A DNA stretch of 64,000 bases. Source: an uncultured Gammaproteobacteria bacterium. GTDB taxonomy: Bacteria; Patescibacteriota; Patescibacteriia; S139-126. The translations under genes were made by a program, and so were the position numbers. This document shows positions 1-64,000 of the stretch, piece after piece. The notes under the pieces are model-generated. The model was not told the origin of the DNA, made no database searches, and saw only the letters and a program-made list of their open reading frames with translations. The stretch spans positions 18,141 through 82,140 of the forward strand of contig CAZUKA010000001.1 in the NCBI GenBank assembly GCA_964620905.1, written 5' to 3'. The first letter of the stretch is position 1. The number at the start of each line of letters is the position of its first letter.

Positions 1-585
1 GCAGTTAATACTTTTGATATTCATTGGCCAAAACAAGACCAGGTAGAATATAGTTATTTGTTGACCATGGATCCGACACAATTACCCGATGAGATACCGG
101 AATCTTTGACCAATAATTTACAGTATGAAAATTTACCAGATGGTATTTATTATTTTGTTTTACGATCCCGACCAGTGGGTGGCAATTGGCAAGATAGGGT
201 TATGAGACGGGCTATGATTGACACCCTGCCACCAGAATTTACTGAATTGCGCTTGATTGATGAAAAACAAACGTTTGGTTTGGCTAAAAATTTGTTTTTT
301 GCTGTTATTGATAATTTTTCCGGGGTAAATCAAGTGATTTTAAATGTCAATGGCGACGAATCTCAGATCATCAATAATCCCTGGAAAGTACCTAAACATT
401 GGTTAAACAAGACAAAAATTGAAATTATGGCCTCTGATTTGGCTGGCAATACTACTTCCAAACATTTAACACTTGAACCGTTTGTACCAAAGTGGTTGTG
501 GCTAAGTTTGCTGATAATCATTATAATATTATTGGTGGTGACGACGTATATTTTATGGCAAAAAAGAAAAACAAAATTATCATAA
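1..585 (+). CDS. cell-surface protein, 5'-truncated at window edge; extracellular Fn3/Ig-like region with C-terminal transmembrane anchor
   Basis: Reading frame is open from nt 1 with no stop before the listed Met at 58. C-terminal hydrophobic helix WLWLSLLIIIIILLVVTTYILW is followed by KRKTK. Shares short motifs (HWP, YYF.LR, D.LPPE) with the next gene, suggesting a paralogous pair. Confidence 0.5.
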   Translation, partial: AVNTFDIHWPKQDQVEYSYLLTMDPTQLPDEIPESLTNNLQYENLPDGIYYFVLRSRPVGGNWQDRVMRRAMIDTLPPEFTELRLIDEKQTFGLAKNLFFAVIDNFSGVNQVILNVNGDESQIINNPWKVPKHWLNKTKIEIMASDLAGNTTSKHLTLEPFVPKWLWLSLLIIIIILLVVTTYILWQKRKTKLS

Positions 586-2018
586 TTTTTTTATTTTGTA
601 TTTTATTTTACGCCTATCCAGCACAGGCGGGTAATTTTACTTTTAGTTTTTCACCAGCTCAAGCAACAATTATTGTGGGTGAGGAGTTCAGTGTAGATTT
701 TATTTTGTCAGCAACAGATAATATCAATGCTGCTCGGGCTCAATATAATTTTGACAGTGAGTATTTGGAAGTTTTAGATATTGTAACTACTGATTCAATT
801 TTTACTCATTGGCCAATTAAACCAAAAATTACTGGTAACCGAATTGAGTTTTCTGGTGGTTTACCTTCACCTGGGTTTACTGGTGACAAGGGTAAAGTTT
901 TATCTATGTTGTTGAGAGCAAAAAAGCCAGGTAGTGCCAGTTTACAATTTATTTCCGGCTCGCTTCATGCCAATGACGGCGTGGGAACAAATGTGTTGAG
1001 TGGTATGAATGGAGCAATTTTTACTGTTCAACCCGAAGGTTATGTACCGACTGGTATATCTCCCGAAGAGTTAACCGCCACTTTAGCCGCGCCAACAATT
1101 TCTTCACCTACTCATCCTGATCAGACGGTGTGGTACCGTCAATCACAAACTGTTTTTATTTGGCAATTGCCAACCTCTCCCGCTGAACTTTTTTATGAAA
1201 TTGATCATCAACCCCAAACTTACCCACAAAAGAGTTTAGCTTCACCTTTGAATTATTCTCATTCTTTTTTGGAAAATGGTGTTTGGTATTTTCATTTGCG
1301 GTATGAAAAAAATGGTGAACGTAGCCGCACAGCTCATTACAAAATCCAGTTTGACGATATCCCCCCAGAGGCTTTTGCCGTTTCGGTTCAAAAAAATCAA
1401 CAAACCGGAGCTTATCAAATTTCTTTTCCTACCGAAGATAAAATGTCGGGGATTGATTATTATGAAGTTAGTATTGATGAGAATAAATTTTTGATCCGCA
1501 CCTCACAGTCTTTTTATGAAATAGCAACTTTGTCGCCGGGCACCCATCCGATAGTAGTGAGTGCTGTTGACAAAGCAGGCAATAAAAGGACTGTCAGAGC
1601 AGTAGTAGATGTTGAAACTTTGACTTTTGCACCCCAACTTTTAGTCAAAATGTTTTCACCTGATATCTTGCCATTGGAAATGAGATTGTCATTTTATTAT
1701 GGTTTGATGTTTTTATTGTTTTTGGCTTTGTTTTTATTTATTATGCTGTGGTTTAGACGTGCCAAACGCAGACAAGACAGAAAATTTTCTCAAGAAGTGG
1801 GGGAGCTTGCTGCTAGTGTTGATTTTGGTTTTCAAACTCTCCGGCGAGATATTCTAGTACAAATTGAAGAAATATATAAAAAACAAAAAGCCATAGGACT
1901 TGACGATAAAGAAAAAGAAAATTTGAAAAAACTTGAAGCTGATCTTGATATTATTGAAACTTATATAAAAAAAGAACTCAAAGACGTATCTGATTTTGAT
2001 AAATATAAAACCAAGTAA
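555..2018 (+). CDS. secreted cell-surface protein: signal peptide, Ig/cohesin-like and Fn3-like domains, C-terminal TM helix plus charged coiled-coil tail
   Basis: Internal Met at 555 (MAKKKNKIIIIFLFCILFYAYPAQA) gives a typical signal peptide; the ORF tracker's upstream start at 492 overlaps the previous gene. Beta-rich domains are present (YYEVSIDENKF...). The TM segment LSFYYGLMFLLFLALFLFIMLWF is followed by RRAKRRQDRK and a K/E-rich tail. Confidence 0.6.
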   Translation: MAKKKNKIIIIFLFCILFYAYPAQAGNFTFSFSPAQATIIVGEEFSVDFILSATDNINAARAQYNFDSEYLEVLDIVTTDSIFTHWPIKPKITGNRIEFSGGLPSPGFTGDKGKVLSMLLRAKKPGSASLQFISGSLHANDGVGTNVLSGMNGAIFTVQPEGYVPTGISPEELTATLAAPTISSPTHPDQTVWYRQSQTVFIWQLPTSPAELFYEIDHQPQTYPQKSLASPLNYSHSFLENGVWYFHLRYEKNGERSRTAHYKIQFDDIPPEAFAVSVQKNQQTGAYQISFPTEDKMSGIDYYEVSIDENKFLIRTSQSFYEIATLSPGTHPIVVSAVDKAGNKRTVRAVVDVETLTFAPQLLVKMFSPDILPLEMRLSFYYGLMFLLFLALFLFIMLWFRRAKRRQDRKFSQEVGELAASVDFGFQTLRRDILVQIEEIYKKQKAIGLDDKEKENLKKLEADLDIIETYIKKELKDVSDFDKYKTK

Positions 2019-2324
2019 TTATAAATTTTCAATTATAAATTATAAATGAATTATTGAATTAAAAAATTAAAAATTGATTTAAAATTAATAATTTATTATT
2101 TAAAATTCAATAACCATATTTTTATTTGATTAATTGTTCGTGTGGATAACAAGTTTGCCAAAAATAATGACATATATTAATCTAAAACCAATGAAAATCA
2201 AGAGTTTACAAAAGATGATGCAGATGATGGCTAGTTTTTAGCCCTGGTTTTTTATTTTATTAAATCATGGGCTCAAAACGGGCCTTTTTTGTTTTTTTAA
2301 CAACCAAATTATAGGAGATTAATC

Positions 2325-2513
2325 ATGTTTGATATCAATGTTATTGTGGCTATCAACAACATACCCGAGGCTAAGGAAAAATTTATGAAAGGTGGTCTGA
2401 ACGCCACAATTAATATGGGACATAATACAAAAACTTATCCGCAAGGTATCAAACCAGTAGAACAAAAAAAAGAGAGAATAGCCAAAAATAAAAACTCCAA
2501 AACCCAAGATTAA
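2325..2513 (+). CDS. small hypothetical protein (62 aa)
   Basis: ORF preceded by a good Shine-Dalgarno (ataGGAGattaatcATG). No recognisable family. An overlapping antisense ORF (2319-2561) is judged spurious. Confidence 0.35.
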   Translation: MFDINVIVAINNIPEAKEKFMKGGLNATINMGHNTKTYPQGIKPVEQKKERIAKNKNSKTQD

Positions 2514-2608
2514 CTTGGGTTTTTTTATTGTCAATTTTGTGTTAAAATAAATACATAGCAATCATGCAGATTTTTAAATAATTTTTTTAAGAAAAAATAT
2601 ATTTCCCC

Positions 2609-4351
2609 ATGCAAATAAATGACTTTAACTGGAAAATAGGCGGTGAGGCCGGTTTTGGTATTATGTCATCTGGTATGATGTTTGCCAAAGTGTGTACCAG
2701 ATCAGGACTTTTTATACATGATTACAGCGAGTACCCATCGTTGATTAGAGGCGGACACAATACTTATCAAGTTTACGTAAATAGTAAAAAGATATTTAGC
2801 CAACGACGAGTGGTTAATTTGTTAGTGGCACTAAATACCCAAGCCATTAGTGAACACCTAGGTGAACTTATTGCCGGGAGCGGCCTAATTTGTGATAGCA
2901 CCAGAGTTCAAATACCAACTAAAATACTTAGTAAACAAAAAATTAAATTATACGATTTGCCATTAAATAAAATTGCCAAAGAAGTAGGTGGTGATGAAGT
3001 CATGCGCAATACTGTAGCTTTGGGTGCAACCGTGGCACTGATAAAATTTGATTTTAAAATTTTGGAAAATATTATCAAAGACCAGTTTGCTCATAAAGAT
3101 GATCAAGTATCAGTACAAAATATCAAAGCCGCACGTAGTGGTTATGAATATATCAAGTCGCATTATCAAGTTGATGATTTTGGTTTTAAGTTGCATCCAC
3201 AAACCAATAAAGAACAAATTGTTCTCACAGCCAATGATGCAGTAGCACTCGGGGCCATCGCCGCTGGTTGTAAGTTTTATGCAGCTTATCCTATGACCCC
3301 ATCTTCTTCTATTTTACATACCTTAGCGGAGATTGGTCCTAAATATGGCATGGTAGTTAGACATGCTGAGGATGAAATATCAGTTATCAATATGGTTGCC
3401 GGTGCTGCGACTGCAGGTGTCAGAGCTATGCTTGGTACATCTGGTGGTGGTTGGGCTTTGATGAATGAAGGCTATTCTCTGGCTGGCATCACGGAAACCC
3501 CTTTGGTTGTGATTATGTCACAGCGCCCAGGTCCGGCGACAGGACTACCAACTTGGACTGAACAAGGGGATTTGAAATTTATTTTAAACTCTGGTCATGG
3601 TGAATTTCCGCGCATTGTATTGACCCCTGGAGATCAAGAAGAAGCATTTTATTTGACCCAACTAGCCTTTAATATTGCTGAAATAGTGCAAAATCCCGTG
3701 ATTATCATGTTGGACAAATATATTTCTGAAAGCCATTTATCCCTACCTTTTTATAATTGGCAAAAGTCAAAAATAAAACGAGGGAAAATTTTGGAAGATA
3801 GTGAAGCTAAAAAGATTGGTGACAAATACCAGCGTTATAAACTGACAACGGATGGCATTTCACCTCGCGCACTACCGGGGCAAGTTGGACCTATTATTTT
3901 TATCAATTCTGATGAACATGACGAGATGGGTTTTAGCGAAGAATCAGCTGATAATCGTATTGGTCAAGTGGAAAAGAGATCTAGGAAAATAAAACAAATA
4001 GTAAAAGATTTACCTCAAGCTAGGTTGTATGGACCAAAAACAGCTACTTGTACTTTGGTAGGTTGGGGCAGTGTCAAGGGGCCAGTACTTGATGTTTTAC
4101 AAAGTAAAAAATTGAAAAAGTCAGTTAATTTTATACATTTTCCCATGTTAGCACCGTTACCTGTCAACGCTCAAAAGTTACTAACAACTGCAAAACGACT
4201 GGTATTGGTAGAAAATAATTCCACCGGCCAGCTAGCTGATGTTTTACGTTCTGAATCAAACGTAGTTTTTCGTAAAAAAATATTACGCTATGATGGGCGG
4301 CCTTTTTATAGTGAAGATTTAGTGAGAGAGATAAATAAGATTAAATTATAA
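2609..4351 (+). CDS. korA: 2-oxoacid:ferredoxin oxidoreductase, alpha subunit (fused gamma-alpha type; KorA/PorA-like)
   Basis: The N-terminal motif GGEAGFGIMSSGMMFAKVCTRSG...IRGGHNTYQV is typical of the POR/KOR gamma-like domain. It is followed by the transketolase-like alpha domain (AAYPMTPSS, GAATAG, MSQRPGPATGLPT). The adjacent beta subunit supports the call. Confidence 0.85.
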   Translation: MQINDFNWKIGGEAGFGIMSSGMMFAKVCTRSGLFIHDYSEYPSLIRGGHNTYQVYVNSKKIFSQRRVVNLLVALNTQAISEHLGELIAGSGLICDSTRVQIPTKILSKQKIKLYDLPLNKIAKEVGGDEVMRNTVALGATVALIKFDFKILENIIKDQFAHKDDQVSVQNIKAARSGYEYIKSHYQVDDFGFKLHPQTNKEQIVLTANDAVALGAIAAGCKFYAAYPMTPSSSILHTLAEIGPKYGMVVRHAEDEISVINMVAGAATAGVRAMLGTSGGGWALMNEGYSLAGITETPLVVIMSQRPGPATGLPTWTEQGDLKFILNSGHGEFPRIVLTPGDQEEAFYLTQLAFNIAEIVQNPVIIMLDKYISESHLSLPFYNWQKSKIKRGKILEDSEAKKIGDKYQRYKLTTDGISPRALPGQVGPIIFINSDEHDEMGFSEESADNRIGQVEKRSRKIKQIVKDLPQARLYGPKTATCTLVGWGSVKGPVLDVLQSKKLKKSVNFIHFPMLAPLPVNAQKLLTTAKRLVLVENNSTGQLADVLRSESNVVFRKKILRYDGRPFYSEDLVREINKIKL

Positions 4352-4404
4352 ATTATCAATTATAAATTATAAATCAATTTTTATAATTTAAAATTAATAC
4401 AACT

Positions 4405-5262
4405 ATGTCCACTGATAATAATTTTATAACCTCCTATGATCCTACCTGGTGTCCGGGTTGTGGTAATTTTGGTCTGTGGGGTGCTTTGAAAAAAACTTTA
4501 GCAGAAATTGATATCCCTAGAGAACAAATAATGGCCGTTTATGGTATTGGTTGTAGTGGCAATGGTTTCAATTTTACAAAAATAAATTCTTTTCATGGAT
4601 TACACGGTCGTACTTTGCCTGTCGCTGAAGGATTGAAACTTGCTAATCATAAGTTAACCGTGATTGCTTTGGGTGGTGATGGTGATGGTTATGGAGAAGG
4701 CGGAAACCATTTTTTACATGCTTGTCGGGCTAATCATGATATTGCTTATTTTGTCCATAACAATCAAACCTATGGTTTAACCACTGGTCAAACTTCACCT
4801 ACCACTGAACAGGGAATTAAATCAAAATCCAACCCTTCAGGCGGCGTAGATAAACCCATCAATCCTGTTGCTCTAGCGATTACAGCTGGTGCGACTTTTG
4901 TAGCTCGTGGTTTTACTGGTGATATCAATCATTTATCAGAAATGATGAAACTGGCAATAAGTCATAAGGGTTTTGCGTTACTTGATATTTTACAGCCTTG
5001 TTTTACTTTCAATAAACACAATACTTACCAATATTTTAGACAAAGAGTTTACAAATTGGAAAACCACAATCCAGCTGATTTGGTTAGAGCTTTGGAGTTG
5101 GCTGGGCAATGGGAAAGAGAAGACAAAATTCCTTTGGGGGTTATTTATCAAAATGTTACTCAGCCTGCTTTTCATGAAAATTTTCCTCAGCTCACCAAGC
5201 AGGTCTTGAAAGACCAATCTCTCCAACATGATATTACCGCAGATTTAAAAAGTTTTGTGTAA
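4405..5262 (+). CDS. korB: 2-oxoacid:ferredoxin oxidoreductase, beta subunit (TPP-binding)
   Basis: Motifs WCPGCGNFG and GIGCSG...GGDGDGY match the TPP-binding beta subunits of 2-oxoacid:ferredoxin oxidoreductases. The gene lies immediately downstream of the alpha subunit. Confidence 0.85.
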   Translation: MSTDNNFITSYDPTWCPGCGNFGLWGALKKTLAEIDIPREQIMAVYGIGCSGNGFNFTKINSFHGLHGRTLPVAEGLKLANHKLTVIALGGDGDGYGEGGNHFLHACRANHDIAYFVHNNQTYGLTTGQTSPTTEQGIKSKSNPSGGVDKPINPVALAITAGATFVARGFTGDINHLSEMMKLAISHKGFALLDILQPCFTFNKHNTYQYFRQRVYKLENHNPADLVRALELAGQWEREDKIPLGVIYQNVTQPAFHENFPQLTKQVLKDQSLQHDITADLKSFV

Positions 5263-5267
5263 GAGAT

Positions 5268-5735
5268 ATGCGTATAACTATCTTAGCGGTTGGTAAAACC
5301 AAACAAGCATTTTTACAAACCGGTGAGGGGATATATCTAAAAAAGTTATCTCCTTTTTGTCAGATTTCTTTGCAGATAATTAGTTCGCTAGCTGATATAA
5401 AAAATCAAACCAAAGAAAAAATTATTGCTAAAGAGGGTGAATTTATCATGCAAAAAATTAAACCCTCAGCCCATGTTGTTTCTTTGGATAGAACTGGAAA
5501 AAAAATTAACTCCGAACAAGTAGCCAGACAAATTTCCACTTGGTTAAGTTTGGGAAAAGAAATCGTTGTAGTTATTGGTGGTGCTTTTGGTTTATCAGAA
5601 CAAGTCAAGAAAAGATCACAAGTTATTTTAAGTTTGTCAGATTTAACTTTTACTCACGAAATGGTGCGTTTAATTTTTCTAGAACAACTTTATCGAGGTT
5701 TTACTATAATTAAGGGCGTTCCTTATCACTATTAA
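5268..5735 (+). CDS. rlmH: 23S rRNA (pseudouridine1915-N3)-methyltransferase RlmH (SPOUT family)
   Basis: 155 aa. N-terminus MRITILAVGKTK and the C-terminal ...SLSDLTFTHEMVRLIFLEQLYRGFTIIKGVPYH match RlmH signature regions. Confidence 0.8.
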   Translation: MRITILAVGKTKQAFLQTGEGIYLKKLSPFCQISLQIISSLADIKNQTKEKIIAKEGEFIMQKIKPSAHVVSLDRTGKKINSEQVARQISTWLSLGKEIVVVIGGAFGLSEQVKKRSQVILSLSDLTFTHEMVRLIFLEQLYRGFTIIKGVPYHY

Positions 5736-5736
5736 A

Positions 5737-5758
5737 AAACTGTCCTTAAGGACAGTTT
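5737..5758. terminator. bidirectional intrinsic terminator hairpin (aaactgtcc-ttaa-ggacagttt)
   Basis: Perfect 9-bp stem with a 4-nt loop, flanked by an A-run on one side and a T-rich stretch on the other. It sits between convergent rlmH (+) and a small minus-strand ORF. Confidence 0.7.
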
Positions 5759-5763
5759 AAAAT

Positions 5764-5955
5764 TTAATTATCAAGTGGTTTAGTTTTGGGATTTGTATTG
5801 CATGGTTTATTAGTGATTTTTCGTCGGATAATGATTTTTCCCTTGCGGGGTTGTTGATTAAATTTTGGTGTTTGGTTGTTTGGATTTAGAACTCCATGTT
5901 TATGGTTTTTTACTGAAAGTAATCTAGCTAATAGACTGGCCATTTTGGACCTCAT
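5764..5955 (-). CDS. small highly basic protein (59-63 aa), unknown function
   Basis: ORF ends right at the strong terminator, which on the minus strand has a 6-U tail. An alternative start at 5943 has an AGGT 8 nt upstream. The region's GC is higher than its surroundings. The K/R-rich sequence has no family match I can recognise. Confidence 0.4.
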   Translation of the reverse strand: MRSKMASLLARLLSVKNHKHGVLNPNNQTPKFNQQPRKGKIIIRRKITNKPCNTNPKTKPLDN

Positions 5956-6138
5956 GATAATTATAAAATAAATTAGTTAAAGAACAATTTATTTAATATA
6001 TATCAATCCAATCAACCAGTCAAGGATATTTATATTTGAATATTGGTTCTTGAATTTAGAATCTTGTTTTAAAAAATAAGTAAAAATATTAAGTCCCAAT
6101 TCTTGATTCATTATTCATACTTCATAATTCTAATACAT

Positions 6139-7527
6139 ATGAAATTAACATTTTACGGGGCCGCCAAGGAAGTTACTGGTTCTAAGCATTTACTTGAGGT
6201 TAAAGGAAAAAAAATACTACTTGATTGTGGTATGTTTCAGGGACACCGTAAAGAAGCAGAAAAGAAAAATAGGGAACTACCATTCAATCCAGCGGAAATT
6301 GATGCAGTGATTTTATCACACGCACATTTGGATCATTGTGGTAGTTTGCCTGTTATGTGGTTACAAGGTTTTCGTGGGCCAATCTATTGTACTTCGGCAA
6401 CTCGCGATGTGGCCGAATTGATTTTACTGGATAGTGCGCACGTCCAAGAGTCAGACAATATGCATCTAGCGCAAATTAAAAGTCAAATTGAACCAGAGCC
6501 GCCACTTTATACTGAACAGGAAGTCTATGCGGTGATGAAACAGTTTAAAACCATATCTTATCATCAGGAATTTGATGTTTTTAAAAACATTAAAGCAAAA
6601 TTTATTGATGCTGGACATATTCTTGGGTCAGCTCAAGTAGAAATAACTGTTCACGAACTTTGGCGTGATACCAGAATTGGTTTTACTGGCGATTTAGGCC
6701 GTAGTCAAATGCCAATATTGAAAGACCCAGAACAGTTGCAAGGACTTGATGTTTTACTCATCGAATCAACCTATGGCAATCGCATTCACGAGAGTTTTAC
6801 TGAGGCTAAACGGGTTTTAAAAAAATACGTATTGGAAGCAATCAGACGACAAGCAAAAATTATTGTCCCTTCTTTTGCTCTAGGAAGGACACAAGAACTG
6901 GTTTATTTGTTGCACGAGTTGACTGATGCGGGGGAAATCCCACGTTTTCCTATTTATGTTGATTCACCGCTGGCGATAGATCTTACGGAAATATTCAAGA
7001 GTCACCCCCAGTGTTTTGACAAAGAAACCTTTTTGACTTTTAGCGCTAGTGACAATCCGTTTGGCTTTCGCAATTTGACTTATACTTATACAACCAATGA
7101 TTCAATTGCCCTAAACAGTAAACGCGGACCCCTGATGATAATTTCCGCTGCCGGTATGTGCGAAGGAGGAAGAATTAGACATCATCTTAAAAATAGTGTT
7201 GAAAATCCCAACAATCTGATATTGATTACCGGTTTTATGGCCAAACATACTTTGGGTAGAAAAATTGTTGACCAGGAACCAATGCTGAAGATTTTTGATA
7301 ATCTGTATCGACTACGGGCACAAGTGGTAGTAGCAAACGCATTGTCAGCTCATGCGGATTCGGTTGATTTGGTGAATTATGTAGATCGAGTGGGTGAGAG
7401 GTTGAAAAAGGTTTTTATTGTCCATGGTGAGGAAACACAAAGTGCAGTCTTTCAAGGTAGACTACAAGAAAAATATGACCGTTTACAGACTTATATTCCA
7501 GATTTTGGTCAGCAATTTAAAATATAA
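6139..7527 (+). CDS. MBL-fold metallo-hydrolase of the beta-CASP family (RNase J/CPSF-like RNA-metabolising nuclease)
   Basis: Contains the HxHxDH motif (LSHAHLDHCGSLP) and downstream beta-CASP-type segments with a C-terminal RNA-specificity region. Start preferred at Met 6139 (MKLTFYGAAKEVTGS). Confidence 0.8.
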   Translation: MKLTFYGAAKEVTGSKHLLEVKGKKILLDCGMFQGHRKEAEKKNRELPFNPAEIDAVILSHAHLDHCGSLPVMWLQGFRGPIYCTSATRDVAELILLDSAHVQESDNMHLAQIKSQIEPEPPLYTEQEVYAVMKQFKTISYHQEFDVFKNIKAKFIDAGHILGSAQVEITVHELWRDTRIGFTGDLGRSQMPILKDPEQLQGLDVLLIESTYGNRIHESFTEAKRVLKKYVLEAIRRQAKIIVPSFALGRTQELVYLLHELTDAGEIPRFPIYVDSPLAIDLTEIFKSHPQCFDKETFLTFSASDNPFGFRNLTYTYTTNDSIALNSKRGPLMIISAAGMCEGGRIRHHLKNSVENPNNLILITGFMAKHTLGRKIVDQEPMLKIFDNLYRLRAQVVVANALSAHADSVDLVNYVDRVGERLKKVFIVHGEETQSAVFQGRLQEKYDRLQTYIPDFGQQFKI

Positions 7528-7554
7528 AAGCCCGCCAAAAGTGGCAGGCAAATT

Positions 7555-7776
7555 TTAAATGTAGTCGTTTTTTAGTTCCTCCTTTATTTTTTGCAAAATT
7601 TCTTTGCCAGTTAAAATTTTCATTTTATAGAATAAAGCAGCTACTGCCAGTAGAAATAAACTTAGAAATAGTTGTGACCAAATGTTTTTTTGTGGGTTTA
7701 TTTGTATGATGGCAATAGCCCCGATAGCTAAAAAGAGAAAGATTAATGACAGCATGATAAAAAAATAATAACGCAT
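7555..7776 (-). CDS. small two-TM membrane protein
   Basis: 73 aa with two hydrophobic helices. A possible weak hairpin (cccgcc...ggcagg) lies at its 3' end, between it and the convergent beta-CASP gene. Confidence 0.45.
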   Translation of the reverse strand: MRYYFFIMLSLIFLFLAIGAIAIIQINPQKNIWSQLFLSLFLLAVAALFYKMKILTGKEILQKIKEELKNDYI

Positions 7777-8117
7777 GACGCTCCTAATTTAATATTGTTA
7801 AAGTAAAAATATATTATAAGGAGGATTTGTTCTTTTGTCAATAATTTTTATCCAAGGCAGGTTGTTGAGACAAAATGATAATTATTTTATTATCGCGAGC
7901 TCATATTTATGGTAAGACGGGTTATTTTGGATCCTCCGCGTAGAACCGCAAACGCCTTAGATGCGTTTATTCAACCAAGATAATTGATCGATTTTTGGGG
8001 TTGAGATGCCCCAGCCAACTGCCTTTGATAAACTAATACTCAAAACCACTTTTTATAGTGGTTTTTTAAATGATGGTAAATTTACAATTTATAATTTACA
8101 ATTTATAATTATCTAAT

Positions 8118-8193
8118 CGGGGTGTAGCGCAGTTGGCTAGCGCGCGTCGTTCGGGACGACGAGGTCGGAGGTTCAAGTCCTCTCACCCCGACC
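8118..8193 (+). tRNA. trnP: tRNA-Pro (anticodon CGG)
   Basis: Cloverleaf read directly from the sequence. Acceptor stem CGGGGTG/CACCCCG, D-arm GCGC...GCGC, anticodon stem CGTCG/CGACG with loop TTCGGGA (anticodon CGG), T-arm GGAGG-TTCAAGT-CCTCT, discriminator A and an encoded CCA. Confidence 0.9.
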
Positions 8194-8404
8194 AAGTTCA
8201 GTATACTACCAGCTAGCTTAATTAGTGACTTTTTAGTATTAGTTCATGGTTTTACCAACCTTTGCCAAAGCCACGATAACTGTTTGGTAAAAATGTTAAT
8301 AGTGAAACAAATCAAAATAAGTTGGTTTGTTTTTTATTTAAGATTTTTACTTAATAACACAATACTTTTCTATCTTTTTTTCACAATTTATGGTATAATA
8401 AATA

Positions 8405-8922
8405 ATATGAAGAAACTAGTTTTTTGCAAAAAGTTTAGTGGTAATGAAAAATATCAGAGCTTGCGATTTGTCATGTATACTTTGGGTAGTTTATTGTTGG
8501 TGTTTTTATTGGCAGAAGTTATTTTAATTTTTTCTTGGTCAATCATAAGTTTTTCTAAAGCCCCATCTATAAATAAAAATATTTCATCTAACAACAACAG
8601 TACCGTCATTACTGTGGATCAAAAAAGATTGAGGAATAATTATATTTCCCAAGTGACCGCATTAGCTAGCCAAACTTCGCAAATAAATATTGACCGTGCT
8701 AGTTATACTCAGATTAGAGACGATTTATTGGCTTTATCTGTACCCAAAGATTATTTATCTTGGCATTTTAAACTAGTTATCTCTTTTGATCGGATTTTGG
8801 ATTTGATGTCCATGCAATCAGACAGTCCTAGTTTAGAGCATGAACAAGCAATCAGTGAACAGGCAAGAATTATCAAGGAACACTTTCAAACGTTATCCGA
8901 TATAAAACCGCTTGATTTATGA
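8405..8922 (+). CDS. membrane-anchored hypothetical protein (single N-terminal TM, extracytoplasmic domain); likely leaderless mRNA
   Basis: An extended -10 (TGgTATAAT, 8389-8397) ends about 7 nt before ATG 8405 (MKKLVFCKKF...), and no SD is present. One TM helix YTLGSLLLVFLLAEVILIFSWSII. The tracker's longer ORF from 8284 is considered a 5' over-extension. Confidence 0.5.
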
Positions 8923-9692
8923 AGAGTCGGTTGATTTCACAAAAGATTATTTTACTTGCTTATCTTTTTTTATTAGCCGTTTTTGGTTGGTGGGCTAGTA
9001 GCTGGCCAATGTTGTTGTTGCCAGGTGCGTTGCTACTTTTTGTTTTGACAGTTTTGGTAGTAAAATTGCTCTCGGGTTTGTCTTGGGTAACAATTGATTT
9101 TTATAAACATTTAATAGTCCCCCAACTATTTTTACTGGCGGCTGTATTGTTTTATATTTTTTTTAACACTTTGTTTTTACAGAAAATATATTGGGGTTTA
9201 GTCTGTCTGGCCATGTATTTTTATCTTTATAACTTGTGGCTTTTTTATAAAAAACCAAAACTCTATCAAGCATTTACCTTGGAAAACTATTCCTGGTATT
9301 TGCATCTGGCGGCTAGTTTTTTATTTACCAGTTCAATTTTTGGTTTGGTGATATTTATTAGTTTTACTTGGTATTTGGCAATAATCTCAGTTTTACTATT
9401 TGCTGGTTTGGCTTTTATTCAGATGTGGTGGATACAAAGGTTAAATAATACAGATCAATGGTGGTGGTTGCTGACGCATTTGTTTATTTGTTTGGCAGCT
9501 TTGGTAAGTATGATGTTATTACCTTTTAGTTTTTATGTTTTAGGATTTTGGTGGACAGCTATTTGGTTTTTAAGTACTACTTTTATCTTTCAACATGTTA
9601 CGGGTAAATATATTTGGCGTAAATACCTTTGGCAAGCCGGTTTGATTTTCGTGATAGCGCTATTAATTACTTATTCAGCTAAAATATTTTAG
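8919..9692 (+). CDS. polytopic Trp-rich integral membrane protein, unknown function
   Basis: About 8 predicted hydrophobic helices. Start overlaps the stop of the upstream gene, suggesting translational coupling. Confidence 0.55.
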   Translation: MKSRLISQKIILLAYLFLLAVFGWWASSWPMLLLPGALLLFVLTVLVVKLLSGLSWVTIDFYKHLIVPQLFLLAAVLFYIFFNTLFLQKIYWGLVCLAMYFYLYNLWLFYKKPKLYQAFTLENYSWYLHLAASFLFTSSIFGLVIFISFTWYLAIISVLLFAGLAFIQMWWIQRLNNTDQWWWLLTHLFICLAALVSMMLLPFSFYVLGFWWTAIWFLSTTFIFQHVTGKYIWRKYLWQAGLIFVIALLITYSAKIF

Positions 9693-9711
9693 TTATTAAA
9701 ATAAATTTTAT

Positions 9712-11031
9712 ATGAACAAAAATAAATCATCTGACAATCAACCAGCCAAAGGTCAAACTACTACCGAGGGGATTGAGGAGCTGTATGTAAAAGAACCCTC
9801 GTTTTTTCATCGTCCCTTGGTTGAGCATTCGGGAGTCTTGCGGACCTATTATTTTCTAGTTTGTTTAGTAGTGGGTATTTTTGGTGGAATTTTAGGAGAA
9901 CTCTTTGTCAACAATTATTTTTCTTCTCAAGGTTTACAGCTGACCAGTTTTTGGCAACCAGCAGCTGATAGTACTTCTGATGAAAAACAGCAGGTAATTA
10001 TTTTGCGTTCTAGTGAGGCAAACAAAGCAGAAAGCACAGCACTTAGCAGTTTGGTGGAAGCGGCTGGTGCAAGTGTGGTAGGGGTATTTCCAGAAAAAAA
10101 AGCAGGTGAGTCAATCTGGGATAGTATTTATTTGCCCAGTGAACAGCTGGGCAATGGTTTGATTTTAACTTCTGATGGCTGGATTGTTACTTCTGAGCAG
10201 GTGATCAATACCACGAGTAGTGATTTAGTGGTGGTATTCTCTGATAAAAATATGGCCAAAGTTGAAAGAGTTGTGATTGATAAAGCTTCAGGAGCAGTTT
10301 TTATTAAAGCTGATGCCCAAGGATTGAAAGTAGTAAAATTTGGTAGTAGTCAGATTTGGTTTCCTGGTGAGCAACTATTGGTGTTGGCTAGTTCGGTGGC
10401 TAGCGGAAAGTATAAAACCGCTTTAACCAATTTAGCTAGATTAAATTACCAACCAGCTCAAAAATCACAAGATTTGTTGCAAAACTCTGAGACCTACAAG
10501 GAAAAAGTTTTACTCAAAGATGCAGTTGATAGAGAATTTTTTGGTAGCCCAGTGGTAAATTTGAAAGGAGAGATAATTGGTATCTTATATGGCGGACAAT
10601 TGTCACCTAGCTCCAGTGAACTTTCAGGAAATATTGTAATACCACATAACTATTTCTCACAGGTTTTAAAGAATTTATTGGCAAATGGAGAAATTGATAG
10701 ACCATATTTGGGAGTAAATTATCTTGATTTGGCCCAGATAGTAGGTTTGGATAAAAATGTGAGCGAGGGTCGGCAGAGCGGAGCGGTTTTATATGGTGAA
10801 CGAGGTACTTTGCCGGCAGTGATGCCAGACAGTCCAGCGGCTAAAGCTGGATTGAAGGCAGGTGATATAATTATCAAAGTGAATAATGAAACCGTTGATA
10901 CCAATAATTCTTTGACTGAACTAGTGCAGCAATACAAAGTAGGAGATGTTTTAAAACTAACTATTATTTTTCAAGGTACAGAAAGGGTAGTGGATGCGGT
11001 ACTGACGGCAAAGCCAAAGGTTGGAAATTAG
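9712..11031 (+). CDS. membrane-anchored trypsin-like serine protease with C-terminal PDZ domain (HtrA/DegP-like, S1C)
   Basis: N-terminal TM (YYFLVCLVVGIFGGILGELFV). The protease core ends with FFGSPVVNLKGEIIGILYGG (a GDSGGP-like position). The C-terminal PDZ-like segment is GLKAGDIIIKVNNETVDTNNSLTELVQQYKVGDVLKLTI. Confidence 0.7.
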   Translation: MNKNKSSDNQPAKGQTTTEGIEELYVKEPSFFHRPLVEHSGVLRTYYFLVCLVVGIFGGILGELFVNNYFSSQGLQLTSFWQPAADSTSDEKQQVIILRSSEANKAESTALSSLVEAAGASVVGVFPEKKAGESIWDSIYLPSEQLGNGLILTSDGWIVTSEQVINTTSSDLVVVFSDKNMAKVERVVIDKASGAVFIKADAQGLKVVKFGSSQIWFPGEQLLVLASSVASGKYKTALTNLARLNYQPAQKSQDLLQNSETYKEKVLLKDAVDREFFGSPVVNLKGEIIGILYGGQLSPSSSELSGNIVIPHNYFSQVLKNLLANGEIDRPYLGVNYLDLAQIVGLDKNVSEGRQSGAVLYGERGTLPAVMPDSPAAKAGLKAGDIIIKVNNETVDTNNSLTELVQQYKVGDVLKLTIIFQGTERVVDAVLTAKPKVGN

Positions 11032-11089
11032 AATTTTGAATCGCGAATTTATATTTTGCATCAGGAAATCTTGAATATAAAAATGAAAA

Positions 11090-11117
11090 ATCTCGCTACT
11101 CGGGCGAGATTTTTTAG
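11090..11117 (+). terminator. intrinsic terminator (atctcgc-tactcgg-gcgagat + TTTTTT)
   Basis: 7-bp GC-containing stem followed by a six-T run, 60 nt after the HtrA-like stop codon. Confidence 0.75.
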
Positions 11118-11205
11118 TTTAGATACTTCATAAATTTGGATTAATTTGCAAAATTAAAATTAACTAGTGATTAGTTATTTAAATTAATTATTATAAATTC
11201 CAGAA

Positions 11206-11487
11206 TCAACTCTCTTCTGTTACCAGCTCCGAAGAAGGGGAGTATTTACGATTGCGGATTTTCCATCGGTCAGAATATTGTCCTAAGCCTTGTTGATAAA
11301 ATTGATTACGTCTCCGAGTACTTATTTGAGACCATTCTAAAACCGAACTAAAATTTAATTTGTATCTCCCTCTAACGACAATATACTTAATTTCTTGTCT
11401 TTTGATAGCTTGTCTGATAGTTTTGGTGCTTACCCCAAATAAGTGACTAGCTTGGGTAATTGATAAGCGAATTATTTTTTCTGTCAT
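11206..11487 (-). CDS. small helix-turn-helix DNA-binding protein (excisionase/MerR-type HTH)
   Basis: Sequence LSITQASHLFGVSTKTIRQAIKRQEI.YIVVRGRYKL is a typical excisionase-family HTH. It is paralogous to the ORF at 43171-43449. Internal Met at 11487 preferred over the listed 11547. Confidence 0.6.
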   Translation of the reverse strand: MTEKIIRLSITQASHLFGVSTKTIRQAIKRQEIKYIVVRGRYKLNFSSVLEWSQISTRRRNQFYQQGLGQYSDRWKIRNRKYSPSSELVTEES

Positions 11488-11590
11488 TTTATTTAAATTA
11501 TAGAATATTCTATACTTTAATTGTATAGTATTTAATAAATAAGTCAATAATTGTTACTTTTTTGATAATAAGACGTATAAATAGAAAGAA

Positions 11591-11691
11591 ATTTCTAATT
11601 ATTAATTACTAATAACTAATCAATGATTTAATTTAAGAATTAATTAATTAGTAATTCATTAGTAATTAGAAATTAGTTATTAGTAATTAAA
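11591..11691. promoter_or_regulatory. AT-rich inverted-repeat (operator-like) region in a divergent intergenic space
   Basis: The 11-mer atttctaatta (11591) is mirrored by taattagaaat (11664). The 17-mer ttaattactaataacta (11602) is mirrored by tagttattagtaattaa (11675). The region lies between the divergent HTH gene and the ECF sigma gene. Confidence 0.45.
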
Positions 11692-11864
11692 TAATGCTAT
11701 TTACATTTCCCAAGCAATTAGCTAGTATAACTTTATGCTAAATTTAGACTAATTTTCCCGAAAATTTATTATGTTTGTAGGGTTAATTAGTTTTTTTATT
11801 GGCTAAACTTTGGATATTTATTATTTTGTTGTGTAATATATCGGACAAATAATCGTCTTAACAA

Positions 11865-12428
11865 ATGAAAGCATTTAAAAAAATTACAGAGGCTTTTTTA
11901 CTGGAACGGCTGAAAAAAGGAGATTCAGACGCTTTTGCCCAAGTTTATGATGAATACGCCGACAAAATTTACCGTTTTATTTATTTTAAGGTTGACAACC
12001 AGCTGTTAGCAGAAGATTTGACTAGCCAAACTTTTTTAAAGTGTTGGGAGTATATTCGCCAGGAACAAAAAACAGTCGAGAATATTCAAGCTTTTTTATA
12101 CCGTATTGCTCGTAATAATGTGATTGATTATTATCGAACTAGAAAAGAAACAACGGATTTATCTGCCGCTATTGGACTTGATGATCAAAAATTGCCTCTA
12201 CCTGATGAAAAAATTAGTATTGACCAAGATACAAACGTGATGATTTCGGCTCTGGCAGAACTGCCAGATGATTACAATGATATAGTGACTTTGCGTTATA
12301 TTGAAGAATATACAGTCAGAGAAATTGCCGGTATTTTAGGAAAAACCGAAAACAATGTTCGCGTCACACTCCATCGCGCTATACAAGCACTAAAAAATCA
12401 AATTAAACAAACATTAGACAAGGATTAA
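11865..12428 (+). CDS. RNA polymerase ECF-type sigma-70 family sigma factor
   Basis: Region 2 (YDEYADKIYRFIYFKV...AEDLTSQTFLKCW) and region 4 HTH (TLRYIEEYTVREIAGILGKTENNVRVTLHRAIQALK) are present. Size is 187 aa. Confidence 0.85.
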   Translation: MKAFKKITEAFLLERLKKGDSDAFAQVYDEYADKIYRFIYFKVDNQLLAEDLTSQTFLKCWEYIRQEQKTVENIQAFLYRIARNNVIDYYRTRKETTDLSAAIGLDDQKLPLPDEKISIDQDTNVMISALAELPDDYNDIVTLRYIEEYTVREIAGILGKTENNVRVTLHRAIQALKNQIKQTLDKD

Positions 12429-13454
12429 ATGGATAAGTTAAATAAAAATTTACAAAGTTTAAGAGCAATAAAACTTGATAGTCAAGCCAAAGCCAGAGGG
12501 CGCGTGGTTTTATTGTCCAACTTAGCTTCTGATCAAACGGAAAAATTTTCTCTGATAAAATATTTAATTTCCCACCCATTGGTTTTGAAGCCTCTGACTT
12601 ATGTGGCAGCGGTGGTTTTGTTGTTTTTATTTGGTTCCTCCTATACTTTTTCAGCCGCCACCAACGCTTTGCCCGGCAATACTTTGTATCCAGTCAAGTT
12701 GCAGTTGGAAAAGTTGCAAGTTACTATGACTTCTGACCAAATGCTGAGAGCTAAAAAACAAATTGAGTTTACCGACCGGCGTTGGCAAGAATTTCAAAAT
12801 ATTTCCGAATCAGACGTCTTGTCTTTGGAAAAACAAGAGCAAGTAGCCAGAGCCGCTAGATACTTCAATGATTCTTTGCAAGAAATGAAAAATAGCCTAA
12901 ATGAAGTAAGTCAAGTAGAGAAAAATACTACCACCAATGGCGCAGTTGATATTGCTCAACTAGTCAACACCAAAACCAAACAGTATGAAGAAAAATTGGC
13001 TGGAGAATATGTTGATCTGCCAATTTCAGTTAAGTTGGTGATTGCCAAAGAAGTAGAAGAGATAAAGTTTCAGTCATTGGAGTTGTTGGTGACTAAATAT
13101 GAACAAGGCAGTAGTAGCGTTTCTCAAAGCGAGGTGGAAGCACAGTTACAAAGTAAAATTATATCTTTGGTAGAAAAAGCCAGTACCATGTCTGGAGATA
13201 GGCAAACTACTGCTTTGGAAAAATTACAATCAGTCCAAACGGCACTGTCTGATAAAAAATATTCTTTGGTAGTAAGTTCTATTCGTACTTATGAACAGTG
13301 GTTGGCAGAGGAAAAAGCCAAAGCCGAAGCAACGACCGAAGAGGCAACTACAACAGAAGGTGAAGTTTTAGGTGAAGAAGAGGTGGTTGACGAGACAGTA
13401 AATACTGTGAGTGATGTTAGTGCCAATACTTCAACAGAGAAAATAGTAGAATAA
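12429..13454 (+). CDS. membrane-anchored anti-sigma-factor-like protein (DUF5667-like), coiled-coil ectodomain with acidic T/E-rich tail
   Basis: Start codon overlaps the sigma gene stop (TAAATG). One TM helix LTYVAAVVLLFLFGS lies after a short cytoplasmic N-terminus. This position and architecture are typical of ECF anti-sigma factors. Function inferred from context only. Confidence 0.45.
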   Translation: MDKLNKNLQSLRAIKLDSQAKARGRVVLLSNLASDQTEKFSLIKYLISHPLVLKPLTYVAAVVLLFLFGSSYTFSAATNALPGNTLYPVKLQLEKLQVTMTSDQMLRAKKQIEFTDRRWQEFQNISESDVLSLEKQEQVARAARYFNDSLQEMKNSLNEVSQVEKNTTTNGAVDIAQLVNTKTKQYEEKLAGEYVDLPISVKLVIAKEVEEIKFQSLELLVTKYEQGSSSVSQSEVEAQLQSKIISLVEKASTMSGDRQTTALEKLQSVQTALSDKKYSLVVSSIRTYEQWLAEEKAKAEATTEEATTTEGEVLGEEEVVDETVNTVSDVSANTSTEKIVE

Positions 13455-13510
13455 AAATTACTTGCCTGGTATTCTGAAAAAAGTATTTTAAAAAACAAAA
13501 TTTACCTCTA

Positions 13511-13673
13511 CTTTTTTGACAACAAAAAAGTAGCAAAAAATTGCGTCCAATGCTTTGGTTCAGGCAAAATTGCCAATCCGCTCGTGTGCCTCTCAAAATC
13601 GCTTGCGCTAGTTGAGAGGCAAAATTCACTCGCTCCTTGACAATATTTGCACTTCACAAAGCAAATGGCCGAA
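13511..13673 (+). repeat. Family A palindromic repeat element, copy 1 (about 160 nt)
   Basis: Aligns over about 150 nt with 21219-21380. Shared core is gttcaggcaaaattgccaa.cgctcg..tgcctctcaaaa.cgctt.c.ctagttgagaggcaaa. Contains a 9-bp hairpin gcctctcaa/ttgagaggc. Confidence 0.7.
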
Positions 13674-13835
13674 TAAAAATAAATTAAATGTTTAAAAATT
13701 TAGATTTATTTACAAAATTAGAAAATTAAAAATTAAAAATTTTTTAAACGTTTGAAATTTGTAGATTTATGTCTATAGCTTTCAGACTTTTAAAGTCTGT
13801 GTCCCGCGCACGCGGGATAAAGTAGATCTTTGTTA

Positions 13836-13864
13836 GAACTTTGAATCATTCGGCCCTTCGTGTT
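13836..13864 (+). promoter_or_regulatory. candidate ECF-type promoter (GAACTT-N17-CGTGTT) upstream of the S-layer-like gene
   Basis: Motif agGAACTT / 17-nt spacer / CGTgtt loosely matches ECF sigma -35 GAAC and -10 CGT consensus. It lies about 250 nt upstream of ATG 14110 and just downstream of the ECF sigma/anti-sigma pair. Weak, sequence-only match. Confidence 0.25.
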
Positions 13865-14109
13865 ATTTCACGTTTGGGGGCTTTGGCAAAAAGTGAACAA
13901 GCAGATAGTTCTTTGCCAGTCATAAATGACTGGGTACGCTGCTTGTTCTAGACGAGCGGCATTTAGAACACTGCTTAGAGTTTGCTTTATAAAAATGCCA
14001 TTTGACCAAAGGTCGGACCAACGTAATCAGTAACCAAGATAAGCCTGGGTGGTTCTTTCGTTGCAATGAGTTCTAGCAAGACCTAATTATTAAAAAACAC
14101 AAACACTGT

Positions 14110-17100
14110 ATGAAAAAGTTTTTGATTGGCAGTTTGACAGTCATGACCGTAGTTTGGGCCATGGGTTTGTCTGCTTTCGTAGCAGTCCCAGCCTCAGCTG
14201 CTGTTGGTGATCTTGTTAAATCTGCTTCATCTAGCACAGTCTATGTAGTAAAGGCAGACGGTGTCACAATTTGTCAGTTCCCACATGCCAATGTTTACAA
14301 GTCATGGGGATATCCATCAAATTTCAGCACCGTTATGACTAAGGACCTCTCCAGCTACACTGTAGGATCAAACATCGAATTTAGAGATGCTTCCTTAGTG
14401 AAGGGAGATGGCCCAGCTGTATACCTCGTATACAACAACATGAAGAGACCAATTGTTTCTGATGTGGTCTTTTTGGCTCTCGGTTATGACTGGGATGATA
14501 TTACCTGGTTATCCGATGCATTTTTAGCTGATTACACCACTGGCGCGGTAGTTGATTCTTCAACTATGCACCCAGATGGTCAAATCGTAAAATATGCTGG
14601 AAATTCAGCGGTTTATCTCATTGATAACGGCATGAAGCGACCATTTGCTTCAGGTGCGGCTTATGAAGCCAATCGTTATTCTTGGAGTGACATTATTACT
14701 ATCCCTGACACCGAGACCTATCCAAATGGCTCAGCCATTTCAGGTTATGAGCAAGCTTTATCCTTACCAAATTGTATTGGTACCTCAGCAACTCCAGCTG
14801 GTAGCGGTTTGACAGTAGCTTTGTCTGCTTCAACCCCAGCCGCTGGTAGCATTATCACTGATTCATCCAATGGAGGTCAGGCTTTAGCTTCTTTCACCAC
14901 TGTTAACTTCACCGCCTCTTCTGATGGTGATGTTAAAGTAACCAATTTGAAGTTCAAGAGAACAGGTGTATCATCTGATACCTCACTTGATAACATGTAT
15001 CTCTATGATGGTAATACCAAACTTACTGATGGTGGTTCACTATCAAGTGGTATGGTTACCTTCAACAATTCAAATGGTTTATTCACAGTTCCAGCCGGCA
15101 CTACCAAGTCCATCACAGTTAAAGGTGATGTATCTACCACTGCCACCGCTGGTCAGACTATTGGTTTTGAATTATCCGGTTCCGCTTGGGTTACCACCAA
15201 CGGTGCATCCGTTTCTGGTAGTTTCCCGGCCTCTGGACATTTAATGACCGTAGCTTCTGTGTCTGATTTGGCCAAAGTTGGTGTGGCTACAACTTCTGTA
15301 GCTACAACTGTTGATCCTGACTCCACTGATGTAGTGGTTTGGCAGGGTACAGTTTATACCACCAACCAAACTGTGGCTTTGCACTATGTTAAATTTACTT
15401 CCCTCGGCAGCATTCAATATGATGACTTGAAGAATTTCAAGTTATATGATGGTGGCACTTTGGTTTCCTCTGTTGCCAGCATGACTTCTGACCGCGAAGT
15501 AATGTTTGACTTAACTGGCAGCCCAGTTAATTTCACTGTTGGTCAATCCAAGACCTTCAAAGTAATGGCTGATGTCGTCAAAGGTTCTACCCGTACTTAT
15601 AATTTCACTATCCAAGAAGCAACTGATATAGTTGCTAAGGATACCAATTATAATGTGTATGTTACTTCCAAAGTAACTAGCTCTTATGCTAACTGGGTGG
15701 TACTTAAGATGACTACTGATACTCAAATTAATTCTGGTGATTTAACTATTACCAAAGCCAATACCTCACCAACTGGCAATGTTGCTCAAAATGGTACCAA
15801 TGTAAAAGTTGCTACCTTTGAGTTGAAAGCCACTGGTGAAGATATGAAGGTAAAAGATTTGAACGTTAAGGCTGATTTTTCTTCAGGTTATGAAGGTGGT
15901 CTTGACAATGGTAAAGTATTTTTCAATGGCGTCCAAGTTGGTTCTACCAAGGATTTAACTGAAGCTGGTACCATCAACTTTACTTTTGGTTCAAGTTTGA
16001 TTGTTCCAGCCGGTACTACAGGTGTATTGGATATCTATGCTGATATACGTTCAGCTACAGGTACTACCATCACTGATGGTTCTGACGTCACTGTTTCTTT
16101 GGAAGCAGGCAGTTCCAATGTCCAAAAGATGGCATCACTTGGCTATACTAGCGCTCCAAGCGCCTCAGTACCAGCAAATAGTTTAAATGTAACCGCTGGT
16201 TCATTAAGTATTACTGAGTACTCTGCTTATACCAACCAAACCATGGTAGCAGGTAGTAACAACGTCAAGGTTGGTAGCGCTGTGTTTACCGCTGGATCAG
16301 CTGAAGGTGTCAATGTGACTTCAATCACAGTTGATTTATCAGCTGCTGAAGCTGGTAGCTCTACTAACATGTATTTGATGAAGGATGGTGTACAAATTGG
16401 TGTTACAAAACCAACCTTGTCCACTTCCAACATCTTTTCAGTCAATTTCAGCATCCCAGCTTCTGGTAGCCAGATCATTGATCTGTATGCCAGTTTGAAG
16501 AGTAATGCCGGACAAGGTACTTGGGAAGCTTCTATGTCTGCTGAAGGTGTAGGATTAACCACCAACAACACAGTTACTGCTGGTGCCCAAGCTTTACAAG
16601 ATATTACCATTGGCACTGGTGCTTTAACTGGTGTAGTTGATGCTTCCAGACCAGATGCTGATATAATCTTAGCTGGTACTACTAAAGTCTTGATGAACGC
16701 TATTAAGTTTACTGCTCAGTATGAAGACTTCAATGTTCAAGAAATGACTTTTACTGCAGACAATGCTACTGGTAATTTCCAACAACATGTTGGTGCAGTC
16801 ACACTTGAATATCCAACTCAAGGTGGTGGCACAGGTACAGCTCTTGGTTATATGGCAGGTGGTAGTGTTACTTTCACAAACCTTACCTTCTATATAGCAA
16901 GAGATACTTCAGCTGTGTTGAAAGTTTACATTGATGTTCCATCACTATCATCTGGCACCATTTCTGGTGGCACTGGTAGTATAAATTGGGATGTTTCTGC
17001 TACTTATAAGCATGTCGGTTTAGGAAGTGGTAATACTGACAGTGATGCTGATTCAGCACCTGGTATAGTTGCTGCTTCTGATATTGATGGTAATGACATG

Positions 17101-17634
17101 GTAGTAAGAAAGACCAGACCAACAGTAACCTTGGTTTCTTTACCAGCTACTACTTTGACTGCTGGTGATAAGACTCTTTCCAAGTTTACCGTAGCGGCTG
17201 ATGCTAAGGGTTCTATTGAACTCTTTGAATTGAATTGGGATGTTGCCACCTCAGGTGTAGCCTTCACTAGCCCGAGATTGTACAACGATGCCAATCCAAG
17301 CACAGTGTTAACTGCTTCTGGTACTGCAGCGTTTACTACAACCGGTTTAGAATATAAGCTTACTACCCCAGAGCAAATTGCTGCTGGTTCAAGTAAGACC
17401 TATATCTTAGTAGGTTTAGCTGGCGCTGTTTCCAACCCAGCAAGTGTTTCTACTAATTTAGATGCTGATTCAAGTGGAAGTACCGGTACACTTGGTACTC
17501 TCATGGGTTCAGCTACCTTTATTTGGTCAGATCAATCAGCTGTTCCACATACCTTACATACAGCTGACTGGGCAGGCGGCCTATATGTGAAGACTTTGCC
17601 ATCTGGCACTCAAACATTATATTATCCTAATTAA
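14110..17634 (+). CDS. large secreted Ser/Thr/Gly/Ala-rich repeat protein (putative S-layer or surface adhesin; tandem beta-sandwich/Ig-like modules)
   Basis: Signal peptide MKKFLIGSLTVMTVVWAMGLSAFVAVPASAAVGD. The 1174-aa protein is low in charge and has reiterated modules (...VPAGTTKSITVKGDVS..., ...IVPAGTTGVLDIYADIRS..., ...SIPASGSQIIDLYASLKS...). Codon usage is shifted toward C-ending codons (AAG, AAC, TTC, TAC, GGT) relative to neighbouring genes. A strong terminator follows. Confidence 0.7.
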   Translation: MKKFLIGSLTVMTVVWAMGLSAFVAVPASAAVGDLVKSASSSTVYVVKADGVTICQFPHANVYKSWGYPSNFSTVMTKDLSSYTVGSNIEFRDASLVKGDGPAVYLVYNNMKRPIVSDVVFLALGYDWDDITWLSDAFLADYTTGAVVDSSTMHPDGQIVKYAGNSAVYLIDNGMKRPFASGAAYEANRYSWSDIITIPDTETYPNGSAISGYEQALSLPNCIGTSATPAGSGLTVALSASTPAAGSIITDSSNGGQALASFTTVNFTASSDGDVKVTNLKFKRTGVSSDTSLDNMYLYDGNTKLTDGGSLSSGMVTFNNSNGLFTVPAGTTKSITVKGDVSTTATAGQTIGFELSGSAWVTTNGASVSGSFPASGHLMTVASVSDLAKVGVATTSVATTVDPDSTDVVVWQGTVYTTNQTVALHYVKFTSLGSIQYDDLKNFKLYDGGTLVSSVASMTSDREVMFDLTGSPVNFTVGQSKTFKVMADVVKGSTRTYNFTIQEATDIVAKDTNYNVYVTSKVTSSYANWVVLKMTTDTQINSGDLTITKANTSPTGNVAQNGTNVKVATFELKATGEDMKVKDLNVKADFSSGYEGGLDNGKVFFNGVQVGSTKDLTEAGTINFTFGSSLIVPAGTTGVLDIYADIRSATGTTITDGSDVTVSLEAGSSNVQKMASLGYTSAPSASVPANSLNVTAGSLSITEYSAYTNQTMVAGSNNVKVGSAVFTAGSAEGVNVTSITVDLSAAEAGSSTNMYLMKDGVQIGVTKPTLSTSNIFSVNFSIPASGSQIIDLYASLKSNAGQGTWEASMSAEGVGLTTNNTVTAGAQALQDITIGTGALTGVVDASRPDADIILAGTTKVLMNAIKFTAQYEDFNVQEMTFTADNATGNFQQHVGAVTLEYPTQGGGTGTALGYMAGGSVTFTNLTFYIARDTSAVLKVYIDVPSLSSGTISGGTGSINWDVSATYKHVGLGSGNTDSDADSAPGIVAASDIDGNDMVVRKTRPTVTLVSLPATTLTAGDKTLSKFTVAADAKGSIELFELNWDVATSGVAFTSPRLYNDANPSTVLTASGTAAFTTTGLEYKLTTPEQIAAGSSKTYILVGLAGAVSNPASVSTNLDADSSGSTGTLGTLMGSATFIWSDQSAVPHTLHTADWAGGLYVKTLPSGTQTLYYPN

Positions 17635-17677
17635 TTTTTGAGTTTAGTTAGATAGTAAAAGTACTTTACAACGCTTT

Positions 17678-17715
17678 CCACCCCCTGTTCCTATGGCAGG
17701 GGGTGGATTGTTTTT
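17678..17715 (+). terminator. strong intrinsic terminator (ccaccccctg-ttcctatgg-cagggggtgg + attgttttt)
   Basis: 10-bp GC-rich perfect stem followed by a T-run, 44 nt after the stop codon of the large surface protein. Confidence 0.85.
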
Positions 17716-17986
17716 AATTACTAATAACTAATTACTAATTTTAAACAAATTAGTATTTTTTATTGGTTTTTGTTATAATTTTTATAGTTTATTTGTCTGT
17801 TAAGCTAGTATTTGATATTTAGATTATTGAATAAAAGGTTTAAAAAGTATTATTATTTTTTATTAATATTAAATTTTGTAATTTTTAATTTTGTAATTTT
17901 ATAAACAAAAGAATATAAATTTTTAAACATTTGAAATTAAAAATTATTTAAAAATTAGAAAATTTAAAAATTAAAAATTATATAAT

Positions 17987-18790
17987 ATGGAAAATCAACT
18001 AGACAACAATCAAACCAATCAACCAGTGAGTGAAAATAAAAACCAAAACCGGATTTGGTATTTGGTGATAATTATTGCAGTTTTGGCAGTGATTTCTTTT
18101 CTGGTTTACAATAATACCAAAGACAAAACCCCAAAAGTAAGTGAAGAACCAACTAATGGAGAAATATTAATGGGTGGAGAAGAACTATCTCAGTATTTTC
18201 AAAATGAAGAAAAAAAATTAGCTCCTGATGTTTTGCCGCCCGCAGAAATAAAAGTCAGATTTGAAGCTGATTTAGCTGCTGCCAAACAATATATAATTGA
18301 TGAAGAAGGCAAAGAACTAGGTAGTCCTTACCAAGGTTATATGGGAGTTGCCAATTCTTTGCGAGCTATGGGGAATTACGAAGGAGCTGAACAAGCCTAT
18401 TTTGATATGATAGAAAAATTCCCTAATGATGAACTTATCTATCACAATTTAGGTGTTTTATATGAAGATATGCATCAGTATTTGGAAGCAGCTAAGGCAT
18501 ATTCTACTTCTATAGCCAAAAAACCAGATGAGCTTATTGCCCATATGAAACTAGCTGATCTATATGTCAAATATTCAAGTCAACCAGGAAAAGCCAAAGA
18601 AGTATATCTCAAGGCCTTGGAAGCAACTGGAAATCATCCAGAAATGCTCAAAGCCTATGCAGGTTATTTGGAATATACAGAAAATAATCTATCCGAAGCT
18701 TTGCTGTATTGGAAAGAAGTTTTGAAAGCTTATCCTGATAATCAAGCGGTGAAGGAGAGAGTGGAAGAACTTGAAAACAAGTTAAAGTAG
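17987..18790 (+). CDS. membrane-anchored tetratricopeptide-repeat (TPR) protein
   Basis: N-terminal TM (IWYLVIIIAVLAVISFLVY), followed by TPR-like helical repeats (YEGAEQAYFDMIEKFPND..., YLEAAKAYSTSIAKKPDE..., LSEALLYWKEVLKAYPDN). Confidence 0.65.
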   Translation: MENQLDNNQTNQPVSENKNQNRIWYLVIIIAVLAVISFLVYNNTKDKTPKVSEEPTNGEILMGGEELSQYFQNEEKKLAPDVLPPAEIKVRFEADLAAAKQYIIDEEGKELGSPYQGYMGVANSLRAMGNYEGAEQAYFDMIEKFPNDELIYHNLGVLYEDMHQYLEAAKAYSTSIAKKPDELIAHMKLADLYVKYSSQPGKAKEVYLKALEATGNHPEMLKAYAGYLEYTENNLSEALLYWKEVLKAYPDNQAVKERVEELENKLK

Positions 18791-18937
18791 CTTATAGTAT
18801 GTAGCTGTTAGCTTTTAGCTTAATGATTTAAGAATTTAGAATTCATAAATTGTACTTCATAATTCATACTTCATAAATCATAAATCTTATTAATATTTAT
18901 CCTTAATACTTAATTCTTTATACTTAATACTAATCTG

Positions 18938-21127
18938 ATGTCCCAAAACACCCTCAAACGAATCATCCAATCAGGACTGGCAGCTGTGCTGTTTGTGCCA
19001 ATTTTAGTAAGTGGCAAGTTTTTATTTCCCTATATTCATTTAAAAAATGTAACTTTTCGGGTGCTAGTGACAATTATTTTAGTTTTAGCTGTTTGGTATT
19101 TATGGCGACAAGGTGAAATGTATGTGCGCAAAAATTATGTTTTGTATGCTTTTGCTGGACTGCTGGTAGTAGAAGTCATTGCTGGAATTTTTGGGGTAAA
19201 TTCACAAAATAGTTTTTGGAGCAATTATGAACGGATGGATGGTGTGGTTTTGTTTTGGCATTTACTGTTGTACTTGTTTTTACTTTTTCAGTTTTTTCAG
19301 ACCAAAGCCGATTGGCTGTTGTTGTTGCGTTTATCATCAGTGGTGGCTGTGATTTTATCAATTTATGGATTGGCACAACGGGCGGGAGTAAGTAACGCCT
19401 GGATTTTACCCAATGACGCTCCTCGGATCGCTTCCACCATAGGTAATCCTGCTTATTTTGGAGGGTATTTGTTGTTTCACATATTTTTTTCTGGAATTTT
19501 GCTTTACCTAGACCGAGTGCGGTGGCGACAGGTGATTTACGCTTTGGGAGTCATATTTTTCAGCTATATGATGTATGTGACAGGAACTCGTGGACCTTTC
19601 TTAGGACTGGTGGTGGGACTTATGGTGATGGGGCTTATGTATTTTAAACACGCTAGTAAAAAATTGAAAATCGGCATAGCTGTCGGTCTACTGCTTATCC
19701 CTTTGTCTGGAATATTTTTGTATACACAGCGAGATGCTGCTTGGCTTGGCACATCAACTCTAAAAAGAATTGCCGATATCAATTTGAAAGATTTGACTAC
19801 AATTGATCGTATCAATACTTATGTTACTTCGTGGCATGCTTATACCGATCGTCCTTTATTTGGCTATGGACCGGAGAATTATCGTTATGGGTTCAATAAA
19901 TACTACAATCCCGAATTGCATGAACAGTGGTTTGACCGGGCTCACAATGTTATTTTTGATTATCTAAATATAGGTGGACCTTTGGCACTGATCTTTTATT
20001 TATCACTTATGGGATCGGCATTGTATTATCTTTGGCAAGCAAGAAAAGATGATTATTTTTTGAGTGTGCTTATGATTGGTTTGCTGTCAGCTTATTTTTT
20101 CCAAAATTTATTTGTGTTTGATTCATTGAATACTTATTTGCCCTTGCTTGTTAGTTTGGCAATGTCTGCTTGGCTTTTTTTACACAAACAAAATTTGGCT
20201 AGCAAAATTTCAGCTAGAGTAAGATCTTGGCAGTTGCCGGTTTTATTGGTGGTAGTTTTATTTGTCATATTTAGCAATTATTTTATTGTTATTCGCCCGG
20301 CCAAAGCGAATTTGTTGATGATTGAAGCTTATCGTAACAGTGTGGTTGATCCCCAAAAAACTTTGGAACTTTTTCAAGCCAGTATTGATATGAAAACCTA
20401 TGGTTCGCGTGAAGGCATGCTGCAGCTAAATAATTTTGCTAGTTCAATGGTACGCGATCCCAATCAAACCATTGATTTTAAGCAAAAAGTTTTCCAGGTC
20501 AATCGCACTTATATTTTGGATCACCTAAATCGCGACCCGCATGATATTCAACTGCGAATGCTGCTTGCCAATACCTATCTTGGCTATGCTTTGCTGGATA
20601 ATACTTATTATCAAAAAACTGTTGATTTATTATCACCCTACCTTGATGATTCACCGGATAGGCTAGAGATTTATTTTACTTTGGCGCAGGGGTATTTAGG
20701 CGTAGGAGACATTGATCGAGCGGGTTGGGCAGTCAGGACAGCCTATCAAAAAACTCAAAGTAAGCCCTCGGTGTATTTAAATTTACTGAATTATTATGCG
20801 GCGGTCGGAGATACGGAAAATCTTTTGACTATCGCTAGTGAATATGAAAACAAATTTCCGTTGGGTTTGAATGAGTGGAAACAGCTGGCAGAGTTTTATT
20901 ACAATGTTAAATTGTATGACTTGGCAGAAAAAGTATTGCAAACAAAAATCATTCCCCAAGAAAAAGAAAATATTCAAAATTTTGCTTCCCTGGTAGCTGT
21001 TTGGCGGGATATGGGAAAAATTGACGAAGCGATTGGTTTGCTGGAAGAAATGCGTTTAGCTTTTCCGCAATATGCCAGTGATATCAATAACTATATTGAG
21101 CAAATGCGAGAGGAAATGGGTAATTAA
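18938..21127 (+). CDS. O-antigen ligase (Wzy_C/WaaL-like) domain polytopic membrane protein fused to a C-terminal TPR domain; candidate O-oligosaccharyltransferase
   Basis: About 10-12 TM helices in the N-terminal 430 aa, with a periplasmic loop and the YMMYVTGTRGPFLGLVVGLMVMGL region typical of Wzy_C ligases. The C-terminal 300 aa are TPR-like (YFTLAQGYLGVGDIDRAGWAVRTAYQK, LNYYAAVGDTEN, AEFYYNVKLYDLAEK). Confidence 0.65.
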   Translation: MSQNTLKRIIQSGLAAVLFVPILVSGKFLFPYIHLKNVTFRVLVTIILVLAVWYLWRQGEMYVRKNYVLYAFAGLLVVEVIAGIFGVNSQNSFWSNYERMDGVVLFWHLLLYLFLLFQFFQTKADWLLLLRLSSVVAVILSIYGLAQRAGVSNAWILPNDAPRIASTIGNPAYFGGYLLFHIFFSGILLYLDRVRWRQVIYALGVIFFSYMMYVTGTRGPFLGLVVGLMVMGLMYFKHASKKLKIGIAVGLLLIPLSGIFLYTQRDAAWLGTSTLKRIADINLKDLTTIDRINTYVTSWHAYTDRPLFGYGPENYRYGFNKYYNPELHEQWFDRAHNVIFDYLNIGGPLALIFYLSLMGSALYYLWQARKDDYFLSVLMIGLLSAYFFQNLFVFDSLNTYLPLLVSLAMSAWLFLHKQNLASKISARVRSWQLPVLLVVVLFVIFSNYFIVIRPAKANLLMIEAYRNSVVDPQKTLELFQASIDMKTYGSREGMLQLNNFASSMVRDPNQTIDFKQKVFQVNRTYILDHLNRDPHDIQLRMLLANTYLGYALLDNTYYQKTVDLLSPYLDDSPDRLEIYFTLAQGYLGVGDIDRAGWAVRTAYQKTQSKPSVYLNLLNYYAAVGDTENLLTIASEYENKFPLGLNEWKQLAEFYYNVKLYDLAEKVLQTKIIPQEKENIQNFASLVAVWRDMGKIDEAIGLLEEMRLAFPQYASDINNYIEQMREEMGN

Positions 21128-21218
21128 TTTTAAATTATAAATTGTAAATTTTAAATGTAATTGTCATTCCCGTGTAAACGGGAATCCAAAAATTAAAAAT
21201 AAAAGATTTTTTATTTCA

Positions 21219-21380
21219 ACTTTTTGTCAGCAAAAAGTAGCAAAAACTGCCGACCAGCGCTTCCGTTCAGGCAAAATTGCCAAACGCTCGCTTGCCTCTC
21301 AAAAGCGCTTACTCTAGTTGAGAGGCAAATCCCGCTCGTTTATTGGCAATTTTTCACTTCAGGAAGCGGAAGGTCGGAAT
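21219..21380 (+). repeat. Family A palindromic repeat element, copy 2
   Basis: See copy 1. Same orientation, extended imperfect palindrome (ccgaccagcgcttccg...cggaagcggaaggtcgg outer arms; gcctctcaa/ttgagaggc inner hairpin). The tracker ORF 21224-21412 lies inside it and is judged spurious. Confidence 0.7.
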
Positions 21381-21545
21381 ATTTTAAAAATTTTGATTTA
21401 TTTAAAAATTAAAAAATTACAAAATTAAAAATTGATTAGTAATTAATAATTGACCAAAAGTTATCCCCTGGTCATATATTAAATATTTTTTATAATAAAA
21501 AGCAAAGTTAATTTGAACTAGGAAGGAGGGTATTAGTAAAAAGTT

Positions 21546-21596
21546 CACCCTGTTAAATTGCTTTTGCACCGCCTGTGGCGGATTTAACAAGGGTTT
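21546..21596. repeat. Family B nested hairpin repeat (accctgttaaat...ccgcc-tgt-ggcgg...atttaacagggt), copy 1
   Basis: 12-bp outer stem accctgttaaat/atttaacagggt with an inner ccgcc/ggcgg palindrome. A second copy lies at 29687-29734. Confidence 0.7.
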
Positions 21597-21615
21597 AAGT
21601 TAGAAAGCACAAAGC

Positions 21616-21675
21616 ATTGTCATGCTGAACTCGTTTCAGCATCTTATGAGATTCCGAACCAAGTTCGGGATGACA
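21616..21675. repeat. Family C compound hairpin repeat (attgtcatGCTGAAc..gTTTCAGCatcttatgagattcCGAACcaaGTTCGggatgac), copy 1
   Basis: Two adjacent perfect hairpins enclosed by gtcat...gatgac. A near-identical copy lies at 48942-49003. Confidence 0.7.
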
Positions 21676-21699
21676 AAAAATAAAAAAATTAAAATGCCA

Positions 21700-21842
21700 T
21701 TCCGTATTTAATACGGAATCTAAAAACAAAAAAATATTTATTTTTTGGATTCCTGACTAGATCAGGAATGACAAGGAAAATTGATTTCTGATATATTACA
21801 AAAGTAAAATTCCTGCCACTACAGGCAGGCAGGAATGAAAAA
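21700..21842. repeat. cluster of Family D hairpins (stems beginning ATTCC... and ending ...GGAATGACAA), BIME/REP-like
   Basis: Three hairpins read directly: cattccgtatttaatacggaatc; ggattcctgactagatcaggaatgacaagg; aattcctgccactacaggcaggcaggaatgaaaa. Related hairpins occur at 21163-21186, 24846-24945 and 25253-25335. Confidence 0.65.
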
Positions 21843-21917
21843 ATTCATACATCATAAATCATAACCAAATTCTTAATACTTAAAAATTATAAAATTTAAA
21901 AATTAAAAATTTTTTAT

Positions 21918-24308
21918 ATGAGGAGAGAGAAGAAAAACATATTTTTTTTGTTGACGACTTTGATTGGTAGCAGTCGCAGGTTATTTATCCCAATAACAAT
22001 CGGGATTTTTTTGTTTTTTGTTTTTATTTTGCCAGTTCAAGCTATTATCATCGCACCCACAGCCACAGTCGGTGGTACAGTGAGAGATGCTAATACCAAT
22101 CAAACAATACCCGGTGCTCGGTTGATGGTGGTGGAAACTTTTACTGACCCTAACTGCGTAGCCGAGTTTGGTGAAAATAAATGTTTTGACAATCATTATA
22201 TATTCAACGAGACCACGACCAATTCATCCGGATCTTATAACTTTATAGTTGATGCTTGCGGTATGTCTTCATTGTTGGTAATTGTCAAAGAGGGCTATCA
22301 AAATTTTTCCCAGCCGAATAGTTTTGCTTGTTGGAGTAGTCAGGTAAAAAATATTTTACTAACGCCTGATAATCCTGTCTTACCTGAGCCGGTTATAATT
22401 ATTCCAGGGATTATGGCCAGTTGGAACCGGTATCTTTTAGACAAAAATTTAGAATACGCTGATGAGTGGGTGCTTGATCCACATTTTCACACTTATGACC
22501 AGCTGATTTCTGACCTGCAAACCTATGGAGGTTATGTCTTGGGCCAAACCTTGTTTACTTTTCCTTATGACTGGCGGAAAAATAATGAGTTTACCGCCCA
22601 ACTGTTGCGATCAAGAATTCAAGACATCAAAGCTCAAACCGGAGCTAGTAAAGTTGATATAGTAGCTCATTCTATGGGCGGACTGATAGTTAGGTATTAT
22701 ATTGAGAGTGAATTATATCAAGATGACATTGACCAGTTAATTTTTATTGCCACGCCCCAACGCGGCGCACCCAAAGCGTATCTGGCTTGGGAAGGCGGAT
22801 TTTTGGGGACCAGTATTGTGTCTGATTTTTTATTAGAAGTTTTAATTGCAAAAATTGCCAAAACTGATGGATTTTGTGACAGCGTTATAACCCGCAATAC
22901 GTGTGTTTACAACTATATCCGCAACTATCCAGTAGCCACAGTCAAACAACTTTTACCAGATAATGCATATCTAGAATCAGCATTGACCAGTGAGTTATTG
23001 TTGTATCCTGACAATCATCCAAACAATGATTTTTTGGAATTTTTAAATAATCAGGAAAGTTTGGCTAAGTTGTATGATTCTGGCATTGAGATTAGCACAA
23101 TATACAACTCTACCCCAAATAGCACTGTAGCTGGCATTAAAGTAATTGACCGTGAAGCAGGTCAAGTTCCTTTTTGGGAATATGGTTATCCGCACGGGTT
23201 TACTAGTTTGTTAAGAAATAATGGAATAATAAAAGGAAATGGAGATGGTACAGTAACAATTGATAGTAGTATTTATTTAGATTCAACTAGAAATATAAGT
23301 AAATTAAGTACAAATCATTCGAAGATTGTTTCGTTATCAGCCAAAAATGTAATTGAAATATTAAAAGGGGAATTTATTGATATTCAAGTAATTGATCAAC
23401 CAGATGAGTATGTAATTATTCAAGTGCATTCACCAATCAATGCGCAAATAGCAACGCCTCAAGGGAAAATTGTTGGGCAGGATTTTGCTTCTGGAGTTGA
23501 TGTCAATGAAGTTGAAGGAGCATATTACTCTGGCAGTGGAGCAACAAATGAATATATTGTTTTACCGCTAGTTGAAACAGGGGAATATGAGGTTAGTTTA
23601 CAAGGAACTGGAAGTGGTGAATATAAAGTTGAAATAATTTTAGCTGATGAGCAAGGAATAAGCAGTAAGGCATTTTCCGGTCAAATAGCCCCTGAAGTTG
23701 TGATAGATCTAAAGTTTCAGATAAATGAACAGGAGATAGGTGAAATTTTACCTGTTGATAAAACTGATCCAGTTATTACTATCACTAGTCCGGAAGTAAA
23801 AGAGTATGAACATCATTTACTGGTGCCAATCCAATATTTAGCAACAGATGATAGTGGGCAAATAACCACCAGCACTATTTGGTTCGATAGTGAAGAATAT
23901 GGGGGAGAAAATATTGATTTGTTTGTTTGGGAACTTGGGGAACACAAACTAGTAGTAAAGAGTAGTGATTGGTCAGGCAATAGTGCAGAACAAGAGGTTG
24001 TATTTACAGTTATTGCCACTATAACTAGTTTGCGATCAGATATCAATCGGTTGTATGATGAAGGAGAAATAAAAAATCAAAAAACCAAACAACAGCTTTT
24101 GACTGATACTGAAGTTTTGCAAAAGCTTTTGCAGTTTTATAAACCATATTTAGCGTCCAAACATCCATTTTTTGGCATGGTAATTGATAAGATCATAGGA
24201 GAGGTTATAAGCAAGCGACTTAGTAAGTATTTACGTCAAGGATATATCAGTGTCAAAACACACCAAATTTTGAAAACGCAAATGATTTATATAATTAAAC
24301 ATTATTAA
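21918..24308 (+). CDS. surface-anchored alpha/beta-hydrolase (LCAT/PGAP1-like lipase/esterase) with N-terminal carboxypeptidase-regulatory-like domain and large C-terminal beta-rich region
   Basis: N-terminal TM/signal (IPITIGIFLFFVFILPVQA). Pro-rich linker, then the FPYDWR motif and the GxSxG nucleophile elbow VAHSMGGLIVRYY, typical of LCAT/PGAP1-like lipases. The C-terminal 450 aa have no recognised match. Confidence 0.6.
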   Translation: MRREKKNIFFLLTTLIGSSRRLFIPITIGIFLFFVFILPVQAIIIAPTATVGGTVRDANTNQTIPGARLMVVETFTDPNCVAEFGENKCFDNHYIFNETTTNSSGSYNFIVDACGMSSLLVIVKEGYQNFSQPNSFACWSSQVKNILLTPDNPVLPEPVIIIPGIMASWNRYLLDKNLEYADEWVLDPHFHTYDQLISDLQTYGGYVLGQTLFTFPYDWRKNNEFTAQLLRSRIQDIKAQTGASKVDIVAHSMGGLIVRYYIESELYQDDIDQLIFIATPQRGAPKAYLAWEGGFLGTSIVSDFLLEVLIAKIAKTDGFCDSVITRNTCVYNYIRNYPVATVKQLLPDNAYLESALTSELLLYPDNHPNNDFLEFLNNQESLAKLYDSGIEISTIYNSTPNSTVAGIKVIDREAGQVPFWEYGYPHGFTSLLRNNGIIKGNGDGTVTIDSSIYLDSTRNISKLSTNHSKIVSLSAKNVIEILKGEFIDIQVIDQPDEYVIIQVHSPINAQIATPQGKIVGQDFASGVDVNEVEGAYYSGSGATNEYIVLPLVETGEYEVSLQGTGSGEYKVEIILADEQGISSKAFSGQIAPEVVIDLKFQINEQEIGEILPVDKTDPVITITSPEVKEYEHHLLVPIQYLATDDSGQITTSTIWFDSEEYGGENIDLFVWELGEHKLVVKSSDWSGNSAEQEVVFTVIATITSLRSDINRLYDEGEIKNQKTKQQLLTDTEVLQKLLQFYKPYLASKHPFFGMVIDKIIGEVISKRLSKYLRQGYISVKTHQILKTQMIYIIKHY

Positions 24309-24311
24309 TTT

Positions 24312-24689
24312 ATGAAAAAAACAGTTTATTTTATCCTGTCTTGGCTAGGAGTAGCTATTTTAGCCTGGCTAACAGCCAGTATTGGTAAAAATATTTACGG
24401 CATATTTTTTCCTGATCAAGTAATGGGTACTTGGATTAATATCATTGAGCCTGGTATTATAGAAGGATTTGTATTGGTATATTTATTTTGGCTGGGACTT
24501 TTGTTTGTGCCCGTGTTTAAAACCAAATGGTGGCAGTATGCTTTGGCACCGGGTTTAATATTATTTTTACCTTTTATGCTTTTTTGGCAAATTGCTCTAA
24601 TGGGGATAATGTTCTTTGCGGTTGGAGTGGGGTTGGGGTATCTGGCGCTTTGGTTGAAGAAAAAAATTGGTACAGGATTTAAGATTTAG
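24312..24689 (+). CDS. small integral membrane protein (about 4 TM), unknown function
   Basis: Hydrophobic 125-aa ORF starting 4 nt after the lipase-like gene. Confidence 0.5.
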   Translation: MKKTVYFILSWLGVAILAWLTASIGKNIYGIFFPDQVMGTWINIIEPGIIEGFVLVYLFWLGLLFVPVFKTKWWQYALAPGLILFLPFMLFWQIALMGIMFFAVGVGLGYLALWLKKKIGTGFKI

Positions 24690-24810
24690 GATTTATGATT
24701 TAAGAATAGATTTTTATTCCCTCTCTTAAAATAAGAGAGGGTTAGGGAGAGTTATATTTTTGATTTTAACCCCCTTAGTCCCCCTTATATTAAGGGGGAA
24801 AAGAGAAAGT

Positions 24811-24873
24811 AAGATTTATATGAAGGTTTATTTTAGATTTTTTTGGATTCCTGCCTGCGCAGAAATGACAAGG
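24811..24873. repeat. 63-bp perfect direct repeat, upstream copy (flanks the GIY-YIG gene)
   Basis: aagatttatatgaaggtttattttagatttttttggattcctgcctgcgcagaaatgacaagg is identical to 25220-25282. The downstream copy starts inside the last 8 codons (KDLYEGLF*) of the GIY-YIG ORF. Confidence 0.85.
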
Positions 24874-24957
24874 ATAAATACAAAAATGTCATTCCTTATT
24901 TAATAAAGAACATCTTGTCATCCCTGACTTGATCAGGGATTTAAAAATAAAAAAAAG

Positions 24958-25245
24958 ATGAGAGAGTATTTTGTTTATATTCTGGCTAGTAATATAAATG
25001 GCACATTGTATATAGGTGTGACTTCAGATTTGAAGAAAAGGATATATGAACATAAAAATGATTTAGTACCAGGTTTTACCAAGAGATATAAAATTCATGA
25101 TTTAGTTTATTTTGAAGTAACCAATGACATCAGAGAAGCATTACTTAGAGAAAAAAGATTAAAAAAATGGAAAAGAGAGTGGAAAATTAAGCTAATTGAA
25201 AAAAATAACCCAAGTTGGAAAGATTTATATGAAGGTTTATTTTAG
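24958..25245 (+). CDS. GIY-YIG nuclease superfamily protein (UPF0213/URI-domain, about 95 aa)
   Basis: YFVYILASNINGTLYIGVTSDLKKRIYEHKN...RLKKWKREWKIKLIE matches the GIY-YIG / conserved Arg / His / Glu pattern of stand-alone GIY-YIG proteins. Confidence 0.8.
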   Translation: MREYFVYILASNINGTLYIGVTSDLKKRIYEHKNDLVPGFTKRYKIHDLVYFEVTNDIREALLREKRLKKWKREWKIKLIEKNNPSWKDLYEGLF

Positions 25246-25282
25246 ATTTTTTTGGATTCCTGCCTGCGCAGAAATGACAAGG
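25220..25282. repeat. 63-bp perfect direct repeat, downstream copy
   Basis: Identical to 24811-24873. Spacing between copies is 409 bp. Confidence 0.85.
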
Positions 25283-25376
25283 GAGAAGGGATTCCTGTTG
25301 AAGTTTATCCGCTAAATAAGCGGGATAGGAATGACAAAAGAAAAGCGGAAGGTCATAATACCTTAATATATATAAC

Positions 25377-25690
25377 ATGGAGATAAAATTTCTTTTACCT
25401 GAAATAAAAAGATATATTTTTAGTCTTGAGAATAATATGCCACAAAGAGTTTTTCGGGTTATAGATTTACTGAAGAGGTTTGGTAGTAATTTACCTATGC
25501 TCTTATCCGAAGTTTAGGAAAGGGATTGTTTGAATTGAGAATAAAAGGGAATAAAGAAATAAGAATATTTTTCTGTTTTTATAAAGATCAGGCAGTTTTA
25601 TTGCATATATTTACAAAGAAAACAAAAACTATACCCTTTAGAGAATTAAATATAGCTAAAGAGCGAATGAAGGACTTGACTGAATTATAA
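25377..25690 (+). pseudogene. frameshifted HigB-like (Gp49/RelE-ParE superfamily) toxin gene
   Basis: The N-terminal frame gives MEIKFLLPEIKRYIFSLENNMPQRVFRVIDLLKRFGSNLPMLLSEV then a stop. A -1 frame continues YALIRSLGKGLFELRIKGNKEIRIFFCFYKDQAVLLHIFTKKTKTIPFRELNIAKERMKDLTEL. Together they reconstruct a typical HigB/Gp49-like toxin. Total length 314 nt is not a multiple of 3. Confidence 0.6.
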
Positions 25691-25711
25691 CTTATATGTT
25701 ATAATGATTTT

Positions 25712-26002
25712 ATGAAGAAAAAAATATATTTAGAATCATATTCTAGAGTAAAAAAACAAGCTTTTCGTAAAAAAGGTTTTAAAAAGGCTTATGATGAATT
25801 GGAGCCTGAGTTTGCTTTGATTGAGATGATAATTGCCAAGAGAATTGAAAAAGGAATGACGCAAAGTCAGTTGGCAAAGAAAATGGGTACTAAGCAATCA
25901 GCTATTTCCCGACTGGAAGGAGGCGAGTACAATCCCTCATTGGATTTTTTGAAAAAATTGTCCAAAGCACTTGATGTCAAAATGAAAATATCATTTAATT
26001 AG
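25712..26002 (+). CDS. HigA-like antitoxin, XRE-family HTH DNA-binding protein
   Basis: MTQSQLAKKMGTKQSAISRLEGGEYNPSLDFLKKLSKALDVKMKI is a classic XRE HTH. It sits immediately downstream of the toxin remnant, in HigB-HigA gene order. Confidence 0.75.
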   Translation: MKKKIYLESYSRVKKQAFRKKGFKKAYDELEPEFALIEMIIAKRIEKGMTQSQLAKKMGTKQSAISRLEGGEYNPSLDFLKKLSKALDVKMKISFN

Positions 26003-26184
26003 AATTTATTTTTAAAATTAGAAAATTTATTTACAATTTATAATTTGAAATTTATAATTTTTCTTCAAAATTAGCCCTGTGGATAACTTTATTGCTGGTT
26101 GAGATAAATAATTGTTATAATATTAGCGAAAAAGTAGATTTTAATTTTTATTCTAGTTTCACTATATAACTCTTGGAGGAGAGG

Positions 26185-26212
26185 ACGCCGTGCTGCAGCA
26201 CGGCGTTTTTTG
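26185..26212 (+). terminator. intrinsic terminator (acgccgtgc-tgca-gcacggcgt + TTTTTT)
   Basis: Perfect 9-bp GC-rich stem with a 4-nt loop and a six-T run, in the convergent gap after higA. Confidence 0.85.
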
Positions 26213-26215
26213 ATA

Positions 26216-26237
26216 CAAAAAAAACAGACCAGGGTCT
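26216..26237 (-). terminator. intrinsic terminator for the minus-strand glycan operon (cagacc-ag-ggtctg preceded by an A-run on the plus strand, giving a U-run on the minus-strand RNA)
   Basis: Reverse complement reads cagaccctggtctg followed by seven U's. It lies downstream of the last minus-strand gene, whose 3' end is at 26372. Confidence 0.6.
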
Positions 26238-26371
26238 GATTTAGTTGAAAGTTAGTAAAGTATATAAAGTTAGGAAGTATAGTTGATTTAAGATTTATGA
26301 TTTAAAATTTAAGAATACTCATAAATTATACTTCATATATCATAAATCTTATAAATTATTTATAATTTAAA

Positions 26372-27505
26372 TTAACCATTATAGGTTTCTCTAGTTTTAG
26401 ATATCATATTGCCAATATCAATATGTTGTCTCACTGTCTGTAACTGTTTATTGTCTAGTGGTGTTTGATTTATTAATTCCCTGATAGCTTGGGCCAAAGA
26501 TTGGATATCATTTGCCTCAACCAAACGATAATGAGTTTGCGGATAAAATTCTAGCATTTCAAAAATTCCACCCACTCTAGTCGTGACAATTGGTAAGCCA
26601 ACAGCCATCGCTTCCAGTAAGGTATAAGGCAGGCCTTCTTTGACTGAAGGTAGAACGAAAACATCAAAAGCCGGTAAATATTTTTTGGCATTTTGGATAC
26701 TCCCCAACAAAAATACTTTATTCTCAAGTTTTTTTTGTTTGATAAGATTTTGTAAATTTTTCTTTTCCGGTCCTTCACCAATGATACAGAAAATAGTATC
26801 AGAGTTTGTCTCCACAATTTTATTTGCTGCTGTAATGAGGGCAGGTAGATTTTTGGTAGGATAAAGATTGGCAATAGAACCAATCAGATGACCACTAGTT
26901 GTTAGTTGCTCATTTTTTGCTAAGCGAACTAATTTTTCACGTGCCTCGTTTTTTCCCAAAGTAGATGTGTTGGCTATTTCTATACCATTGTGGATAGTAA
27001 CTATTTTTTCCATAGGAAAATTGTTTAAGCGGGCAGCGGAACGGTCGTATTCTGATACGCAGATAACTTTGTTTTTGTATTTGGCGGAGACCTTTTCTGC
27101 CCATAAATAAATTTTTTTCAAAATTTCGGCAATTGGTTCCAAAAAAACCCAACCGTGTGCAGTATAAATAACTTTTTTCTTTAAACCCCAAGCTGCCAGA
27201 GATCCTAGGATACTTATTTTGCTGCTGTTTAGATGGATAACGTCGGGATTTATTTTTTTAATAATTTTTCTAATTTCAAAAATTGCCAGCAAGTCAAAAT
27301 GCGGTAAAATTGATCGTTTGACATATTTTAACCGGCACCAAGGAATATTGGCATCTTTCAATTTCAAAGGTAGCCAATCAGTGTTTAGGCCACCGGAAGC
27401 TACTGTGATATCAAATTCATCTTTGAGGTGCGTTGCTAAATCCAAAACATAAGCTTGGGCACCACCAGCTTCAGGGAGAGTAATTAAATATAAGATTTTT
27501 TGCAT
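26372..27505 (-). CDS. glycosyltransferase family 4 (GT-B, retaining)
   Basis: C-terminal EX7E-type region VFVLPSVKEGLPYTLLEAMAVGLPIVTTRVGGIFEMLE is typical of GT4. Confidence 0.8.
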   Translation of the reverse strand: MQKILYLITLPEAGGAQAYVLDLATHLKDEFDITVASGGLNTDWLPLKLKDANIPWCRLKYVKRSILPHFDLLAIFEIRKIIKKINPDVIHLNSSKISILGSLAAWGLKKKVIYTAHGWVFLEPIAEILKKIYLWAEKVSAKYKNKVICVSEYDRSAARLNNFPMEKIVTIHNGIEIANTSTLGKNEAREKLVRLAKNEQLTTSGHLIGSIANLYPTKNLPALITAANKIVETNSDTIFCIIGEGPEKKNLQNLIKQKKLENKVFLLGSIQNAKKYLPAFDVFVLPSVKEGLPYTLLEAMAVGLPIVTTRVGGIFEMLEFYPQTHYRLVEANDIQSLAQAIRELINQTPLDNKQLQTVRQHIDIGNMISKTRETYNG

Positions 27506-27524
27506 AGCAAAAAAGATTTATGAT

Positions 27525-27920
27525 TTATGAAGTATGATTTAAGAGTTCTTTAGTTTTGGTTAAAAAACCCTGCAATAACGCATGTGTAGTATTTGCTTGT
27601 TCGACCAATGATTTAAAATCTGTTTCATTTAAATAGCCAACATCTTTGGCAATCAATATTTGATCTTTTAATTCAGTCAAAGAGCCGTGGGCTTGATAGT
27701 AAAAGCGTAGCTTATCTTTGAACCCTTGTCTACCAAAACCTTCAGCAATATTACTTGTAACTGAACTTGATGATCTTCTCATCTGATCAACTAAAGAATA
27801 AGTTTCTTCTTTGGGAAAATTTTTGGTTATAGAATAGATTAAAATGACGAGTTTATGTCCTTCTTGCCAAACTTTTAAATCAGTAAAAGATTTTATTTTA
27901 TTATTTTCTAATTTATTCAT
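27525..27920 (-). CDS. four-helix-bundle protein (23S rRNA intervening-sequence protein family, TIGR02436-like)
   Basis: FTDLKVWQEGHKLVILIYSIT..FPKEE.YSLVDQMRRSSSSVTSNIAEGFGRQ...GSLTEL matches the four-helix-bundle family signature. Flanked on both sides by AT-rich heptamer repeat tracts. Confidence 0.75.
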   Translation of the reverse strand: MNKLENNKIKSFTDLKVWQEGHKLVILIYSITKNFPKEETYSLVDQMRRSSSSVTSNIAEGFGRQGFKDKLRFYYQAHGSLTELKDQILIAKDVGYLNETDFKSLVEQANTTHALLQGFLTKTKELLNHTS

Positions 27921-27993
27921 AAAACGTAAATCGTAAATCTTAAATCCTAAATCTTAGTGATATTCATAAATCTTAAATCGTAAATCGTAAATC

Positions 27994-28770
27994 TTACTTA
28001 CCCATTAGTAATTTTTTAACCAGGTATCTCACACTTCTTCTCAAGTAGGCCAGCCAGAAATTTGGATAATCCTTTCTATATTTCATCACCAACCTAATGT
28101 TCATCTTCATCATAGCAAGGATTTTTTCACGGGTCACGCTAGATGCGTGCTGGCGATATTTGGTCATATATTCTGACAAGTTTGCCAGCGGCCAAATTAT
28201 ACCCATTTTTAGCCAGAGATCATAATCTTCCAAAAAAGGTAAAGTCTCGTCATAACCACCAACATGCAAAGCAGCTTGGCGGTAATACAGCACACTAGAG
28301 TGGGCGAGAGGGTTTTTTTTCAGGATTGAACTTTTGATTTTTTCTGGGGCGGCAGGATTTTGATATTTATTTATTTCCGTGTCTTGCTCGTCAATTACAA
28401 TTACCCCAGTGCCAACAGCCACGCAGTTGGGATTGTTTTTTAAATAATCAACTTGATTTGCCAATTTTTCCTTGTTTGACCACCAATCATCACTATCCAA
28501 AATTGCGATAAATTCACCCCGAGCGGTTTTTAATCCTAAATTACGCGCTGCACTGATACCTGGGTCAATTTCATTTTTGATATAAACAAAACGTTTATCA
28601 TTTTTGGCAAGTTCACTGATAATTTTTTCAGTATCATTGTACTGTCCATTGTCTATGACAATAAGTTCCCAATCAGTCAGGGTTTGATTTTTTACACTGT
28701 CAATCATTTTAGGTAAGAATTTTTCCCGACCTTGGTGAGTGAGGGTGATAATGGAAACTTTGGGAATCAT
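27994..28770 (-). CDS. glycosyltransferase family 2 (GT-A)
   Basis: N-terminal VSIITLTH...DSVKNQTLTDWELIVIDNGQ and the DxD region AILDSDDWW are typical of GT2. Confidence 0.8.
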   Translation of the reverse strand: MIPKVSIITLTHQGREKFLPKMIDSVKNQTLTDWELIVIDNGQYNDTEKIISELAKNDKRFVYIKNEIDPGISAARNLGLKTARGEFIAILDSDDWWSNKEKLANQVDYLKNNPNCVAVGTGVIVIDEQDTEINKYQNPAAPEKIKSSILKKNPLAHSSVLYYRQAALHVGGYDETLPFLEDYDLWLKMGIIWPLANLSEYMTKYRQHASSVTREKILAMMKMNIRLVMKYRKDYPNFWLAYLRRSVRYLVKKLLMGK

Positions 28771-28842
28771 TAGAAAAGATTTAGGATTTAAGATTTAGGA
28801 TTTAAGAATAATAATCATAAATCATAAATCATACTTCATAAA

Positions 28843-29667
28843 TCATATGGCTAGCCAATCTTTTGGTAGTAGATGCTCATAGTGCTTCTGGTATTTATTA
28901 TTCCATTTTTTGGGAGCAATGACAATTTTGTTGGGATTTTGATTTAAATATGCAGCCCACCAGGAAAAAGTGCTGTTGGCTATAATTTGATGTTGGCACT
29001 GGCGCAACAGTATCAGTTCTTGTGCTTCATCGCTGTCTTGGTCAGGGGATACATAAATAATCGGTTGCAGGTTTTTTAAATTTGCTTTTGCCCAAGCAAT
29101 ATCATCAGAAAAAACAAAATAGGTGATATTTTGTAGTTTTGATTGTATTAACCCAAGTGCTTTTTGAAAATAATCCAGCGTGATTGTTTGATGGATAGAT
29201 TTAATAAAATCACCTCGTCTGATGTGAATAGCAACTGATGTGGTGTTTTTTATTTGTTCTGATATATTTTGATAATAACCATTAATTATACATTTCAGAG
29301 TGATTTCTTCAATTAATTCTTTTTTTATTGGGTCAATATATAGATATGATTGAAAGTACCCTTCAAAATAATTGTCTTGCAATGTAAGTAATTGTGGTTG
29401 CCAACCAATATGAAATTCACGAAATATTTTTTGTTTGATAAATTTTGCAAAAACTGAGGGCGCGTATTTTTGTATTTCATCTGCATTGGCAATTTGTGCT
29501 TTGATATTGAATTTATTTAAAACATAATCTCGGCGTGTGTCCTTAACACTCCCCAAAGATTGAATATCAAGTTTTAGAGGTTCATTTTTCTTGATAGCAA
29601 GTAATCTGCCAAAACCGTATTGGAAAAGTTGATTTCCTAGTCCACCTTTTAATTTAATTATTATCAT
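28843..29667 (-). CDS. alpha-1,2-fucosyltransferase (glycosyltransferase family 11)
   Basis: GT11 signature motifs are present: IIIKLKGGLGNQLFQYGFG, HIRRGDF, and the C-terminal ...IANSTFSWWAAYLN. Consistent with the gmd/fcl genes in the same cluster. Confidence 0.8.
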   Translation of the reverse strand: MIIIKLKGGLGNQLFQYGFGRLLAIKKNEPLKLDIQSLGSVKDTRRDYVLNKFNIKAQIANADEIQKYAPSVFAKFIKQKIFREFHIGWQPQLLTLQDNYFEGYFQSYLYIDPIKKELIEEITLKCIINGYYQNISEQIKNTTSVAIHIRRGDFIKSIHQTITLDYFQKALGLIQSKLQNITYFVFSDDIAWAKANLKNLQPIIYVSPDQDSDEAQELILLRQCQHQIIANSTFSWWAAYLNQNPNKIVIAPKKWNNKYQKHYEHLLPKDWLAI

Positions 29668-29686
29668 GTTTTTAGCTGTTAGCTTT

Positions 29687-29734
29687 TACCCTGTTAAATT
29701 ACTTTGTACCGCTTTCGGCGGATTTAACAGGGTG
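29687..29734. repeat. Family B nested hairpin repeat, copy 2 (overlaps the 3' end of the FkbM gene)
   Basis: taccctgttaaatt actttgtaccgctttcggcgg atttaacagggtg. The last ~12 codons and the stop of the 29699-30664 ORF are encoded within this element. Confidence 0.7.
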
Positions 29735-30664
29735 AATTATTAAATCTCTCAGTAAACTTATTTTTTCTTCTGGGACAGCAATTAAATTATCATAATTTGA
29801 TATATCTGGAACAAATTTGGGATTTTTTAAATTACCTTGTAAATCAGCTTCAAAAATTTGGTAATTATTTTCTTTTAATATTGATATAGAAGTATTTTTA
29901 TTTTCTTCCCATTCTTTTTCAAAAGTAATTTCTATACTAATCAACGGTCTAATAGAATTTAAAACAGATTTCATGCCTTGTAAGATTTTATATTCAGCTC
30001 CTTCAGCATCAATTTTTATAAAATTTGGAATAACATTATTTTCTTGGCAAAAACTATCTATATCAGTAGCAGATACTGAAATATGTTTTTCTTGTTTATG
30101 TAAAAATTCGTAATTGTTTTCTTGGCGGTTTTTGAAAGTATTGAAGGCACTGTATTTTGGTCCATAGTCCAAAAAATCGATAGTTGTTTTTTTATCAAGC
30201 GCGGCTAAATTGGAAGGATAAACATTTTTATTTTGAGCCATTTGGCTATTGAGCTTTAATGAATAAAAAGTTCGAGGAGTTGGTTCTAAAGAGTAGACTT
30301 TACCGTTTTTTTCAACTAAATAAGAAGCAAGTAAAGAATAATAGCCCACATGAGCACCAACATCTAAAAAAGTGTCACCAGGTTTTAAAAAGTTAATCAA
30401 AAAATTGGTTAAATTGGCTTCAAAAAAACCATAGTACTGCAAGGCATTTGCTTCTGGTAAGTAGTAAGTCATCTTTTGCCCCCAGAGTGATTTTTTATAA
30501 ACACGGTAAGGTTTTAGATAAGCAAATAGTGCCATTATATAAAAAATTCCAGTTCTCCATGGGTCTTTAATAAGTCTTTTAAAACGACTGTTATTGAATT
30601 TATACAATTCGTAGCGTTTTAAAATTTTTTCTTTTAGTTGATGTTTGACTGAATCAGACGGCAT
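29699..30664 (-). CDS. FkbM-family methyltransferase
   Basis: FLDVGAHVGYYSL...GKVYSLEPTPRTF...FIKIDAEGAEYKIL matches the FkbM methyltransferase family. Confidence 0.7.
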   Translation of the reverse strand: MPSDSVKHQLKEKILKRYELYKFNNSRFKRLIKDPWRTGIFYIMALFAYLKPYRVYKKSLWGQKMTYYLPEANALQYYGFFEANLTNFLINFLKPGDTFLDVGAHVGYYSLLASYLVEKNGKVYSLEPTPRTFYSLKLNSQMAQNKNVYPSNLAALDKKTTIDFLDYGPKYSAFNTFKNRQENNYEFLHKQEKHISVSATDIDSFCQENNVIPNFIKIDAEGAEYKILQGMKSVLNSIRPLISIEITFEKEWEENKNTSISILKENNYQIFEADLQGNLKNPKFVPDISNYDNLIAVPEEKISLLRDLIIHPVKSAESGTK

Positions 30665-31567
30665 TTATTTTTGATTAATTATATTTAAATATTTTTGCGC
30701 AGAAATTTTATGGGTAAAATTGGCAAGTGCATATTGGCGAGGTTTATAATTTGCCAGATTATTAATCATCTCGTTTAAATTCAAATTAAATTCATCAATA
30801 GAAACAAAAAATTTACCACAATCATCTGTCAAATAGGGACTGGCTAGTTTATTGTCGGTGATAGTATGTTCTTTATATTTAATTGTGCCAGGATTCCAAA
30901 CTAGTGTTGGTACATCCCGCACCCAAGCTTCTTGTTGGGCAATTCCTTGACTTTCTGATTTAGTAAAAAATATAGCTAGTTTTGTTTTACTTAATTTAGC
31001 AAAATAGTCTTTTTGTTTATACTTACCATATTTTATTATGCTAATTTTTAATTTTGTAATTTTTAAATTTTGTAAAATTTGATTAAATAATCTTTCCGGG
31101 GAATTTTTCTGATAAATCAAAATAGTGTTTTTTTCAGTCAAAGGTGTAAGTTCCCCTGGATCATCCACCCCAGCAGCCAAAATATATATTTTATCTTTAA
31201 TAACAGGGGATAGAGAAGAGTAAAAGTTTTTTGTCCATTCGCATGGCAATACAATTTTATCAATTAAAGGATGTTCATAAATAGCATCTGCTTCTTTGGG
31301 GGTTACTACAATATTTGGTCCAGCAAGTAACTGTTTTATTTTTCCCAATTTTTTTTGTTCAATAGCATAGTGCAGAGCTTTGGGATTTTGTAAAACCCCC
31401 ACAGTGTCTGAATTTATTTTATTGGGGTTTAAGATATATTCAACATTAAGTTCTTTTAACCCTGTTATTAAACTATAAAGCACAGCCTCAGGACCTCGTT
31501 GTGGCCTGATTTTATCTTTCAGAGTATCTATAATTGAATATGGTGGTTTAGTGAGTAGAGTGAGCAT
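30665..31567 (-). CDS. hypothetical protein in glycan operon (possible GT-B-like)
   Basis: No confident family. Embedded in a tightly overlapping operon. Confidence 0.4.
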   Translation of the reverse strand: MLTLLTKPPYSIIDTLKDKIRPQRGPEAVLYSLITGLKELNVEYILNPNKINSDTVGVLQNPKALHYAIEQKKLGKIKQLLAGPNIVVTPKEADAIYEHPLIDKIVLPCEWTKNFYSSLSPVIKDKIYILAAGVDDPGELTPLTEKNTILIYQKNSPERLFNQILQNLKITKLKISIIKYGKYKQKDYFAKLSKTKLAIFFTKSESQGIAQQEAWVRDVPTLVWNPGTIKYKEHTITDNKLASPYLTDDCGKFFVSIDEFNLNLNEMINNLANYKPRQYALANFTHKISAQKYLNIINQK

Positions 31568-32759
31568 TTATGATTTTTTTAATTCTTCGAGGAATAGCTT
31601 TTAAATAAAAAATAATATTTAAACTGGTTATAAACCTTCTAAATTTATTTGGAAAAGGATTTTTTATCACATCTAGATAAATATTTTCGATATTTTTCAT
31701 TTGTCCAGATACTTCGTATTTTTCTAAAAATCTTTCTTTTGCTTTTATTTGACGCATTTGTAAATATTCTTTATCTATTGCTAATTTTTTCATTTCCTCA
31801 ATATATTCATCAACTGTTCTGACAACTAAACCAGCTTCATCAATACATTCTACATGACCATTGTTTATTTCTGACCAGTGACTAATGATTGGCAGCCCAT
31901 AAAACATAGCTTCAGCCATGGCAGTTGAATTGACCTCACCATCTTTTCGACCATGAGCATAAACATTTAAAGTATTTAAAAATTTGTAAATAAAATTTGG
32001 GTCAGAATTATGTGGTAAAAATGTAATATTGGTTATTCCTAATTTTTTTGCTTGTCGTTTATATTTTTCCCCACCTCCCAAGAGTATAAAATGATTGTTG
32101 TTATCGGCAATTTTTTGAAAAGCAACCAGAGGAATAGGAGAAAAAATATTATCATCATTTCTTTGGTGAAATCCATAAATAAATTTATTTTCCAAATTCA
32201 ATTCATGTCTAAAAGTCTCATTTGTTTTTGACATAGTCATGGGATGGGAGACAATAACCACTCTTTTTTTATCACCACCTTTTTTGATCCACCGGTCCGC
32301 ATTCCACTGACAAATATGCATTACTCTTGAGATATTATATTGGTTGTCAACACCAGCATCTAGATGAATCGAGTCCACTATGGGTGTTTTTTTTATTTTA
32401 TTAAAAGGGTATACAGAGTTGCCAGCCCTACCAGTTTGGATAATATCGTATTTTTTTTCAACAAATTTTTGCCAAAAATCAGTATTTACCCAAGGAAGTG
32501 ATCTTTTTCTAGCGTTAATTGCTCCAACTTTAAATTCAATCAAGTTTACACCTGAGTTTTCCATTATTTTTTTACGGTTTGTATCTGTACCAGGGTGTTT
32601 ATAATCGCTACCAATATATGGTGCGGTATCAGAGTAAAAATAATCAACTTCAAAAATGTTTTTGTTTAAATTGATGGCAATAGTTTGTAAAAATTTTTCA
32701 GTTCCTCCAGCAGACAGCCCACCAAATTTTACAAATGCAATTTTTATTTTTTTATCCAT
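31548..32759 (-). CDS. glycosyltransferase (GT-B fold, GT4-like)
   Basis: C-terminal VYAHGRKDGEVNSTAMAEAMFYGLPIISHWSEINNGHVECIDEAGLV resembles the GT4 donor-binding region. Confidence 0.65.
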   Translation of the reverse strand: MDKKIKIAFVKFGGLSAGGTEKFLQTIAINLNKNIFEVDYFYSDTAPYIGSDYKHPGTDTNRKKIMENSGVNLIEFKVGAINARKRSLPWVNTDFWQKFVEKKYDIIQTGRAGNSVYPFNKIKKTPIVDSIHLDAGVDNQYNISRVMHICQWNADRWIKKGGDKKRVVIVSHPMTMSKTNETFRHELNLENKFIYGFHQRNDDNIFSPIPLVAFQKIADNNNHFILLGGGEKYKRQAKKLGITNITFLPHNSDPNFIYKFLNTLNVYAHGRKDGEVNSTAMAEAMFYGLPIISHWSEINNGHVECIDEAGLVVRTVDEYIEEMKKLAIDKEYLQMRQIKAKERFLEKYEVSGQMKNIENIYLDVIKNPFPNKFRRFITSLNIIFYLKAIPRRIKKIINAHSTH

Positions 32760-32762
32760 ATA

Positions 32763-33698
32763 CTATTTATTTTTCAAACGGTTTTTTAAAGCATTTAAAT
32801 ATATCAACCACTTTGGATAAATTTTAATATTTGGTTCTTTACCAATTTGTTTGATAAACTCATCATGTAATTCAGGAATATGCCAAATTTGTAGCGGTTC
32901 AAAAAATTCTATTCCATATTCAGTAAACCAAGCTAAGATTTTTTCCAAATGCCAATTTGATTTTGGTGTTTCTTTTGGTAAAAATATATCTTTTACCCAT
33001 TCTTCAGGAACAGGTGAGAGTTTGGCTTGGGGATTATCCAAAGTAATTGAATAGGTATTGTTAATTCTTTTGGCATTGCGTTCCCCCTTGATTAGTTCAT
33101 TACATCTATACCAGGCTTGTTTCAGTTGGACTTGATGCCAATTAACAAACTGAAAATGCAAAACCACACCAAGTTTTTCTGACAGTTTGTTTATATTTTC
33201 ATTTGTTCCGGGAGTTCTCTGCTCTGATAAAAATTGATCAGGATAAGAAATTTTTCCATCATCACATACTATAAAATCTTTGTAAATATTGCCAAACGGG
33301 GGAGTGCCATCTATGTATTTGTCAATAGATTTCCACAGATGTATCCATCTTAACCATAATTTTTCTCCTGGTTTTAGTTTGTTGATAATTCCTTTTGCCT
33401 GGAGTATAAAGTTGGCAGAAAATGTTTCGTCCGCATCCAGCCAAATAAAATGTGTACCTCCAGCTTTTCTTCCTTCAGACAAAAGTAAATTTCTTCTTTT
33501 TGACATATTGACATATTTTTCATTTATATATGGGTTGTCAATGATTTTAATATTATTATCAACCAAAATTTGTCTTGATCCGTCAGTAGAGTTATCATCA
33601 AGAACTATAATTTCATCAGCTATTTTTTTTACTGATGATAAATAAACAGGCAATATCCATGCTTCATTTTTTACCGGAAGAAGAGCAATTATTTTCAT
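32763..33698 (-). CDS. glycosyltransferase family 2
   Basis: MKIIALLPVKNEAWILPVYLSSVKKIADEIIVLDDNSTDGS. Confidence 0.75.
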   Translation of the reverse strand: MKIIALLPVKNEAWILPVYLSSVKKIADEIIVLDDNSTDGSRQILVDNNIKIIDNPYINEKYVNMSKRRNLLLSEGRKAGGTHFIWLDADETFSANFILQAKGIINKLKPGEKLWLRWIHLWKSIDKYIDGTPPFGNIYKDFIVCDDGKISYPDQFLSEQRTPGTNENINKLSEKLGVVLHFQFVNWHQVQLKQAWYRCNELIKGERNAKRINNTYSITLDNPQAKLSPVPEEWVKDIFLPKETPKSNWHLEKILAWFTEYGIEFFEPLQIWHIPELHDEFIKQIGKEPNIKIYPKWLIYLNALKNRLKNK

Positions 33699-34396
33699 AT
33701 ATTCTTATCAAGGATAATTTTGTTTTCCTCTTGATGAATCTTGTTTTTACTACCGCTTAAACTAGTACCTTCGTTTCTAAATTCTCCGGCTATTTCATCA
33801 CAAAGAGAAAAGTTGGTAATTTTTGCCGCTCTCACACACCAATCAAAATCTCCAGCGATTTTGAATTTTTTATCAAATGGGCCAACTTGTTCAAAAAGTT
33901 TTTTTGTAAACATAAAAAATGGTCCGCAGTACATTCCTCGGGTAAATATTTTTTTATCAAATATTGGTGGTTTCACCGTGATTTTTTTTACCAGCAGGGG
34001 ATAATTTAAAATTTTTATATATCTTTTATAAATAAAAGGAAAATATATTAGTCCTGTTCCATTTGAAAATAATTTTAGAGCGCTAAATATAGGCTTTGGA
34101 TATCTTTTATCGTCAACATTCCAAAAACCAATTATTTCTCCCCGGGATAAGCTTATACCTCGATTCCAACTGGCATAAAGTGATTCCCTGGGTATAAAAT
34201 ATAGTTTTACGAATTTATTATTGTTAGTTAATTTATTTAAAATATTTTTTTCATTTCCATTTGGATTGTTACTGATGATTATAAATTCAAAATCAATACC
34301 TTTTTGTTTTAGATGATTTGAAAAATATTCTATATTTGATAGATATTTTTTTAAATATTTTTCGCTTTTGTATAATGAAGTAATAAAAGAGATCAT
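33695..34396 (-). CDS. glycosyltransferase family 2-like
   Basis: MISFITSLYKSEKYLKKYLSNIE...FEFIIISNNPNGNEKN; DD motif NVDDKRY. Confidence 0.6.
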   Translation of the reverse strand: MISFITSLYKSEKYLKKYLSNIEYFSNHLKQKGIDFEFIIISNNPNGNEKNILNKLTNNNKFVKLYFIPRESLYASWNRGISLSRGEIIGFWNVDDKRYPKPIFSALKLFSNGTGLIYFPFIYKRYIKILNYPLLVKKITVKPPIFDKKIFTRGMYCGPFFMFTKKLFEQVGPFDKKFKIAGDFDWCVRAAKITNFSLCDEIAGEFRNEGTSLSGSKNKIHQEENKIILDKNI

Positions 34397-35631
34397 ACTA
34401 ATTTATTACAAAATATTTTCATTTTTTCTAACATTGAAGAGCCATATTTATCCCAGCTTATATTATCTTTTATAAAATCCAAACCATTTCTTTGTATTTT
34501 TATGTATAATTCATTATCATGTATAAGTTCATTTATTTTCTCTGCAATTTCTTGTGGGTTTTTTGGATTTACCAATAAACTATTTATTTTATCAGTTAAT
34601 ACTTCACTGGCGCCAGTTGTTTTTGAAACTAAAGTAGGTAAACCGCAGGCCATTGCTTCAAATACCACTAGTCCCCAAGTTTGCATATGGTTGGGAAAAA
34701 TAAAAATATCATGTTCTCTATAATTTTTAAGCAATTTATCCTCATTTACTGAACCTAAAAAGTTAACGTTTTTTTGTAATTTATTTTTTTCGATTATTTC
34801 ATCTAAGTATTTTTTATAAGATGTACTATTTTTATAATCACCTATTATGTTTAAGGAAATATTTATTTTTTCTTTTTTTAAAATATTTATGGCTAATATT
34901 GCATCTTCGAATCTTCTGTGAGGAGCTAATATGCCGGTCATAAGGATTTTTATGTTGGAATTTTGTTTTTTATTATATAAATTACTATCAGGTGTAAAAT
35001 AGTGATTATCTACCCCACTTCTTACAATATCAGAGTTTATATTAAAATATTTTTTTAAAGCTAACTTATTTATATTATCAAGAACCGTAACAATATTTTG
35101 TTTTTTAATAAATTTTTTTTCATAAAGATCTAAAAAAAACCTAAATAATCTGTCAATAAAATTATTATTTAATTGTTCAAATCTTTCAGAGTTCCAACGA
35201 TAGGAAGGGATATCATTAGCCATCCATATTGAATGATTTTTTTTATTTCTTTTTTTATAATAATACGAAACTCTATATACAAATCTATCATGAACATTTA
35301 AAATATCTGTATCTTGGTCAATCATTTCAGCTAGTTTTTTTGAAAATTTGTTTATACGGGAATTGAAATATAATAATTTTAAAAATTTATTATTTTTTAA
35401 TATTTTATTTGGAAACATTATTTTATTTTCTTCATCTGACGAGTAACACTCAAATAAATTTGTTTGTTTTATATTATTTAATATTTCTTTGTATGGATTG
35501 TCTTTATTTCCAAAAATACTATAAACATTGATATCAATATTTTTTTCTTTTAGATTTTTTGCTAAATTAAATGCTTGTTTTTGTGAACCTCCTTCAGAAT
35601 AAGATCCCCAAATAATTATTGCTACTTTCAT
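34393..35631 (-). CDS. glycosyltransferase family 4
   Basis: DIFIFPNHMQTWGLVVFEAMACGLPTLVSKTTGASEVL. Confidence 0.75.
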   Translation of the reverse strand: MKVAIIIWGSYSEGGSQKQAFNLAKNLKEKNIDINVYSIFGNKDNPYKEILNNIKQTNLFECYSSDEENKIMFPNKILKNNKFLKLLYFNSRINKFSKKLAEMIDQDTDILNVHDRFVYRVSYYYKKRNKKNHSIWMANDIPSYRWNSERFEQLNNNFIDRLFRFFLDLYEKKFIKKQNIVTVLDNINKLALKKYFNINSDIVRSGVDNHYFTPDSNLYNKKQNSNIKILMTGILAPHRRFEDAILAINILKKEKINISLNIIGDYKNSTSYKKYLDEIIEKNKLQKNVNFLGSVNEDKLLKNYREHDIFIFPNHMQTWGLVVFEAMACGLPTLVSKTTGASEVLTDKINSLLVNPKNPQEIAEKINELIHDNELYIKIQRNGLDFIKDNISWDKYGSSMLEKMKIFCNKLV

Positions 35632-36818
35632 TTCTTTTCTAAATATTTTTTAAATATATATATAATATAATCAAGATCTTCTTTTTTTAAATCTTGATGA
35701 CAACCAATATAGAATCCATTTTTATTTATATATTTTGCTACTGGATATTCTTTTTCAATATTACCAAAAATTCTTTTATAAATAGGTTGATTCAATAAAG
35801 GCATTAAATATCTTGTTTCTATACCATTTTTTTCTAAATAAAGAATTAAATTGTCCCTTTTTATTTTATTCGAAATGATTAGAATAGGGAAACCTAAGAA
35901 AGAATGCCCCCTATCTTTTAATATTGTTGGTAACTGTAATAAATGATTATATTTTTTTAAACTCCTAATAAGATATTTAGCATTTATATTTCGTTTTCTA
36001 ATTATGTTTTCAATTTTATTTAATTGTTCTAAACCAAGAGCCGCTTCCATTTCTGTTAGTCGATAACTATATCCCACATCTATAAACGAGAATCTTCTAT
36101 CGATAATTTTAAATGCATTTTTATTAGATAAATTATTGTCATCATCAATGTGTAAATATATGGAATCTCTACCATGATTCATTAGACTTTTTATTTTAAT
36201 TGCGTATTTTGGATTATTTGTGGTAGCAATTCCACCAACGCCGGTTGTGATTATATGGGCAACATAGGTTGAAAAACAGCCGATATCTCCAATTGTTCCA
36301 ACTGGTTGATTTTTGTATTTAACTAGCATTGTTTCACATGAGTCCTCAATAATTTTTAAATTATACTTTTTTGCTATTTTTATTATTTCATTCATATCTG
36401 CTGGCAAACCAAATAGATGTACTGGTATAATTGCTTTTGTTTTTTTAGTTATTCTTTCTTCTATTTTAGTTATATCTATATTATAAGTTTCTTTATTTAC
36501 ATCAACAAAAATTGGTTTCATTTTGTTTTGCAAAACAATATTTGAAGTTGCTATAAATGTAATAGCCGGCACTATTACTTCATCATCATCCTTCCATCTA
36601 TGTATTGTTTTCATAGCGTGTAATGATATTTGTAACGCTGCTGTGCCACTAACTGTATATATAGCGAATTTAGAGTTATGGAGTTTTGCAAATTTATTTT
36701 CAAATTTATTTGTTATAGGGCCATATGAAAGTCGGTTATTATCAAGAATTTTTATAATCTGTTTTTTAGCTTGTTTTCCTATATTTAAAGTGCCAATACT
36801 AATATTTCTTTTTTTCAT
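35628..36818 (-). CDS. DegT/DnrJ/EryC1/StrS-family PLP-dependent sugar aminotransferase/dehydratase
   Basis: Family-typical N-terminus and overall layout (...FAIYTVSGTAALQISLHAM...IPVHLFGLPADM...). Lys-containing PLP region is present. Confidence 0.75.
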   Translation of the reverse strand: MKKRNISIGTLNIGKQAKKQIIKILDNNRLSYGPITNKFENKFAKLHNSKFAIYTVSGTAALQISLHAMKTIHRWKDDDEVIVPAITFIATSNIVLQNKMKPIFVDVNKETYNIDITKIEERITKKTKAIIPVHLFGLPADMNEIIKIAKKYNLKIIEDSCETMLVKYKNQPVGTIGDIGCFSTYVAHIITTGVGGIATTNNPKYAIKIKSLMNHGRDSIYLHIDDDNNLSNKNAFKIIDRRFSFIDVGYSYRLTEMEAALGLEQLNKIENIIRKRNINAKYLIRSLKKYNHLLQLPTILKDRGHSFLGFPILIISNKIKRDNLILYLEKNGIETRYLMPLLNQPIYKRIFGNIEKEYPVAKYINKNGFYIGCHQDLKKEDLDYIIYIFKKYLEKK

Positions 36819-36823
36819 AGATT

Positions 36824-37738
36824 TTATTTTAATTTTTTATACCAGTCGATTGTTAGCTCTATACCCTTTTGAAAATTTGTTTTTGGTTTCCAAGAAATTA
36901 GTTTAGCAATATTTGAATTATCAAGGTATTTTTCTTTAAATTTTCTATTATCGATATCCCAAATAATTTTACCTTTGTAGTTCATTTTATAGGAAATAAT
37001 TTTATATATATCGTTAATTTTAATTAATTTTCCTGAGCCAGCATTAATTAAGGTAATATTTTTTTTATTAATAATTTTTTCAATTACCTCTACAGCATCA
37101 TCAACAAATAAAAGGTCAATTTTTTGGTTTGCATTGTTACCGCCTTTTATTTCAGGAATTTTTTTGATCGTAGCATTTTCTAATTGTTTTATAATATTTG
37201 CTATAAGTGGAGGCGGGTTATAATTAAATTTATCTTCTGGTCCATAAAGATTGGGAAATATTATTGTCGTAATATTTGTTCCATATTGTTTTTTATAAGC
37301 CTCAGCCATTGTTTCTAAAATTCTTTTTGCAATACCATATTCTTTTGAGTATTGATTAACATCACCCTTCCATAAATCTTCTTCTCTCAGCTTACCTTCA
37401 ATATTATCAGGGTAAGCAGTAATTGATCCAATAAGAATAACTCTTACATTTTTAATTTTTTTTGCAGCTTCAAGAATTTGTAAATTGATCAATAAATTTT
37501 TATATAAAACTTCTGATGGTCTTAAATTTTGTTCTGTTCTACTTAAAACAAGTCCAGCAAGATTAATAATAATATTTTTTCCCTTAACCAATTTTAAACA
37601 GTTGTTTAATTTTGTTAGGTCATACTCGGTGCTTTTTGGTGTATAAATATTATAATTTTTATTATTTTTTAGTTTTTTGATCAATCGTTTACCCAGAAAA
37701 CCGGTCGCACCAGTTATTAAAATTTTTTTCTTTGTCAT
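36824..37738 (-). CDS. NAD(P)-dependent nucleotide-sugar epimerase/reductase (SDR extended family)
   Basis: Rossmann GxxGxxG motif KKILITGATGFLGKRL, and catalytic YxxxK (YGIAKRILE). Confidence 0.7.
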   Translation of the reverse strand: MTKKKILITGATGFLGKRLIKKLKNNKNYNIYTPKSTEYDLTKLNNCLKLVKGKNIIINLAGLVLSRTEQNLRPSEVLYKNLLINLQILEAAKKIKNVRVILIGSITAYPDNIEGKLREEDLWKGDVNQYSKEYGIAKRILETMAEAYKKQYGTNITTIIFPNLYGPEDKFNYNPPPLIANIIKQLENATIKKIPEIKGGNNANQKIDLLFVDDAVEVIEKIINKKNITLINAGSGKLIKINDIYKIISYKMNYKGKIIWDIDNRKFKEKYLDNSNIAKLISWKPKTNFQKGIELTIDWYKKLK

Positions 37739-39024
37739 AAATTTATATTTACAATAGAATTAATATGTTTTTTTATATCTTTCAAAAATATTTGTTCGGT
37801 ATAATTTTTTAATATTTCTTCTCTTGATAATTTTGAGCGATTAAGTAAGTTTTCATTTGTTTCTAAAAGTATTTTTTGAATAATCGTATTTATATCTTCT
37901 ATTTGAAAGCTATTTAGGGTAAAACCAAAGTTTTTGGTATCAATATTGCATTCCGGAGTGACAATAGGGATTAAACCGTATTGCATACAATCAAGTACGC
38001 CACCGGGCATACCTTCATGGGCAGATGGTTGGATAATATAGTTGCATTTTTTTATAATTTCATAAAATTTTTTTGATCTTTGTTTTAGATAACCAAGCAG
38101 ATGGATGTTTGGATATTTTTTTAAATCATAAATTTTTTGCAGTTCCGGCGAAATTTGCGAGCAGATAAATATATTGTAGTCAGAATTTTTGGTAAATATT
38201 TCAAGTAGTAAATCAAGACCTTTTTCAATATTTCTGTAACCACCACTAAAAAATAAAAAGTTTTTTTTGTTTTTTTCTATATCATTTATTCCTTTATTAT
38301 AATGAAAATATTTATCTACATAAACCCCATTGATTGTGTGGTGAACGTTAGGTAAAGAATCATATGTTTTAGCTAAATTGTCGCCAACTGTAATAATTCC
38401 ATTTGCATAAGATAGGAGCGGATCAACTTTTCTACCCAGATTTTCAATTTCTTTTAGTTGATGGGTGAGTTCATTTTGCAAGTTTAAATTGTGACGCTGG
38501 GTGAAATAATCATATCTTTGTTTTATTTTTTCTTTTCTAACTCGCCAATAAGCGCCTGTATCAAAATAAATATATTTTCCACTAGCTTTTAAATTGTCTT
38601 TAATTATTTTTTGATCATAGATATTGTGTACAACCATTAAATCATATTTTTTATGACCATTGTATTTAAAATAATCACTGTCAATTATATCCACAACAAA
38701 GCCAAGCTCATTTAAAGCCCTAGTAATATTTATGACTAAACCATTGTTACTAAAATAAAATTTCATTTTTCCAACAAAGTGTTTTTTGTAAATAGGAAAA
38801 CGAAAAAATATTAGTAGCGCCTTTTTTGGTTTTATATTGTGTAGTAAATCTTTTTTATAAGCAGGTAAAACATTTTTATCACCAACAAATATCAATCCTT
38901 TAATAGTAAAATACAAATATGCCAAAAAATATATAAGTTTATTTATCAGGATATTAATAAACTCAAACAAAGTCAGGTTCGCTGATCCGAAAAGCCAAAT
39001 ATTTCTTTTTATATTTTTGATCAT
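37735..39024 (-). CDS. glycosyltransferase (GT-B fold, GT4-like)
   Basis: C-terminal IIQPSAHEGMPGGVLDCMQYGLIPIVTPECNID. Confidence 0.6.
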   Translation of the reverse strand: MIKNIKRNIWLFGSANLTLFEFINILINKLIYFLAYLYFTIKGLIFVGDKNVLPAYKKDLLHNIKPKKALLIFFRFPIYKKHFVGKMKFYFSNNGLVINITRALNELGFVVDIIDSDYFKYNGHKKYDLMVVHNIYDQKIIKDNLKASGKYIYFDTGAYWRVRKEKIKQRYDYFTQRHNLNLQNELTHQLKEIENLGRKVDPLLSYANGIITVGDNLAKTYDSLPNVHHTINGVYVDKYFHYNKGINDIEKNKKNFLFFSGGYRNIEKGLDLLLEIFTKNSDYNIFICSQISPELQKIYDLKKYPNIHLLGYLKQRSKKFYEIIKKCNYIIQPSAHEGMPGGVLDCMQYGLIPIVTPECNIDTKNFGFTLNSFQIEDINTIIQKILLETNENLLNRSKLSREEILKNYTEQIFLKDIKKHINSIVNINL

Positions 39025-40352
39025 ATTTTTTGTCTATATTTGTGTATAAACATTTGACGAATTTTTAGGATTACCCAGACTGTCAAAGGCAGAGAAGAAT
39101 AGGAAACAAGCGTTGCTATAGCTGCGCCGTTTATTCCGTAGATCGGAATAAAAATAAAATTTAGTGTAAGATTTAAAATCATACCAATACAAGAAGATAT
39201 AAAAAATATTTTGGTAAAATTTTCAGTAATCAAGTACTGATTTACCACTTCGGCAATTGCCAGGCCAATTCCCGCCCAAACATAAATTTGCAGTACGGAA
39301 ATGGCTGGCAGATAAGCAGAGCCAAAGAAGATTTTAATAATTGGTTTAGCTAGTAGGAATATAGGCAAAGAAATTGATATAGATATTATAAATATCAAAA
39401 GTAGGAGATCTTTGAGTCTTTTTTTATAGACAATCTCATTTATTTTTTTGGCATTCACAATTGCTGGTACTAAGGAAGCAGTGATTAAACCCGGGATAAA
39501 ATACCAGACCTCGGCTACTCTGACAGCTACATCATAAAATCCAACTGCAGTTTGGTTGATCATATGTTTTACCATAATCTGATCAAAGCGTGAGTAGATT
39601 AAGGCAAAGACACTGACAAAAAGTAGGGGCCAGGAATCTCGTAGGATTTGTTTGGCCATATTTTTATTGAACCGCCAAGAGAAAATGTTTTGTTTGAATA
39701 TTTTATAAATCAGCAAAAAACTCAAAGCATAAAGTATGCTTTCTAAAAGATAAACTGCCGAAAAATAAATTATTCCTTTTCCCGACAGAACCAAAATAAT
39801 TTTTATTACCGATAAAATAAAAATCACACAAATTGAAGCGATAGTTGGGTATTTTGAAAGTAATTGTGAACCAAAAAAACCGTTGACAACATAGAATGAT
39901 TGAAAGATAAAAGCAAATGCAATAAGTAGTATTAAGATGTTGGCGGTATTTTCTTGTTGCAAAATTAAAATAGTGACTAAAACCGAAAGAAAAGCCAATA
40001 TCCCGCCCATGATTTTAAGAAAAAATGAAGTTCCTAAATATTCGTTTCTTTTTTCTGGATATCTGATTATTTCTCGATATACAATTTGATCAATGCCAAG
40101 ATTGGCAATAAATGAAAATAGACCTACAAAACTCACTGCATAACTAAGGAGTCCATAATTAGAAGGTCCTAGATAGCGAGCAACATAAGCCATTACAAAA
40201 AATGAAACAATTAAACTAAAAATTTTCCCCAAAAAAATCCAACCTGTATTGTGCAGGTACTTTTTAAATCCTTCAAGATCAAAATATTCTTTTAGACTGA
40301 TTATTCGATTGTATAAACTTGCTATCATTTTTTTACTCTTTTGTAACCACAC
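39021..40352 (-). CDS. wzx: polysaccharide biosynthesis flippase (Wzx; MOP/MATE superfamily)
   Basis: 12 or more predicted TM helices, about 443 aa. The N-terminal region YLGPSNYGLLSYAVSFVGLFSFIANLGIDQIVYREI is typical of Wzx-family O-unit flippases. Confidence 0.7.
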   Translation of the reverse strand: MWLQKSKKMIASLYNRIISLKEYFDLEGFKKYLHNTGWIFLGKIFSLIVSFFVMAYVARYLGPSNYGLLSYAVSFVGLFSFIANLGIDQIVYREIIRYPEKRNEYLGTSFFLKIMGGILAFLSVLVTILILQQENTANILILLIAFAFIFQSFYVVNGFFGSQLLSKYPTIASICVIFILSVIKIILVLSGKGIIYFSAVYLLESILYALSFLLIYKIFKQNIFSWRFNKNMAKQILRDSWPLLFVSVFALIYSRFDQIMVKHMINQTAVGFYDVAVRVAEVWYFIPGLITASLVPAIVNAKKINEIVYKKRLKDLLLLIFIISISISLPIFLLAKPIIKIFFGSAYLPAISVLQIYVWAGIGLAIAEVVNQYLITENFTKIFFISSCIGMILNLTLNFIFIPIYGINGAAIATLVSYSSLPLTVWVILKIRQMFIHKYRQKI

Positions 40353-41145
40353 ACAAATACTGATGATTGTGGAAAAAAGAAATTTTTAAAAATAGTTTAT
40401 TTATTCCTTTTATAAATAGATTGGGATTATTGAGATTAACAAAAATTCCGCCAAATTCATGATACAAACCACCCAGATGATCAATGGGTACTTTTTCAAC
40501 TATTTTAAATCCAGCTGTGGTTAATTCTCGTTCAAACTCTTGTTTGGTAAATCTGTATTCAAAAAAATCTCCTTTGACTGGCCAACGATTGTATTTATAG
40601 TTTATCTTTTCTTTGTTTTTATTTTTATATAACCACTCCGAACCCTTTTTAAATAAGTGATAGAAAATTCTTAGATAATAATCCAAATAATTCAGTCCGG
40701 TATATTTTTTTATGATCCGTAAATAGTTAAAACAGGGGACAGTGATGATGGCTATGCCACCAGGTTTTAGCACACGTTGCATCTCTTGGAGAGGTTTGCT
40801 GGGTCCATCAATAAAATGTTCCACTACACCAAGAGAAAGGACGCCACCAAAATAGTTGTTGGGAAAATTTAAATTTTCTATATCACCATAAGCAACATTT
40901 AGCTTTGGTTCCAAAGAATTACAAATTTCTACTGATTTTTTGTTTATCTCTATGCCAATGGCTTGATAACCCTTATTTTCCAAGAATTTTACATATTGAC
41001 CCAAACCGCAACCAGCTTCCAATATAAAATCATTTTTTTTAAAATATTTATAAATATAGGTAGTGATAATACTGGTATCACAAGCCGCAAGTAAATTGTA
41101 AAATTCTTTGGGATTCCAATTGAAAGTTGGCGTGTGTTTATCCAT
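40333..41145 (-). CDS. class I SAM-dependent methyltransferase
   Basis: Motif [12 protein letters not shown] and motif post-[12 protein letters not shown]. Confidence 0.7.
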
Positions 41146-42076
41146 ATTTTTCAGTATAGAATTTATAATATTTTTTTAGTCCTTCAGCTAAATTTATTTT
41201 ATGTCGCCAACCCAATTTTTTTAATTTTGTAATATCTAGTAGTTTACGAGGGGTGCCGTCTGGTTTGGTTTTATCCCAAATAATTTTACCTGGATAATTG
41301 ATAGTTTGTTTTATGAGTAAAGCTAAATCTGCAATACTTAGTTCGTCACCTGTACCGATATTTATTATTTCCGAATCATTGTAATTTTGCATCAAAAATA
41401 TACAAGCATCTGCTAGGTCGTCAACATACATAAATTCTCGTTTAGGTTTACCTGTACCCCAAACTGTGACGGTGGGGGATTTGTTTATTTTTGCTTCATG
41501 AAATTTTCGCAGTAAGGCGGGTAGCACATGTGCTGTTTCTAGGTTGAAGTTGTCATTTGGACCATAAAGGTTGGTGGGCATCACGGAAATAAAATTTGTT
41601 CCATATTGTTTATTGTAGGCCTGGCACATTTTGATACCAGCTATTTTAGCAATTGCGTATGGTTCATTGGTTGGTTCTAATTTGCCAGTAAGCAAGTATT
41701 CCTCTTTGATTGGTTGAGGCGAGTACTTTGGATAAATACAAGAAGAACCTAAAAATAAAAGTTTTTTAACTCCTGTCAGGTAAGCATTGTGGATTATATT
41801 GTTTTGGATAGTAATATTTTGAAAAATAAAATCAGCCGGATAATTGCTATTGGCATGAATTCCACCCACTTTAGCTGCTGCCAAAAATACATAGTCTGGT
41901 TTTTCTTTTTGAAAAAATTGAGCAACCTTGTGGGCAGCAAATAAATCAAGTTGTTTTCTAGTTCTAGTGATAATATTTGTATAACCTTTATTTTGTAACT
42001 GTCGATAAATTGCTGATCCTACAAGTCCGGTATGACCGGCAAGATAAATTTTACTTTTTTTGTTCATAGTTTTCAT
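41138..42076 (-). CDS. fcl: GDP-L-fucose synthase (GDP-4-keto-6-deoxy-D-mannose-3,5-epimerase-4-reductase)
   Basis: [19 protein letters not shown]...[22 protein letters not shown]...[20 protein letters not shown] matches Fcl/WcaG. Overlaps gmd by 26 nt. Confidence 0.85.
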
Positions 42077-43094
42077 TGATTAAATCTTCTTCGCACATAA
42101 GTTTTACCAGCTCCGCAAAGGTGGTAGTTGGACTCCAGCCAAGTTTTTCCTTGGCCTTTGTGAAGTCACCTTGCAAAATATCAACTTCAGCCGGGCGGAA
42201 ATATTTTTGATCTATTTCTATTAATATTTTACCAGATTTTTTATCAATGCCTTTTTCCTCCACGCCTTTGTTTTGCCAAACAATTTCATAATCAAAATGC
42301 TTGGCAGCTATTTCCACAAATTCACGCACCGAGTGTGATTCGTTGGTTGCTAAGATGTAGTCATCTGGTTCTGCCTGTTGCAACATCAGCCACATTCCTT
42401 CTGCATAGTCTCTGGCATAACCCCAATCACGTTTGGCATCTAGATTTCCCAAATAGAGTTTTTCTTCTATACCCAGTTTGATGCGTGCTAGCCCTCGGGT
42501 GATTTTTCTAGTGACAAAGGTTTCACCACGTCTGGGGGATTCGTGGTTAAATAAAATGCCATTGGCGGCAAAAAGACCATAGCTTTCGCGGTAGTTTTTG
42601 GTAATCCAGTAAGCATAGACTTTAGCCACACCATAAGGAGATCTGGGATAAAAGGGTGAAGTTTCTTTCAGCGGTATTTCGTGGGCCATGCCAAACATCT
42701 CACTGGATGATGCTTGATAAAATTTGGTCTTGATGCCAGTTTCACGTATCGCATCAAGCAACCTAAGTGTACCAAGTGCCGTGACATTGCCGGTGTATTC
42801 GGGAATATCAAAACTTACCCTGACATGACTTTGCGCACCTAAGTGATAGATTTCATCAGGGTTGATTTTGGCAAGTAAACGATCTAGATTTGACCCGTCA
42901 GACAAATCACCATAGTGTAAGAAAAGTTTTACACCAAGGATGTGAGGGTCTTTATACAAATGATCAATGCGGGCAGTATTGAAAGTAGAAGCGCGACGGA
43001 TAATACCGTGAACCTCATAGCCTTTACTAAGGAGTAGTTCCGCAAGGTAAGATCCGTCTTGTCCGGTGATACCGGTTATTAATGCTTTTTTCAT
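42051..43094 (-). CDS. gmd: GDP-mannose 4,6-dehydratase
   Basis: [47 protein letters not shown] is near-diagnostic for Gmd. First gene of a 14-gene overlapping minus-strand operon. Confidence 0.9.
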
Positions 43095-43170
43095 AGAATG
43101 AATGATTTATGATTTATGATGTATGATTTACGAATTATTCTTAAATCCTAATTCTTACTTCTTAAATCTT

Positions 43171-43449
43171 TTACGCGTCCCAATCCTTCATCGTTTCAAT
43201 CGCTTTCATTTTTAGTTTCAAATATTTATCCACGGCTTTTTTTTCTAGTTCAGGAGAAACTAAACGCAACAACTCAAGTCCCAAGATTCGGTATTGTTTA
43301 CCGACTTTGTTGGCTTTCAAAACCCCGCGTTTAAGTAGGCGCTTCATCGTGCTATTGGATACTTTCAAGATTTTTTCTGCTTCGCTCGTTGTATACACAC
43401 CGTGGGGGACTATTTCTTCGGTTTTATTTAACTTTAGTTCAGTAGACAT
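43171..43449 (-). CDS. small helix-turn-helix DNA-binding protein (excisionase/MerR-type HTH)
   Basis: YTTSEAEKILKVSNSTMKRLLKRGVLKANKVGKQYRI is paralogous to the 11206-11487 gene. It is divergent from wbaP. Confidence 0.55.
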   Translation of the reverse strand: MSTELKLNKTEEIVPHGVYTTSEAEKILKVSNSTMKRLLKRGVLKANKVGKQYRILGLELLRLVSPELEKKAVDKYLKLKMKAIETMKDWDA

Positions 43450-43686
43450 AGTTTAGAGTGTAGAAAGATTTAAGATTTATGATTTAAGAATAATTATTAT
43501 TACTATTTTAGTATATAATATGGTGTCATTAGGTGTCAAGTGGTATCATACGAGTTAAAAGTTGATAAAGTTTATAAAGTTGAAAGTTTATTCTGTCAAT
43601 TCATTCCAAATTCAAGATTCTAGATTCTATATTCTACCTGCTGTTTGCTTTTTTAGTGCCCAAAAGATAGAATAAAATCATAATTT

Positions 43687-45012
43687 ATGGGAAATTTTTG
43701 GCTAAAAACAAGAAATTGGTTTTTACTAGGAGGTGATGTTTTACTTCTTTATGGGTCACTGGCTTTGGCTCTATTTATTAGGTATTCGGAAAATTTTTAT
43801 TCTGCCTGGTGGTTACACCTAGTACCGTTTAGTTTGATTTTTTTCTTGTGGGTGATTGTTTTTTATATTAGCGGGTTTTATGATTTGCGCCGAGCTAAAA
43901 ATCAATCTCAGTTTTTTGTTCAGTTACTACTTATTATATCACTGGCTGGACTGATTGGCATGGCGGTATTTTATCTGTGGCCGTCTTTGGGAATTTCTCC
44001 CAAAACTAACTTAGCTTTGACTTTGGCTTTGGCTACCGTATTTTTGTTTGCTTGGCGATTGTTGTTTAACTCTTTAGTATCGCAACCTCAGAAAAAAATC
44101 TTGTTGATTGGTGAGCATACCCAAAGTATAGAGCTTGCTACCCAACTCAACAATCACCCGCAGTGGGGTTATCAAGTGGCAGCAATCATCACCCCTGAAA
44201 AATTTGTTGATTACAAAGATAAGTTGCCCGCTTTAAGGATTTCTACCTTGGTAATTTCCGATGATTTGTATCAAACTCAAACTCTAACTGATGCTTTGTA
44301 TGATAGTATGTCCTCACGGGTAGAAATGTATACTTTGACCAAATTTTATGAACAATTGGTCAAAAAAATTCCTTTGTCAGTTATTTCCAAAGTTTGGTTT
44401 TTGGACAATCTTACTGAACGCGACAAGCAAGCTTTTGATAAAATTAAACGTTTGGTAGATATAGTTTTGAGTTTAACTGGTTTGATAGTAAGTTTACCGT
44501 TTTATCCCTTGCTTTATTTGCTGGTGAAGTCCGATTCCCGCGGACCATTTTTTTACACCCAAGTGCGACTGGGGAAATTGGGTCGGACGTTCGTGATAGT
44601 AAAAATTAGATCGATGGTGCAGAACGCTGAAAAAAATGGCGCCGAGTGGGCAGTACCGGGAGACGCGCGGGTAACTAGGATCGGAAAGATTTTTCGTAAA
44701 ATTAGACTAGATGAACTGCCACAACTTTTCAATGTCTTGTGGGGCGAGATGAGTTTTGTAGGCCCCAGGCCGGAGCGGCCGGAATTTATCAATCAGCTGG
44801 AAGAGTCAATTCCTTATTATAAGCAACGGTTGCTAGTAAAGCCTGGGCTTACCGGTTGGGCACAGGTAAATTTTAAATATTCATCTGATGTGGAGGGGGC
44901 TTTGGAAAAATTGCAGTATGATCTCTACTATATAAAGAATCGTTCCTTGTTTTTGGATCTCACTATACTTCTTAAAACTGTAAAAATGGTGCTAAAAGGA
45001 GGAGGGCATTAG
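43687..45012 (+). CDS. wbaP: undecaprenyl-phosphate sugar phosphotransferase (WbaP/bacterial sugar transferase family; initiating enzyme)
   Basis: N-terminal TM helices. C-terminal catalytic domain carries RLDELPQLFNVLWGEMSFVGPRPERPEF and KPGLTGWAQVN, the hallmark of polyprenyl-phosphate hexose-1-phosphate transferases. Confidence 0.9.
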   Translation: MGNFWLKTRNWFLLGGDVLLLYGSLALALFIRYSENFYSAWWLHLVPFSLIFFLWVIVFYISGFYDLRRAKNQSQFFVQLLLIISLAGLIGMAVFYLWPSLGISPKTNLALTLALATVFLFAWRLLFNSLVSQPQKKILLIGEHTQSIELATQLNNHPQWGYQVAAIITPEKFVDYKDKLPALRISTLVISDDLYQTQTLTDALYDSMSSRVEMYTLTKFYEQLVKKIPLSVISKVWFLDNLTERDKQAFDKIKRLVDIVLSLTGLIVSLPFYPLLYLLVKSDSRGPFFYTQVRLGKLGRTFVIVKIRSMVQNAEKNGAEWAVPGDARVTRIGKIFRKIRLDELPQLFNVLWGEMSFVGPRPERPEFINQLEESIPYYKQRLLVKPGLTGWAQVNFKYSSDVEGALEKLQYDLYYIKNRSLFLDLTILLKTVKMVLKGGGH

Positions 45013-45232
45013 GGAGGGTTAGAATTAAGAATATAGAATTAAGAAGTAAGTATTAAGGGGGACAAAGAGATAAATATTTAATTTTTGAATTTTATAATTT
45101 TTAAATAAATCTAAATTTTTAAACATTAAAAATTATTTACAAAATTAAAAATTACAAAATTACAAAATTTCATTTTAAGTTTTAAATAAAACTTAAAATG
45201 TAGTATAATATTGATACTAAATTGGTCAGTAG

Positions 45233-47440
45233 ATGAAAAAAACCTTAAATATTTTTTTGATTATAGCAGTCACGCTAAGCGTGATGAATTTTTTTGTTGT
45301 GCCGGCTTGGGCTGATGAAAAAAAAAGTTTTAGTGCTGATGAAGTAGTAGTGAAATTGAAAGCCAGTGACCAGCTCTATATACTATCAACCAAGCAAGGT
45401 ATAGATACAGAATTTTTATTGAACAACTACCAAACTAATGAGTTGATTGAATATGTGGAACCAAATGTTAAATTTTTCGCTGCTGGTGTTTTGCCCAATG
45501 ATCCTGATTTTATCCAGCAGTATTATTTGGATCAAATACAAGCGCCGGCTGGTTGGGATATTTCTACCGGTCGATCCGATGTGGTAGTTGCTGTGTTGGA
45601 TAGTGGTGTGGATATTGATAATCCTGATTTAAAACATAACCTCTGGGTCAATGTCAATGAAAAACCATTTGATTTAATTGACAATGATGGCAATGGTAAG
45701 GTAGATGATTTTTATGGTTGGAATTTTGTTGATGAAAATAATGACGTCAAACCAAACTTTACCAATTTTACTGAACTGGGGGTAAATCACGGTACAATCG
45801 TATCTGGAATTTTGGCTGCTCGCGGAAATAACGGCCAAGGTATTGCCGGAGGTGCATGGCAAGTAAAAATTATGCCCCTAAAAGTTTTGGCTAGTGACGG
45901 CACGGGTGATTCTCTGACAGTAGTAGAAGCAATAAATTATGCCATTGCCAAGAAGGTAGACGTGATTAATTTGTCTGTAGTTGGTCATAGTTACAGTCAG
46001 GCCCTGCAAGATGCTCTACAACGTGCTTGGGAAGCTGGCATTGTCATCGTAGCAGCAGCTGGCAATGAAGTGGGACTAGGACAGGATATGGATATTTATC
46101 CGGCTTATCCTGCTTGCAATGATGGTGTAGATAATATAATTATCGGGGTAGTAGCGGTTGATCGTTATAATCGCTTGGCGAATTTTTCCAATTATGGTTC
46201 AAGATGTTCTGATGTAGCTGCACCGGGAGTAAATTTTTATTCTACAGTAGCTTACAATGACCATTTCCCAGGTTTTAATCATCATTATAAAGGAGGATTC
46301 TCTGGTACATCGGTAGCTACACCTTTGGTTTCAGCACTGGCGGCTTTAATTAAATCAGTAAATCCCAGTTTAACCAACGTACAAATCAGAAATATTATTA
46401 TCAATACAACTAGTGAGATTGATTCGGTGAACCTGAATTATCAAGGTAAGTTGGGTTCGGGACTTATAGATTATAATCGCGCCTTAGGGGCTGCCAAGGC
46501 CACAGTCGCTAGTACCGCTCAACCGGTGAGTCAGGATTGGTTGGTAGTGGGGGCCGGTGCCGGTGGTGGGCCGCATGTGAGAGTATTTGATTGGCAAGAT
46601 AATGTTTTGACCCAATGGTTTGCTTATGACGAAAAGTTTCGTGGTGGAGTCAATGTTGCCACCGGAGATGTTGATGGTGATGGTAATCGTGATATTGTCA
46701 CTGCACCCGGTGCCGGTGGTGGGCCGCATATCAGAATTTTTGATCATCAGGGCAATGTCAAAGCCCAATGGTTTGCTTATGACGAAAAGTTTCGTGGTGG
46801 AGTCAATGTAGCGGTCGGTGATATTGACAATGACGGATTAGCAGAAATTATTGTGGCACCAGCGGGCGGAATGGAGACGATCGTCAAAATATTTGATTAT
46901 ACCGGGCATATGCGTTTTAAGTTTTTAGCTTATGCTGACAATTTTATCGGTGGTGCTAGTATTGCAGTTGGTGATGTTGATAATAATGGTTTGGCTGATA
47001 TTATCACTGGAGCTGGTTCTGGTGGTGGTCCGCATGTGAGAGTATTTTCTCGTCAGGGACAGATAAAGCAACAATGGTTTGCTTATGACGAAAAGTTCCG
47101 TGGTGGAGTCAATGTAGCGGTCGGTGATGCCAATAATGACAATCAAAAAGATATAGTCACTACTCCAGGTCAAGGCGGTGGGCCGCATGTGAGAGTATTT
47201 GATTGGCAAGGCAAAGTAAAACAGCAATGGTTTGCTTTTCCTCCCGAAAACCGTACCGGACTAAAAGTTGCCGTTGGAGATATTACTGGTGATGGGCAAA
47301 ATGAGATTTTGGTAGCAATGCAAAAGGGTGGTGAACCCTTGGTGCGGATTTTCAATTCCGCTTATAAATTAGTCAAAGAAATTTCTGTTTTTCAAGCCGG
47401 TTTTACCGGTGGAATAAATTTACAAATATTAAGCCGTTGA
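45233..47440 (+). CDS. secreted subtilisin-like serine protease (peptidase S8) with C-terminal FG-GAP/beta-propeller-like tandem repeats
   Basis: Signal peptide present. Catalytic triad motifs are Asp VAVLDSGVD, His HGTIVSGILAA, and Ser GTSVATPLVSALAAL. Then 5-6 copies of a ~50-aa repeat G.GGGPHVRVFDWQG....WFAYDEKFRGGVNVAVGD.D.DG..DIVT. Confidence 0.85.
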   Translation: MKKTLNIFLIIAVTLSVMNFFVVPAWADEKKSFSADEVVVKLKASDQLYILSTKQGIDTEFLLNNYQTNELIEYVEPNVKFFAAGVLPNDPDFIQQYYLDQIQAPAGWDISTGRSDVVVAVLDSGVDIDNPDLKHNLWVNVNEKPFDLIDNDGNGKVDDFYGWNFVDENNDVKPNFTNFTELGVNHGTIVSGILAARGNNGQGIAGGAWQVKIMPLKVLASDGTGDSLTVVEAINYAIAKKVDVINLSVVGHSYSQALQDALQRAWEAGIVIVAAAGNEVGLGQDMDIYPAYPACNDGVDNIIIGVVAVDRYNRLANFSNYGSRCSDVAAPGVNFYSTVAYNDHFPGFNHHYKGGFSGTSVATPLVSALAALIKSVNPSLTNVQIRNIIINTTSEIDSVNLNYQGKLGSGLIDYNRALGAAKATVASTAQPVSQDWLVVGAGAGGGPHVRVFDWQDNVLTQWFAYDEKFRGGVNVATGDVDGDGNRDIVTAPGAGGGPHIRIFDHQGNVKAQWFAYDEKFRGGVNVAVGDIDNDGLAEIIVAPAGGMETIVKIFDYTGHMRFKFLAYADNFIGGASIAVGDVDNNGLADIITGAGSGGGPHVRVFSRQGQIKQQWFAYDEKFRGGVNVAVGDANNDNQKDIVTTPGQGGGPHVRVFDWQGKVKQQWFAFPPENRTGLKVAVGDITGDGQNEILVAMQKGGEPLVRIFNSAYKLVKEISVFQAGFTGGINLQILSR

Positions 47441-47443
47441 TTT

Positions 47444-47938
47444 ATGGTTGAGCATGATGCTAATAAACCGGTGGTAAAAACAGAAAATATTGTGTTTGCC
47501 GCTTTAAATTTTTTGATTGATTGGTTGGCAGCTTTACCTGGCTTGCGACGTTTTGGAGTCTTGCCTCAATTTTTTCGGTTTTGTACGGTGGGAATTTTTA
47601 ATACGGTAATTGATTTTAGTATCTATTTTTCCTTGACCAGAATTTGGTGGTATTTTGATCAGCACTATTTGCAAGCAAATTTTTTTGCTTTTTTGTTGGC
47701 CAATTTATTTAGTTTTTGGGCCAATAAAAATTGGACTTTCAAGAATTTTGATCAACATCGCTTTAGTCAGTACGGCAAATTTTTTAGCACCAGTATTTTA
47801 GCATTGTTATCAATCCAATTGACCATGTATTTGGGGGTTTCAATTTTAGGTTGGTGGGATTTGGCAGTAAAAATTTTAGCTTTACTAGTCAGTGTACTGA
47901 TAAATTTTTTTGGTGCTAAGTTTTGGGCATTTAAGTGA
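47444..47938 (+). CDS. gtrA: GtrA-family membrane protein (polyprenyl-phosphate-sugar flippase component)
   Basis: FCTVGIFNTVIDFSIYFSL and FWANKNWTFK motifs, with 4 TM helices. Confidence 0.8.
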   Translation: MVEHDANKPVVKTENIVFAALNFLIDWLAALPGLRRFGVLPQFFRFCTVGIFNTVIDFSIYFSLTRIWWYFDQHYLQANFFAFLLANLFSFWANKNWTFKNFDQHRFSQYGKFFSTSILALLSIQLTMYLGVSILGWWDLAVKILALLVSVLINFFGAKFWAFK

Positions 47939-48200
47939 GGTTAGAAGTAAGAATTAAGAAGTAAGAAGTAAGATTAATTAGTAATTAGTCAAAATTTAAT
48001 TAAAAGAAACAAATCACAAGAAACAATTATCAAACAAATTTCAAAATTCAAATTACAAAGTCCAAACAGTTTGGTTATTGATATTTATAATTTAAGATTT
48101 GTTTGTAGTTTGTATCTTGTACCTTGGTTATTTTTATATATTTATTTTGGTAATTATGCTTAATACTAGATACTTTATACTTTATACTTGATACTAATCT

Positions 48201-48923
48201 ATGATTATTGTTATTCCCGCAAAAAATGAAGAACAGCGGATTGGGCCTACTCTAGAAGCTTATTTAAATAAGTTTACAGATATTAAACTAGTGGTAGTTA
48301 TTACCCCAGGCACTGATCAAACCGAAAAAGTTATAATAAATTTTAAAAATTTATATCCCGGAAGAATTGATTATTTTTCTTTGGAAAAATTTGTCGGCAA
48401 TAGTAAAGGCAAAGCAATCAGAGTGGGGTTTAAATATGTTTTAGAAAATTATCCGGCAGAAAATTTAATTGGCTTTATAGATGCTGACAATTCTTTGGAA
48501 CCGATGGAATTTGGAAAGTTAGTTTCTTATTTGTCGGATTATGATCTAGCCATTGCTTCTAGGTATTTACCAGAATCAGTATTAATAGATCGAGATTCGC
48601 GACTTAGAGTTGTAGCATCTTTATTGTTCCGTTATTTAGTAAAAATTTTATTTGGTCTAAAAGTAGTCGATACTCAGTGTGGGGGTAAGTTGTTTAGGCG
48701 ACAAGTAATTTTGGAAATTTTACCAAAACTCCAGATTGATGACATGGCAATTGATGTAGAAATCTTATTTTTAAGTAAACAATTGGGCAAAACTATCAAA
48801 GAAGTACCAGTGGTGTGGCGAGAAAAACAAGCTTCGACTATTTCCACTTCACAAGTGCATTTTATAAAAACCAGTTGGCGAATGCTAAGATCGCTTGTTA
48901 AGTTGAGATTGAAAAGTTTGTGA
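48201..48923 (+). CDS. polyprenyl-phosphate glycosyltransferase (GT2; GtrB/DPM1-like)
   Basis: MIIVIPAKNEEQRIGPTLEAYL...GFIDADNS...QCGGKLFRR is typical of dolichyl/undecaprenyl-phosphate hexosyltransferases. Paired with the upstream gtrA. Confidence 0.8.
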   Translation: MIIVIPAKNEEQRIGPTLEAYLNKFTDIKLVVVITPGTDQTEKVIINFKNLYPGRIDYFSLEKFVGNSKGKAIRVGFKYVLENYPAENLIGFIDADNSLEPMEFGKLVSYLSDYDLAIASRYLPESVLIDRDSRLRVVASLLFRYLVKILFGLKVVDTQCGGKLFRRQVILEILPKLQIDDMAIDVEILFLSKQLGKTIKEVPVVWREKQASTISTSQVHFIKTSWRMLRSLVKLRLKSL

Positions 48924-48941
48924 AGTTTATAAAGCGAAAGT

Positions 48942-49003
48942 ATTGTCATACTGAACTTGTTTCAGCATCTTATGAGATTCTGAAACAAGTTCAGGATGAC
49001 GGT
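48942..49003. repeat. Family C compound hairpin repeat, copy 2
   Basis: attgtcatactgaacttgtttcagcatcttatgagattctgaaacaagttcaggatgac. Compare 21616-21675. The tracker ORF 48920-49108 is spurious. Confidence 0.7.
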
Positions 49004-49173
49004 AAAAATATTATTTATGACTGCTTGAGAGGGATTTCTATCTGGGTAGGCAGGCCGCTACATCAAAGATTAATAAGATCCGGGAAAATTATAAAAAAAA
49101 TATTTTAAAAGTTTATTTTTGACAAGAGTTAAAAATTGTGTTATAATCATAGGATGATAAATAAAATTTAATT

Positions 49174-50910
49174 ATGAAAAAATTATTAAAATCAAAGATT
49201 TTTTGGGTAGTGGTTATTCTGGTGGTAGGTGGGGGCGGTTATCTGGTTTTAAAACCAAAACCCGCCGTAGAGTATACAACCGAAAAAGTACAACAAGGTT
49301 TACTAGAGCAAACTGTATCGGTGACTGGAAAAGTGCAGGGGGCTGAGGAGATAAATTTAAATTTTGAATCTCTAGGTACGATTGCCAAAATCGAAGTTGA
49401 AAAGGGCGATGAAGTAGAAGCCGATAAAGTTTTGGCTCAGCTCTCCTCGCAAACACAGCAGAATTCGGTATTGGAAGCCAGGGCCAACTGGCAAGCGGCC
49501 AGTGCCCAGTTGAATAAATTGGTTGCTGGGGCTAGTGATAATGAAATAAAAATCAGTCAAGAAAATGTGAAAAATGCGGAGATAACCTATAATAATCGTT
49601 TGACTGATTTGACAAACTTACAAAATAAATTGGTGGCTGATGAGAAACAATATAATAATTCACTGCAAAGTAGTCAGGTAAATTTGATCAATTCTCGTGA
49701 TGCTACACTGGCAACAATGAGTAATGAATTATTTGACGGAGAAATTGCCTTAAATCGGATAAAAGAAATTTTGGATCGCGATGATGCCAAATATACTTTA
49801 GGCGCCAAAGATAGTTTTAGTAAAACTGTGGCTGAGACCAGCCACACCCAGTCGTTGGTAGTAGTTGGTTTAGCTAAACAGAAGTTAGATCAAGCAAAAA
49901 TATCTTTGACCGAAGTCGATATCAATCAAGCTTTACAAAGTAGTATTGATGCTTTGCTGGATGTCTCAGATAGTTTGTCAGCTATTTTTACAGTATTGGT
50001 CAACACTCCCGCTAGTACTGATTATACCCAAACTGAGATTGACGCTGATAAAGCCAACATCAGAGCTGACCAAACGACTATTAGTGCCAGCATTAGTGCG
50101 GTGCAAACAGCTAGAACCAGCTGGGAAAGTGCTAGAACCGCAGTGATAACTGCGGAAAACAATTTACAATCTTTTTTAGCCAGTAAAGATTCACAAATTG
50201 CTAGTGCACAAGGTGCAGTCAATACCGCCCAAGGCGCTTGGGATCTGGCCCAAGCACAACATCAACAGTTATTAGCACCAGCCCGAATAGAAGATATAGA
50301 GTTGCAACGGGCTCGGGTTAATCAAAGTTTGGCTGCCTTACAGCGAGCCCAGGTAGCGCTTGAGCAAATGACTATTACCGCACCGGTAGCTGGAACTATT
50401 ACCCGGGTGAATTATAAAGTTGGTGAAAAAACTGATCTAGCAAAACCGGTTTTTTCTTTATTGGGAAACTCTGGACTGGAGATTGAGGTTGATATTCCTG
50501 AATCAGATATTGCCAAAATTGCTATTGGGCAACTGGCGCATATTACTTTGGATGCTTTTGGTGAACAAGAATTTACCGGGCATGTTACTTTTATTGATCC
50601 AGCGGAAACAAGACTTTCTGATGTGGTGTATTATCGGGTGAAAGTAACATTTGATGATGGTAATGACCAAATCAAACCAGGTATGACTGCCAATATTGAT
50701 ATTGCTACTGCCAATCGTGACAATGTTTTATATATACCCGCCAGAGCTGTAAAAGAAAATGGTGGTAAATATGTTGAAGTATTATACAACGGTGAAGTGA
50801 TTAGAAAAAGTGTAGAGGTTGGATTGAAAGCCGATGGAGGTTTGGTTGAAGTGATCAGTGGTTTAGCAGCGGGTGAGGATGTGATTACTTTTAAGCAAGA
50901 GCCAAAATAA
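49174..50910 (+). CDS. HlyD/MacA-family periplasmic adaptor (membrane fusion protein) with long coiled-coil
   Basis: N-terminal TM (IFWVVVILVVGGGGYLVL). A biotinyl/lipoyl-like half (VSVTGKVQGAEEINLNFESLGTIAKIEVEKGDEVEADKVLAQL), then about 300 aa of coiled-coil, and a C-terminal beta-barrel (ITAPVAGTITRVNYKVGEK). Confidence 0.8.
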   Translation: MKKLLKSKIFWVVVILVVGGGGYLVLKPKPAVEYTTEKVQQGLLEQTVSVTGKVQGAEEINLNFESLGTIAKIEVEKGDEVEADKVLAQLSSQTQQNSVLEARANWQAASAQLNKLVAGASDNEIKISQENVKNAEITYNNRLTDLTNLQNKLVADEKQYNNSLQSSQVNLINSRDATLATMSNELFDGEIALNRIKEILDRDDAKYTLGAKDSFSKTVAETSHTQSLVVVGLAKQKLDQAKISLTEVDINQALQSSIDALLDVSDSLSAIFTVLVNTPASTDYTQTEIDADKANIRADQTTISASISAVQTARTSWESARTAVITAENNLQSFLASKDSQIASAQGAVNTAQGAWDLAQAQHQQLLAPARIEDIELQRARVNQSLAALQRAQVALEQMTITAPVAGTITRVNYKVGEKTDLAKPVFSLLGNSGLEIEVDIPESDIAKIAIGQLAHITLDAFGEQEFTGHVTFIDPAETRLSDVVYYRVKVTFDDGNDQIKPGMTANIDIATANRDNVLYIPARAVKENGGKYVEVLYNGEVIRKSVEVGLKADGGLVEVISGLAAGEDVITFKQEPK

Positions 50911-50912
50911 AT

Positions 50913-51629
50913 ATGTCTTTGATTACTATCAAAGATATCAAACGTGAGTTTAAAACCGGCGAGGTAATCACCAAAGTTTTGTATGGTGTAAGTTTTGATA
51001 TTGCGGCTGGAGAGTTTGTAGCGATTATGGGTCCCTCGGGTAGTGGTAAATCGACGTTGATGCATATTTTAGGTTTTTTGGATAAGGCTTCAAGTGGAAA
51101 ATTTTTTTACAAAGATAAAGATGTTTCGCAACTTGATGATGATGAATTAGCTCGGATGCGCAATCAAGAAATTGGTTTTGTGTTTCAAGCATTTCATCTG
51201 CTGCCAAAATTGTCGGTTCTGGATAATGTAAAATTGCCCTTGCTTTATAGTAATCGCAAAGATAAAGATAATGCAGCTAAACAAGCTCTGGAACAAGTTG
51301 GTCTGTCGCATCGACTTAATTATTTTCCCAATCAAATTTCGGGTGGAGAAAAACAACGGGTGGCTATTGCCAGGGCTCTTGTCAACGAACCGGCAGTAGT
51401 ATTTGCTGATGAACCCACTGGCAATTTGGATTCAAAATCAGGTCAGCAAATTATGTCTATCTTGCAAGCGCTCAATGATAGCGGCCGGACAATTATTTTG
51501 GTCACGCATGAAAAATACACCTCACAACACGCAAAAAGAATACTAAAAATCAAAGATGGTTTATTGGAAAGTGACGAACTAGTAAAAGACAGGATGATTG
51601 CTAGTGAGCAGAGCGAATTAATTAAATAG
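50913..51629 (+). CDS. ABC transporter ATP-binding protein (MacB/LolD-type)
   Basis: Walker [16 protein letters not shown], signature [15 protein letters not shown], Walker [14 protein letters not shown]-loop VTHE. Confidence 0.9.
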
Positions 51630-51631
51630 TT

Positions 51632-52867
51632 ATGAATATTTTGGCTCACGCCCAAATTTCATTGCGGGCATTGTCGGCTAACCGTAACCGATCTTTTTTG
51701 ACTATGCTCGGTATTATTATTGGTATTGCCGCAGTGATTATAATAATTTCAGTTGGTAAGGGAGCAGAAAGTTTGTTATATAGTCAAATTTCAGGTATTG
51801 GTTCTGATTTGATTGCCATTTTACCTGGTGCCAGTGATGAAGACGGACCACCAGCTTCAGCGATGGGTATCACTATTACCACTTTGAAAAATGATGATAT
51901 TAGAGCTATTGAAAAAAAAGTACCTGGTGTGGTGGCGGGAAGCGGTTATATGCGCGGTCAGGATACTATCACTTATGAGAATCAAAAATTTGATACAGCT
52001 TTTGTTGGTGTCGAGTCAAATTATCCGACTGTTGAAAATACCCAAGTGGTTGAAGGAAGATTTTTTACAGCCGAAGAGGATAGTTCTCTAGTCCGAGTAG
52101 CGGTTTTGGGAGCAAAAGTTTACGATGAGTTGTTTCATGGTGATCCCGCCGTGGGTAAGCGTGTCCGGATCAGAAAAGAAACCTTTACCGTAATTGGTGT
52201 AATGCCCGAGCGTGGTACCGCAGGATTTATGAATCAAGATACGCAAGTTTTTATACCTCTACGTACAGCGCAAAAAATTATGTTGGGGGTTGATCATTTG
52301 GCTTTCGCTCGAGTAAGGGTAGACAAGAATGTAGTGATTGATGATGTGTTGGAGCAAATTAGGCAAGTGTTGCGTGAACAACACAATCTAAATTCGAGCG
52401 AAGTTGATGATTTTTCTGTACGGAGCGCTACGCAGGCTTTGGATTTGTTGTCTACTTTGACTACGGCCCTGTCTTTTTTTCTGGCTGCCATTGCTAGCAT
52501 TAGTTTACTCGTAGGTGGGGTAGGGATAATGAATATTATGTTGATTGCCGTCAACGAACGTGTCCAAGAAATTGGTCTGCGTAAGAGTGTGGGCGCAAAA
52601 ACCAAAGATATTGTCTCTCAGTTTTTGGTGGAATCAGTGATTTTGACTTTACTCGGAGCAATAATTGGTATTTTAGCTGGTGGGTTAATATCTTTTTTGA
52701 TCGCTGTGGTAGCAATTCAGCTTGATTATGCTTGGGATTTTGTGATCACCCCATTTTCGGTTTTTTTATCTTGTTCGATTGCTTTTTTGATTGGTATTAG
52801 TTTTGGCTATTATCCAGCCAAGAAAGCAGCAAGTTTAGACCCAATTGAAGCTTTGCGCTATGAATAG
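51632..52867 (+). CDS. ABC transporter permease, FtsX/MacB family (MacB periplasmic core domain plus 4 TM)
   Basis: N-terminal TM, large periplasmic domain, C-terminal FtsX region GIMNIMLIAVNERVQEIGLRKSVGAKTKDI. Confidence 0.85.
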   Translation: MNILAHAQISLRALSANRNRSFLTMLGIIIGIAAVIIIISVGKGAESLLYSQISGIGSDLIAILPGASDEDGPPASAMGITITTLKNDDIRAIEKKVPGVVAGSGYMRGQDTITYENQKFDTAFVGVESNYPTVENTQVVEGRFFTAEEDSSLVRVAVLGAKVYDELFHGDPAVGKRVRIRKETFTVIGVMPERGTAGFMNQDTQVFIPLRTAQKIMLGVDHLAFARVRVDKNVVIDDVLEQIRQVLREQHNLNSSEVDDFSVRSATQALDLLSTLTTALSFFLAAIASISLLVGGVGIMNIMLIAVNERVQEIGLRKSVGAKTKDIVSQFLVESVILTLLGAIIGILAGGLISFLIAVVAIQLDYAWDFVITPFSVFLSCSIAFLIGISFGYYPAKKAASLDPIEALRYE

Positions 52868-54116
52868 TCTAGTTAAATTTATTTTACCCTTAAAACAAGC
52901 TCACGCTGCTCTGCATGCCAATCGCGTCAGATCACTACTCACTATGTTGGGAGTAATTATTGGTATTTCCTCGGTGATTGTGATTTTGTCAGCGGGCGAG
53001 GCGCTCAAGGGTTTTGTTTACAATGAAGTTAATGCTTTTGGCAATAACATTATTCAAGCTGAAGTAAAAGTTCCTTCCACTAGCCAACAGTCTGCTGACA
53101 ATGCTGCGGGCATGGCTATGGGTATCACCATCACTACCTTGAAAGACTCTGATGCTGAAGCAGTCAGAAAACTAAAAAATATTGATAAAGTCTATTCGGC
53201 GGTTTTAGGGCAAGGGATTGCATCTTATCGCAATGAAAATAAAGTAATTACCATTTACGGTGTAACCAATGAGTTTATAGATATTGATCAATCAAAAGTT
53301 GATCAAGGTAGATTTTTTACAGCTGAAGAAAATCGTTCACAGGCTCAAGTAGTAATTTTAGGTTCGGGGATAAAAGAGACTTTGTTTGGTGACGATGAGG
53401 CATTGGGTAAACAAATAAAAATTGGCAATTTAAAATATGAAGTGATAGGTGTGTTTGCTACCCGAGGTGCTTCACCGTTTTTCAATATGGACGATATGGC
53501 AGTGATGCCACTTTATACTTTACAAAAAAAAGTCATGGGCATAGATCATGTGATGTATTTTTTGGCTACCATGAAGGATCCGACTCAAGATCTACTTACC
53601 AAAGCGCAAATAGAAGACTTGTTGCGTGAACGGCACGATATTACTGATCCCAAAAAAGATGATTTTGCCGTCACTACCCAAGAGGAAATGCAAGCCATGC
53701 TTGACGTTATTTTGGGCGGTGTGCAGTTGTTATTGATAGCTATTGCCAGTATTAGTTTGATTGTGGGTGGAGTAGGAATTATGAATATTATGTATGTAAC
53801 AGTTGCGGAAAGAACTTTTGAAATTGGATTGCGCAAGAGTGTGGGTGCAACCAAAGGAAATATTTTGTGGCAATTTTTGTGGGAAGCAGTTTTTGTTACT
53901 TTGCTAGGAGCGATTGCCGGGATTGTGGTTGGCGGAATTATTACTCAACTTTTTACCTTGCTAGCAAAATATTTGCAGATTGATTTTGTTTTTACATTGC
54001 CTTGGTGGTCAATTGCTTTGGCCGTGGGTTTTGCCGCAGTTGTTGGTCTAGTATTTGGTATCTATCCAGCTAAAAAAGCAGCTGATCTTGATCCAATTGA
54101 GGCATTGCGGAGATAG
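52860..54116 (+). CDS. ABC transporter permease, FtsX/MacB family (second paralog; likely heterodimer partner)
   Basis: Same architecture, GIMNIMYVTVAERTFEIGLRKSVGATKGNI. ATG at 52860 overlaps the upstream stop by 8 nt; the tracker start 52845 is a TTG. Confidence 0.85.
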   Translation: MNSLVKFILPLKQAHAALHANRVRSLLTMLGVIIGISSVIVILSAGEALKGFVYNEVNAFGNNIIQAEVKVPSTSQQSADNAAGMAMGITITTLKDSDAEAVRKLKNIDKVYSAVLGQGIASYRNENKVITIYGVTNEFIDIDQSKVDQGRFFTAEENRSQAQVVILGSGIKETLFGDDEALGKQIKIGNLKYEVIGVFATRGASPFFNMDDMAVMPLYTLQKKVMGIDHVMYFLATMKDPTQDLLTKAQIEDLLRERHDITDPKKDDFAVTTQEEMQAMLDVILGGVQLLLIAIASISLIVGGVGIMNIMYVTVAERTFEIGLRKSVGATKGNILWQFLWEAVFVTLLGAIAGIVVGGIITQLFTLLAKYLQIDFVFTLPWWSIALAVGFAAVVGLVFGIYPAKKAADLDPIEALRR

Positions 54117-54154
54117 TATATAGAATTTTGAAACTAGAATTTAGAATATAACAT

Positions 54155-54181
54155 TTAGCACTCTTGACATGAGAGTGCTAA
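54155..54181. promoter_or_regulatory. CIRCE operator (TTAGCACTC-N9-GAGTGCTAA), HrcA binding site, overlapping a sigma-70-type promoter
   Basis: Perfect match to the CIRCE consensus. TTGACA (54164-54169) lies within the spacer, and TATAAT sits at 54188-54193 (18-nt spacing), about 40 nt upstream of hrcA. Confidence 0.9.
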
Positions 54182-54231
54182 TTTTTTTATAATGTAAAAA
54201 GGGTCAGGAAAACCTAAGTATTTATAGAAAA

Positions 54232-54924
54232 ATGTTAACAAATAGACAAAATCAAATACTAAAAGAGATTGTGGAAAACTACGTTTTTGATGCCCAACCA
54301 ATTGGTTCAAAACTTTTGACTGAATCAATGAATGTATCATCGGCCACTATTCGCAATGAAATGTCAGCTTTGGAAGATAAAAAGTTGATTTACCAGCCCT
54401 ATACATCAGCTGGTCGAGTGCCAACCGCGGCAGGTTATAAATATTATTTTGAAAATTTTGTTGATAAAGAAAAAAGTCCTGCTAAAAATGACCAGCAAGT
54501 GATTGCTGAAATATGGAAAAAAAATTCGGCAGATTATCATCAAGCTTTAAAAAGTTTAGCCAAAGTAGTCGCTGATTTGTCGCAATATGCGGTATTGGTT
54601 GGTTTTTCGGAGAAGTATTTTTACTACACAGGGTTGTCGAATTTGTTCAATCAACCAGAATTTACCACGGCTGATTTGGTGCGAGCTATGGGATATTTGG
54701 TTGATCATTTAGATGAAGTAGTAAGCCGTATTTTTCACCAAGTTGATGGTTTGACAGTTAAGATTGGTGCTGATAATCCTTTTAGTAGTGAGTGTAGTGT
54801 TTTGTTGGCTAAGTTTTCTGATCCTTCGGGTGATGGTTTGATTGGAATTTTGGGACCGATGCGGATGGATTATCAGCGTAATTATTCGTTGATTAGTTAT
54901 TCAAGAAATTTAATAAATAAATAA
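54232..54924 (+). CDS. hrcA: heat-inducible transcription repressor HrcA (short form)
   Basis: N-terminal winged-helix NQILKEIVENYVFDAQPIGSKLLTESMNVSSATIRNEMSALEDKKLI is typical of HrcA. Preceded by CIRCE and followed by grpE. Confidence 0.8.
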   Translation: MLTNRQNQILKEIVENYVFDAQPIGSKLLTESMNVSSATIRNEMSALEDKKLIYQPYTSAGRVPTAAGYKYYFENFVDKEKSPAKNDQQVIAEIWKKNSADYHQALKSLAKVVADLSQYAVLVGFSEKYFYYTGLSNLFNQPEFTTADLVRAMGYLVDHLDEVVSRIFHQVDGLTVKIGADNPFSSECSVLLAKFSDPSGDGLIGILGPMRMDYQRNYSLISYSRNLINK

Positions 54925-55470
54925 ATGAGCAAACTAAATAATTTGAATACCAAAAAGACTGAAGCGGAAGACGATAAGATCGGTGAGATTAATACCCAAC
55001 AAACAACTACAATTGACGAATTGACCCAGCAGAATCAAGAGTATTTAGCTGGTTGGCAGAGAGCAAAAGCAGATTATTTAAATTTAAAGAAAGAATCGGA
55101 TGAGATTATCGCCAAGTTGCGCAGTGCAGTCAGAGCAGAAATTTTTCTTGAGTGGTTGCCTTATTGGCAAAATTTGATTACGGCGATTGCTCATATTCCA
55201 GTTGATTTGAAAGATACTGATTGGGCACAAGGATTTATTCATATTCAAAGACAGATTGAGAGTTGGTTGCTTGAACATGGTGTCAAAAAAATAAAAACAG
55301 TGGGTGAAAAGTTTGATTATGAGCTACATGAAGCAGTTGAGACAGTCTGGGATGAACAAGTTGCTACTGATGAAATTGTCCAGGAGAAATCACCCGGCTT
55401 TGAGTATCAAGGGCAAGTGATAATTCATCCGAAAGTGGTTGTCAATACACCAACTGATACCAATAAATAA
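54925..55470 (+). CDS. grpE: nucleotide exchange factor GrpE
   Basis: Coiled-coil N-terminus and the C-terminal ...VGEKFDYELHEAVETV...GFEYQGQVIIHPKVVV match GrpE. Sits in the hrcA-grpE-dnaK context. Confidence 0.8.
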   Translation: MSKLNNLNTKKTEAEDDKIGEINTQQTTTIDELTQQNQEYLAGWQRAKADYLNLKKESDEIIAKLRSAVRAEIFLEWLPYWQNLITAIAHIPVDLKDTDWAQGFIHIQRQIESWLLEHGVKKIKTVGEKFDYELHEAVETVWDEQVATDEIVQEKSPGFEYQGQVIIHPKVVVNTPTDTNK

Positions 55471-55536
55471 TTTTACTAATAATTAATTTTCTTGTTTAGG
55501 CAAAACTAGTCTAAACAAGAAGTAAGGAGAAAATAT

Positions 55537-55956
55537 ATGGCTATTATAAAGTGGACACCTTGGCAAGATCCTTTTGAGGAATTTGAAAAAATGTTGCAGA
55601 CGTGGCCGGGTTACCAAAATGTAAAGTCATTTGTACCGGCAGTTGATGTTTATCAAGATGATGATAATGTTTATATTGAAACGCCACTACCTGGAATAAA
55701 AATTTCTGATATCAATATTGCCGTGGAAAATGACGTATTGACTATTGAGGGTAGTCGGGAACACAAAAGTGAAGTTGATGAAAAAAATTATTATCGTCAA
55801 GAAGTTCGTTATGGTAGTTTTCATCGCAGTATCGCTTTGCCTGCTAGTGTCAATGGTGACCGGGCAGAGGCTGAATATCATGACGGTGTTTTGAAAGTCA
55901 CTATTCCTAAAGAGGAAAGAGCCAAGCCAAAAAAGATTGCAATTAAGACAAAATAA
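55537..55956 (+). CDS. Hsp20/alpha-crystallin family small heat-shock protein
   Basis: Alpha-crystallin domain (PAVDVYQDDDNVYIETPLPGIKISDINIAVENDVLTIEG...GSFHRSIALPASV...DGVLKVTIPK). Good SD AAGGAG. Confidence 0.85.
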   Translation: MAIIKWTPWQDPFEEFEKMLQTWPGYQNVKSFVPAVDVYQDDDNVYIETPLPGIKISDINIAVENDVLTIEGSREHKSEVDEKNYYRQEVRYGSFHRSIALPASVNGDRAEAEYHDGVLKVTIPKEERAKPKKIAIKTK

Positions 55957-56276
55957 TGTCAGCACCATTTTCTTCATTGCCAAAAAGATTACATCATCAT
56001 TGTCCTTTATGCGGACAAGGTTTGATTGATAGTGATATTGAAATAATAAATTCTGCCAATGGTCAGATGATGGTTTATGCCACCTGCGGTAGCTGCGGGG
56101 TAGGTGTGATTGCCAAGGTTTCTCTGCTACCGCAGGGCTTGGTGGGCCTTGGGATTTTGACTGATTTGACTCGTGAGGAAATAAACACTGTAAATAGCAA
56201 CAGTCCGGTTAGTGCCGAAGAGGTATTGACTATAAAATTATTGACGGACAGGGGTTATTTGGAAATTAAAGTATAA
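55956..56276 (+). CDS. hypothetical zinc-ribbon protein (two CxxC pairs) translationally coupled to hsp20
   Basis: HHCPLCGQG...ATCGSCG. Its start ATG overlaps the hsp20 stop by 1 nt (TAATG). Located between hsp20 and dnaK. Confidence 0.5.
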   Translation: MSAPFSSLPKRLHHHCPLCGQGLIDSDIEIINSANGQMMVYATCGSCGVGVIAKVSLLPQGLVGLGILTDLTREEINTVNSNSPVSAEEVLTIKLLTDRGYLEIKV

Positions 56277-56296
56277 TAATTATTTAATATAATAAT

Positions 56297-58216
56297 ATGA
56301 GTAGGATTTTAGGAATTGATCTTGGCACCACCAATAGCGCAATGGCCGTAATTGAAGGTGGTCAGCCCAAAATTTTGGAAAATAAAGAAGGTAATCGCAC
56401 TACGCCTTCAGTAGTGGCGATAGCCAAAAACAACGAAAGAATTGTGGGGCAAGCTGCCAAGAGACAGGCAGTTACCAATCCCAGTAATACAGTTTATTCA
56501 GTAAAACGTTTGATTGGTCGTAAATTTTCTGATCCAGAAGTACAAACGGCTATGAAAACTTTGCCTTTTAAGTTAGTCAAAGATACAAAAACTGAAGGAT
56601 GCAAAATCGTCATGGGTGAAAAAGAATATTCACCTCAAGAAATTTCGGCGATGATTTTACAAAAATTGAAAGCCGATGCCGAAAGTAAGTTGGGCGAAAA
56701 GATCGAAGAGGTGATTATTACTGTTCCAGCTTATTTTGATGATTCACAACGTCAAGCTACAAAGGATGCAGGTGAAATAGCTGGACTGAAAGTAAAACGT
56801 ATCATCAATGAACCAACTGCTGCCGCCTTGGCTTATGGTTTTGATAAAAAACGGGATCAAAAAATAGCAATTTATGATTTGGGTGGTGGGACTTTTGATA
56901 TTTCCATTTTGGAAGTATCTGCTGATACAGTTGAAGTTAAGGCCACCAATGGCGATACACATTTGGGTGGTGATGATTTTGATCAAAGGATTATTGATTG
57001 GATTTTGGCTGAATTTAAAAAGGATCAAGGGATTGATTTAGGTGGTGATTCATTGGCCTTGCAAAGAGTTAAAGAATCAGCGGAAAAAGCCAAAATTGAA
57101 TTATCAACCGCTTTGGAAACCGAAATCAATCAACCATTTATTACCCAAGGAGCTGATGGCCCAAAACATTTGGTAATGAAAATAACTCGAACAAAATTGG
57201 AAGAATTGGTAGCTGATTTAGTAGAAAATACTTTAGAGCCAGTTAAGAAAGCCTTGACTGATTCGGGGATAGATAAAGCAAGTATCAATGAGGTAGTAAT
57301 GGTTGGTGGCATGACTAGAATGCCTTTTGTTCAAAAGAAAGTAGAAGAATTTTTTGGTAAAAAACCGAATATGTCTGTTAATCCGGATGAAGTAGTGGCA
57401 ATTGGAGCAGCAGTGCAGGCAGGAGTATTGCAAGGTGAGGTAAAAGATGTTTTATTGTTGGATGTCACTCCGCTTTCTTTGGGCATCGAAACTTTGGGTG
57501 GAGTGATGACAAGGTTAATAGAGCGCAATACTACTATTCCGACATCAAAATCACAAATTTTTTCAACCGCTGCTGACAATCAAACTTCAGTGGAAATCCA
57601 TGTGTTGCAAGGTGAGCGACCCATGGCCCAAGATAACAAATCGTTGGGAAGATTTATTTTGTCTGGTATCCCACCAGCGCCGAGAGGTATTCCTCAAGTT
57701 GAAGTGACATTTGATATTGATGCCAATGGTATTTTGCATGTGAAAGCTATGGATAAAGCTACCAATAAAGAACAGACAATAACCATTACTGCTTCTTCTG
57801 GTTTATCCAAAGAAGAGATTGAACGGATGAAAAAAGAAGCCGAAGTTCATGCTGATGAGGATAAGAAAAAACAAGATTTAATTGAGATAAAAAATGGAGC
57901 CGAATCAGTAATTTTCAGCACGGAAAAAATATTGAAAGAAAATGAAGCAAAAATTCCCGAAGATATTAAAAAAGAGGTAACAGAGAAATTAGAGAATTTA
58001 AAAAAAGTTAAAGACAGTGAGGACTTTGCAACTATCAAACAAGCCATGGAGGAAATGAATCAAACTGCACAAAAAATTGGTCAGGCAATGTATCAGCAAC
58101 AACAAGCCGCAGGTACACAAACTGACAACAATCAAACTAGTCAGGAAGCTAACAATTCTGGTGGTGCCCAAGAAGCAGAATTTGATAAAGACAATAATCC
58201 TCAATCCAATCAATAA
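56297..58216 (+). CDS. dnaK: molecular chaperone DnaK (Hsp70)
   Basis: [35 protein letters not shown] and other Hsp70 signatures. 639 aa. Confidence 0.95.
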
Positions 58217-58229
58217 TTAATTAAGCCTA

Positions 58230-58250
58230 AAGCGGGGTAAAGCCCCGCTT
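58230..58250 (+). terminator. candidate terminator hairpin (aagcgggg-taaag-ccccgctt)
   Basis: 8-bp GC-rich stem 14 nt after the dnaK stop. The U-tract is interrupted (acaggttaaaaaaaattt), so termination may be partial. Confidence 0.5.
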
Positions 58251-58268
58251 ACAGGTTAAAAAAAATTT

Positions 58269-58562
58269 ATGGACAATCAAAATCAACAATCCATGCAAAT
58301 AAAAATTGAAGATGCGGTATTGAAAGGAGTCTATGCCAATGCTCTGCAAGTCGGGCACACAAAAGAAGAGTTTATTTTAGATTTTATGAATCTAGTGCCA
58401 CCGCAAGGTATCGCCGTGTCGCGAGTGTTTTTAAGCCCGGGTCATATGAAAAGAATTGCCTCGGCTATTTTGGATAATTTAAAAAAATATGAAGACCAGT
58501 TTGGCAAAATCGCCGAAGCTCAAGCACCAAAAAATGAACAAAAATTAGGATTCAATGGATAA
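58269..58562 (+). CDS. small hypothetical protein (DUF3467-like), between dnaK and dnaJ
   Basis: 97 aa. VYANALQVGHTKEEFILDFMN pattern. Family assignment is from memory and uncertain. Confidence 0.4.
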   Translation: MDNQNQQSMQIKIEDAVLKGVYANALQVGHTKEEFILDFMNLVPPQGIAVSRVFLSPGHMKRIASAILDNLKKYEDQFGKIAEAQAPKNEQKLGFNG

Positions 58563-58646
58563 GATTTAAAACACGTTATACATAGCACGTGGCTTGTAAT
58601 ATGATAATATAAAATATTAAACAAATTTATTATTAATTTTAATATT

Positions 58647-58709
58647 ATGAAAAAATATAATGGTCCAGAAGCTGAGTGTGGTTGTGAAGATTGTGGTTGT
58701 GGAAAGTAG
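58647..58709 (+). CDS. candidate micro-ORF encoding a 20-aa Cys-rich peptide (MKKYNGPEAECGCEDCGCGK)
   Basis: Short ORF with an ATG, lying in an AT-rich leader 60 nt upstream of dnaJ. Four Cys in CGC..CGCG spacing. It is below the tracker size cutoff and may be non-coding. Confidence 0.2.
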   Translation: MKKYNGPEAECGCEDCGCGK

Positions 58710-58770
58710 AATAGAATGAAGAGAGAATTTAGAATATTGATTCTAGATTCAAATTTCTAGATTCAAATTT

Positions 58771-59892
58771 ATGTCTAAGGATTATTACGAAATTTTGGGT
58801 GTGAAAAAAAATGCTACCGCTGAGGAGATAAAAAAAGCTTTTCGACAACTGGCTCACCAATATCATCCTGATAAAGGAAATGGCGATGATAAAAAATTCA
58901 AAGAAATAAATGAAGCTTATCAAGTACTGGGCAATACGGAAAAAAGAAAACAGTACGATCAGTTTGGTCAAAGTTTTTCTGGGGCAGGTCCAGGCGGGAT
59001 GAACTGGCAGGATTTTGCTAGAGCTCAACAACAAGGCGGATTTGATTTTTCCCAAGGGTTCCAAGGGGTTAATTTTGATTTTGGCGAGATGGGTGATATA
59101 GAAGATTTATTTTCGGGAATTTTTGGTGGTTCATTTCGATCAGGCAGAAACAGTAAAAAAAATACTCGGGGTCGTGATTTATCTTTGACTTTGACGGTTG
59201 ATTTTTTTGAAGCAGTGTTTGGGGCAAAAAAAACTATCAACCTAACCAGACAAATTTTATGTGACATCTGCCAGGGAAGTGGCGCCAAAGTAAATAGTAA
59301 AGTTTCTACTTGTTCACAGTGTCAAGGTCGGGGTCAAATTGAGACAGTGACTAGGTCTTTCTTTGGTATGATGAGATCAACCCAAATTTGTCCCACTTGC
59401 CAGGGTGATGGTCAAATCATCACCGAAAAATGTACGCAGTGTCATGGTAGTGGCTTGATGCGTAAACAAGAGACCATCAACGTCGAAATACCAGCTGGGG
59501 CTGACAATGGAGTTACTTTGAAATTTTCTGGACGGGGGGATATTGTCAATAAAAAAGGTCAGCCGGGGGATTTGTATATCAATTTACATGTTAATCCTAA
59601 TCCAAAATTTAATCGGCAGGGCAGTGATATTCAGCAAAATTTACATATCAATTTTTCACAAGCAGCTTTGGGTGATAAGGTGCCGGTTGAGACAGTTGAT
59701 GGTGAGGTTAAATTGAAAATTCCAGCTGGAATCGCTTCGGGTACGGTACTTAAACTATCAGGGCAGGGAGTGCCACATATGAATCGACGTGGTCGGGGTG
59801 ATCATTTGGTAAAGGTTATTATTGATGTGCCCAAGAGCTTGAATCGTCAGCAAAAAAAGTTGTTGACTGAATTACAGCAGACAGGATTATAG
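58771..59892 (+). CDS. dnaJ: molecular chaperone DnaJ (Hsp40, type I)
   Basis: J-domain DYYEILGV...[10 protein letters not shown]-rich linker, four CxxCxGxG zinc-finger repeats ([32 protein letters not shown]), and a C-terminal domain. Confidence 0.95.
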
Positions 59893-59893
59893 T

Positions 59894-60631
59894 ATGATAA
59901 TTACCCCCATCAGAACTCGGGTTTTAAAACCACCTCAAACTGATTTGTGGCCGGTTTTAGAAAATTTGCATTTGGTTGAGAAAAATATATTGGTGGTAAC
60001 TTCAAAAATAGTCAGTCTTCATCAGGGAAGATGTATAAAAATTGATACAAAGAATCAAACCGAACAAAAACTGGGGTTGATTATGCAAGAGGCCGATGAA
60101 TTTTTGTCTAGGCAAACGACCAAAAATTTAAAAATTTCTTTGTTGACCAAAAAATATGGTTTGGTAGTAGGTAGCGCGGGAATTGATGAATCAAACGGTG
60201 ATGGATATTTTATTTTGTGGCCAGACAACCCAGCCAAGTTTGTCAAAAAACTATATGACTGGTTGCAAAATAAATATGGTTTGTCTGATTTTGGTGTAGT
60301 TATTGTTGATACCATCAAGCGACCTTTTCGGCGGGGGGCAGTGGGTTTTGCTGTTGCTCATTATGGATTTAAGGCCCTGTACAGTTATCGCCAGCAAAAA
60401 GATTTATTTGGTCGTCAGTTTAAATCAGAACAAGTAAACTTGACTGATGCTATAGCAGCAGCAGCGGTATTGGTTATGGGTGAAGGCAATGAACAAACGC
60501 CACTAGCACTAGTTGAGGATATTCCCCAGATAGAATTTTTTGCTGGAAGTGATGAGGTTGCTGTGGCAGGGAGAGATGATTATTTTTCTGGTTTGGTTGA
60601 TGAGAGCAAGTGGAAAAAAATAAATTACTAA
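59894..60631 (+). CDS. CofE-like ligase family protein (coenzyme F420-0:L-glutamate ligase fold)
   Basis: MIITPIRTRVLKPPQTDLWPVLENLHLVEKNILVVTSKIVSLHQGR parallels the CofE N-terminus (IPVKTPLI.PGDDL....L.DGDVVVVSSKVVSKAEGR). A specific substrate is not inferable. Confidence 0.55.
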   Translation: MIITPIRTRVLKPPQTDLWPVLENLHLVEKNILVVTSKIVSLHQGRCIKIDTKNQTEQKLGLIMQEADEFLSRQTTKNLKISLLTKKYGLVVGSAGIDESNGDGYFILWPDNPAKFVKKLYDWLQNKYGLSDFGVVIVDTIKRPFRRGAVGFAVAHYGFKALYSYRQQKDLFGRQFKSEQVNLTDAIAAAAVLVMGEGNEQTPLALVEDIPQIEFFAGSDEVAVAGRDDYFSGLVDESKWKKINY

Positions 60632-60764
60632 TTATCAATAATTAATTACTAATCAATTATTTAATTAATAAATTTTTTAATTATAGCATTCATTAGTTAT
60701 TAGTAATTTGTTATTAATCATTTTTATTGTTTAATACTAAGTAAAAAGGTGTTATAATTAGGTT

Positions 60765-61328
60765 ATGTTATCATTACTTACTACCACTGCAGCTCAGTTT
60801 AACTTTGATTTTTGGTTGGCTGATTTTGATTGGTCCAGTCCCAGTTGGGATTTATTGGTTATTTTATTTATAGTCTTTGGAGGGCTTATTTATGGCATGA
60901 GTTTGGGTCGTGATCGATTGGCTTTGTTGACCGTAGCTATTTATGTTTCTTTGGCTTTGGTCAACACCGCACCTTTTGTTGATCATGAATTTGCGGCTAA
61001 AGTGAATTTTGCTGGTTATGCTATTGATATAAAAATAGTAGCTTTTTTGGGTCTGTTATTTTTACTGATGTTTTTTTTAGCCCGGGGAGCACTGTTTAGA
61101 AGTTTATTGGGCGGTGAGATTAGCCGGGGTTTTTGGCAAGCTTTGTTTCTGAGTTTTGCTCATACTGGATTATTAGTGGCGATTGTGATGAATTATTTAC
61201 CAGCTGGTGCAGTGAATAATTTTTCCGATTCGGTCAGAAATGTATTTTTTGGTCAGTGGCAGCTATTTTGGTGGTTACTGACGCCAATTGTTATTATGAT
61301 AGTATTTAAGACCAAGAGAAAAGACTAG
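60765..61328 (+). CDS. integral membrane protein, unknown function (4-5 TM)
   Basis: Hydrophobic ORF followed by a hairpin terminator. Confidence 0.5.
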   Translation: MLSLLTTTAAQFNFDFWLADFDWSSPSWDLLVILFIVFGGLIYGMSLGRDRLALLTVAIYVSLALVNTAPFVDHEFAAKVNFAGYAIDIKIVAFLGLLFLLMFFLARGALFRSLLGGEISRGFWQALFLSFAHTGLLVAIVMNYLPAGAVNNFSDSVRNVFFGQWQLFWWLLTPIVIMIVFKTKRKD

Positions 61329-61360
61329 ATATTAAATAATTTTAAATTATTAATTATAAA

Positions 61361-61390
61361 TTATAAAATACTTAATTGAGTATTTTTTTT
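61361..61390. terminator. bidirectional terminator hairpin (aatact-taattg-agtatt + T-run) overlapping the Dus gene stop codon
   Basis: 6-bp AT-rich stem followed by eight T's on the plus strand. Convergent gene pair. Confidence 0.5.
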
Positions 61391-62415
61391 ATTTCTTCCA
61401 AACTATTTATTCGTACTAGTTGATCGCGTAATTGTTTTGCTTGTGGCCAACCTTTGACGTACCAGGACAGATGTTTTCTTAGTTCAATAAGTCCTCGTTG
61501 TCCTTTTTCACCAAAGGCAATACTAGCATGTTCAATAATAAAATTTTTAATTTGTTCGGAGTCAAATTCATCGTATTTTCCGGTGGCCAGTAAATTTTTA
61601 GTTTGTTGAAAAAGCCAGGGTTTACCCCAAGCGCCACGGGCAATACCCACGCCATCTGCCCCAGTTTCAGTGAGCATAGTTTTGGCAATTTCTGGAGTAG
61701 TTATGCCGCCATTGTATAATAGAACTTTATTCCAAATTTTCCTTACTTGTTTGACAATATCAATATTTGGTAGGCCATCAAATGGTCGTTCAAAACTGCG
61801 GGCATGGAGCATGATGGCAGCTAGGGGGAGATGTTTGATAGTTTGGACTAAATCCAAGGCTGTGATTTCATTTAAATCATTGTTTGGTCCGCAATCAGTT
61901 GGATCAATAGTTTTTTCCAGTTGACCCTCAATGAAACCATGATCAGTAGTACGTTTTATTTTTTTTGGTGAAGAATTTTTTTTGATACTGGCTCTTATTT
62001 TTATTGATACGGGGATGGAAACATTTTCAATCAAAGCTTGTACCAATTCAGCACAACGGTTTGGTTCCTTCATCAAACTCACTCCACCACCGTGTCTGAC
62101 TACTTTGTAAGCTGGACAACCAAAATTTATATCAATACCATCAAAACCAAGACTTTCCAAAATTTTCCCGGCCCGAGCAAACATTTCCGGTTGATTGCCA
62201 AAAATTTGTACTACCACTGGTCGCTCGTCTTCCGCAAAACGTATCATTTCCAGAGTTTTTTTTGATTTGTACACCAGCGCATCAGCTGAAGCAAATTCTG
62301 TATAGATTACATCAGCTCCAAATTTTTTGCACATTTGCCGAAAAGCAATATCCGTGACTCCGGCCATAGGAGCCAAGGCAAGGATGGGTTTATTTAATTT
62401 TTGCCAAAAGTTCAT
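61372..62415 (-). CDS. dus: tRNA-dihydrouridine synthase (Dus family, DusB-like) with an internal insertion
   Basis: ILALAPMAGVTDIAFRQMCKKFGADVIYTEFASADALVY and later IDINFGCPA...IMLHARSF... match the Dus TIM-barrel. About 40 extra residues (KKNSSPKKIKRTTDHGFIEGQLEKTIDPTDCGPNND) interrupt it. Confidence 0.85.
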   Translation of the reverse strand: MNFWQKLNKPILALAPMAGVTDIAFRQMCKKFGADVIYTEFASADALVYKSKKTLEMIRFAEDERPVVVQIFGNQPEMFARAGKILESLGFDGIDINFGCPAYKVVRHGGGVSLMKEPNRCAELVQALIENVSIPVSIKIRASIKKNSSPKKIKRTTDHGFIEGQLEKTIDPTDCGPNNDLNEITALDLVQTIKHLPLAAIMLHARSFERPFDGLPNIDIVKQVRKIWNKVLLYNGGITTPEIAKTMLTETGADGVGIARGAWGKPWLFQQTKNLLATGKYDEFDSEQIKNFIIEHASIAFGEKGQRGLIELRKHLSWYVKGWPQAKQLRDQLVRINSLEEIKKILN

Positions 62416-62491
62416 ATTATAATTATAGCATTTAATTGCATTAATTTATTCAATATTGTATAGTTATATTATCTTATTGATAAATAAATTT

Positions 62492-62911
62492 ATGAGTCTA
62501 GAAATGCCAAAAGTAGTCAAAAAAGAAACTGAAAATAAAAGAGAAAAAATAAACCCACAGGAAGCTATGCATAATATTATTTACCACGCTGATAGTATTA
62601 TGATTAAGGCAAAAACAGTTTTGGCATTTTTAGAAAAATCAAAATCAGAAAAAATCGATGTAAATATAGACGATAAAATTAGCGAATTTGGCCAGGCAGG
62701 AGAAGTTGAGAAACAATTAATTGATATTTGGAATAAATTAGGAGAACTCAATAATTCTATGTTTGAACAGGGAGTAAAAATGGACGGGGAAGAATTAAGG
62801 GAACGGCTCAATGGAATAGATGATGATTTAATTTTTTCTAAGTTTGAACAGGGAGTAAAAATGGATGAAAACGAAGCAAAAGAACATCTTGATAAAGTTG
62901 ATAGTGAATAA
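62492..62911 (+). CDS. hypothetical acidic protein with internal duplicated motif (MFEQGVKMDGEE... / KFEQGVKMDENE...)
   Basis: Start at Met 62492 (MSLEMPK) preferred. Followed by hairpin terminator 62936-62960 (aaacccg-gcattagt-cgggttt + TTT). Confidence 0.45.
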   Translation: MSLEMPKVVKKETENKREKINPQEAMHNIIYHADSIMIKAKTVLAFLEKSKSEKIDVNIDDKISEFGQAGEVEKQLIDIWNKLGELNNSMFEQGVKMDGEELRERLNGIDDDLIFSKFEQGVKMDENEAKEHLDKVDSE

Positions 62912-62935
62912 TAGTTTATTGATTTTTTTAAATTA

Positions 62936-62960
62936 AAACCCGGCATTAGTCGGGTTTTTT
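62936..62960. terminator. intrinsic terminator hairpin (aaacccg-gcattagt-cgggttt)
   Basis: 7-bp stem followed by a T-run, between convergent genes. Confidence 0.55.
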
Positions 62961-62970
62961 AGAAAGTATT

Positions 62971-63282
62971 TTATATACCTAAAGCGGGTGGGATTTTAAC
63001 CCTGATAGGTTTTTTGTATATATACCTCAAAAAGAAGCTTCGGCATTCTATACTATCCTCATCATTGATACTCGCATCATATTTTTTGAAAAAAGATATA
63101 TCGTGTCTCTGGCAGGCTTCTCTGATTTCAGCTATGAGTAGATTGGTTTGTTTTTCAGCTTCTTGTTCATTAGTAGCCAACAATTCCAGACTAATATATT
63201 TGTCAAAATTTACCGGATCTCCGACTGATGTTTCTCCGTCAACATGAAGAGTAAAGTTGAGAGTCCATTTACCTTTTTCCAT
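62971..63282 (-). CDS. hypothetical protein (103 aa)
   Basis: ORF only; no recognisable family. Confidence 0.4.
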   Translation of the reverse strand: MEKGKWTLNFTLHVDGETSVGDPVNFDKYISLELLATNEQEAEKQTNLLIAEIREACQRHDISFFKKYDASINDEDSIECRSFFLRYIYKKPIRVKIPPALGI

Positions 63283-63418
63283 TTTTCCTCCAGTTTGTGA
63301 TTATTTTGTATGTGCGGATTATTTATCCTAATATATTTTGTTTGGAAAATCAAATGCATAATTGTAGCAAACAAAAATTAAATATAGTATAATTAACCAA
63401 ACAAGTTTAGATTTTTTT

Positions 63419-63904
63419 ATGACAGCAAAAATTTTATTTGTATGTAATGGCAATATTTATCGAAGTATGGTAGCTGAATACTGTTTAAAAAAATATTTAA
63501 AATTACATCATATTAGTAATTGGCAGGTAAAATCAGCCGGGGTTACGGCCAAAAAACAAAAGATTCACATTAATACAAAACAAGCGTTAGCAAAAATAGG
63601 AATTAATAGGATTAGGCATGAGCAGCATAAACTTACCAAGAAAATGTTAAGTGATGCAAATATAGTTATTGCTATGGCAGAAGATCAAAAAAAGTATATT
63701 AAGGAAATTTTTGGTTTTGGATCAGTTAAATTATTTAATCAACTGGCTGTGAATTCCAATGAATCAATTTGGGATGTTAAAGACAATGTTCGTGATTACA
63801 AAAAAAACGAGCCAGCGGTAGCGAATGAAATTATAAAAACAATAAATTACATTCAGAAAAATACGGGAAAATTGTATCGTCGCCTTGTAAAACTTAGTTT
63901 ATAA
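63419..63904 (+). CDS. low-molecular-weight protein-tyrosine phosphatase (LMW-PTP/arsenate-reductase fold)
   Basis: P-loop KILFVCNGNIYRS (C-X5-R-S) at the N-terminus. Size is 161 aa. Confidence 0.75.
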   Translation: MTAKILFVCNGNIYRSMVAEYCLKKYLKLHHISNWQVKSAGVTAKKQKIHINTKQALAKIGINRIRHEQHKLTKKMLSDANIVIAMAEDQKKYIKEIFGFGSVKLFNQLAVNSNESIWDVKDNVRDYKKNEPAVANEIIKTINYIQKNTGKLYRRLVKLSL

Positions 63905-63964
63905 TTTATTAAAAAAATTTTTGGCAGTGTAGCTAGTAGAAAAGAAATATTGTATAATTAAGTC

Positions 63965-64000
63965 ATGAGAAAAATTTCCTGTTTGGTAATTGGTGGAGCA
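63965..64000 (+). CDS. 3'-truncated ORF start (MRKISCLVIGGA..., possible dinucleotide-binding protein)
   Basis: ATG at 63965 followed by a VIGGA glycine-rich beginning. Runs off the window edge. Confidence 0.3.
   Translation, partial: MRKISCLVIGGA

Follow-up and report, generated by a model that had tools for sequence, protein, structure and literature searches.

The palindromic element that occurs twice in the analysed DNA is best read as a lineage-restricted, non-coding dispersed repeat of ERIC/REPIN/MITE-like type, which would act in cis as a hairpin at transcript boundaries. We give this reading a probability of about 0.5. The element, here called Family A, was studied in a stretch of 64,000 nucleotides (the window), and its hairpin is maintained by compensatory substitutions. 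On the best reading, the family is confined to CPR-type bacteria of one small clade, whose genomes measure about 1 Mb, and is gained and lost there at transcription-unit boundaries. Membership of the named ERIC, REPIN or MITE families is not claimed. The original prediction had offered a MITE-like mobile repeat, a shared cis-regulatory leader and a small structured ncRNA family as three plausible readings. The mobile repeat fits best: dispersal, filled and empty sites and a compensated structure were found, a transposase and an unambiguous target duplication were not. Repeats of the REP/ERIC/MITE type have hardly been described in CPR/Patescibacteria, and in the literature we found no account of the Family A element in CPR bacteria. 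With genomes streamlined to about 1 Mb, these bacteria might be expected to have purged selfish or regulatory repeats. Family A clearly exemplifies a repeat that is constrained in structure and has strict gene-end polarity, and its covariance model is ready for use in surveys.

The two regions are homologous and lie in the same orientation, as had been predicted. Copy 1 lies at 13508-13671 and copy 2 at 21217-21377; alignment with MAFFT of the segments 13451-13733 and 21159-21440, which include their flanks, gave 82% identity. The 19-mer GTTCAGGCAAAATTGCCAA occurs exactly twice in the 64-kb window (0.04 expected), and the 16-mer CTAGTTGAGAGGCAAA is likewise found exactly twice. With the covariance model the copies score about 154 bits each (copy 1, 153.9; copy 2, 154.3; E ~1e-40), and with filters off no third copy in the window rose above noise. 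Both copies fold as a long imperfect hairpin on either strand, with z-scores of -5.3 to -6.2 against dinucleotide shuffles, which bears out the predicted extended imperfect palindrome.

The unit is bipartite and about 165-185 nt long. A perfect small A/T hairpin and an A-tract are followed by an imperfect hairpin of about 128 nt. On the plus strand of copy 1, sequence and fold place the small hairpin (CTACTTTTTTG-ACAA-CAAAAAAGTAG) at 13508-13533. The A-tract spacer CAAAAAATTG follows at 13534-13543, its columns A2-A5 being invariant in 11 sequences. The long hairpin occupies 13544-13671; RNAalifold, pair counts and the covariance model support six helices with 41 consensus pairs in all, interrupted by two 2x2 mismatch loops that are invariant, and an apical hairpin at 13588-13620. 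The inner hairpin gcctctcaa/ttgagaggc proved exact, with its arms at 13588-13596 and 13612-13620 in copy 1. The most conserved block, GTTCAGGCAAAATTGCCAA at 13558-13576, is identical in both window copies and includes the TTCA mismatch motif as well as a short palindrome, GGCAAAATTGCC; TTCAGGCAA.ATTGC.AA is invariant across the 11 sequences. In copy 2, also on the plus strand, the small hairpin (CAACTTTTTG-TCAG-CAAAAAGTAG; sequence and fold) lies at 21217-21240 and the A-tract spacer CAAAAACTG (sequence and alignment) at 21241-21249. Its long hairpin spans 21250-21377 (fold, pair counts and covariance model), with the outer arms ccgaccagcgcttccg / aggaagcggaaggtcgg. The palindrome predicted for copy 2 is thus real, and only the quoted 3' arm needs correction, as it reads aggaagcggaaggtcgg and not cggaagcggaaggtcgg. 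The small A/T hairpin is present in all Family A copies and was not found on its own elsewhere in the window. There is no conserved ORF in the element; small internal ORFs lie in differing frames and have non-ATG starts. A promoter reading of TTGACA in the small-hairpin loop was discarded, as no -10 follows and other copies have TTGTCA or TTGATA. The same applies to TGAAC as an ECF-sigma promoter, the would-be -10 of which falls in covarying stem positions.

The covariation analysis called for by the original prediction supports the structure. From 11 sequences, the consensus of 41 pairs in six helices includes 11 pairs with compensatory double changes, and standard pairs fill 96.4% of 446 pair cells. 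When the partner column was slid by 1-3 columns, 1-4 double-change pairs were counted instead of the observed 11, and none of 500 column shuffles reached the observed pairing values. Several of the double changes separate the subfamilies described below. Thus they reflect few events, each inherited by several copies, still at 11 or more different pairs. The inner and outer helices of the long hairpin covary. The middle helix, GGCAAAATTGCCAA / TTGGCAATATTTGC, is almost invariant, and the diverged copy L066b changes it compensatorily. The small hairpin covaries once, from CTAC/GTAG to TTAC/GTAA in copy L001. Of the two conserved blocks, GGCAAAATTGCC is on one arm of the long hairpin and GGCAAT(A)TTTGC on the other.

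A search for copies in related genomes yielded ten more, in two related small-genome MAGs and in metagenome contigs, so that Family A has at least 12 copies in at least four genomes or contigs. A strict core-derived pattern run against species-representative genomes found seven, all in two MAGs, CAZINS (binchicken_co22_135; four copies) and CAZBLW (GCA_964493305.1; three copies). BLAST of the fetched loci against the window added a further, more diverged copy (L066b), which adjoins tRNA-Pro on a CAZINS-type contig and was found independently of the search pattern. A metagenome scan with an 18-mer returned at least five true loci among the matches listed. Four of them duplicate MAG copies, and the sole addition among these matches is a cut copy (L121), the rest being mostly chance word matches. 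All true copies score 133-163 bits with the covariance model. These counts are lower bounds, the genome pattern being strict and other relatives having been viewed at syntenic loci only. Copy number is low: the 64-kb window contains two copies, and a genome at least 3-5. Blastn gave no Family A match in phages and plasmids or in 5,426 E. coli genomes, and three viral-contig scans produced only chance word matches, none of which passed the covariance model. With Rfam at the gathering threshold, tRNA-Pro alone passes in the window and the related loci give tRNAs only. No class in Rfam, including 6S, SRP and Y RNA, riboswitches, ribozymes and omega RNAs, matched Family A at that threshold, and at a permissive threshold the best matches to copy 1 reach 10-18 bits, far under the family thresholds.

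By pairwise identity the copies form three subfamilies, {W1, L002, L007}, {W2, L001, L005, L066b} and {L003, L004, L006}, where W1 and W2 are the window copies. All three occur in each of the two MAGs and two in the window, with their members at different loci. L006 and L007, which occupy the same protease/sigma site, belong to different subfamilies, and copy 1 is 90% identical to L007 at a different locus. Copies of one subfamily are 83-92% identical across genomes, whereas copies inside one genome are 72-88% identical. Adjacent coding DNA is 69-76% identical between genomes, and most intergenic DNA is unalignable. An identity above that of coding DNA points to strong constraint, exchange between genomes, or both. 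Divergence is thus greater inside a genome than between genomes for copies of one subfamily, which is not what a recent burst would leave; conserved functional paralogues would fit it too.

The window is ordinary chromosomal DNA of low G+C content (~35%). The domains DUF5667 and DUF5671 and a homologue labelled Patescibacteria indicate an origin in the CPR/Patescibacteria. Its genes include pyruvate:ferredoxin oxidoreductase, an ECF sigma factor with a DUF5667 partner, Wzy/TPR proteins, glycosyltransferases and HrcA-DnaK. Both copies had been noted to lie several hundred nucleotides upstream of large genes. This is correct (434 and 537 nt), but the stop codon of the upstream gene is nearer: copy 1 begins 51 nt past the stop of the DUF5667 gene and copy 2 begins 86 nt past that of a Wzy/TPR gene. 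Across the loci the neighbours are unrelated (DUF5667, Wzy/TPR, NUDIX, DUF5671/MurB, M23 peptidase, GatA, pyrophosphatase, tRNA-Pro, PDZ protease and ECF sigma). At all nine independent loci the element is oriented like the gene immediately upstream of it, usually 13-150 nt past the gene end; under random orientation such agreement has P ~0.002-0.004. One of the nine is tRNA-Pro, which is inverted relative to all surrounding protein genes, and there the element follows the tRNA. Contig L066 carries two copies 3 kb apart in opposite orientations, one of them the tRNA-Pro copy, and each is oriented as its own upstream gene. A tie to ECF sigma operons was also considered; it holds at three loci and fails at the other six. 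Neither the window nor the fetched loci contain a transposase, RAYT, integrase or reverse transcriptase gene.

Five orthologous sites are filled in some of the related genomes and empty in others, an insertion polymorphism as in MITEs. The element is missing at the copy 1 site of CAZINS, of CAZBLW and of five other relatives, with L129-L134 among the empty loci, and the copy 2 site is empty in five relatives. The protease/ECF-sigma site is filled in CAZINS and CAZBLW and empty in the window, and the tRNA-Pro site is filled in CAZINS only. At the NUDIX site two genomes are filled, L135 retains the 3' half only, and L136 and L137 are empty. Copy 1 is also absent from a strain with 97% nucleotide identity, L128. 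Comparison with the window by blastn and alignment showed that a segment of 269 nt with copy 1 (13459-13727, plus strand) is missing there. In the window this segment is bounded by a 7-nt direct repeat, TAAAAAT, at 13452-13458 and 13727-13733 in A/T-rich DNA. The state of L128 is a deletion rather than an empty target, because the lost segment also carries CCTGGTATTCTGAAAA, which is ancestral at the site in three genomes. A clean target-site duplication was not seen here, and the other copies show no consistent duplication.

A second repeat family was encountered as well. It consists of small REP-like G+C hairpins with GTCAT..C / G.ATC (GGAATGAC) ends, which are intergenic and occur singly or as inverted pairs; the pattern has eight matches against 1.8 expected. 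In the window these hairpins lie at 21163-21186, 21619-21674, 21749-21772, 24846-24870, 25255-25335 and 48945-49000, and in relatives at 11200-11290 and 19480-19730 of L131 and at about 11120-11260 of L138. CAZBLW has two small GTCATTCC-type hairpins of this family where the window has copy 1. Weak matches to the Family A model at both orthologous sites of L131 also turned out to be small GTCATTCC-type hairpins and were rejected. In four copies of Family A (L002, L005, L007, L066b), hairpins of the second family are inserted in or beside the small A/T hairpin.

How the element might act is suggested by its position and by its two strands. On the gene-sense strand the two invariant 2x2 internal loops read U·C/C·U (GUUCA against CUUCA and CGCUCG against GCUCGC). 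On the opposite strand both become tandem G·A, 5'-GA/3'-AG (UGAA/UGAA and GCGAG/CGAGC). Tandem G·A pairs are thermodynamically stable and common in functional RNAs. The minus-strand folds of copy 1 end in ...CAAUUUUUU, so that the A-tract appears as a U-tract directly 3' of the hairpin, and in all copies the minus strand has a G+C stem followed at once by UUUUU(U), the signature of an intrinsic terminator. It is also the more stable strand by 2-10 kcal/mol in nine of ten full copies. On the gene-sense strand, a weak run of three to five U is found in only four of ten copies and begins 4 nt past the stem. Substitution intermediates favour neither strand, as G-U and A-C are tied (5 against 5 in the long hairpin, 1 against 1 in the small one). 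We infer that Family A works in cis, on transcripts, as a hairpin at their boundaries. In the gene-sense transcript it would form a stem-loop in the 3' UTR or between cistrons and, like REP and ERIC elements, protect or process the upstream message. Read from the opposite strand, the hairpin and its invariant U-tract would constitute a canonical intrinsic terminator, which could halt converging or antisense transcription before it enters the upstream gene. Spread might be mediated in trans by an HUH/RAYT-like or other transposase, or by recombination. If the element is a polar terminator or transcript stabiliser, it bears on how these bacteria delimit their transcription units. If it is moved by a single-strand transposase, it points to an unrecognised mobile system in the clade.

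The minus-strand features would equally suit a stand-alone sRNA gene family of three paralogous subfamilies, antisense to the flanking genes, in which a rod of about 140 nt ends in its own terminator and offers G·A/AGCG sites to a protein. The identical 5'-GA/3'-AG reading of both mismatch loops, the UUUUU(U) directly past the stem and the greater stability of the minus strand all speak for it. So do loops conserved as well as the stems, a between-genome subfamily identity above that of coding DNA, and the presence of all three subfamilies in each MAG and two in the window. If there is an RNA gene, it is probably on this strand, opposite to the one that the original prediction had assumed for its structured ncRNA. 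However, no conserved promoter lies at a fixed distance; the right-hand DNA varies and offers only generic A/T-rich -10-like hexamers. The small A/T hairpin, present in every copy, would fall past the terminator without a role. Positions are not syntenic, the deletion of a copy in a 97%-identical strain would be unusual for a needed RNA gene, and in four copies small GC hairpins of another family have inserted in or beside the unit. We consider an sRNA gene family rather unlikely on this balance. A bolder version, in which Family A is an undescribed class of mobile structured RNA in CPR bacteria (an antisense rod of about 140 nt with two tandem G·A and four AGCG motifs, its own terminator and relocating subfamilies), is quite unlikely.

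Alternatively, the element could work purely as DNA, with no RNA role. A single-strand transposase or recombinase acting in trans would then use its folded single strand as substrate, as is the case for REPIN-RAYT, IS200/IS605 ends or attC sites. Its polarity would reflect the mechanism of replication or insertion. The build is REPIN-like in that two conserved arm blocks with palindromes (GGCAAAATTGCC and GGCAAT(A)TTTGC) enclose a less conserved inner part that is compensated. The tie between G-U and A-C is expected when neither RNA strand is selected. In attC sites and IS608 ends, conserved asymmetric mismatches mark the active strand, and the mismatches of Family A could be read likewise. 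The half copy in L135 resembles a REP singlet, and other palindromic repeat families sit at the same intergenic spots. We nevertheless regard this explanation as unlikely, for the window and loci hold no RAYT or Y1 transposase, integrase or cassette array, and copy number is far under that of REPIN populations. The two oppositely oriented copies of L066, only 3 kb apart, are easier to reconcile with transcription than with replication polarity. Core sites R''/R' as in attC are absent, and between the two arms the TTCA motifs repeat directly and do not complement each other. A very improbable reading is the shared cis-regulatory 5' leader, or riboswitch-like element, of the large secreted-protein genes at 14110 and 21918. 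It draws on these two genes having signal-peptide-like N-termini and lying on the same strand as the copies, 434 and 537 nt downstream. Elsewhere, however, the downstream genes are unrelated (MurB, a 182-aa ORF, an ECF sigma operon, or a converging tRNA or RNase gene), and a promoter-like A/T-rich block separates the element from the downstream gene. The leader reading fails because orthologues of both large genes lack the element in six relatives, with CAZBLW, CAZINS and L129-L134 among the loci without it, and because the 1174-aa gene has its own structured leader (13770-14112), which is kept where Family A is absent. The preferred reading remains that of a dispersed repeat acting as a boundary hairpin. 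Counting against it are the strict polarity, which is atypical of ERIC or REPIN elements, the low copy number, the greater divergence within than between genomes, the failure to find a transposase in the window and fetched loci or a clean target-site duplication, the tie between G-U and A-C intermediates, and the scarcity of U-runs on the gene-sense strand.

ERIC, Correia, SPRITE and REPIN elements have been described as intergenic repeats that form hairpins in single-stranded DNA or mRNA and affect transcript stability, processing or RNase cleavage, or termination. Family A resembles ERIC in being an imperfect palindrome of about 130 nt at intergenic transcribed positions, often at the 3' ends of genes. 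It shares with ERIC a high cross-species conservation at non-orthologous loci and presence/absence variation among strains, and ERIC is reported to alter the stability of the transcript that carries it. In contrast to ERIC, Family A occurs in another phylum, in far fewer copies, and has the additional A/T hairpin and A-tract. It has no sequence similarity to ERIC, as judged by the lack of a blastn match in the 5,426 E. coli genomes, which carry ERIC. Relative to the upstream gene the polarity of Family A is strict, whereas ERIC elements are found in both orientations.

Compensatory changes are also a property of REPINs. With them Family A has in common two inverted conserved blocks with short palindromes, a less conserved spacer with compensated pairing, a predicted hairpin and decayed half copies. 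It differs in being asymmetric and polar as a unit, and its inner hairpin and loops are also strongly conserved. A within-genome population of REPIN size, tens to hundreds of copies, was not found: Family A has a handful, two in 64 kb and three and four strict-pattern matches per MAG plus one divergent copy, and no RAYT gene lies in the 64-kb window. As regards the terminal inverted repeats of MITEs, nearly the whole long segment is inverted, the unit is asymmetric, and its termini are blurred by A/T-rich flanks.

Other dispersed small repeats in the literature likewise carry terminator-like or RNase III-cleaved hairpins, affect the expression of neighbours and insert into or next to other repeats. 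The terminator-like face of Family A, unlike theirs, is on the strand opposite the flanking genes, and for Family A no terminal inverted repeats with target duplication, promoter or IHF site are demonstrated. On the minus strand of every copy a G+C-closed stem followed by five to six U predicts intrinsic termination. Family A nevertheless departs from a usual intrinsic terminator, in that its stem has about ten times the length, its sequence is conserved as that of a repeat family, and it faces away from the flanking genes. Ordinary terminators of hairpin and U-tract are present in the same genome, for example at 17677-17707 and 11086-11114. In comparison with integron attC sites, GTTCAGG of the 5' arm stands opposite CACTTCA of the 3' arm, a direct and not a complementary relation (R''/R' = RYYYAAC ... 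GTTRRRY). Several genes and a distance of 7.7 kb separate the window copies, and there is no integrase, which does not correspond to an integron array. The identities attC, retron, 6S, SRP and Y RNA were rejected, since their defining features or partner genes are absent.

Several further features were observed in the window. The leader of about 330 nt (13770-14112) upstream of the 1174-aa secreted-protein gene is 87% identical to CAZINS, far above coding DNA. In relatives it was located at 5290-5623 of L006, 11060-11255 of L128, 1985-2329 of L129, 11470-11775 of L131, 1375-1720 of L132 and 7670-8018 of L134. It is predicted to be closed by a long-range stem (GTAGATCTTTGTTAGAACTT ... GAGTTCTAGCAAGACCTA) and to form several hairpins. 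Compensatory changes occur at 12 of the 62 consensus pairs, and G-U pairs are numerous on the plus strand. The leader has no match in Rfam and is a candidate for a new cis-regulatory RNA downstream of the ECF sigma/DUF5667 operon.

A recurrent A/T-rich block, TTTAAAAATTTAGATTTATTTACAAAATTAGAAAATTAAAAATTAAAAATT, with phased AAAATT/AAAAATT runs lies upstream of many genes and sometimes abuts the start codon. It was found at 2043-2110, 11127-11164, 13676-13745, 17914-17981, 21383-21435, 21846-21913 and 45069-45170. The same block stands directly 3' of several Family A copies; in this genome it probably serves generally as a promoter or other 5'-region feature.

At 24811-25282 a perfect 63-nt direct repeat (24811-24873 and 25220-25282) brackets an ORF of about 92 aa (24959-25236), the N-terminus of which, read by eye, is like that of GIY-YIG nucleases. 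The second repeat copy overlaps the 3' end of the ORF and contains a REP-like hairpin. The arrangement looks like a recently inserted small mobile nuclease gene. In the interval between the beta-CASP RNase gene and tRNA-Pro, the minus strand carries a perfect sigma-70-like promoter, TTGACA-17-TATAAT (7841-7813), which together with a terminator-like hairpin (7549-7530) brackets a short antisense unit (7530-7841). In relatives, a 73-aa minus-strand ORF is called at the matching position. Right past tRNA-Pro, L128 has about 680 extra nt with a DUF3788 gene (5081-5761), which are absent from the window (8188-8194); this is a second strain-level indel between the window and L128, and it is tRNA-adjacent. 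Finally, five tandem diverged repeats of 153 nt (51 aa) were observed at 46466-47293, inside the subtilase/FG-GAP gene at 45233-47440.

Follow-up and report, generated by a model that had tools for sequence, protein, structure and literature searches.

Why so many short palindromes should be packed into the 790-bp spacer in front of a lipase-like gene, and which protein might act on them, is the question raised by this locus. The first-pass annotation of the window (the whole 64,000-nt stretch of DNA analysed here) had listed five hairpin or repeat items in the spacer, all of which were found in place, and had sorted them into four distinct families. We consider it highly probable that the spacer is a mosaic array of Ssn-related motifs (SRMs), consisting mainly of six copies of (T)TGTCATTCC–variable stem/loop–GGAATCC(A)n, with an SsnA homolog encoded nearby as the presumed partner.

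One hairpin family in two orientations

The spacer holds three repeat families, namely the SRM (six copies), A and B (Table 1). The count is three and not four because what had been separated as the GTCATTCC hairpin, Family D and both halves of Family C is a single oriented hairpin family, present in two orientations, with the unified form TTGTCATTCC–variable stem/loop–GGAATCC. Three D hairpins had been described as sharing one ending, GGAATGACAA; it is exact in one of them only (21765-21774), while the hairpin at 21695 runs the other way (GCCATTCC...GGAATC) and that at 21805 ends GGAATGAAAA. SRM 2 and SRM 3 together form family C, a convergent, REPIN-like doublet, and the proposed resemblance to BIME/REP clusters is borne out both by this doublet and by the same comparison having been drawn by the authors who described the SRM (PMC11893778).

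The hairpin family appears to correspond to the dRS3/NTS repeat of Neisseria, generalised as the SRM. The Ssn nuclease/SRM system, including the Neisseria NTS, was described by Chenal et al. (Nat Commun 2025; PMC11893778), with CGTCATTCCCGCGMAVGCGGGAATCYRG as the NTS core, and the window consensus GTCATTCC...GGAATC equals that core. An Ignavibacteriales MAG (L041) carries a copy that matches SRM 1 at 100% across 34 nt, and the SRM 1 hairpin TTGTCATTCCCGTGTAAACGGGAATCC (21161-21187), folded as DNA, has an energy of -8.7 kcal/mol (z = -4.9). To gauge chance, the window was scanned for an oriented 'GTCAT + palindrome' arrangement, with 100 dinucleotide-preserving shuffles as the control; it gave 15 matches, as against 2.9 +/- 1.6 (maximum 8) in the shuffles. 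In the convincing matches TTGTCAT precedes a palindrome of the ATTCC or ATCCC type, and nearly all of these matches fall in three intergenic spots, at 21.1-21.8 kb, 24.8-25.3 kb and 48.9 kb. A GTC 5' and a C 3' of the palindrome are found at 21163, 21619, 21651, 21749, 24847, 25256, 25291 and in both halves of family C copy 2, with variant flanks at 21697 (GCC), 21809 (TTC, and T after the palindrome) and 24917 (T after the palindrome); the T that stands in place of C lies at 21837 and 24941, respectively. A CRISPR-like array was rejected because the spacing is irregular and both orientations are present.

The published degenerate SRM string, HGTCWYN(0-2)YYVSBRHN(0-5)WNVSBRGN(0-2)RNCYNB, was built by hand from 29 genomes (PMC11893778). 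As written it has 0 matches in the window, and without its last one or two positions it has a single match (21162-21187); it misses the window SRMs because their inner stems are AT-rich and their flanks are A-runs. When 185,579 species genomes were searched for the pattern TTGGATTCC-N6-30-GGAATGACAA, at least 120 loci from many phyla were returned. Among the matches listed, gap lengths were far from uniform (exactly 10 in 73 of 126), and the literal NTS core occurred 47 times. At the three inner stem positions, left free by the pattern, pairing was Watson-Crick in 37, 36 and 39 of the 42 distinct cores listed, with several pair types present, as compared with at most 29, 35 and 33 of 42 in partner-shuffled controls.

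Families A and B are interleaved with the SRMs. Family A is a ~190-nt structured dispersed repeat with six copies, and its ~130-nt imperfect hairpin (-61 kcal/mol, z = -5.2) shows compensatory changes at 8 of 52 stem pairs. A family A 19-mer gave 20 matches in metagenomes, of which 4 were true copies and the others chance or coding matches. At gathering thresholds, Rfam identified tRNA alone in the whole window, and permissive scans of 21100-21950 and 13400-14120 gave only sub-threshold chance matches (U4, U5, SCARNA7), with no match to family A in either segment and none beyond chance to family B in the first.

Family B appears to be MITE-like. Copy 1 folds at -15.2 kcal/mol (z = -5.0), the two copies are 86% identical over 43 nt, and the ends are inverted (ACCCTGTTAAAT and ATTTAACAGGGT). 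The syntenic site is filled in two relatives (L122 and L152) and empty in a third (L153), one such pair reading AAAAGTTT-48 nt-TAAAGTTT in L122 versus AAAAGTTT/ATAAAG in L153, where the slash marks the junction. An 8-bp duplication, (T/A)AAAGTTT, accompanies one filled site; copy 2 (29689) has no clear duplication. No matches to family B (0) were obtained in viral contigs. An integron attC identity was considered for this family and rejected, as the order GTTAAAT...ATTTAAC is opposite to that of attC (RYYYAAC...GTTRRRY) and no integrase lies nearby.

Table 1. Repeats, the putative nuclease gene and the promoter-like site in the window
Feature	Position	Strand	Description
Family A copy 2	13500..13690	+	absent from the first-pass annotation
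SRM 1	21161..21192	+	TTGTCATTCCCGTGTAAACGGGAATCCAAAAA; literal dRS3 (ATTCCC-N8-GGGAAT); GTC before and C after the palindrome
Family A copy 1	21207..21400	+	small hairpin (ACTTTTTG-TCAG-CAAAAAGT), then ~130-nt imperfect hairpin
Promoter-like site	21469..21496	+	TGGTCA-16 nt-TATAAT; in a 148-nt block 92.6% conserved in L122, also kept in L152 and L153
Family B copy 1	21547..21594	.	48-nt branched palindrome, ACCCTGTTAAAT...ATTTAACAAGGGT
Family C copy 1	21617-21676		recurs at 48943-49001, 90.6% over 64 nt
SRM 2	21617..21646	+	left half of family C, TTGTCATGCTGAACTCGTTTCAGCATCT
SRM 3	21649..21676	-	right half of family C; minus-strand reading TTGTCATCCCGAACTTGGTTCGGAATCT
SRM 4	21695..21727	+	TGCCATTCCGTATTTAATACGGAATCTAAAAA; leader GCCAT, not GTCAT
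SRM 5	21742..21774	-	plus-strand reading TTTTTGGATTCCTGACTAGATCAGGAATGACAA; convergent with SRM 4; syntenic copy kept in L122
SRM 6	21805..21841	-	TTCAT leader; enlarged CCTGCC...GGCAGG stem
63-nt exact direct repeat of 25220-25282	24811..24873	+	last 26 nt of ssnA and its 3' SRM, 100% identity
Degenerate SRM	24886-24910	+	barely folds
SRM directly upstream of ssnA	24915..24948	+	TTGTCATCCCTGACTTGATCAGGGATTTAAAAA; ends about 10 nt before the start codon
Putative ssnA homolog	24958..25245	+	95-aa single-domain GIY-YIG nuclease, Pfam PF01541
SRM directly downstream of ssnA	25247..25280	-	begins 2 nt after the stop; convergent with the upstream SRM
Further SRM	25289-25337	-	with nested hairpin
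Family B copy 2	29689..29734	.	overlaps the final ~12 codons of minus-strand ORF 29699-30664
Family C copy 2	48943..49001	.	SRM doublet; each arm is an 89% inverted copy of the other

A putative ssnA homolog and its flanking motifs

The SRM hairpins presumably have as their protein partner the product of ORF 24958-25245, 3 kb downstream of the spacer. A profile search placed PF01541 over residues 4-77 (E = 3.5e-16) and found no further domain. In an alignment of 17 homologs from across phyla, Y7, Y18, G20, H32, E65 and N84 are invariant, and Y7, Y18 and E65 match, as mapped by position only, the catalytic Y6, Y17 and E64 that had been mutated in the Neisseria enzyme. Of 8000 scored candidate homologs, 7940 reached E <= 1e-10, and those listed were mostly 92-105 aa long; a PDB sequence search with SsnA gave no relative with a solved structure. 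The product is 60% identical to its homolog from Desulfosarcina widdelii (L030), and the hairpins beside that homolog match the literal NTS core. The first-pass annotation had not linked this GIY-YIG gene to the repeats.

The gene lies between convergent SRMs, and the 63-nt direct repeat upstream of it is the trace left by duplication or recombination of the ssnA unit. The same convergent SRM–ssnA–SRM layout occurs in six other loci (L122, L125, L030, L057, L078 and L081), and in 8 of 120 pattern-selected loci among the matches listed the hairpin has a homolog no more than about 220 nt away. This recurrent layout is an independent reproduction of the association already published, where 71% of the ssnA homologs had a nearby SRM and 42% were flanked by SRMs on either side (PMC11893778).

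By homology with the characterised enzymes, the SRM hairpin would extrude when the DNA is single-stranded, and SsnA, binding the hairpin by way of its stem sequence and of the C that directly follows the palindrome, would nick the hairpin-bearing strand a few nucleotides 5' of GTCAT. These binding and nicking steps have been shown for the Neisseria and Wolbachia enzymes, which act on neither the opposite strand nor duplex DNA nor RNA (PMC11893778). The architecture of the SRM–ssnA–SRM unit is insertion-sequence-like, and single SRMs, together with convergent pairs like family C, would be its non-autonomous derivatives. New units would arise beside the GTCAT edge of resident ones, so that arrays would grow and shrink locally, with families A (~190 nt) and B (48 nt) interleaved and sharing the permissive spacer. 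By extension from Neisseria, recombination around the bracketed surface-protein gene may be modulated when single-stranded DNA, incoming or replicative, is cut at specific sites.

Turnover among relatives and competing explanations

The spacer changes quickly. Four syntenic relatives have 0, 0, 2 and 4 SRMs in the same spacer, the last in L155, versus 6 here, and whole modules have been swapped in and out between relatives, which agrees with the earlier suggestion that the region is a landing pad. Every repeat family recurs elsewhere, and an objection based on the repeats being unique to this locus therefore fails. The ssnA cassette is present in one of the four relatives and absent from three. 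In the closest of them, L152, the flanking genes are 93-98% identical; its spacer has zero SRMs, it has no ssnA, and a half SRM stands alone at the ssnA site. Relative to the window, L122 lacks a 77-nt segment (the family C doublet plus spacer), with an indel that abuts TGT/CAT of SRM 4, and a 67-nt segment carrying SRM 6, with an indel that abuts the GTCAT end of SRM 5. The indel junctions share TGYCAT microhomology, and recombination or slippage between repeats accounts for them as well as transposition does. A tandem partial copy is found in L149 (GTCATCCCGAACTTGTTT/ATCTTT/GTCATCCCGAAC...). No gene of the locus has diverged more than the lipase-like gene, which lies between two SRM clusters (46.7% identity to L122, as compared with 63-93% for its neighbours), a divergence that could reflect the fast evolution of a surface protein.

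A bolder proposal, which we advance tentatively and regard as doubtful, is that the SRM–ssnA–SRM unit is actively mobile and represents a new mechanistic class of element, in which a GIY-YIG single-stranded DNA nickase would serve as the transposase and hairpins, as singlets or as REPIN-like doublets, would insert preferentially at the cleavage site of the enzyme, just 5' of the GTCAT of a resident hairpin. Compatible with such an element are the two GTCAT-abutting indels relative to L122, the partial copy in L149, the 63-nt duplication and the finding that some close relatives have the whole ssnA cassette and others lack it. Transposition was not demonstrated in the published work on Ssn, which left mobility and local gene replacement open (PMC11893778). 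If the proposal were true, arrays would be self-seeding, explaining this hotspot and NIME arrays generally.

Some of the SRMs have mutated leaders or stems (GCCAT at 21695, TTCAT at 21805, the barely folding copy at 24886, and GAAAT where GGAAT is expected in the SRM 3' of ssnA), and those without a determinant important in Neisseria (GCCAT, TTCAT, or T for C) may be dead sites. A decayed version of family C copy 2 is found at the syntenic site of L149, and unrelated elements (A, B and IVP gene cassettes) occupy the same spots. All of this would suit an inert recombination scar, a neutral dump for unrelated small palindromic MITEs in which the SRMs would be decaying relics without current interaction with SsnA. 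We nevertheless judge such a scar unlikely, given that ssnA is intact here and 93% identical to its L122 orthologue (versus 47-82% for neighbouring genes), that orthologous SRMs keep their stems by compensatory change (at the L122 orthologue of SRM 4, GTAT/ATAC versus GCA/TGC), and that most copies still carry both GTC and the 3' C and form stable folds (z about -4 to -5).

The hairpins could also function in RNA, whether as terminators, stabilisers, processing sites or insulators that separate two surface-protein genes, with their likeness to SRMs being secondary. The first-pass annotation had offered such a role for the region; it is possible for family A and unlikely for the SRMs, and as an account of the whole spacer we think it improbable. 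Family A is oriented with its neighbouring genes in all six copies, keeps its long stem through the compensatory changes and, in some copies, is followed by AAUAUUUU after the stem; in addition, a conserved promoter-like site lies in mid-spacer, such that B, C and SRMs 4-6 would then fall in the 5' leader of the lipase-like gene. The SRMs themselves point the other way, since their two orientations are near-equal in number, their conserved non-palindromic flanks match the determinants of DNA binding and cleavage by SsnA, and the closest relative has no SRMs in the spacer yet keeps the promoter-like block. The Neisseria enzyme, moreover, binds single-stranded DNA only and does not bind RNA (PMC11893778). 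On either strand, the flanks of the SRM stems are a T-run before or an A-run after, and no T-run stands directly 3' of any SRM, on either strand, because of which an intrinsic terminator function was rejected. Terminator-like sites in the region scan were barely above the shuffled expectation (2 versus 0.6); one (21829-21812, minus strand) lies inside SRM 6 and uses its inner stem only, and the second lies outside the SRMs.

Finally, extragenic palindromes that are short and oriented, doublets of the convergent kind seen in family C, and mosaic clusters with other elements are also what a REP/BIME system would present if it were mobilised, as first suggested, by a RAYT (an IS200/IS605-like Y1 transposase) elsewhere in the genome, with the nearby GIY-YIG gene a coincidence, but this is very improbable in view of the absence of a Y1 or any other transposase among the scanned window ORFs, the conserved 5' leader GTCAT in place of the GTAG of REPs, the presence of the same hairpin beside GIY-YIG genes in unrelated phyla, and a published genome-wide screen that singled out ssnA as the gene tied to this motif (PMC11893778).

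Relation to known systems

The spacer is a fast-changing NIME/BIME-like array, of a system kind already known, in a probable Patescibacteria genome. With the Ssn/SRM system (Chenal 2025) the locus shares the core GTCATTCC...GGAATC with oriented non-palindromic flanks, a single-domain GIY-YIG protein of ~95 aa with conserved Y, Y and E (its activity here being putative), the placement of the gene between convergent motifs, and motifs that are extragenic and clustered by surface-protein or polysaccharide genes. It differs in its host, a low-GC uncultured bacterium that is probably a member of the Patescibacteria to judge from named homologs of DnaK and of the lipase-like protein, in its AT-richer and more variable stems with A-run flanks, and in the comparative indels, which are absent from the published description.

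Neisserial intergenic mosaic elements (NIMEs) were reportedly described by Parkhill in 2000. They consist of dRS3 (ATTCCC-N8-GGGAAT) flanking RS elements, as 50-150-bp units in arrays (Bentley 2007, PMC1797815), and such arrays were stated to be unseen outside the genus Neisseria (PMC1797815). Similar to NIMEs, the locus has 20-bp ATTCC(C)-N-(G)GGAAT inverted repeats between which further families of short repeats are interspersed, an array length and content that vary between relatives, and unusually diverged adjacent genes. In contrast, the host is not Neisseria, and the interleaved families A and B are unrelated to the RS families. The strict dRS3 string has one copy in the window (21166-21185), the other copies being ATTCC/ATCCC variants with 9-18-nt cores. 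No filamentous phage or IS110-type recombinase targeting dRS3 was evident here. From REP/BIME/REPIN systems the locus is set apart by its enzyme, a GIY-YIG nuclease rather than an HUH/Y1 transposase, and by the leader GTCAT rather than GTAG, although both have extragenic palindromes that are oriented and are recognised in the form of single-stranded hairpins, along with convergent doublets, mosaic clusters and a single-copy enzyme gene flanked by its own repeats.

These findings extend the range of NIME-like mosaic arrays made of Ssn hairpins to a genome that is low in GC and probably belongs to the Patescibacteria, with families A and B as by-products in the form of uncharacterised structured repeats. 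As the published SRM string misses AT-rich variants, existing censuses probably undercount the system. Across the five syntenic loci, arrays and the ssnA cassette have been gained or lost over short evolutionary distances beside the most diverged gene of the locus, and these loci could decide whether Ssn hairpins are mobile and whether local gene replacement is driven by them. Patescibacteria depend on DNA uptake, and it is at this point that a restriction activity directed at single-stranded DNA would act.

A shared oriented hairpin and the Ssn/SRM system

The spacer between the O-antigen-ligase/TPR and lipase-like genes, read in the first-pass annotation as holding four distinct palindromic repeat families, contains every item listed there, each with a second occurrence elsewhere. 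When folded as single-stranded DNA, most of its hairpins have z-scores of about -4 to -5 relative to shuffled controls. The families number three, however, because the GTCATTCC hairpin, the halves of family C and the 'D' hairpins share one oriented form: (T)TGTCAT(T/C)CC, a variable stem and loop, GG(A/G)ATC(C/T), and then usually an A-run. An oriented 'GTCAT + palindrome' scan identified 15 sites in the window, versus 2.9 +/- 1.6 (maximum 8) in dinucleotide shuffles, and nearly all of the convincing sites, in which TTGTCAT precedes a palindrome of the ATTCC or ATCCC type, fall within three intergenic spots, at 21.1-21.8, 24.8-25.3 and 48.9 kb. Two of the six spacer hairpins (21695 and 21805) have GCCAT or TTCAT leaders, and both were detected by other scans.

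According to Chenal et al. (2025, PMC11893778), the Neisseria dRS3 repeat (ATTCCC-N8-GGGAAT) belongs to a longer oriented motif, NTS (CGTCATTCCCGCGMAVGCGGGAATCYRG), which has a general bacterial form, the Ssn-related motif (SRM). The same study describes ssnA as a 94-aa single-domain GIY-YIG gene flanked by SRMs, with an SRM near 71% of its homologs and on both sides of 42%. Binding of SsnA to the hairpin requires single-stranded DNA, and cleavage affects one strand only, a few nucleotides upstream of the motif; binding depends critically on the C that follows the palindrome, and cutting on the three nucleotides that precede it. SsnA activity lowers transformation of N. meningitidis by NTS-containing DNA, and the authors see a likeness between NTS-ssnA-NTS and an insertion sequence, and between the repeats and REP/BIME (PMC11893778).

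The 24.8-25.3 kb spot holds a presumed ssnA homolog, a 95-aa single-domain GIY-YIG nuclease ORF (PF01541, E = 3.5e-16). A plus-orientation hairpin ends ~10 nt ahead of its start codon, a minus-orientation hairpin starts 2 nt past its stop codon, further copies lie on either side of this cassette, and an exact duplicate of the last 26 nt of the gene plus the 3' hairpin (63 nt, 100% identity) is found 409 nt upstream. The catalytic Y, Y, E set (Y7, Y18, E65) is invariant in the homolog alignment, and the protein shares 60% identity with a homolog from Desulfosarcina; the hairpins of that homolog fit the literal NTS core. At the sequence level, the window agrees well with the description of Chenal et al.: the hairpin core GTCATTCC...GGAATC is identical to the published motif core, SRM 1 is a literal dRS3, and the flanking architecture around ssnA is canonical, with the catalytic set kept. 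The window copies differ in their A-run flanks and AT-richer stems, and the published degenerate SRM search string has no copy in the window, or one when its last position is relaxed. We infer that the mechanism behind the spacer array is probably the Ssn/SRM system, of which the array is a further example, and not a RAYT (REP-associated Y1 transposase) system or an RNA device; the earlier BIME-like and landing-pad readings were largely right in spirit.

The motif is widespread. Scanning one genome per species with TTGGATTCC-N6-30-GGAATGACAA yielded at least 120 matching loci, those listed including Bacteroidota, Ignavibacteria, Omnitrophota, Elusimicrobia, Planctomycetes, several proteobacterial classes, Patescibacteria and others. 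Among the matches listed, the gap is exactly 10 in 73 of 126, and at the three inner stem positions, which the pattern did not constrain, Watson-Crick pairs occur in 37, 36 and 39 of 42 distinct cores, well above partner-shuffled controls and with several pair types. Eight of the loci listed encode a homolog of the window ORF no more than ~220 nt from the hairpin, and the convergent hairpin-gene-hairpin layout recurs at six comparison loci (L122, L125, L030, L057, L078, L081).

Features of the locus (window coordinates unless a comparison locus is named)
Feature	Position	Strand	Remark
O-antigen-ligase/TPR ORF	18938-21127	+	Upstream neighbour of spacer
Spacer	21128-21917		Between two plus-strand ORFs
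SRM 1 (GTCATTCC hairpin)	21161-21192		Shared hairpin form
Family C left half (SRM 2)	21617-21646	+	Shared hairpin form
Family C right half (SRM 3)	21649-21676	-	Shared hairpin form
'D' hairpin (SRM 4)	21695	+	Shared hairpin form
'D' hairpin (SRM 5)	21742	-	Shared hairpin form
'D' hairpin (SRM 6)	21805	-	Shared hairpin form
LCAT/lipase-like ORF	21918-24308	+	CarboxypepD_reg domain; downstream neighbour of spacer
Family A, second copy	13500-13690
Family B, second copy	29689-29734
Family C, second copy (C2)	48943-49001
ssnA homolog	24958-25245
AAAAGCGGAAGGTCATAATA fragment	25338-25360
Gp49/HigB-like and HTH_3 pair	~25378-26002	+	HTH_3 ORF 25712-26002
Small transcription unit	26085-26215	+
23S_rRNA_IVP cassette	27525-27920	-	L122 3700-4059, 6371-6730; also L153, L155
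CCTGCC(N)GGCAGG-type palindrome	21812-21829		L135 (within family A copy); L155 9718-9760; L152 6098-6117
Heptamer tandem arrays	24676-24719, 26285-26356, 27515-27558, 28778-28859, 43104-43147		And others
Subtilisin-like ORF	45233-47440		Five tandem 153-nt (51-aa) repeats, 46466-47293

Turnover of the spacer in syntenic relatives

The locus was recovered in four more versions (L152, L153, L122 and L155). The window spacer carries SRM 1 and family A, a promoter-like block with family B, the family C doublet, the SRM 4/5 pair and SRM 6. L152, the closest relative, has the promoter-like block and B only, with neither SRM nor A; L153 has an IVP-type small gene and the promoter-like block, without B or SRM; L122 has an IVP gene at the spot of SRM 1 and A, followed by the promoter-like block, then B, then the SRM 4/5 pair; and L155 has four SRMs in alternating orientation. 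L152 also lacks ssnA: downstream, at the site of the ssnA cassette, it retains only half a hairpin and then a B copy. This series supports a hotspot with gain and loss of whole units.

Relative to L122, in which the SRM 4 ortholog shows a compensatory stem change, two indels comprise complete units, family C with its spacer (77 nt) and SRM 6 (67 nt), and abut the GTCAT edges of SRM 4 and SRM 5. At another comparison locus (L149), a decayed C2 ortholog is accompanied by a truncated copy directly 5' of a GTCAT. The pattern would fit insertion at the cleavage site of the nuclease, but the TGYCAT microhomology at the indel junctions would equally allow recombination or slippage between repeats.

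The small 23S_rRNA_IVP (PF05635) genes themselves behave as movable intergenic cassettes bounded by inverted AT-rich repeats, one of those in L122 occupying the exact spot of SRM 1 and family A.

Families A and B and other small elements

Besides its two copies in the window, family A has four more in a single metagenome, each on a contig of its own; all six consist of a small hairpin followed by a long imperfect one. Its consensus fold has 52 pairs, 8 with compensatory double changes. All six copies are intergenic and in the orientation of the upstream gene, and the adjacent genes are functionally unrelated. No SRM was found beside the four metagenome copies, and an Rfam search with the family A regions gave no match. 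Family A may be a MITE-like element retained in hairpin form, or it may act at the transcript level.

Family B, a branched palindrome 48 nt long with z-scores from -5 to -7, has two copies in the window, a syntenic one in L122 and two in L152. An empty-site comparison of one pair (L153 versus L122) reveals an 8-bp duplication, (T/A)AAAGTTT, around the element, suggesting a small MITE. The copy at 29689-29734 provides the last codons of a glycosyltransferase-cluster ORF. A CCTGCC(N)GGCAGG-type palindrome (or GCCTGTCCGCC...GGCGGACAGGC), nested in SRM loops and one family A copy, could represent a fourth family of tiny mobile hairpins. Heptamer arrays (GATTTAA/GATTTAT and complement) are arranged as inverted pairs in numerous intergenic regions, both in the source genome and in its relatives, and a subtilisin-like ORF contains internal repeats.

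Just 3' of the ssnA cassette lies a toxin-antitoxin-like pair, also present in L152, which lacks ssnA; the Gp49/HigB-like label comes from the annotation of L152, where the region aligns with the window. The fragment AAAAGCGGAAGGTCATAATA, which comes immediately after the final SRM of the ssnA cluster, is similar to the family A 3' end (GGAAGCGGAAGGTCGGAATA), and L152 has a family B copy at the matching spot. The 26085-26215 unit, conserved in L122, L152 and L153, is a candidate small RNA: TTGCTG-17 nt-TATAAT, with a DnaA-box-like TGTGGATAA ahead of it, leads into a transcript of ~75 nt that ends at a strong terminator (GGACGCCGTGCTGCAGCACGGCGTTTTTT), and the unit has no Rfam match.

The source, an uncultured bacterium, has ~35% GC, and its short-read assemblies break at the repeats described here. 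Named homologs of its DnaK (76-80% identity) and lipase-like protein all belong to Patescibacteria or other unclassified uncultured bacteria, and the neighbouring DUF5667 and DUF5671 proteins presumably fit a patescibacterial placement.

Divergence of the lipase-like gene

In Neisseria, dRS3 interleaved with other repeat units forms 'neisserial intergenic mosaic elements' (NIMEs), whose arrays differ between strains, adjoin unusually diverged genes and were stated to be absent outside the genus (PMC1797815). The six window SRMs are likewise interleaved with families A and B, and of all genes in the locus it is the lipase-like one, with an SRM cluster on each side, that has diverged most: 46.7% identical to that of L122 (neighbours 63-93%, SsnA 92.6%) and 83% to that of L152 (neighbours 93-98%). 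Surface proteins evolve fast anyway, and we regard this as a parallel to NIME arrays, not proof; the divergence suggests allele replacement or diversifying selection. The comparative series has a bearing on whether SRMs are mobile, and the window also contributes families A and B, two uncharacterised repeats.

Follow-up and report, generated by a model that had tools for sequence, protein, structure and literature searches.

Ssn proteins are a recently described family of single-strand DNA nucleases with cognate hairpin repeats (Chenal 2025, Nat Commun, PMC11893778; CDD cd10448). The 2025 paper covered their biochemistry and their role in limiting transformation in Neisseria, described the hairpin as the ssDNA recognition site of the nuclease, and named Y6, Y17, and E64 as the catalytic residues of Nm SsnA; the mobility of hairpin-ssn-hairpin units was only hypothesized there, and hairpin multiplication was left open (PMC11893778). 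Palindromes of this kind are also clustered in the neisserial intergenic mosaic elements (NIME), which are dRS3-RS-dRS3 arrays (Bentley et al. 2007, PMC1797815) and have been proposed to promote the exchange of adjacent genes (PMC1797815).

We analyzed a 64-kb stretch of DNA, here called the window, with a small gene that is flanked by hairpins:

24958-25245, + strand: ssn gene, predicted to encode a 95-aa single-domain GIY-YIG nuclease of the Ssn family (Pfam PF01541, E = 3.5e-16)

The PF01541 domain spans residues 4-77 of the product, with no other domain. Y7, GTLYIG at 15-20, R28, H32, and E65 were invariant in 17 ssn homologues, and the spacing of Y7, Y18, and E65 is that of the catalytic Y6, Y17, and E64 of the Nm enzyme (PMC11893778). 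Homologues of about 95 aa number in the thousands, mostly with 92-100 aa and in a minority of cases up to 155 aa, and homologues 53-70% identical to the window protein have the canonical NTS alongside. No second ssn copy is present in the window. Exact-protein look-ups with the ssn product and with two junction-spanning ORFs gave no match, as did a PDB sequence search with the product and PADLOC with the gene, and only sub-threshold matches were obtained from NCBIfam. The product was also considered as a classical GIY-YIG homing endonuclease, and this was rejected, as it has 95 aa and reached 27.8 bits against TIGR01453, below the cut-off of 56.05. By domain, catalytic spacing, and hairpin layout, 24958-25245 and its hairpins probably belong to the Ssn family, and this small gene with its hairpins is mostly already explained by the published system. 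The first-pass annotation had linked the hairpins to GIY-YIG mobility; the tie to the gene is real, but in the published system the hairpin is the recognition site of the nuclease and not a mere passenger. New here relative to the known Ssn system are the contrast in dS between ssn and its neighbors and the recent horizontal exchange.

The likeness to the Ssn system with its NTS/SRM hairpins (PMC11893778) extends to the size of the protein (about 95 aa), its lone GIY-YIG domain, and its Y/Y/E spacing, to a hairpin oriented by GTC before and C after an ATTCC…GGAAT palindrome, to the inverted hairpins on both sides of the gene, and to the many intergenic solo hairpins. The window differs in its stems, ATTCCTGC and ATCCCTGA, which do not fit the degenerate pattern of the paper, and in its AT-rich host genome, which resembles those of the candidate phyla radiation (CPR); what the locus adds is an orphan gene tail, along with comparative evidence of horizontal exchange. 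The dRS3/NIME arrays (PMC1797815) appear similar in their clustered 20-bp palindromes of the ATTCCC-N8-GGGAAT type with short variable spacers, and number and length of the arrays vary among related genomes; the window arrays are, in contrast, small (3-6 hairpins), belong to another phylum, and directly enclose a nuclease gene. REP/BIME sequences with their RAYT (Y1 HUH) enzymes and REPIN doublets likewise have a small nuclease gene between inverted copies of a hairpin recognized in ssDNA, and gene-less inverted doublets (21619-21674 and 48945-49000 in the window) and clustered arrays. However, the window enzyme would be a hydrolytic GIY-YIG nuclease and not an HUH tyrosine transposase, and we know of no strand-transfer chemistry for a hydrolytic GIY-YIG nuclease. 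IS200/IS605 elements also have subterminal hairpins that are recognized in ssDNA and cleaved a few nucleotides away, but theirs are on the same strand and those of the window are inverted; the locus has no TnpA gene and no sign of excision or insertion, and the GIY-YIG ORF, rather than an HUH Y1 transposase gene, is the only one between the hairpins. Free-standing GIY-YIG homing endonucleases (I-TevI, Seg proteins) share the catalytic domain and the selfish-element-type pattern of a gene whose similarity between genomes far exceeds that of its flanks, but they have 200-250 aa, a separate DNA-binding domain, and dsDNA cutting, as against the 95 aa of the window protein.

The 63-bp direct repeat

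The first-pass annotation had reported a perfect 63-bp direct repeat around the gene, and we recovered it at the same coordinates:

24811-24873, + strand: copy A, with an orphan ssn 3' end (24811-24836), the spacer, an SRM (24845-24869), and AAGG
25220-25282, + strand: copy B, with the end of ssn (25220-25245), an 8-nt spacer, the downstream SRM (25254-25278), and AAGG

These two exact + strand matches to AAGATTTATATGAAGGTTTATTTTAGATTTTTTTGGATTCCTGCCTGCGCAGAAATGACAAGG lie 409 bp apart, and no further match with up to 3 mismatches was found in the whole window (0 expected in 100 shuffles). Each 63-mer is composed of the last 26 nt of ssn, the 8-nt spacer, the SRM, and AAGG. The claim that the downstream copy begins inside the final 8 codons of the GIY-YIG ORF proved correct, as copy B starts 26 nt before the end of the ORF, at the last 8 sense codons (KDLYEGLF) and the stop; therefore, copy A holds an orphan ssn 3' end. 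The hairpin reported in each repeat was likewise found in both. Nothing in the scan for promoters and terminators pointed to copy A as a regulatory element.

The window resembles a metagenome-assembled contig and the 63-mer exceeds common k-mer sizes, as would be expected if the repeat were a collapsed or looped product of assembly. We consider this extremely improbable. Logan contigs from two sequencing runs (L087 and L088) match the window without a difference and end at 24840, after the first 30 nt of copy A, so the upstream junction is reproduced by independent assemblies; another contig from the run of L087 (L209) begins at 25253, with the last 30 nt of copy B, and shows no difference from the window over 3750 nt. 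Breaks 30 nt inside each 63-mer are the k=31 assembly-graph pattern of a genuine repeat, as a true two-copy node would give, indicating that it is not an artefact, and the gene segment between the copies can be reached solely through the repeat.

Hairpins in the window and in homologous loci

What had been named the Family D hairpin can be read, from its sequence, as the oriented, SRM/NTS-like recognition hairpin of Ssn, GTC-ATTCC…GGAAT-C. The hairpins of the window are the following:

21163-21185, + strand: solo SRM GTCATTCCCGTGTAAACGGGAAT, fitting the dRS3 form ATTCCC-N8-GGGAAT (21166-21185), with one mismatch to the published SRM pattern
21619-21674, both orientations: gene-less doublet of a + SRM and then a - SRM (repeat family D12; fold -14.8 kcal/mol, z = -4.9)
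21749-21772, - strand: solo SRM with the outer flank ...ATGACAAGG as in the 63-mer (85% over 40 nt to 24839-24877)
24888-24914, + strand: decayed SRM GTCATTCCTTATTTAATAAAGAACATC, related to the hairpin at 21697-21722
24915-24940, + strand: upstream SRM, TTGTCAT-CCCTGAC-TTG-ATCAGGGAT (DNA fold -8.1 kcal/mol, z = -3.2)
25254-25278, - strand: downstream SRM, GTC-ATTTCTGC-GCAG-GCAGGAAT-CC, its GTCAT end directed outward from the gene
25289-25335, - strand: second downstream SRM, with a small hairpin nested in its loop (long-loop scan; fold z = -3.4)
48945-49000, both orientations: second gene-less SRM doublet, 83% identical to that at 21.6 kb

An oriented hairpin with GTC 5' and C 3' of the palindrome was found on both sides of ssn, upstream at 24917-24940 on the plus strand and downstream at 25256-25278 and 25291-25335 on the minus strand; directly after the palindrome, the upstream SRM has T, not C, and the downstream SRMs have CC. 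The upstream hairpin is also present 5' of ssn in the related locus L001, and units homologous to the second downstream SRM are found in L004 and L001. The stretches 24883-24905 and 21691-21713 match at 91%, and the doublet at 21619-21674 resembles an internally deleted cassette. The hairpin of the 63-mer is more stable on the minus strand, where its stem change gives a G·T pair, as against a C·A mismatch on the plus strand. Altogether, the window has 11 oriented GTC-hairpins where 1.7 were expected; of these, 9 are convincing, and by the gene prediction all 9 are intergenic.

The published SRM pattern, HGTCWYN(0-2)YYVSBRHN(0-5)WNVSBRGN(0-2)RNCYNB, is a search device, with matches within 500 nt in 35 of 80 homologues. 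It had no exact match in the window; with one mismatch, the sole real hairpin recovered was 21162-21189, and with two, the 38 matches were at chance level (27 ± 6 expected). A looser, structure-based hairpin test was therefore used, and the near absence of pattern matches suggests that the window hairpins are a divergent variant. The dRS3 definition is fitted exactly by 21166-21185, and is not fitted by the hairpins of the 63-mers (ATTCCTGC…GCAGAAAT) or by that at 24920 (ATCCCTGA…). Scanned against Rfam at the gathering thresholds, the entire window yielded one tRNA and nothing else, so the hairpins do not belong to any curated RNA family.

In 80 homologous loci, the hairpins upstream of ssn were on the plus strand in 47 cases and on the minus strand in 12, and those downstream on the minus strand in 64 and on the plus strand in 11; an inverted pair flanked the gene on both sides in 39. 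One SRM upstream and an inverted one downstream is thus the norm of the family. The canonical Neisseria NTS, at up to 2 mismatches, lies beside 14 of the 80 homologues, including the CPR loci L008 and L018. Some loci carry more than one cassette or parts of cassettes: L081 is a tandem array of 3.1 units of 418 bp with ssn in each, in L059 the final 73 nt of the gene stand as an orphan together with a hairpin, L057 carries units with internal deletions in which the first 39 nt of the gene are retained, and L001 has a gene-less doublet directly after an intact cassette. Such clusters of complete, truncated, and gene-less cassettes were found in 4 or 5 of 81 loci, from unrelated phyla, and there are also loci with adjacent paralogues. 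The orphan tails proposed by an automatic survey in L034, L062, L079, L055, and L077 were discarded as repeated hairpins overlapped by read-through ORFs. The metagenome scan gave no match to the junction of gene tail and spacer; the hairpin by itself occurs in at least 120 metagenomic contigs, mostly as solo hairpins that are uninformative on orphan tails.

Relatives of the locus and exchange of the cassette

The related loci L004, L085, and L001-L003 share synteny with the window and have a near-identical cassette at the same site, without copy A. The difference resides in one feature:

24669-24914, no strand: lineage-specific 246-bp patch that replaces 38 bp of the relatives (alignment and blastn against L004, L085, and L001, with manual comparison)

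Copy A and the decayed SRM both lie in the patch, together with two unrelated hairpins and an AT-rich repeat arm. The stem reads GCAGAAAT in both 63-mers and GCAGGAAT in all relatives, and among 132 metagenomic copies of the hairpin, 2 have the variant of the 63-mers. The absence of the patch from four related loci and the rare shared stem change suggest that copy A is a recent partial duplicate, or a converted remnant, of an adjacent cassette. The decayed or partial tandem duplication that the first-pass annotation had offered as its second option is, in agreement, the best reading of the upstream copy; the ancient fixed duplication that it had set against its own proposal does not hold, since the arrangement is absent from the orthologous loci. 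Just upstream of copy A, GGAAAAGAGAAAGT was examined as the deleted WKREW region of the gene; it has 3 mismatches in 21, overlaps an unrelated hairpin, and is probably a chance match.

Between related genomes, dS is 0.04-0.20 for ssn, as opposed to 0.64-1.5 for its neighbors (the membrane, antitoxin, LCAT, and GT4 genes), so that ssn has diverged 6-30 times less at synonymous sites than the genes around it; at the nucleotide level, ssn is 94-99% identical and these neighbors are 70-87% identical, and hairpins lie at the bounds of the high-identity tract. This low dS indicates that the cassette was exchanged horizontally between diverged genomes, far later than its neighbors diverged and much more recently than the hosts did. 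Constraint on the DNA itself could lower dS in principle, but is unlikely to account for a 6-30-fold effect. The other option of the first-pass annotation, a mobile or amplifying GIY-YIG cassette, thus stands in part: the gene does behave as a cassette, and tandem arrays with units of nearly this size occur elsewhere (L081), but the 63-mers are not the ends of a mobile element, given the four related loci without the upstream copy.

Origin of the upstream copy

The explanation that we find probable is an Ssn cassette with a 63-bp remnant of a second, head-to-tail copy, together with horizontal exchange. The locus would be a 95-aa GIY-YIG gene between cognate hairpins, the upstream one on the coding strand and the downstream one on the other, and the ssn product, by homology with Neisseria SsnA, would bind the hairpin only in ssDNA and cut a few nucleotides 5' of it. 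The second cassette would have lain just upstream, leaving its last 63 bp, i.e., gene tail and hairpin. Within the lineage, this may have come about by local duplication of the cassette and then deletion, or by gene conversion homogenizing an older remnant; as the array is hairpin-rich and recombination-prone, either route fits. No L-type hairpin or other part of the first cassette is visible upstream of copy A, and duplication plus deletion would consequently need two recent events; an ectopic copy of just the 63 bp is another possible source. RecA-type recombination between the 63-mers could either delete ssn, leaving one hairpin and the gene tail, or amplify it into arrays such as that of L081, so that change in copy number of the 409-bp unit via the 63-mers is plausible from the arrangement.

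The same repeat could reflect a generic tandem duplication of about 409 bp, by slippage or unequal crossing-over, that decayed by deletion with the hairpins as bystanders. The R-X-R structure with perfect repeats and a region that is a patchwork of unrelated repeats agree with this, but clusters of complete, truncated, and gene-less cassettes recur in unrelated phyla, which argues for a property of the cassette itself, and we regard the generic origin as quite unlikely. It differs from the favored explanation solely in denying the hairpins a role. They are given a larger one by nick-initiated, homing-like copying, in which Ssn would cut the minus strand just outside the downstream hairpin and repair synthesis from a template with such a hairpin would copy the hairpin and a neighboring stretch of variable length, here 34 nt with the gene tail, into the upstream hairpin site; the 63-mer would then be a conversion tract, and the nick would define one of its ends. 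Nm SsnA cut 3 nt 5' of CGTCAT, as read from oligonucleotide lengths (PMC11893778), and the cut transferred to the window, at 25282/25283 and 24873/24874, falls on the exact right edges of both 63-mers. Moreover, L004 has several partial hairpins that keep the ...CAGGAATGACAAG end and are shortened on the other side, and the signatures of horizontal exchange are bounded by hairpins. On the other hand, a single boundary match is weak, roughly a 1 in 10 coincidence; homology between the copies in L059 extends at least 11 nt past the predicted cut point, and in the orphans of L057 it is the gene's 5' end that remains, which means that truncation has no fixed polarity. GIY-YIG enzymes hydrolyze DNA and carry out no strand transfer, and host repair must therefore supply all other steps. 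Copying from a nick thus appears unlikely.

Direct repeats that flank a gene also recall an actively transposing GIY-YIG element with the 63-mers as its functional ends or target-site duplication, and the Ssn authors likened NTS-ssnA-NTS to an insertion sequence (PMC11893778). Such a role of the 63-mers is very improbable, because near-identical cassettes occupy the same site without the upstream repeat in L004, L085, and L001, ssn coding sequence lies inside that repeat, and the boundary throughout the family is an inverted hairpin pair and not direct repeats. The known target duplications are, to our knowledge, all far shorter than 63 bp. We entertain only tentatively, as a possibility that probably does not hold, that hairpin-ssn-hairpin is an actively spreading selfish element in CPR-like bacteria that sweeps from one diverged genome to another, with hairpins as portable sites of recombination or nuclease entry and with insertion or copying beside existing hairpins at the Ssn cut site; orphan tails, doublets, and arrays would then be footprints of one homing-like ssDNA-nick process.

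Taken alone, the 63-bp repeat is a structural detail of minor weight. The locus and its relatives matter as comparative evidence on the mobility of the cassette and the multiplication of its hairpins: the cassette is much younger than its genomic neighborhood, the young tract ends at hairpins, and cassettes accumulate head-to-tail, with orphan tails and gene-less doublets as their decay products. If this is true more widely, Ssn would be a second, chemically different route to the proliferation of REP-like repeats, and Ssn systems would contribute to the plasticity of the tiny CPR genomes. The selfish-element reading, if true, would make them the hydrolytic-nuclease counterpart of REP/RAYT.

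The repeat, its gene and the associated hairpins

The first-pass annotation had described perfect 63-bp direct repeats 409 bp apart around a GIY-YIG gene (ssn), the downstream one beginning within the final eight codons of the ORF, and this description held. Exact matches were found at two sites, with an offset of 409 bp, and copy B starts 26 nt before the ORF end; no third 63-mer was present in the window at up to three mismatches, where none is expected by chance.

24811-24873 (+), copy A of the 63-mer
24958-25245 (+), ssn
25220-25282 (+), copy B of the 63-mer
25289-25335 (-), nested hairpin, the second one downstream of ssn

Composition of the 63-mer
Part 1: last 26 nt of ssn, KDLYEGLF and stop
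Part 2: T-rich spacer, 8 nt
Part 3: hairpin, 25 nt, GGATTCCTGCCTGCGCAGAAATGAC
Part 4: AAGG

An assembly artefact as the source of the repeat is disfavoured, as it is contradicted by independent Logan contigs. Two of these, from separate runs (L087 and L088), match the window without a difference and break off inside copy A, at 24840, with 30 nt of it covered. A third (L209, from the run of L087) covers the last 30 nt of copy B, with its start at 25253, and agrees with the window at all of 3750 nt. Breaks 30 nt inside the 63-mers correspond to a k=31 graph at a real two-copy node, indicating that the repeat is genuine.

The ORF encodes 95 aa with a Pfam GIY-YIG match (E = 3.5e-16), and Y7, GTLYIG (15-20), R28, H32, and E65 were invariant across this protein and 16 homologues, with a spacing like that of the catalytic Y6, Y17, and E64 of Neisseria meningitidis SsnA. 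The Ssn family (CDD cd10448) comprises small single-domain GIY-YIG proteins, SsnA having 94 aa, which are site-specific nucleases with ssDNA as the sole substrate type; they bind a hairpin repeat with a defined orientation, NTS (CGTCATTCCCGCGMAVGCGGGAATCYRG), whose generalised form is called SRM, and cleavage occurs a few nt 5' of the hairpin (Chenal et al. 2025, PMC11893778). The SRM is found near 71% of Ssn homologues, and on both sides in 42% (PMC11893778). Hairpins in the window are built in this way too, with GTC, a palindrome ATTCC/ATCCC...GGAAT/GGGAT, and then C or T, and the 63-mer hairpin reads CCTT-GTC-ATTTCTGC-GCAG-GCAGGAAT-CC on the minus strand. Judged from its sequence, the locus was filed as an Ssn cassette (SRM-ssn-SRM) with a divergent hairpin variant, and its protein would cut ssDNA 5' of its own hairpin.

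A structure-based scan of the window (GTC, stem of at least 7 bp from AT, loop of 3-8; 100 shuffles as control) returned 11 sites against 1.7 expected, with a shuffle maximum of 5 (n = 100). Nine of the 11 were convincing, plus one extra hairpin with a nested loop, and all convincing hairpins are intergenic relative to predicted genes, clustering at 21.1-21.8, 24.8-25.3, and 48.9-49.0 kb. The published degenerate SRM pattern did not match the window exactly anywhere, and with one mismatch allowed it gave a single real match. When hairpins within 300 nt of the gene were counted in 80 homologous loci spread over many phyla, those upstream lay on the coding strand in 47 cases versus 12 on the opposite strand, and those downstream on the opposite strand in 64 versus 11; 39 of the 80 loci had hairpins on both sides with the GTCAT ends outward, and the background more than 1 kb from the gene was 0.03 per 300 nt. 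Canonical Neisseria NTS (up to two mismatches) flanks 14 homologues, among them those at the CPR loci L008 and L018. The hairpin family is tied to the GIY-YIG gene by flanking, oriented hairpins that recur across these loci.

The 26-mer GGATTCCTGCCTNCGCAGRAATGACA was found in at least 120 JGI metagenome contigs (L089-L208) from many environments, nearly all sites being solo hairpins, with a real ssn upstream in about 7 of 91 among the matches listed. The outer end of the nested hairpin (ATGACA), with 17 nt and CATAAT after it (25331-25359), gives a 10/12 match to a sigma-70 promoter just 5' of the toxin gene. Correia elements provide -35 boxes in Neisseria, and SRMs might be suppliers of such boxes.

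A lineage-specific patch and its neighbourhood

Comparison of related genomes at this site, a check suggested in the first-pass annotation, found the same cassette in five orthologous loci and the upstream 63-mer in none of them (L004, L085, L001, L002, and L003, with Ssn proteins 99%, 97%, and, for the last three, 93% identical to that of the window). Their gene order is that of the window, i.e., LCAT-like lipase, small membrane protein, ssn, and a toxin-antitoxin pair or its remnant, and all have one upstream SRM and downstream SRMs. Homology with the window ends at about 24668, within the last membrane-protein codons, and restarts at the upstream SRM, with its TTGTCAT at 24915, so that 246 bp stand where the relatives have 38 bp. 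Besides copy A and a decayed SRM, this patch holds two small, unrelated hairpins and an AT-rich repeat arm.

Copies A and B both read GCAGAAAT at a place where all relatives have GCAGGAAT, and this A variant accounted for 2 of 132 occurrences among the metagenome matches listed. A rare variant common to both 63-mers shows that they are sisters, recently arisen or homogenised in the window lineage. With SRM(+) and SRM(-) denoting hairpins on the coding and opposite strands, the elements run in the order [gene tail - SRM(-)] - 14 nt - [decayed SRM(+)] - [SRM(+)] - ssn - [SRM(-)]. As read from this order, the locus is a head-to-tail cassette pair, the first cut down to its last 63 bp, in agreement with the decayed tandem duplication offered earlier as one of two explanations. 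The comparison with relatives demonstrates a recent, lineage-specific origin of copy A.

The patch also gives the 125-aa membrane protein another C-terminus (24669-24689), which is ...KKKIGTGFKI-stop in the window versus ...KKKIS-stop in L004 and L085; L001 has ...KRKIS-stop. The adjacent toxin-antitoxin pair is decaying (window 25377-25690 and 25712-26002; L004 899-1521; L001 5406-5470): the Gp49/HigB-like toxin, intact in L004, is broken into two ORFs in the window, and the entire pair is deleted in L001, at a junction of 10-nt microhomology (GCACTTGATG) common to the nested-SRM loop and the antitoxin gene 3' end. At 21250-21378 lies an imperfect palindrome, about 130 nt long (ssDNA fold -33.5 kcal/mol, z = -4.45), for which Rfam gave no family match; it has a 70-nt copy at 13579-13648 (80% identity, 7.7 kb distant), and may be another miniature mobile element. 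The AT-rich repeat GATTTAAGATTTATGATTTAAGAAT lies at gene ends (24676, 26285, 27515, 28778, 43104, 43467, and others), often together with an inverted counterpart (TCATAAATCATA...), and may act in this genome as a terminator or in regulation. Five tandem 153-nt units (46466-47293) form a protein-level repeat within a 735-aa ORF (45233-47440). The gene for a 23S-rRNA-intervening-sequence protein (four-helix bundle) occupies different positions in the window (27525-27920) and L001 (1371-1730), which suggests a further small relocating gene.

Cassette arrays and exchange between genomes

Self-comparison of 81 loci for repeated cassettes, with matches inspected by eye, revealed an intact tandem array in Melioribacteraceae (L081, BQMY01000086.1 3060-4360), with 3.1 units of 418 bp, a 95-aa ssn in each, and the structure SRM(-)-linker-[SRM(+)-ssn-SRM(-)-linker]x3-SRM(+). 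A Parcubacteria locus (L059) has an orphan of the last 73 nt of ssn plus hairpin directly 3' of the intact gene, and a Bacteroidales locus (L057) has internally deleted units with the first 39 nt of ssn, flanking the intact gene on both sides. L001 carries a gene-less SRM(+)/SRM(-) doublet right after the intact cassette, and gene-less doublets are found in the window at 21619-21674 and 48945-49000. These loci demonstrate that head-to-tail clustering and decay of cassettes recur in other genomes. Several other automatic orphan matches were dropped, being repeated hairpins under read-through ORFs. The L081 cassettes are 93% identical, the middle ssn is frameshifted at its 3' end, and the same contig has a second ssn locus (L075) at a distance of about 8 kb.

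Divergence of genes in relatives from the window
Gene; dS; nucleotide identity
ssn, L004; 0.04; 99%
ssn, L085; 0.08; 98%
ssn, L086; 0.15; 97%
ssn, L001; 0.20; 94%
Membrane-protein gene; 1.15-1.24; 73-78%
Antitoxin gene; 0.64; 87%
LCAT-like gene; 1.5; 70%
GT4 gene; 1.5; 77%

The high-identity tract shared with L004 runs from about 24941, just past the upstream hairpin, to about 25280, the downstream hairpin end. The dS of ssn is far below that of its neighbours, indicating that the cassette was exchanged or converted between lineages long after their divergence, with the hairpins bounding the tract; this contrast in dS demonstrates recent horizontal exchange of the cassette. The upstream hairpin variant is alike in the window and L001, and L004 and L085 have another, so the locus is mosaic. 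In L086, a 630-bp contig encoding a 97% identical protein, the membrane-protein gene is absent from the 307 bp upstream, and the cassette possibly sits at another location. Such exchange agrees with the role proposed for dRS3/NIME arrays in Neisseria, that of promoting exchange of adjacent genes (PMC1797815), and with the likening of NTS-ssnA-NTS to an insertion sequence by the Ssn authors (PMC11893778). A limited literature search, in which PMC11893778 was the sole Ssn paper to turn up, found no earlier demonstration of Ssn cassette exchange.

Origin of copy A and place of the locus in the family

Copy A could have arisen by local cassette duplication followed by deletion, or, by another route, from an older remnant homogenised by conversion. 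Orphans of both 5' and 3' gene ends occur, so truncation is not polar, which fits duplication and then deletion in hairpin arrays better than strictly one-ended copying; a purely generic duplication would differ only in giving the hairpin array no role. RecA-dependent exchange usually requires about 25-50 bp of homology, a length that 63 bp exceeds, and the perfect repeats could delete or amplify the 409-bp unit.

Transposon terminal repeats or a target-site duplication are disfavoured, because the cassette occurs in relatives that lack the repeat, and part of the repeat is coding sequence. The cut of N. meningitidis SsnA, read from oligonucleotide lengths, lies 3 nt 5' of CGTCAT (PMC11893778); transferred to the minus strand, it falls at 25282/25283 and 24873/24874, exactly the right edges of both copies, as expected if copying had started at an Ssn nick. 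However, a single boundary coincidence is weak evidence, and in L059 homology extends past the predicted cut point, so we regard nick-initiated copying as improbable. That hairpin-ssn-hairpin is an actively spreading, homing-like ssDNA-nuclease element is conceivable, although doubtful.

The association of gene and hairpin and the likely biochemistry have been published before, and the locus is a divergent new member of the family in a CPR-like genome. For specialists, it is useful and holds little surprise; what it adds is comparative, in that the orphan tail is dated and specific to one lineage, other phyla have tandem and decayed cassettes, and the signal of horizontal exchange is clear.
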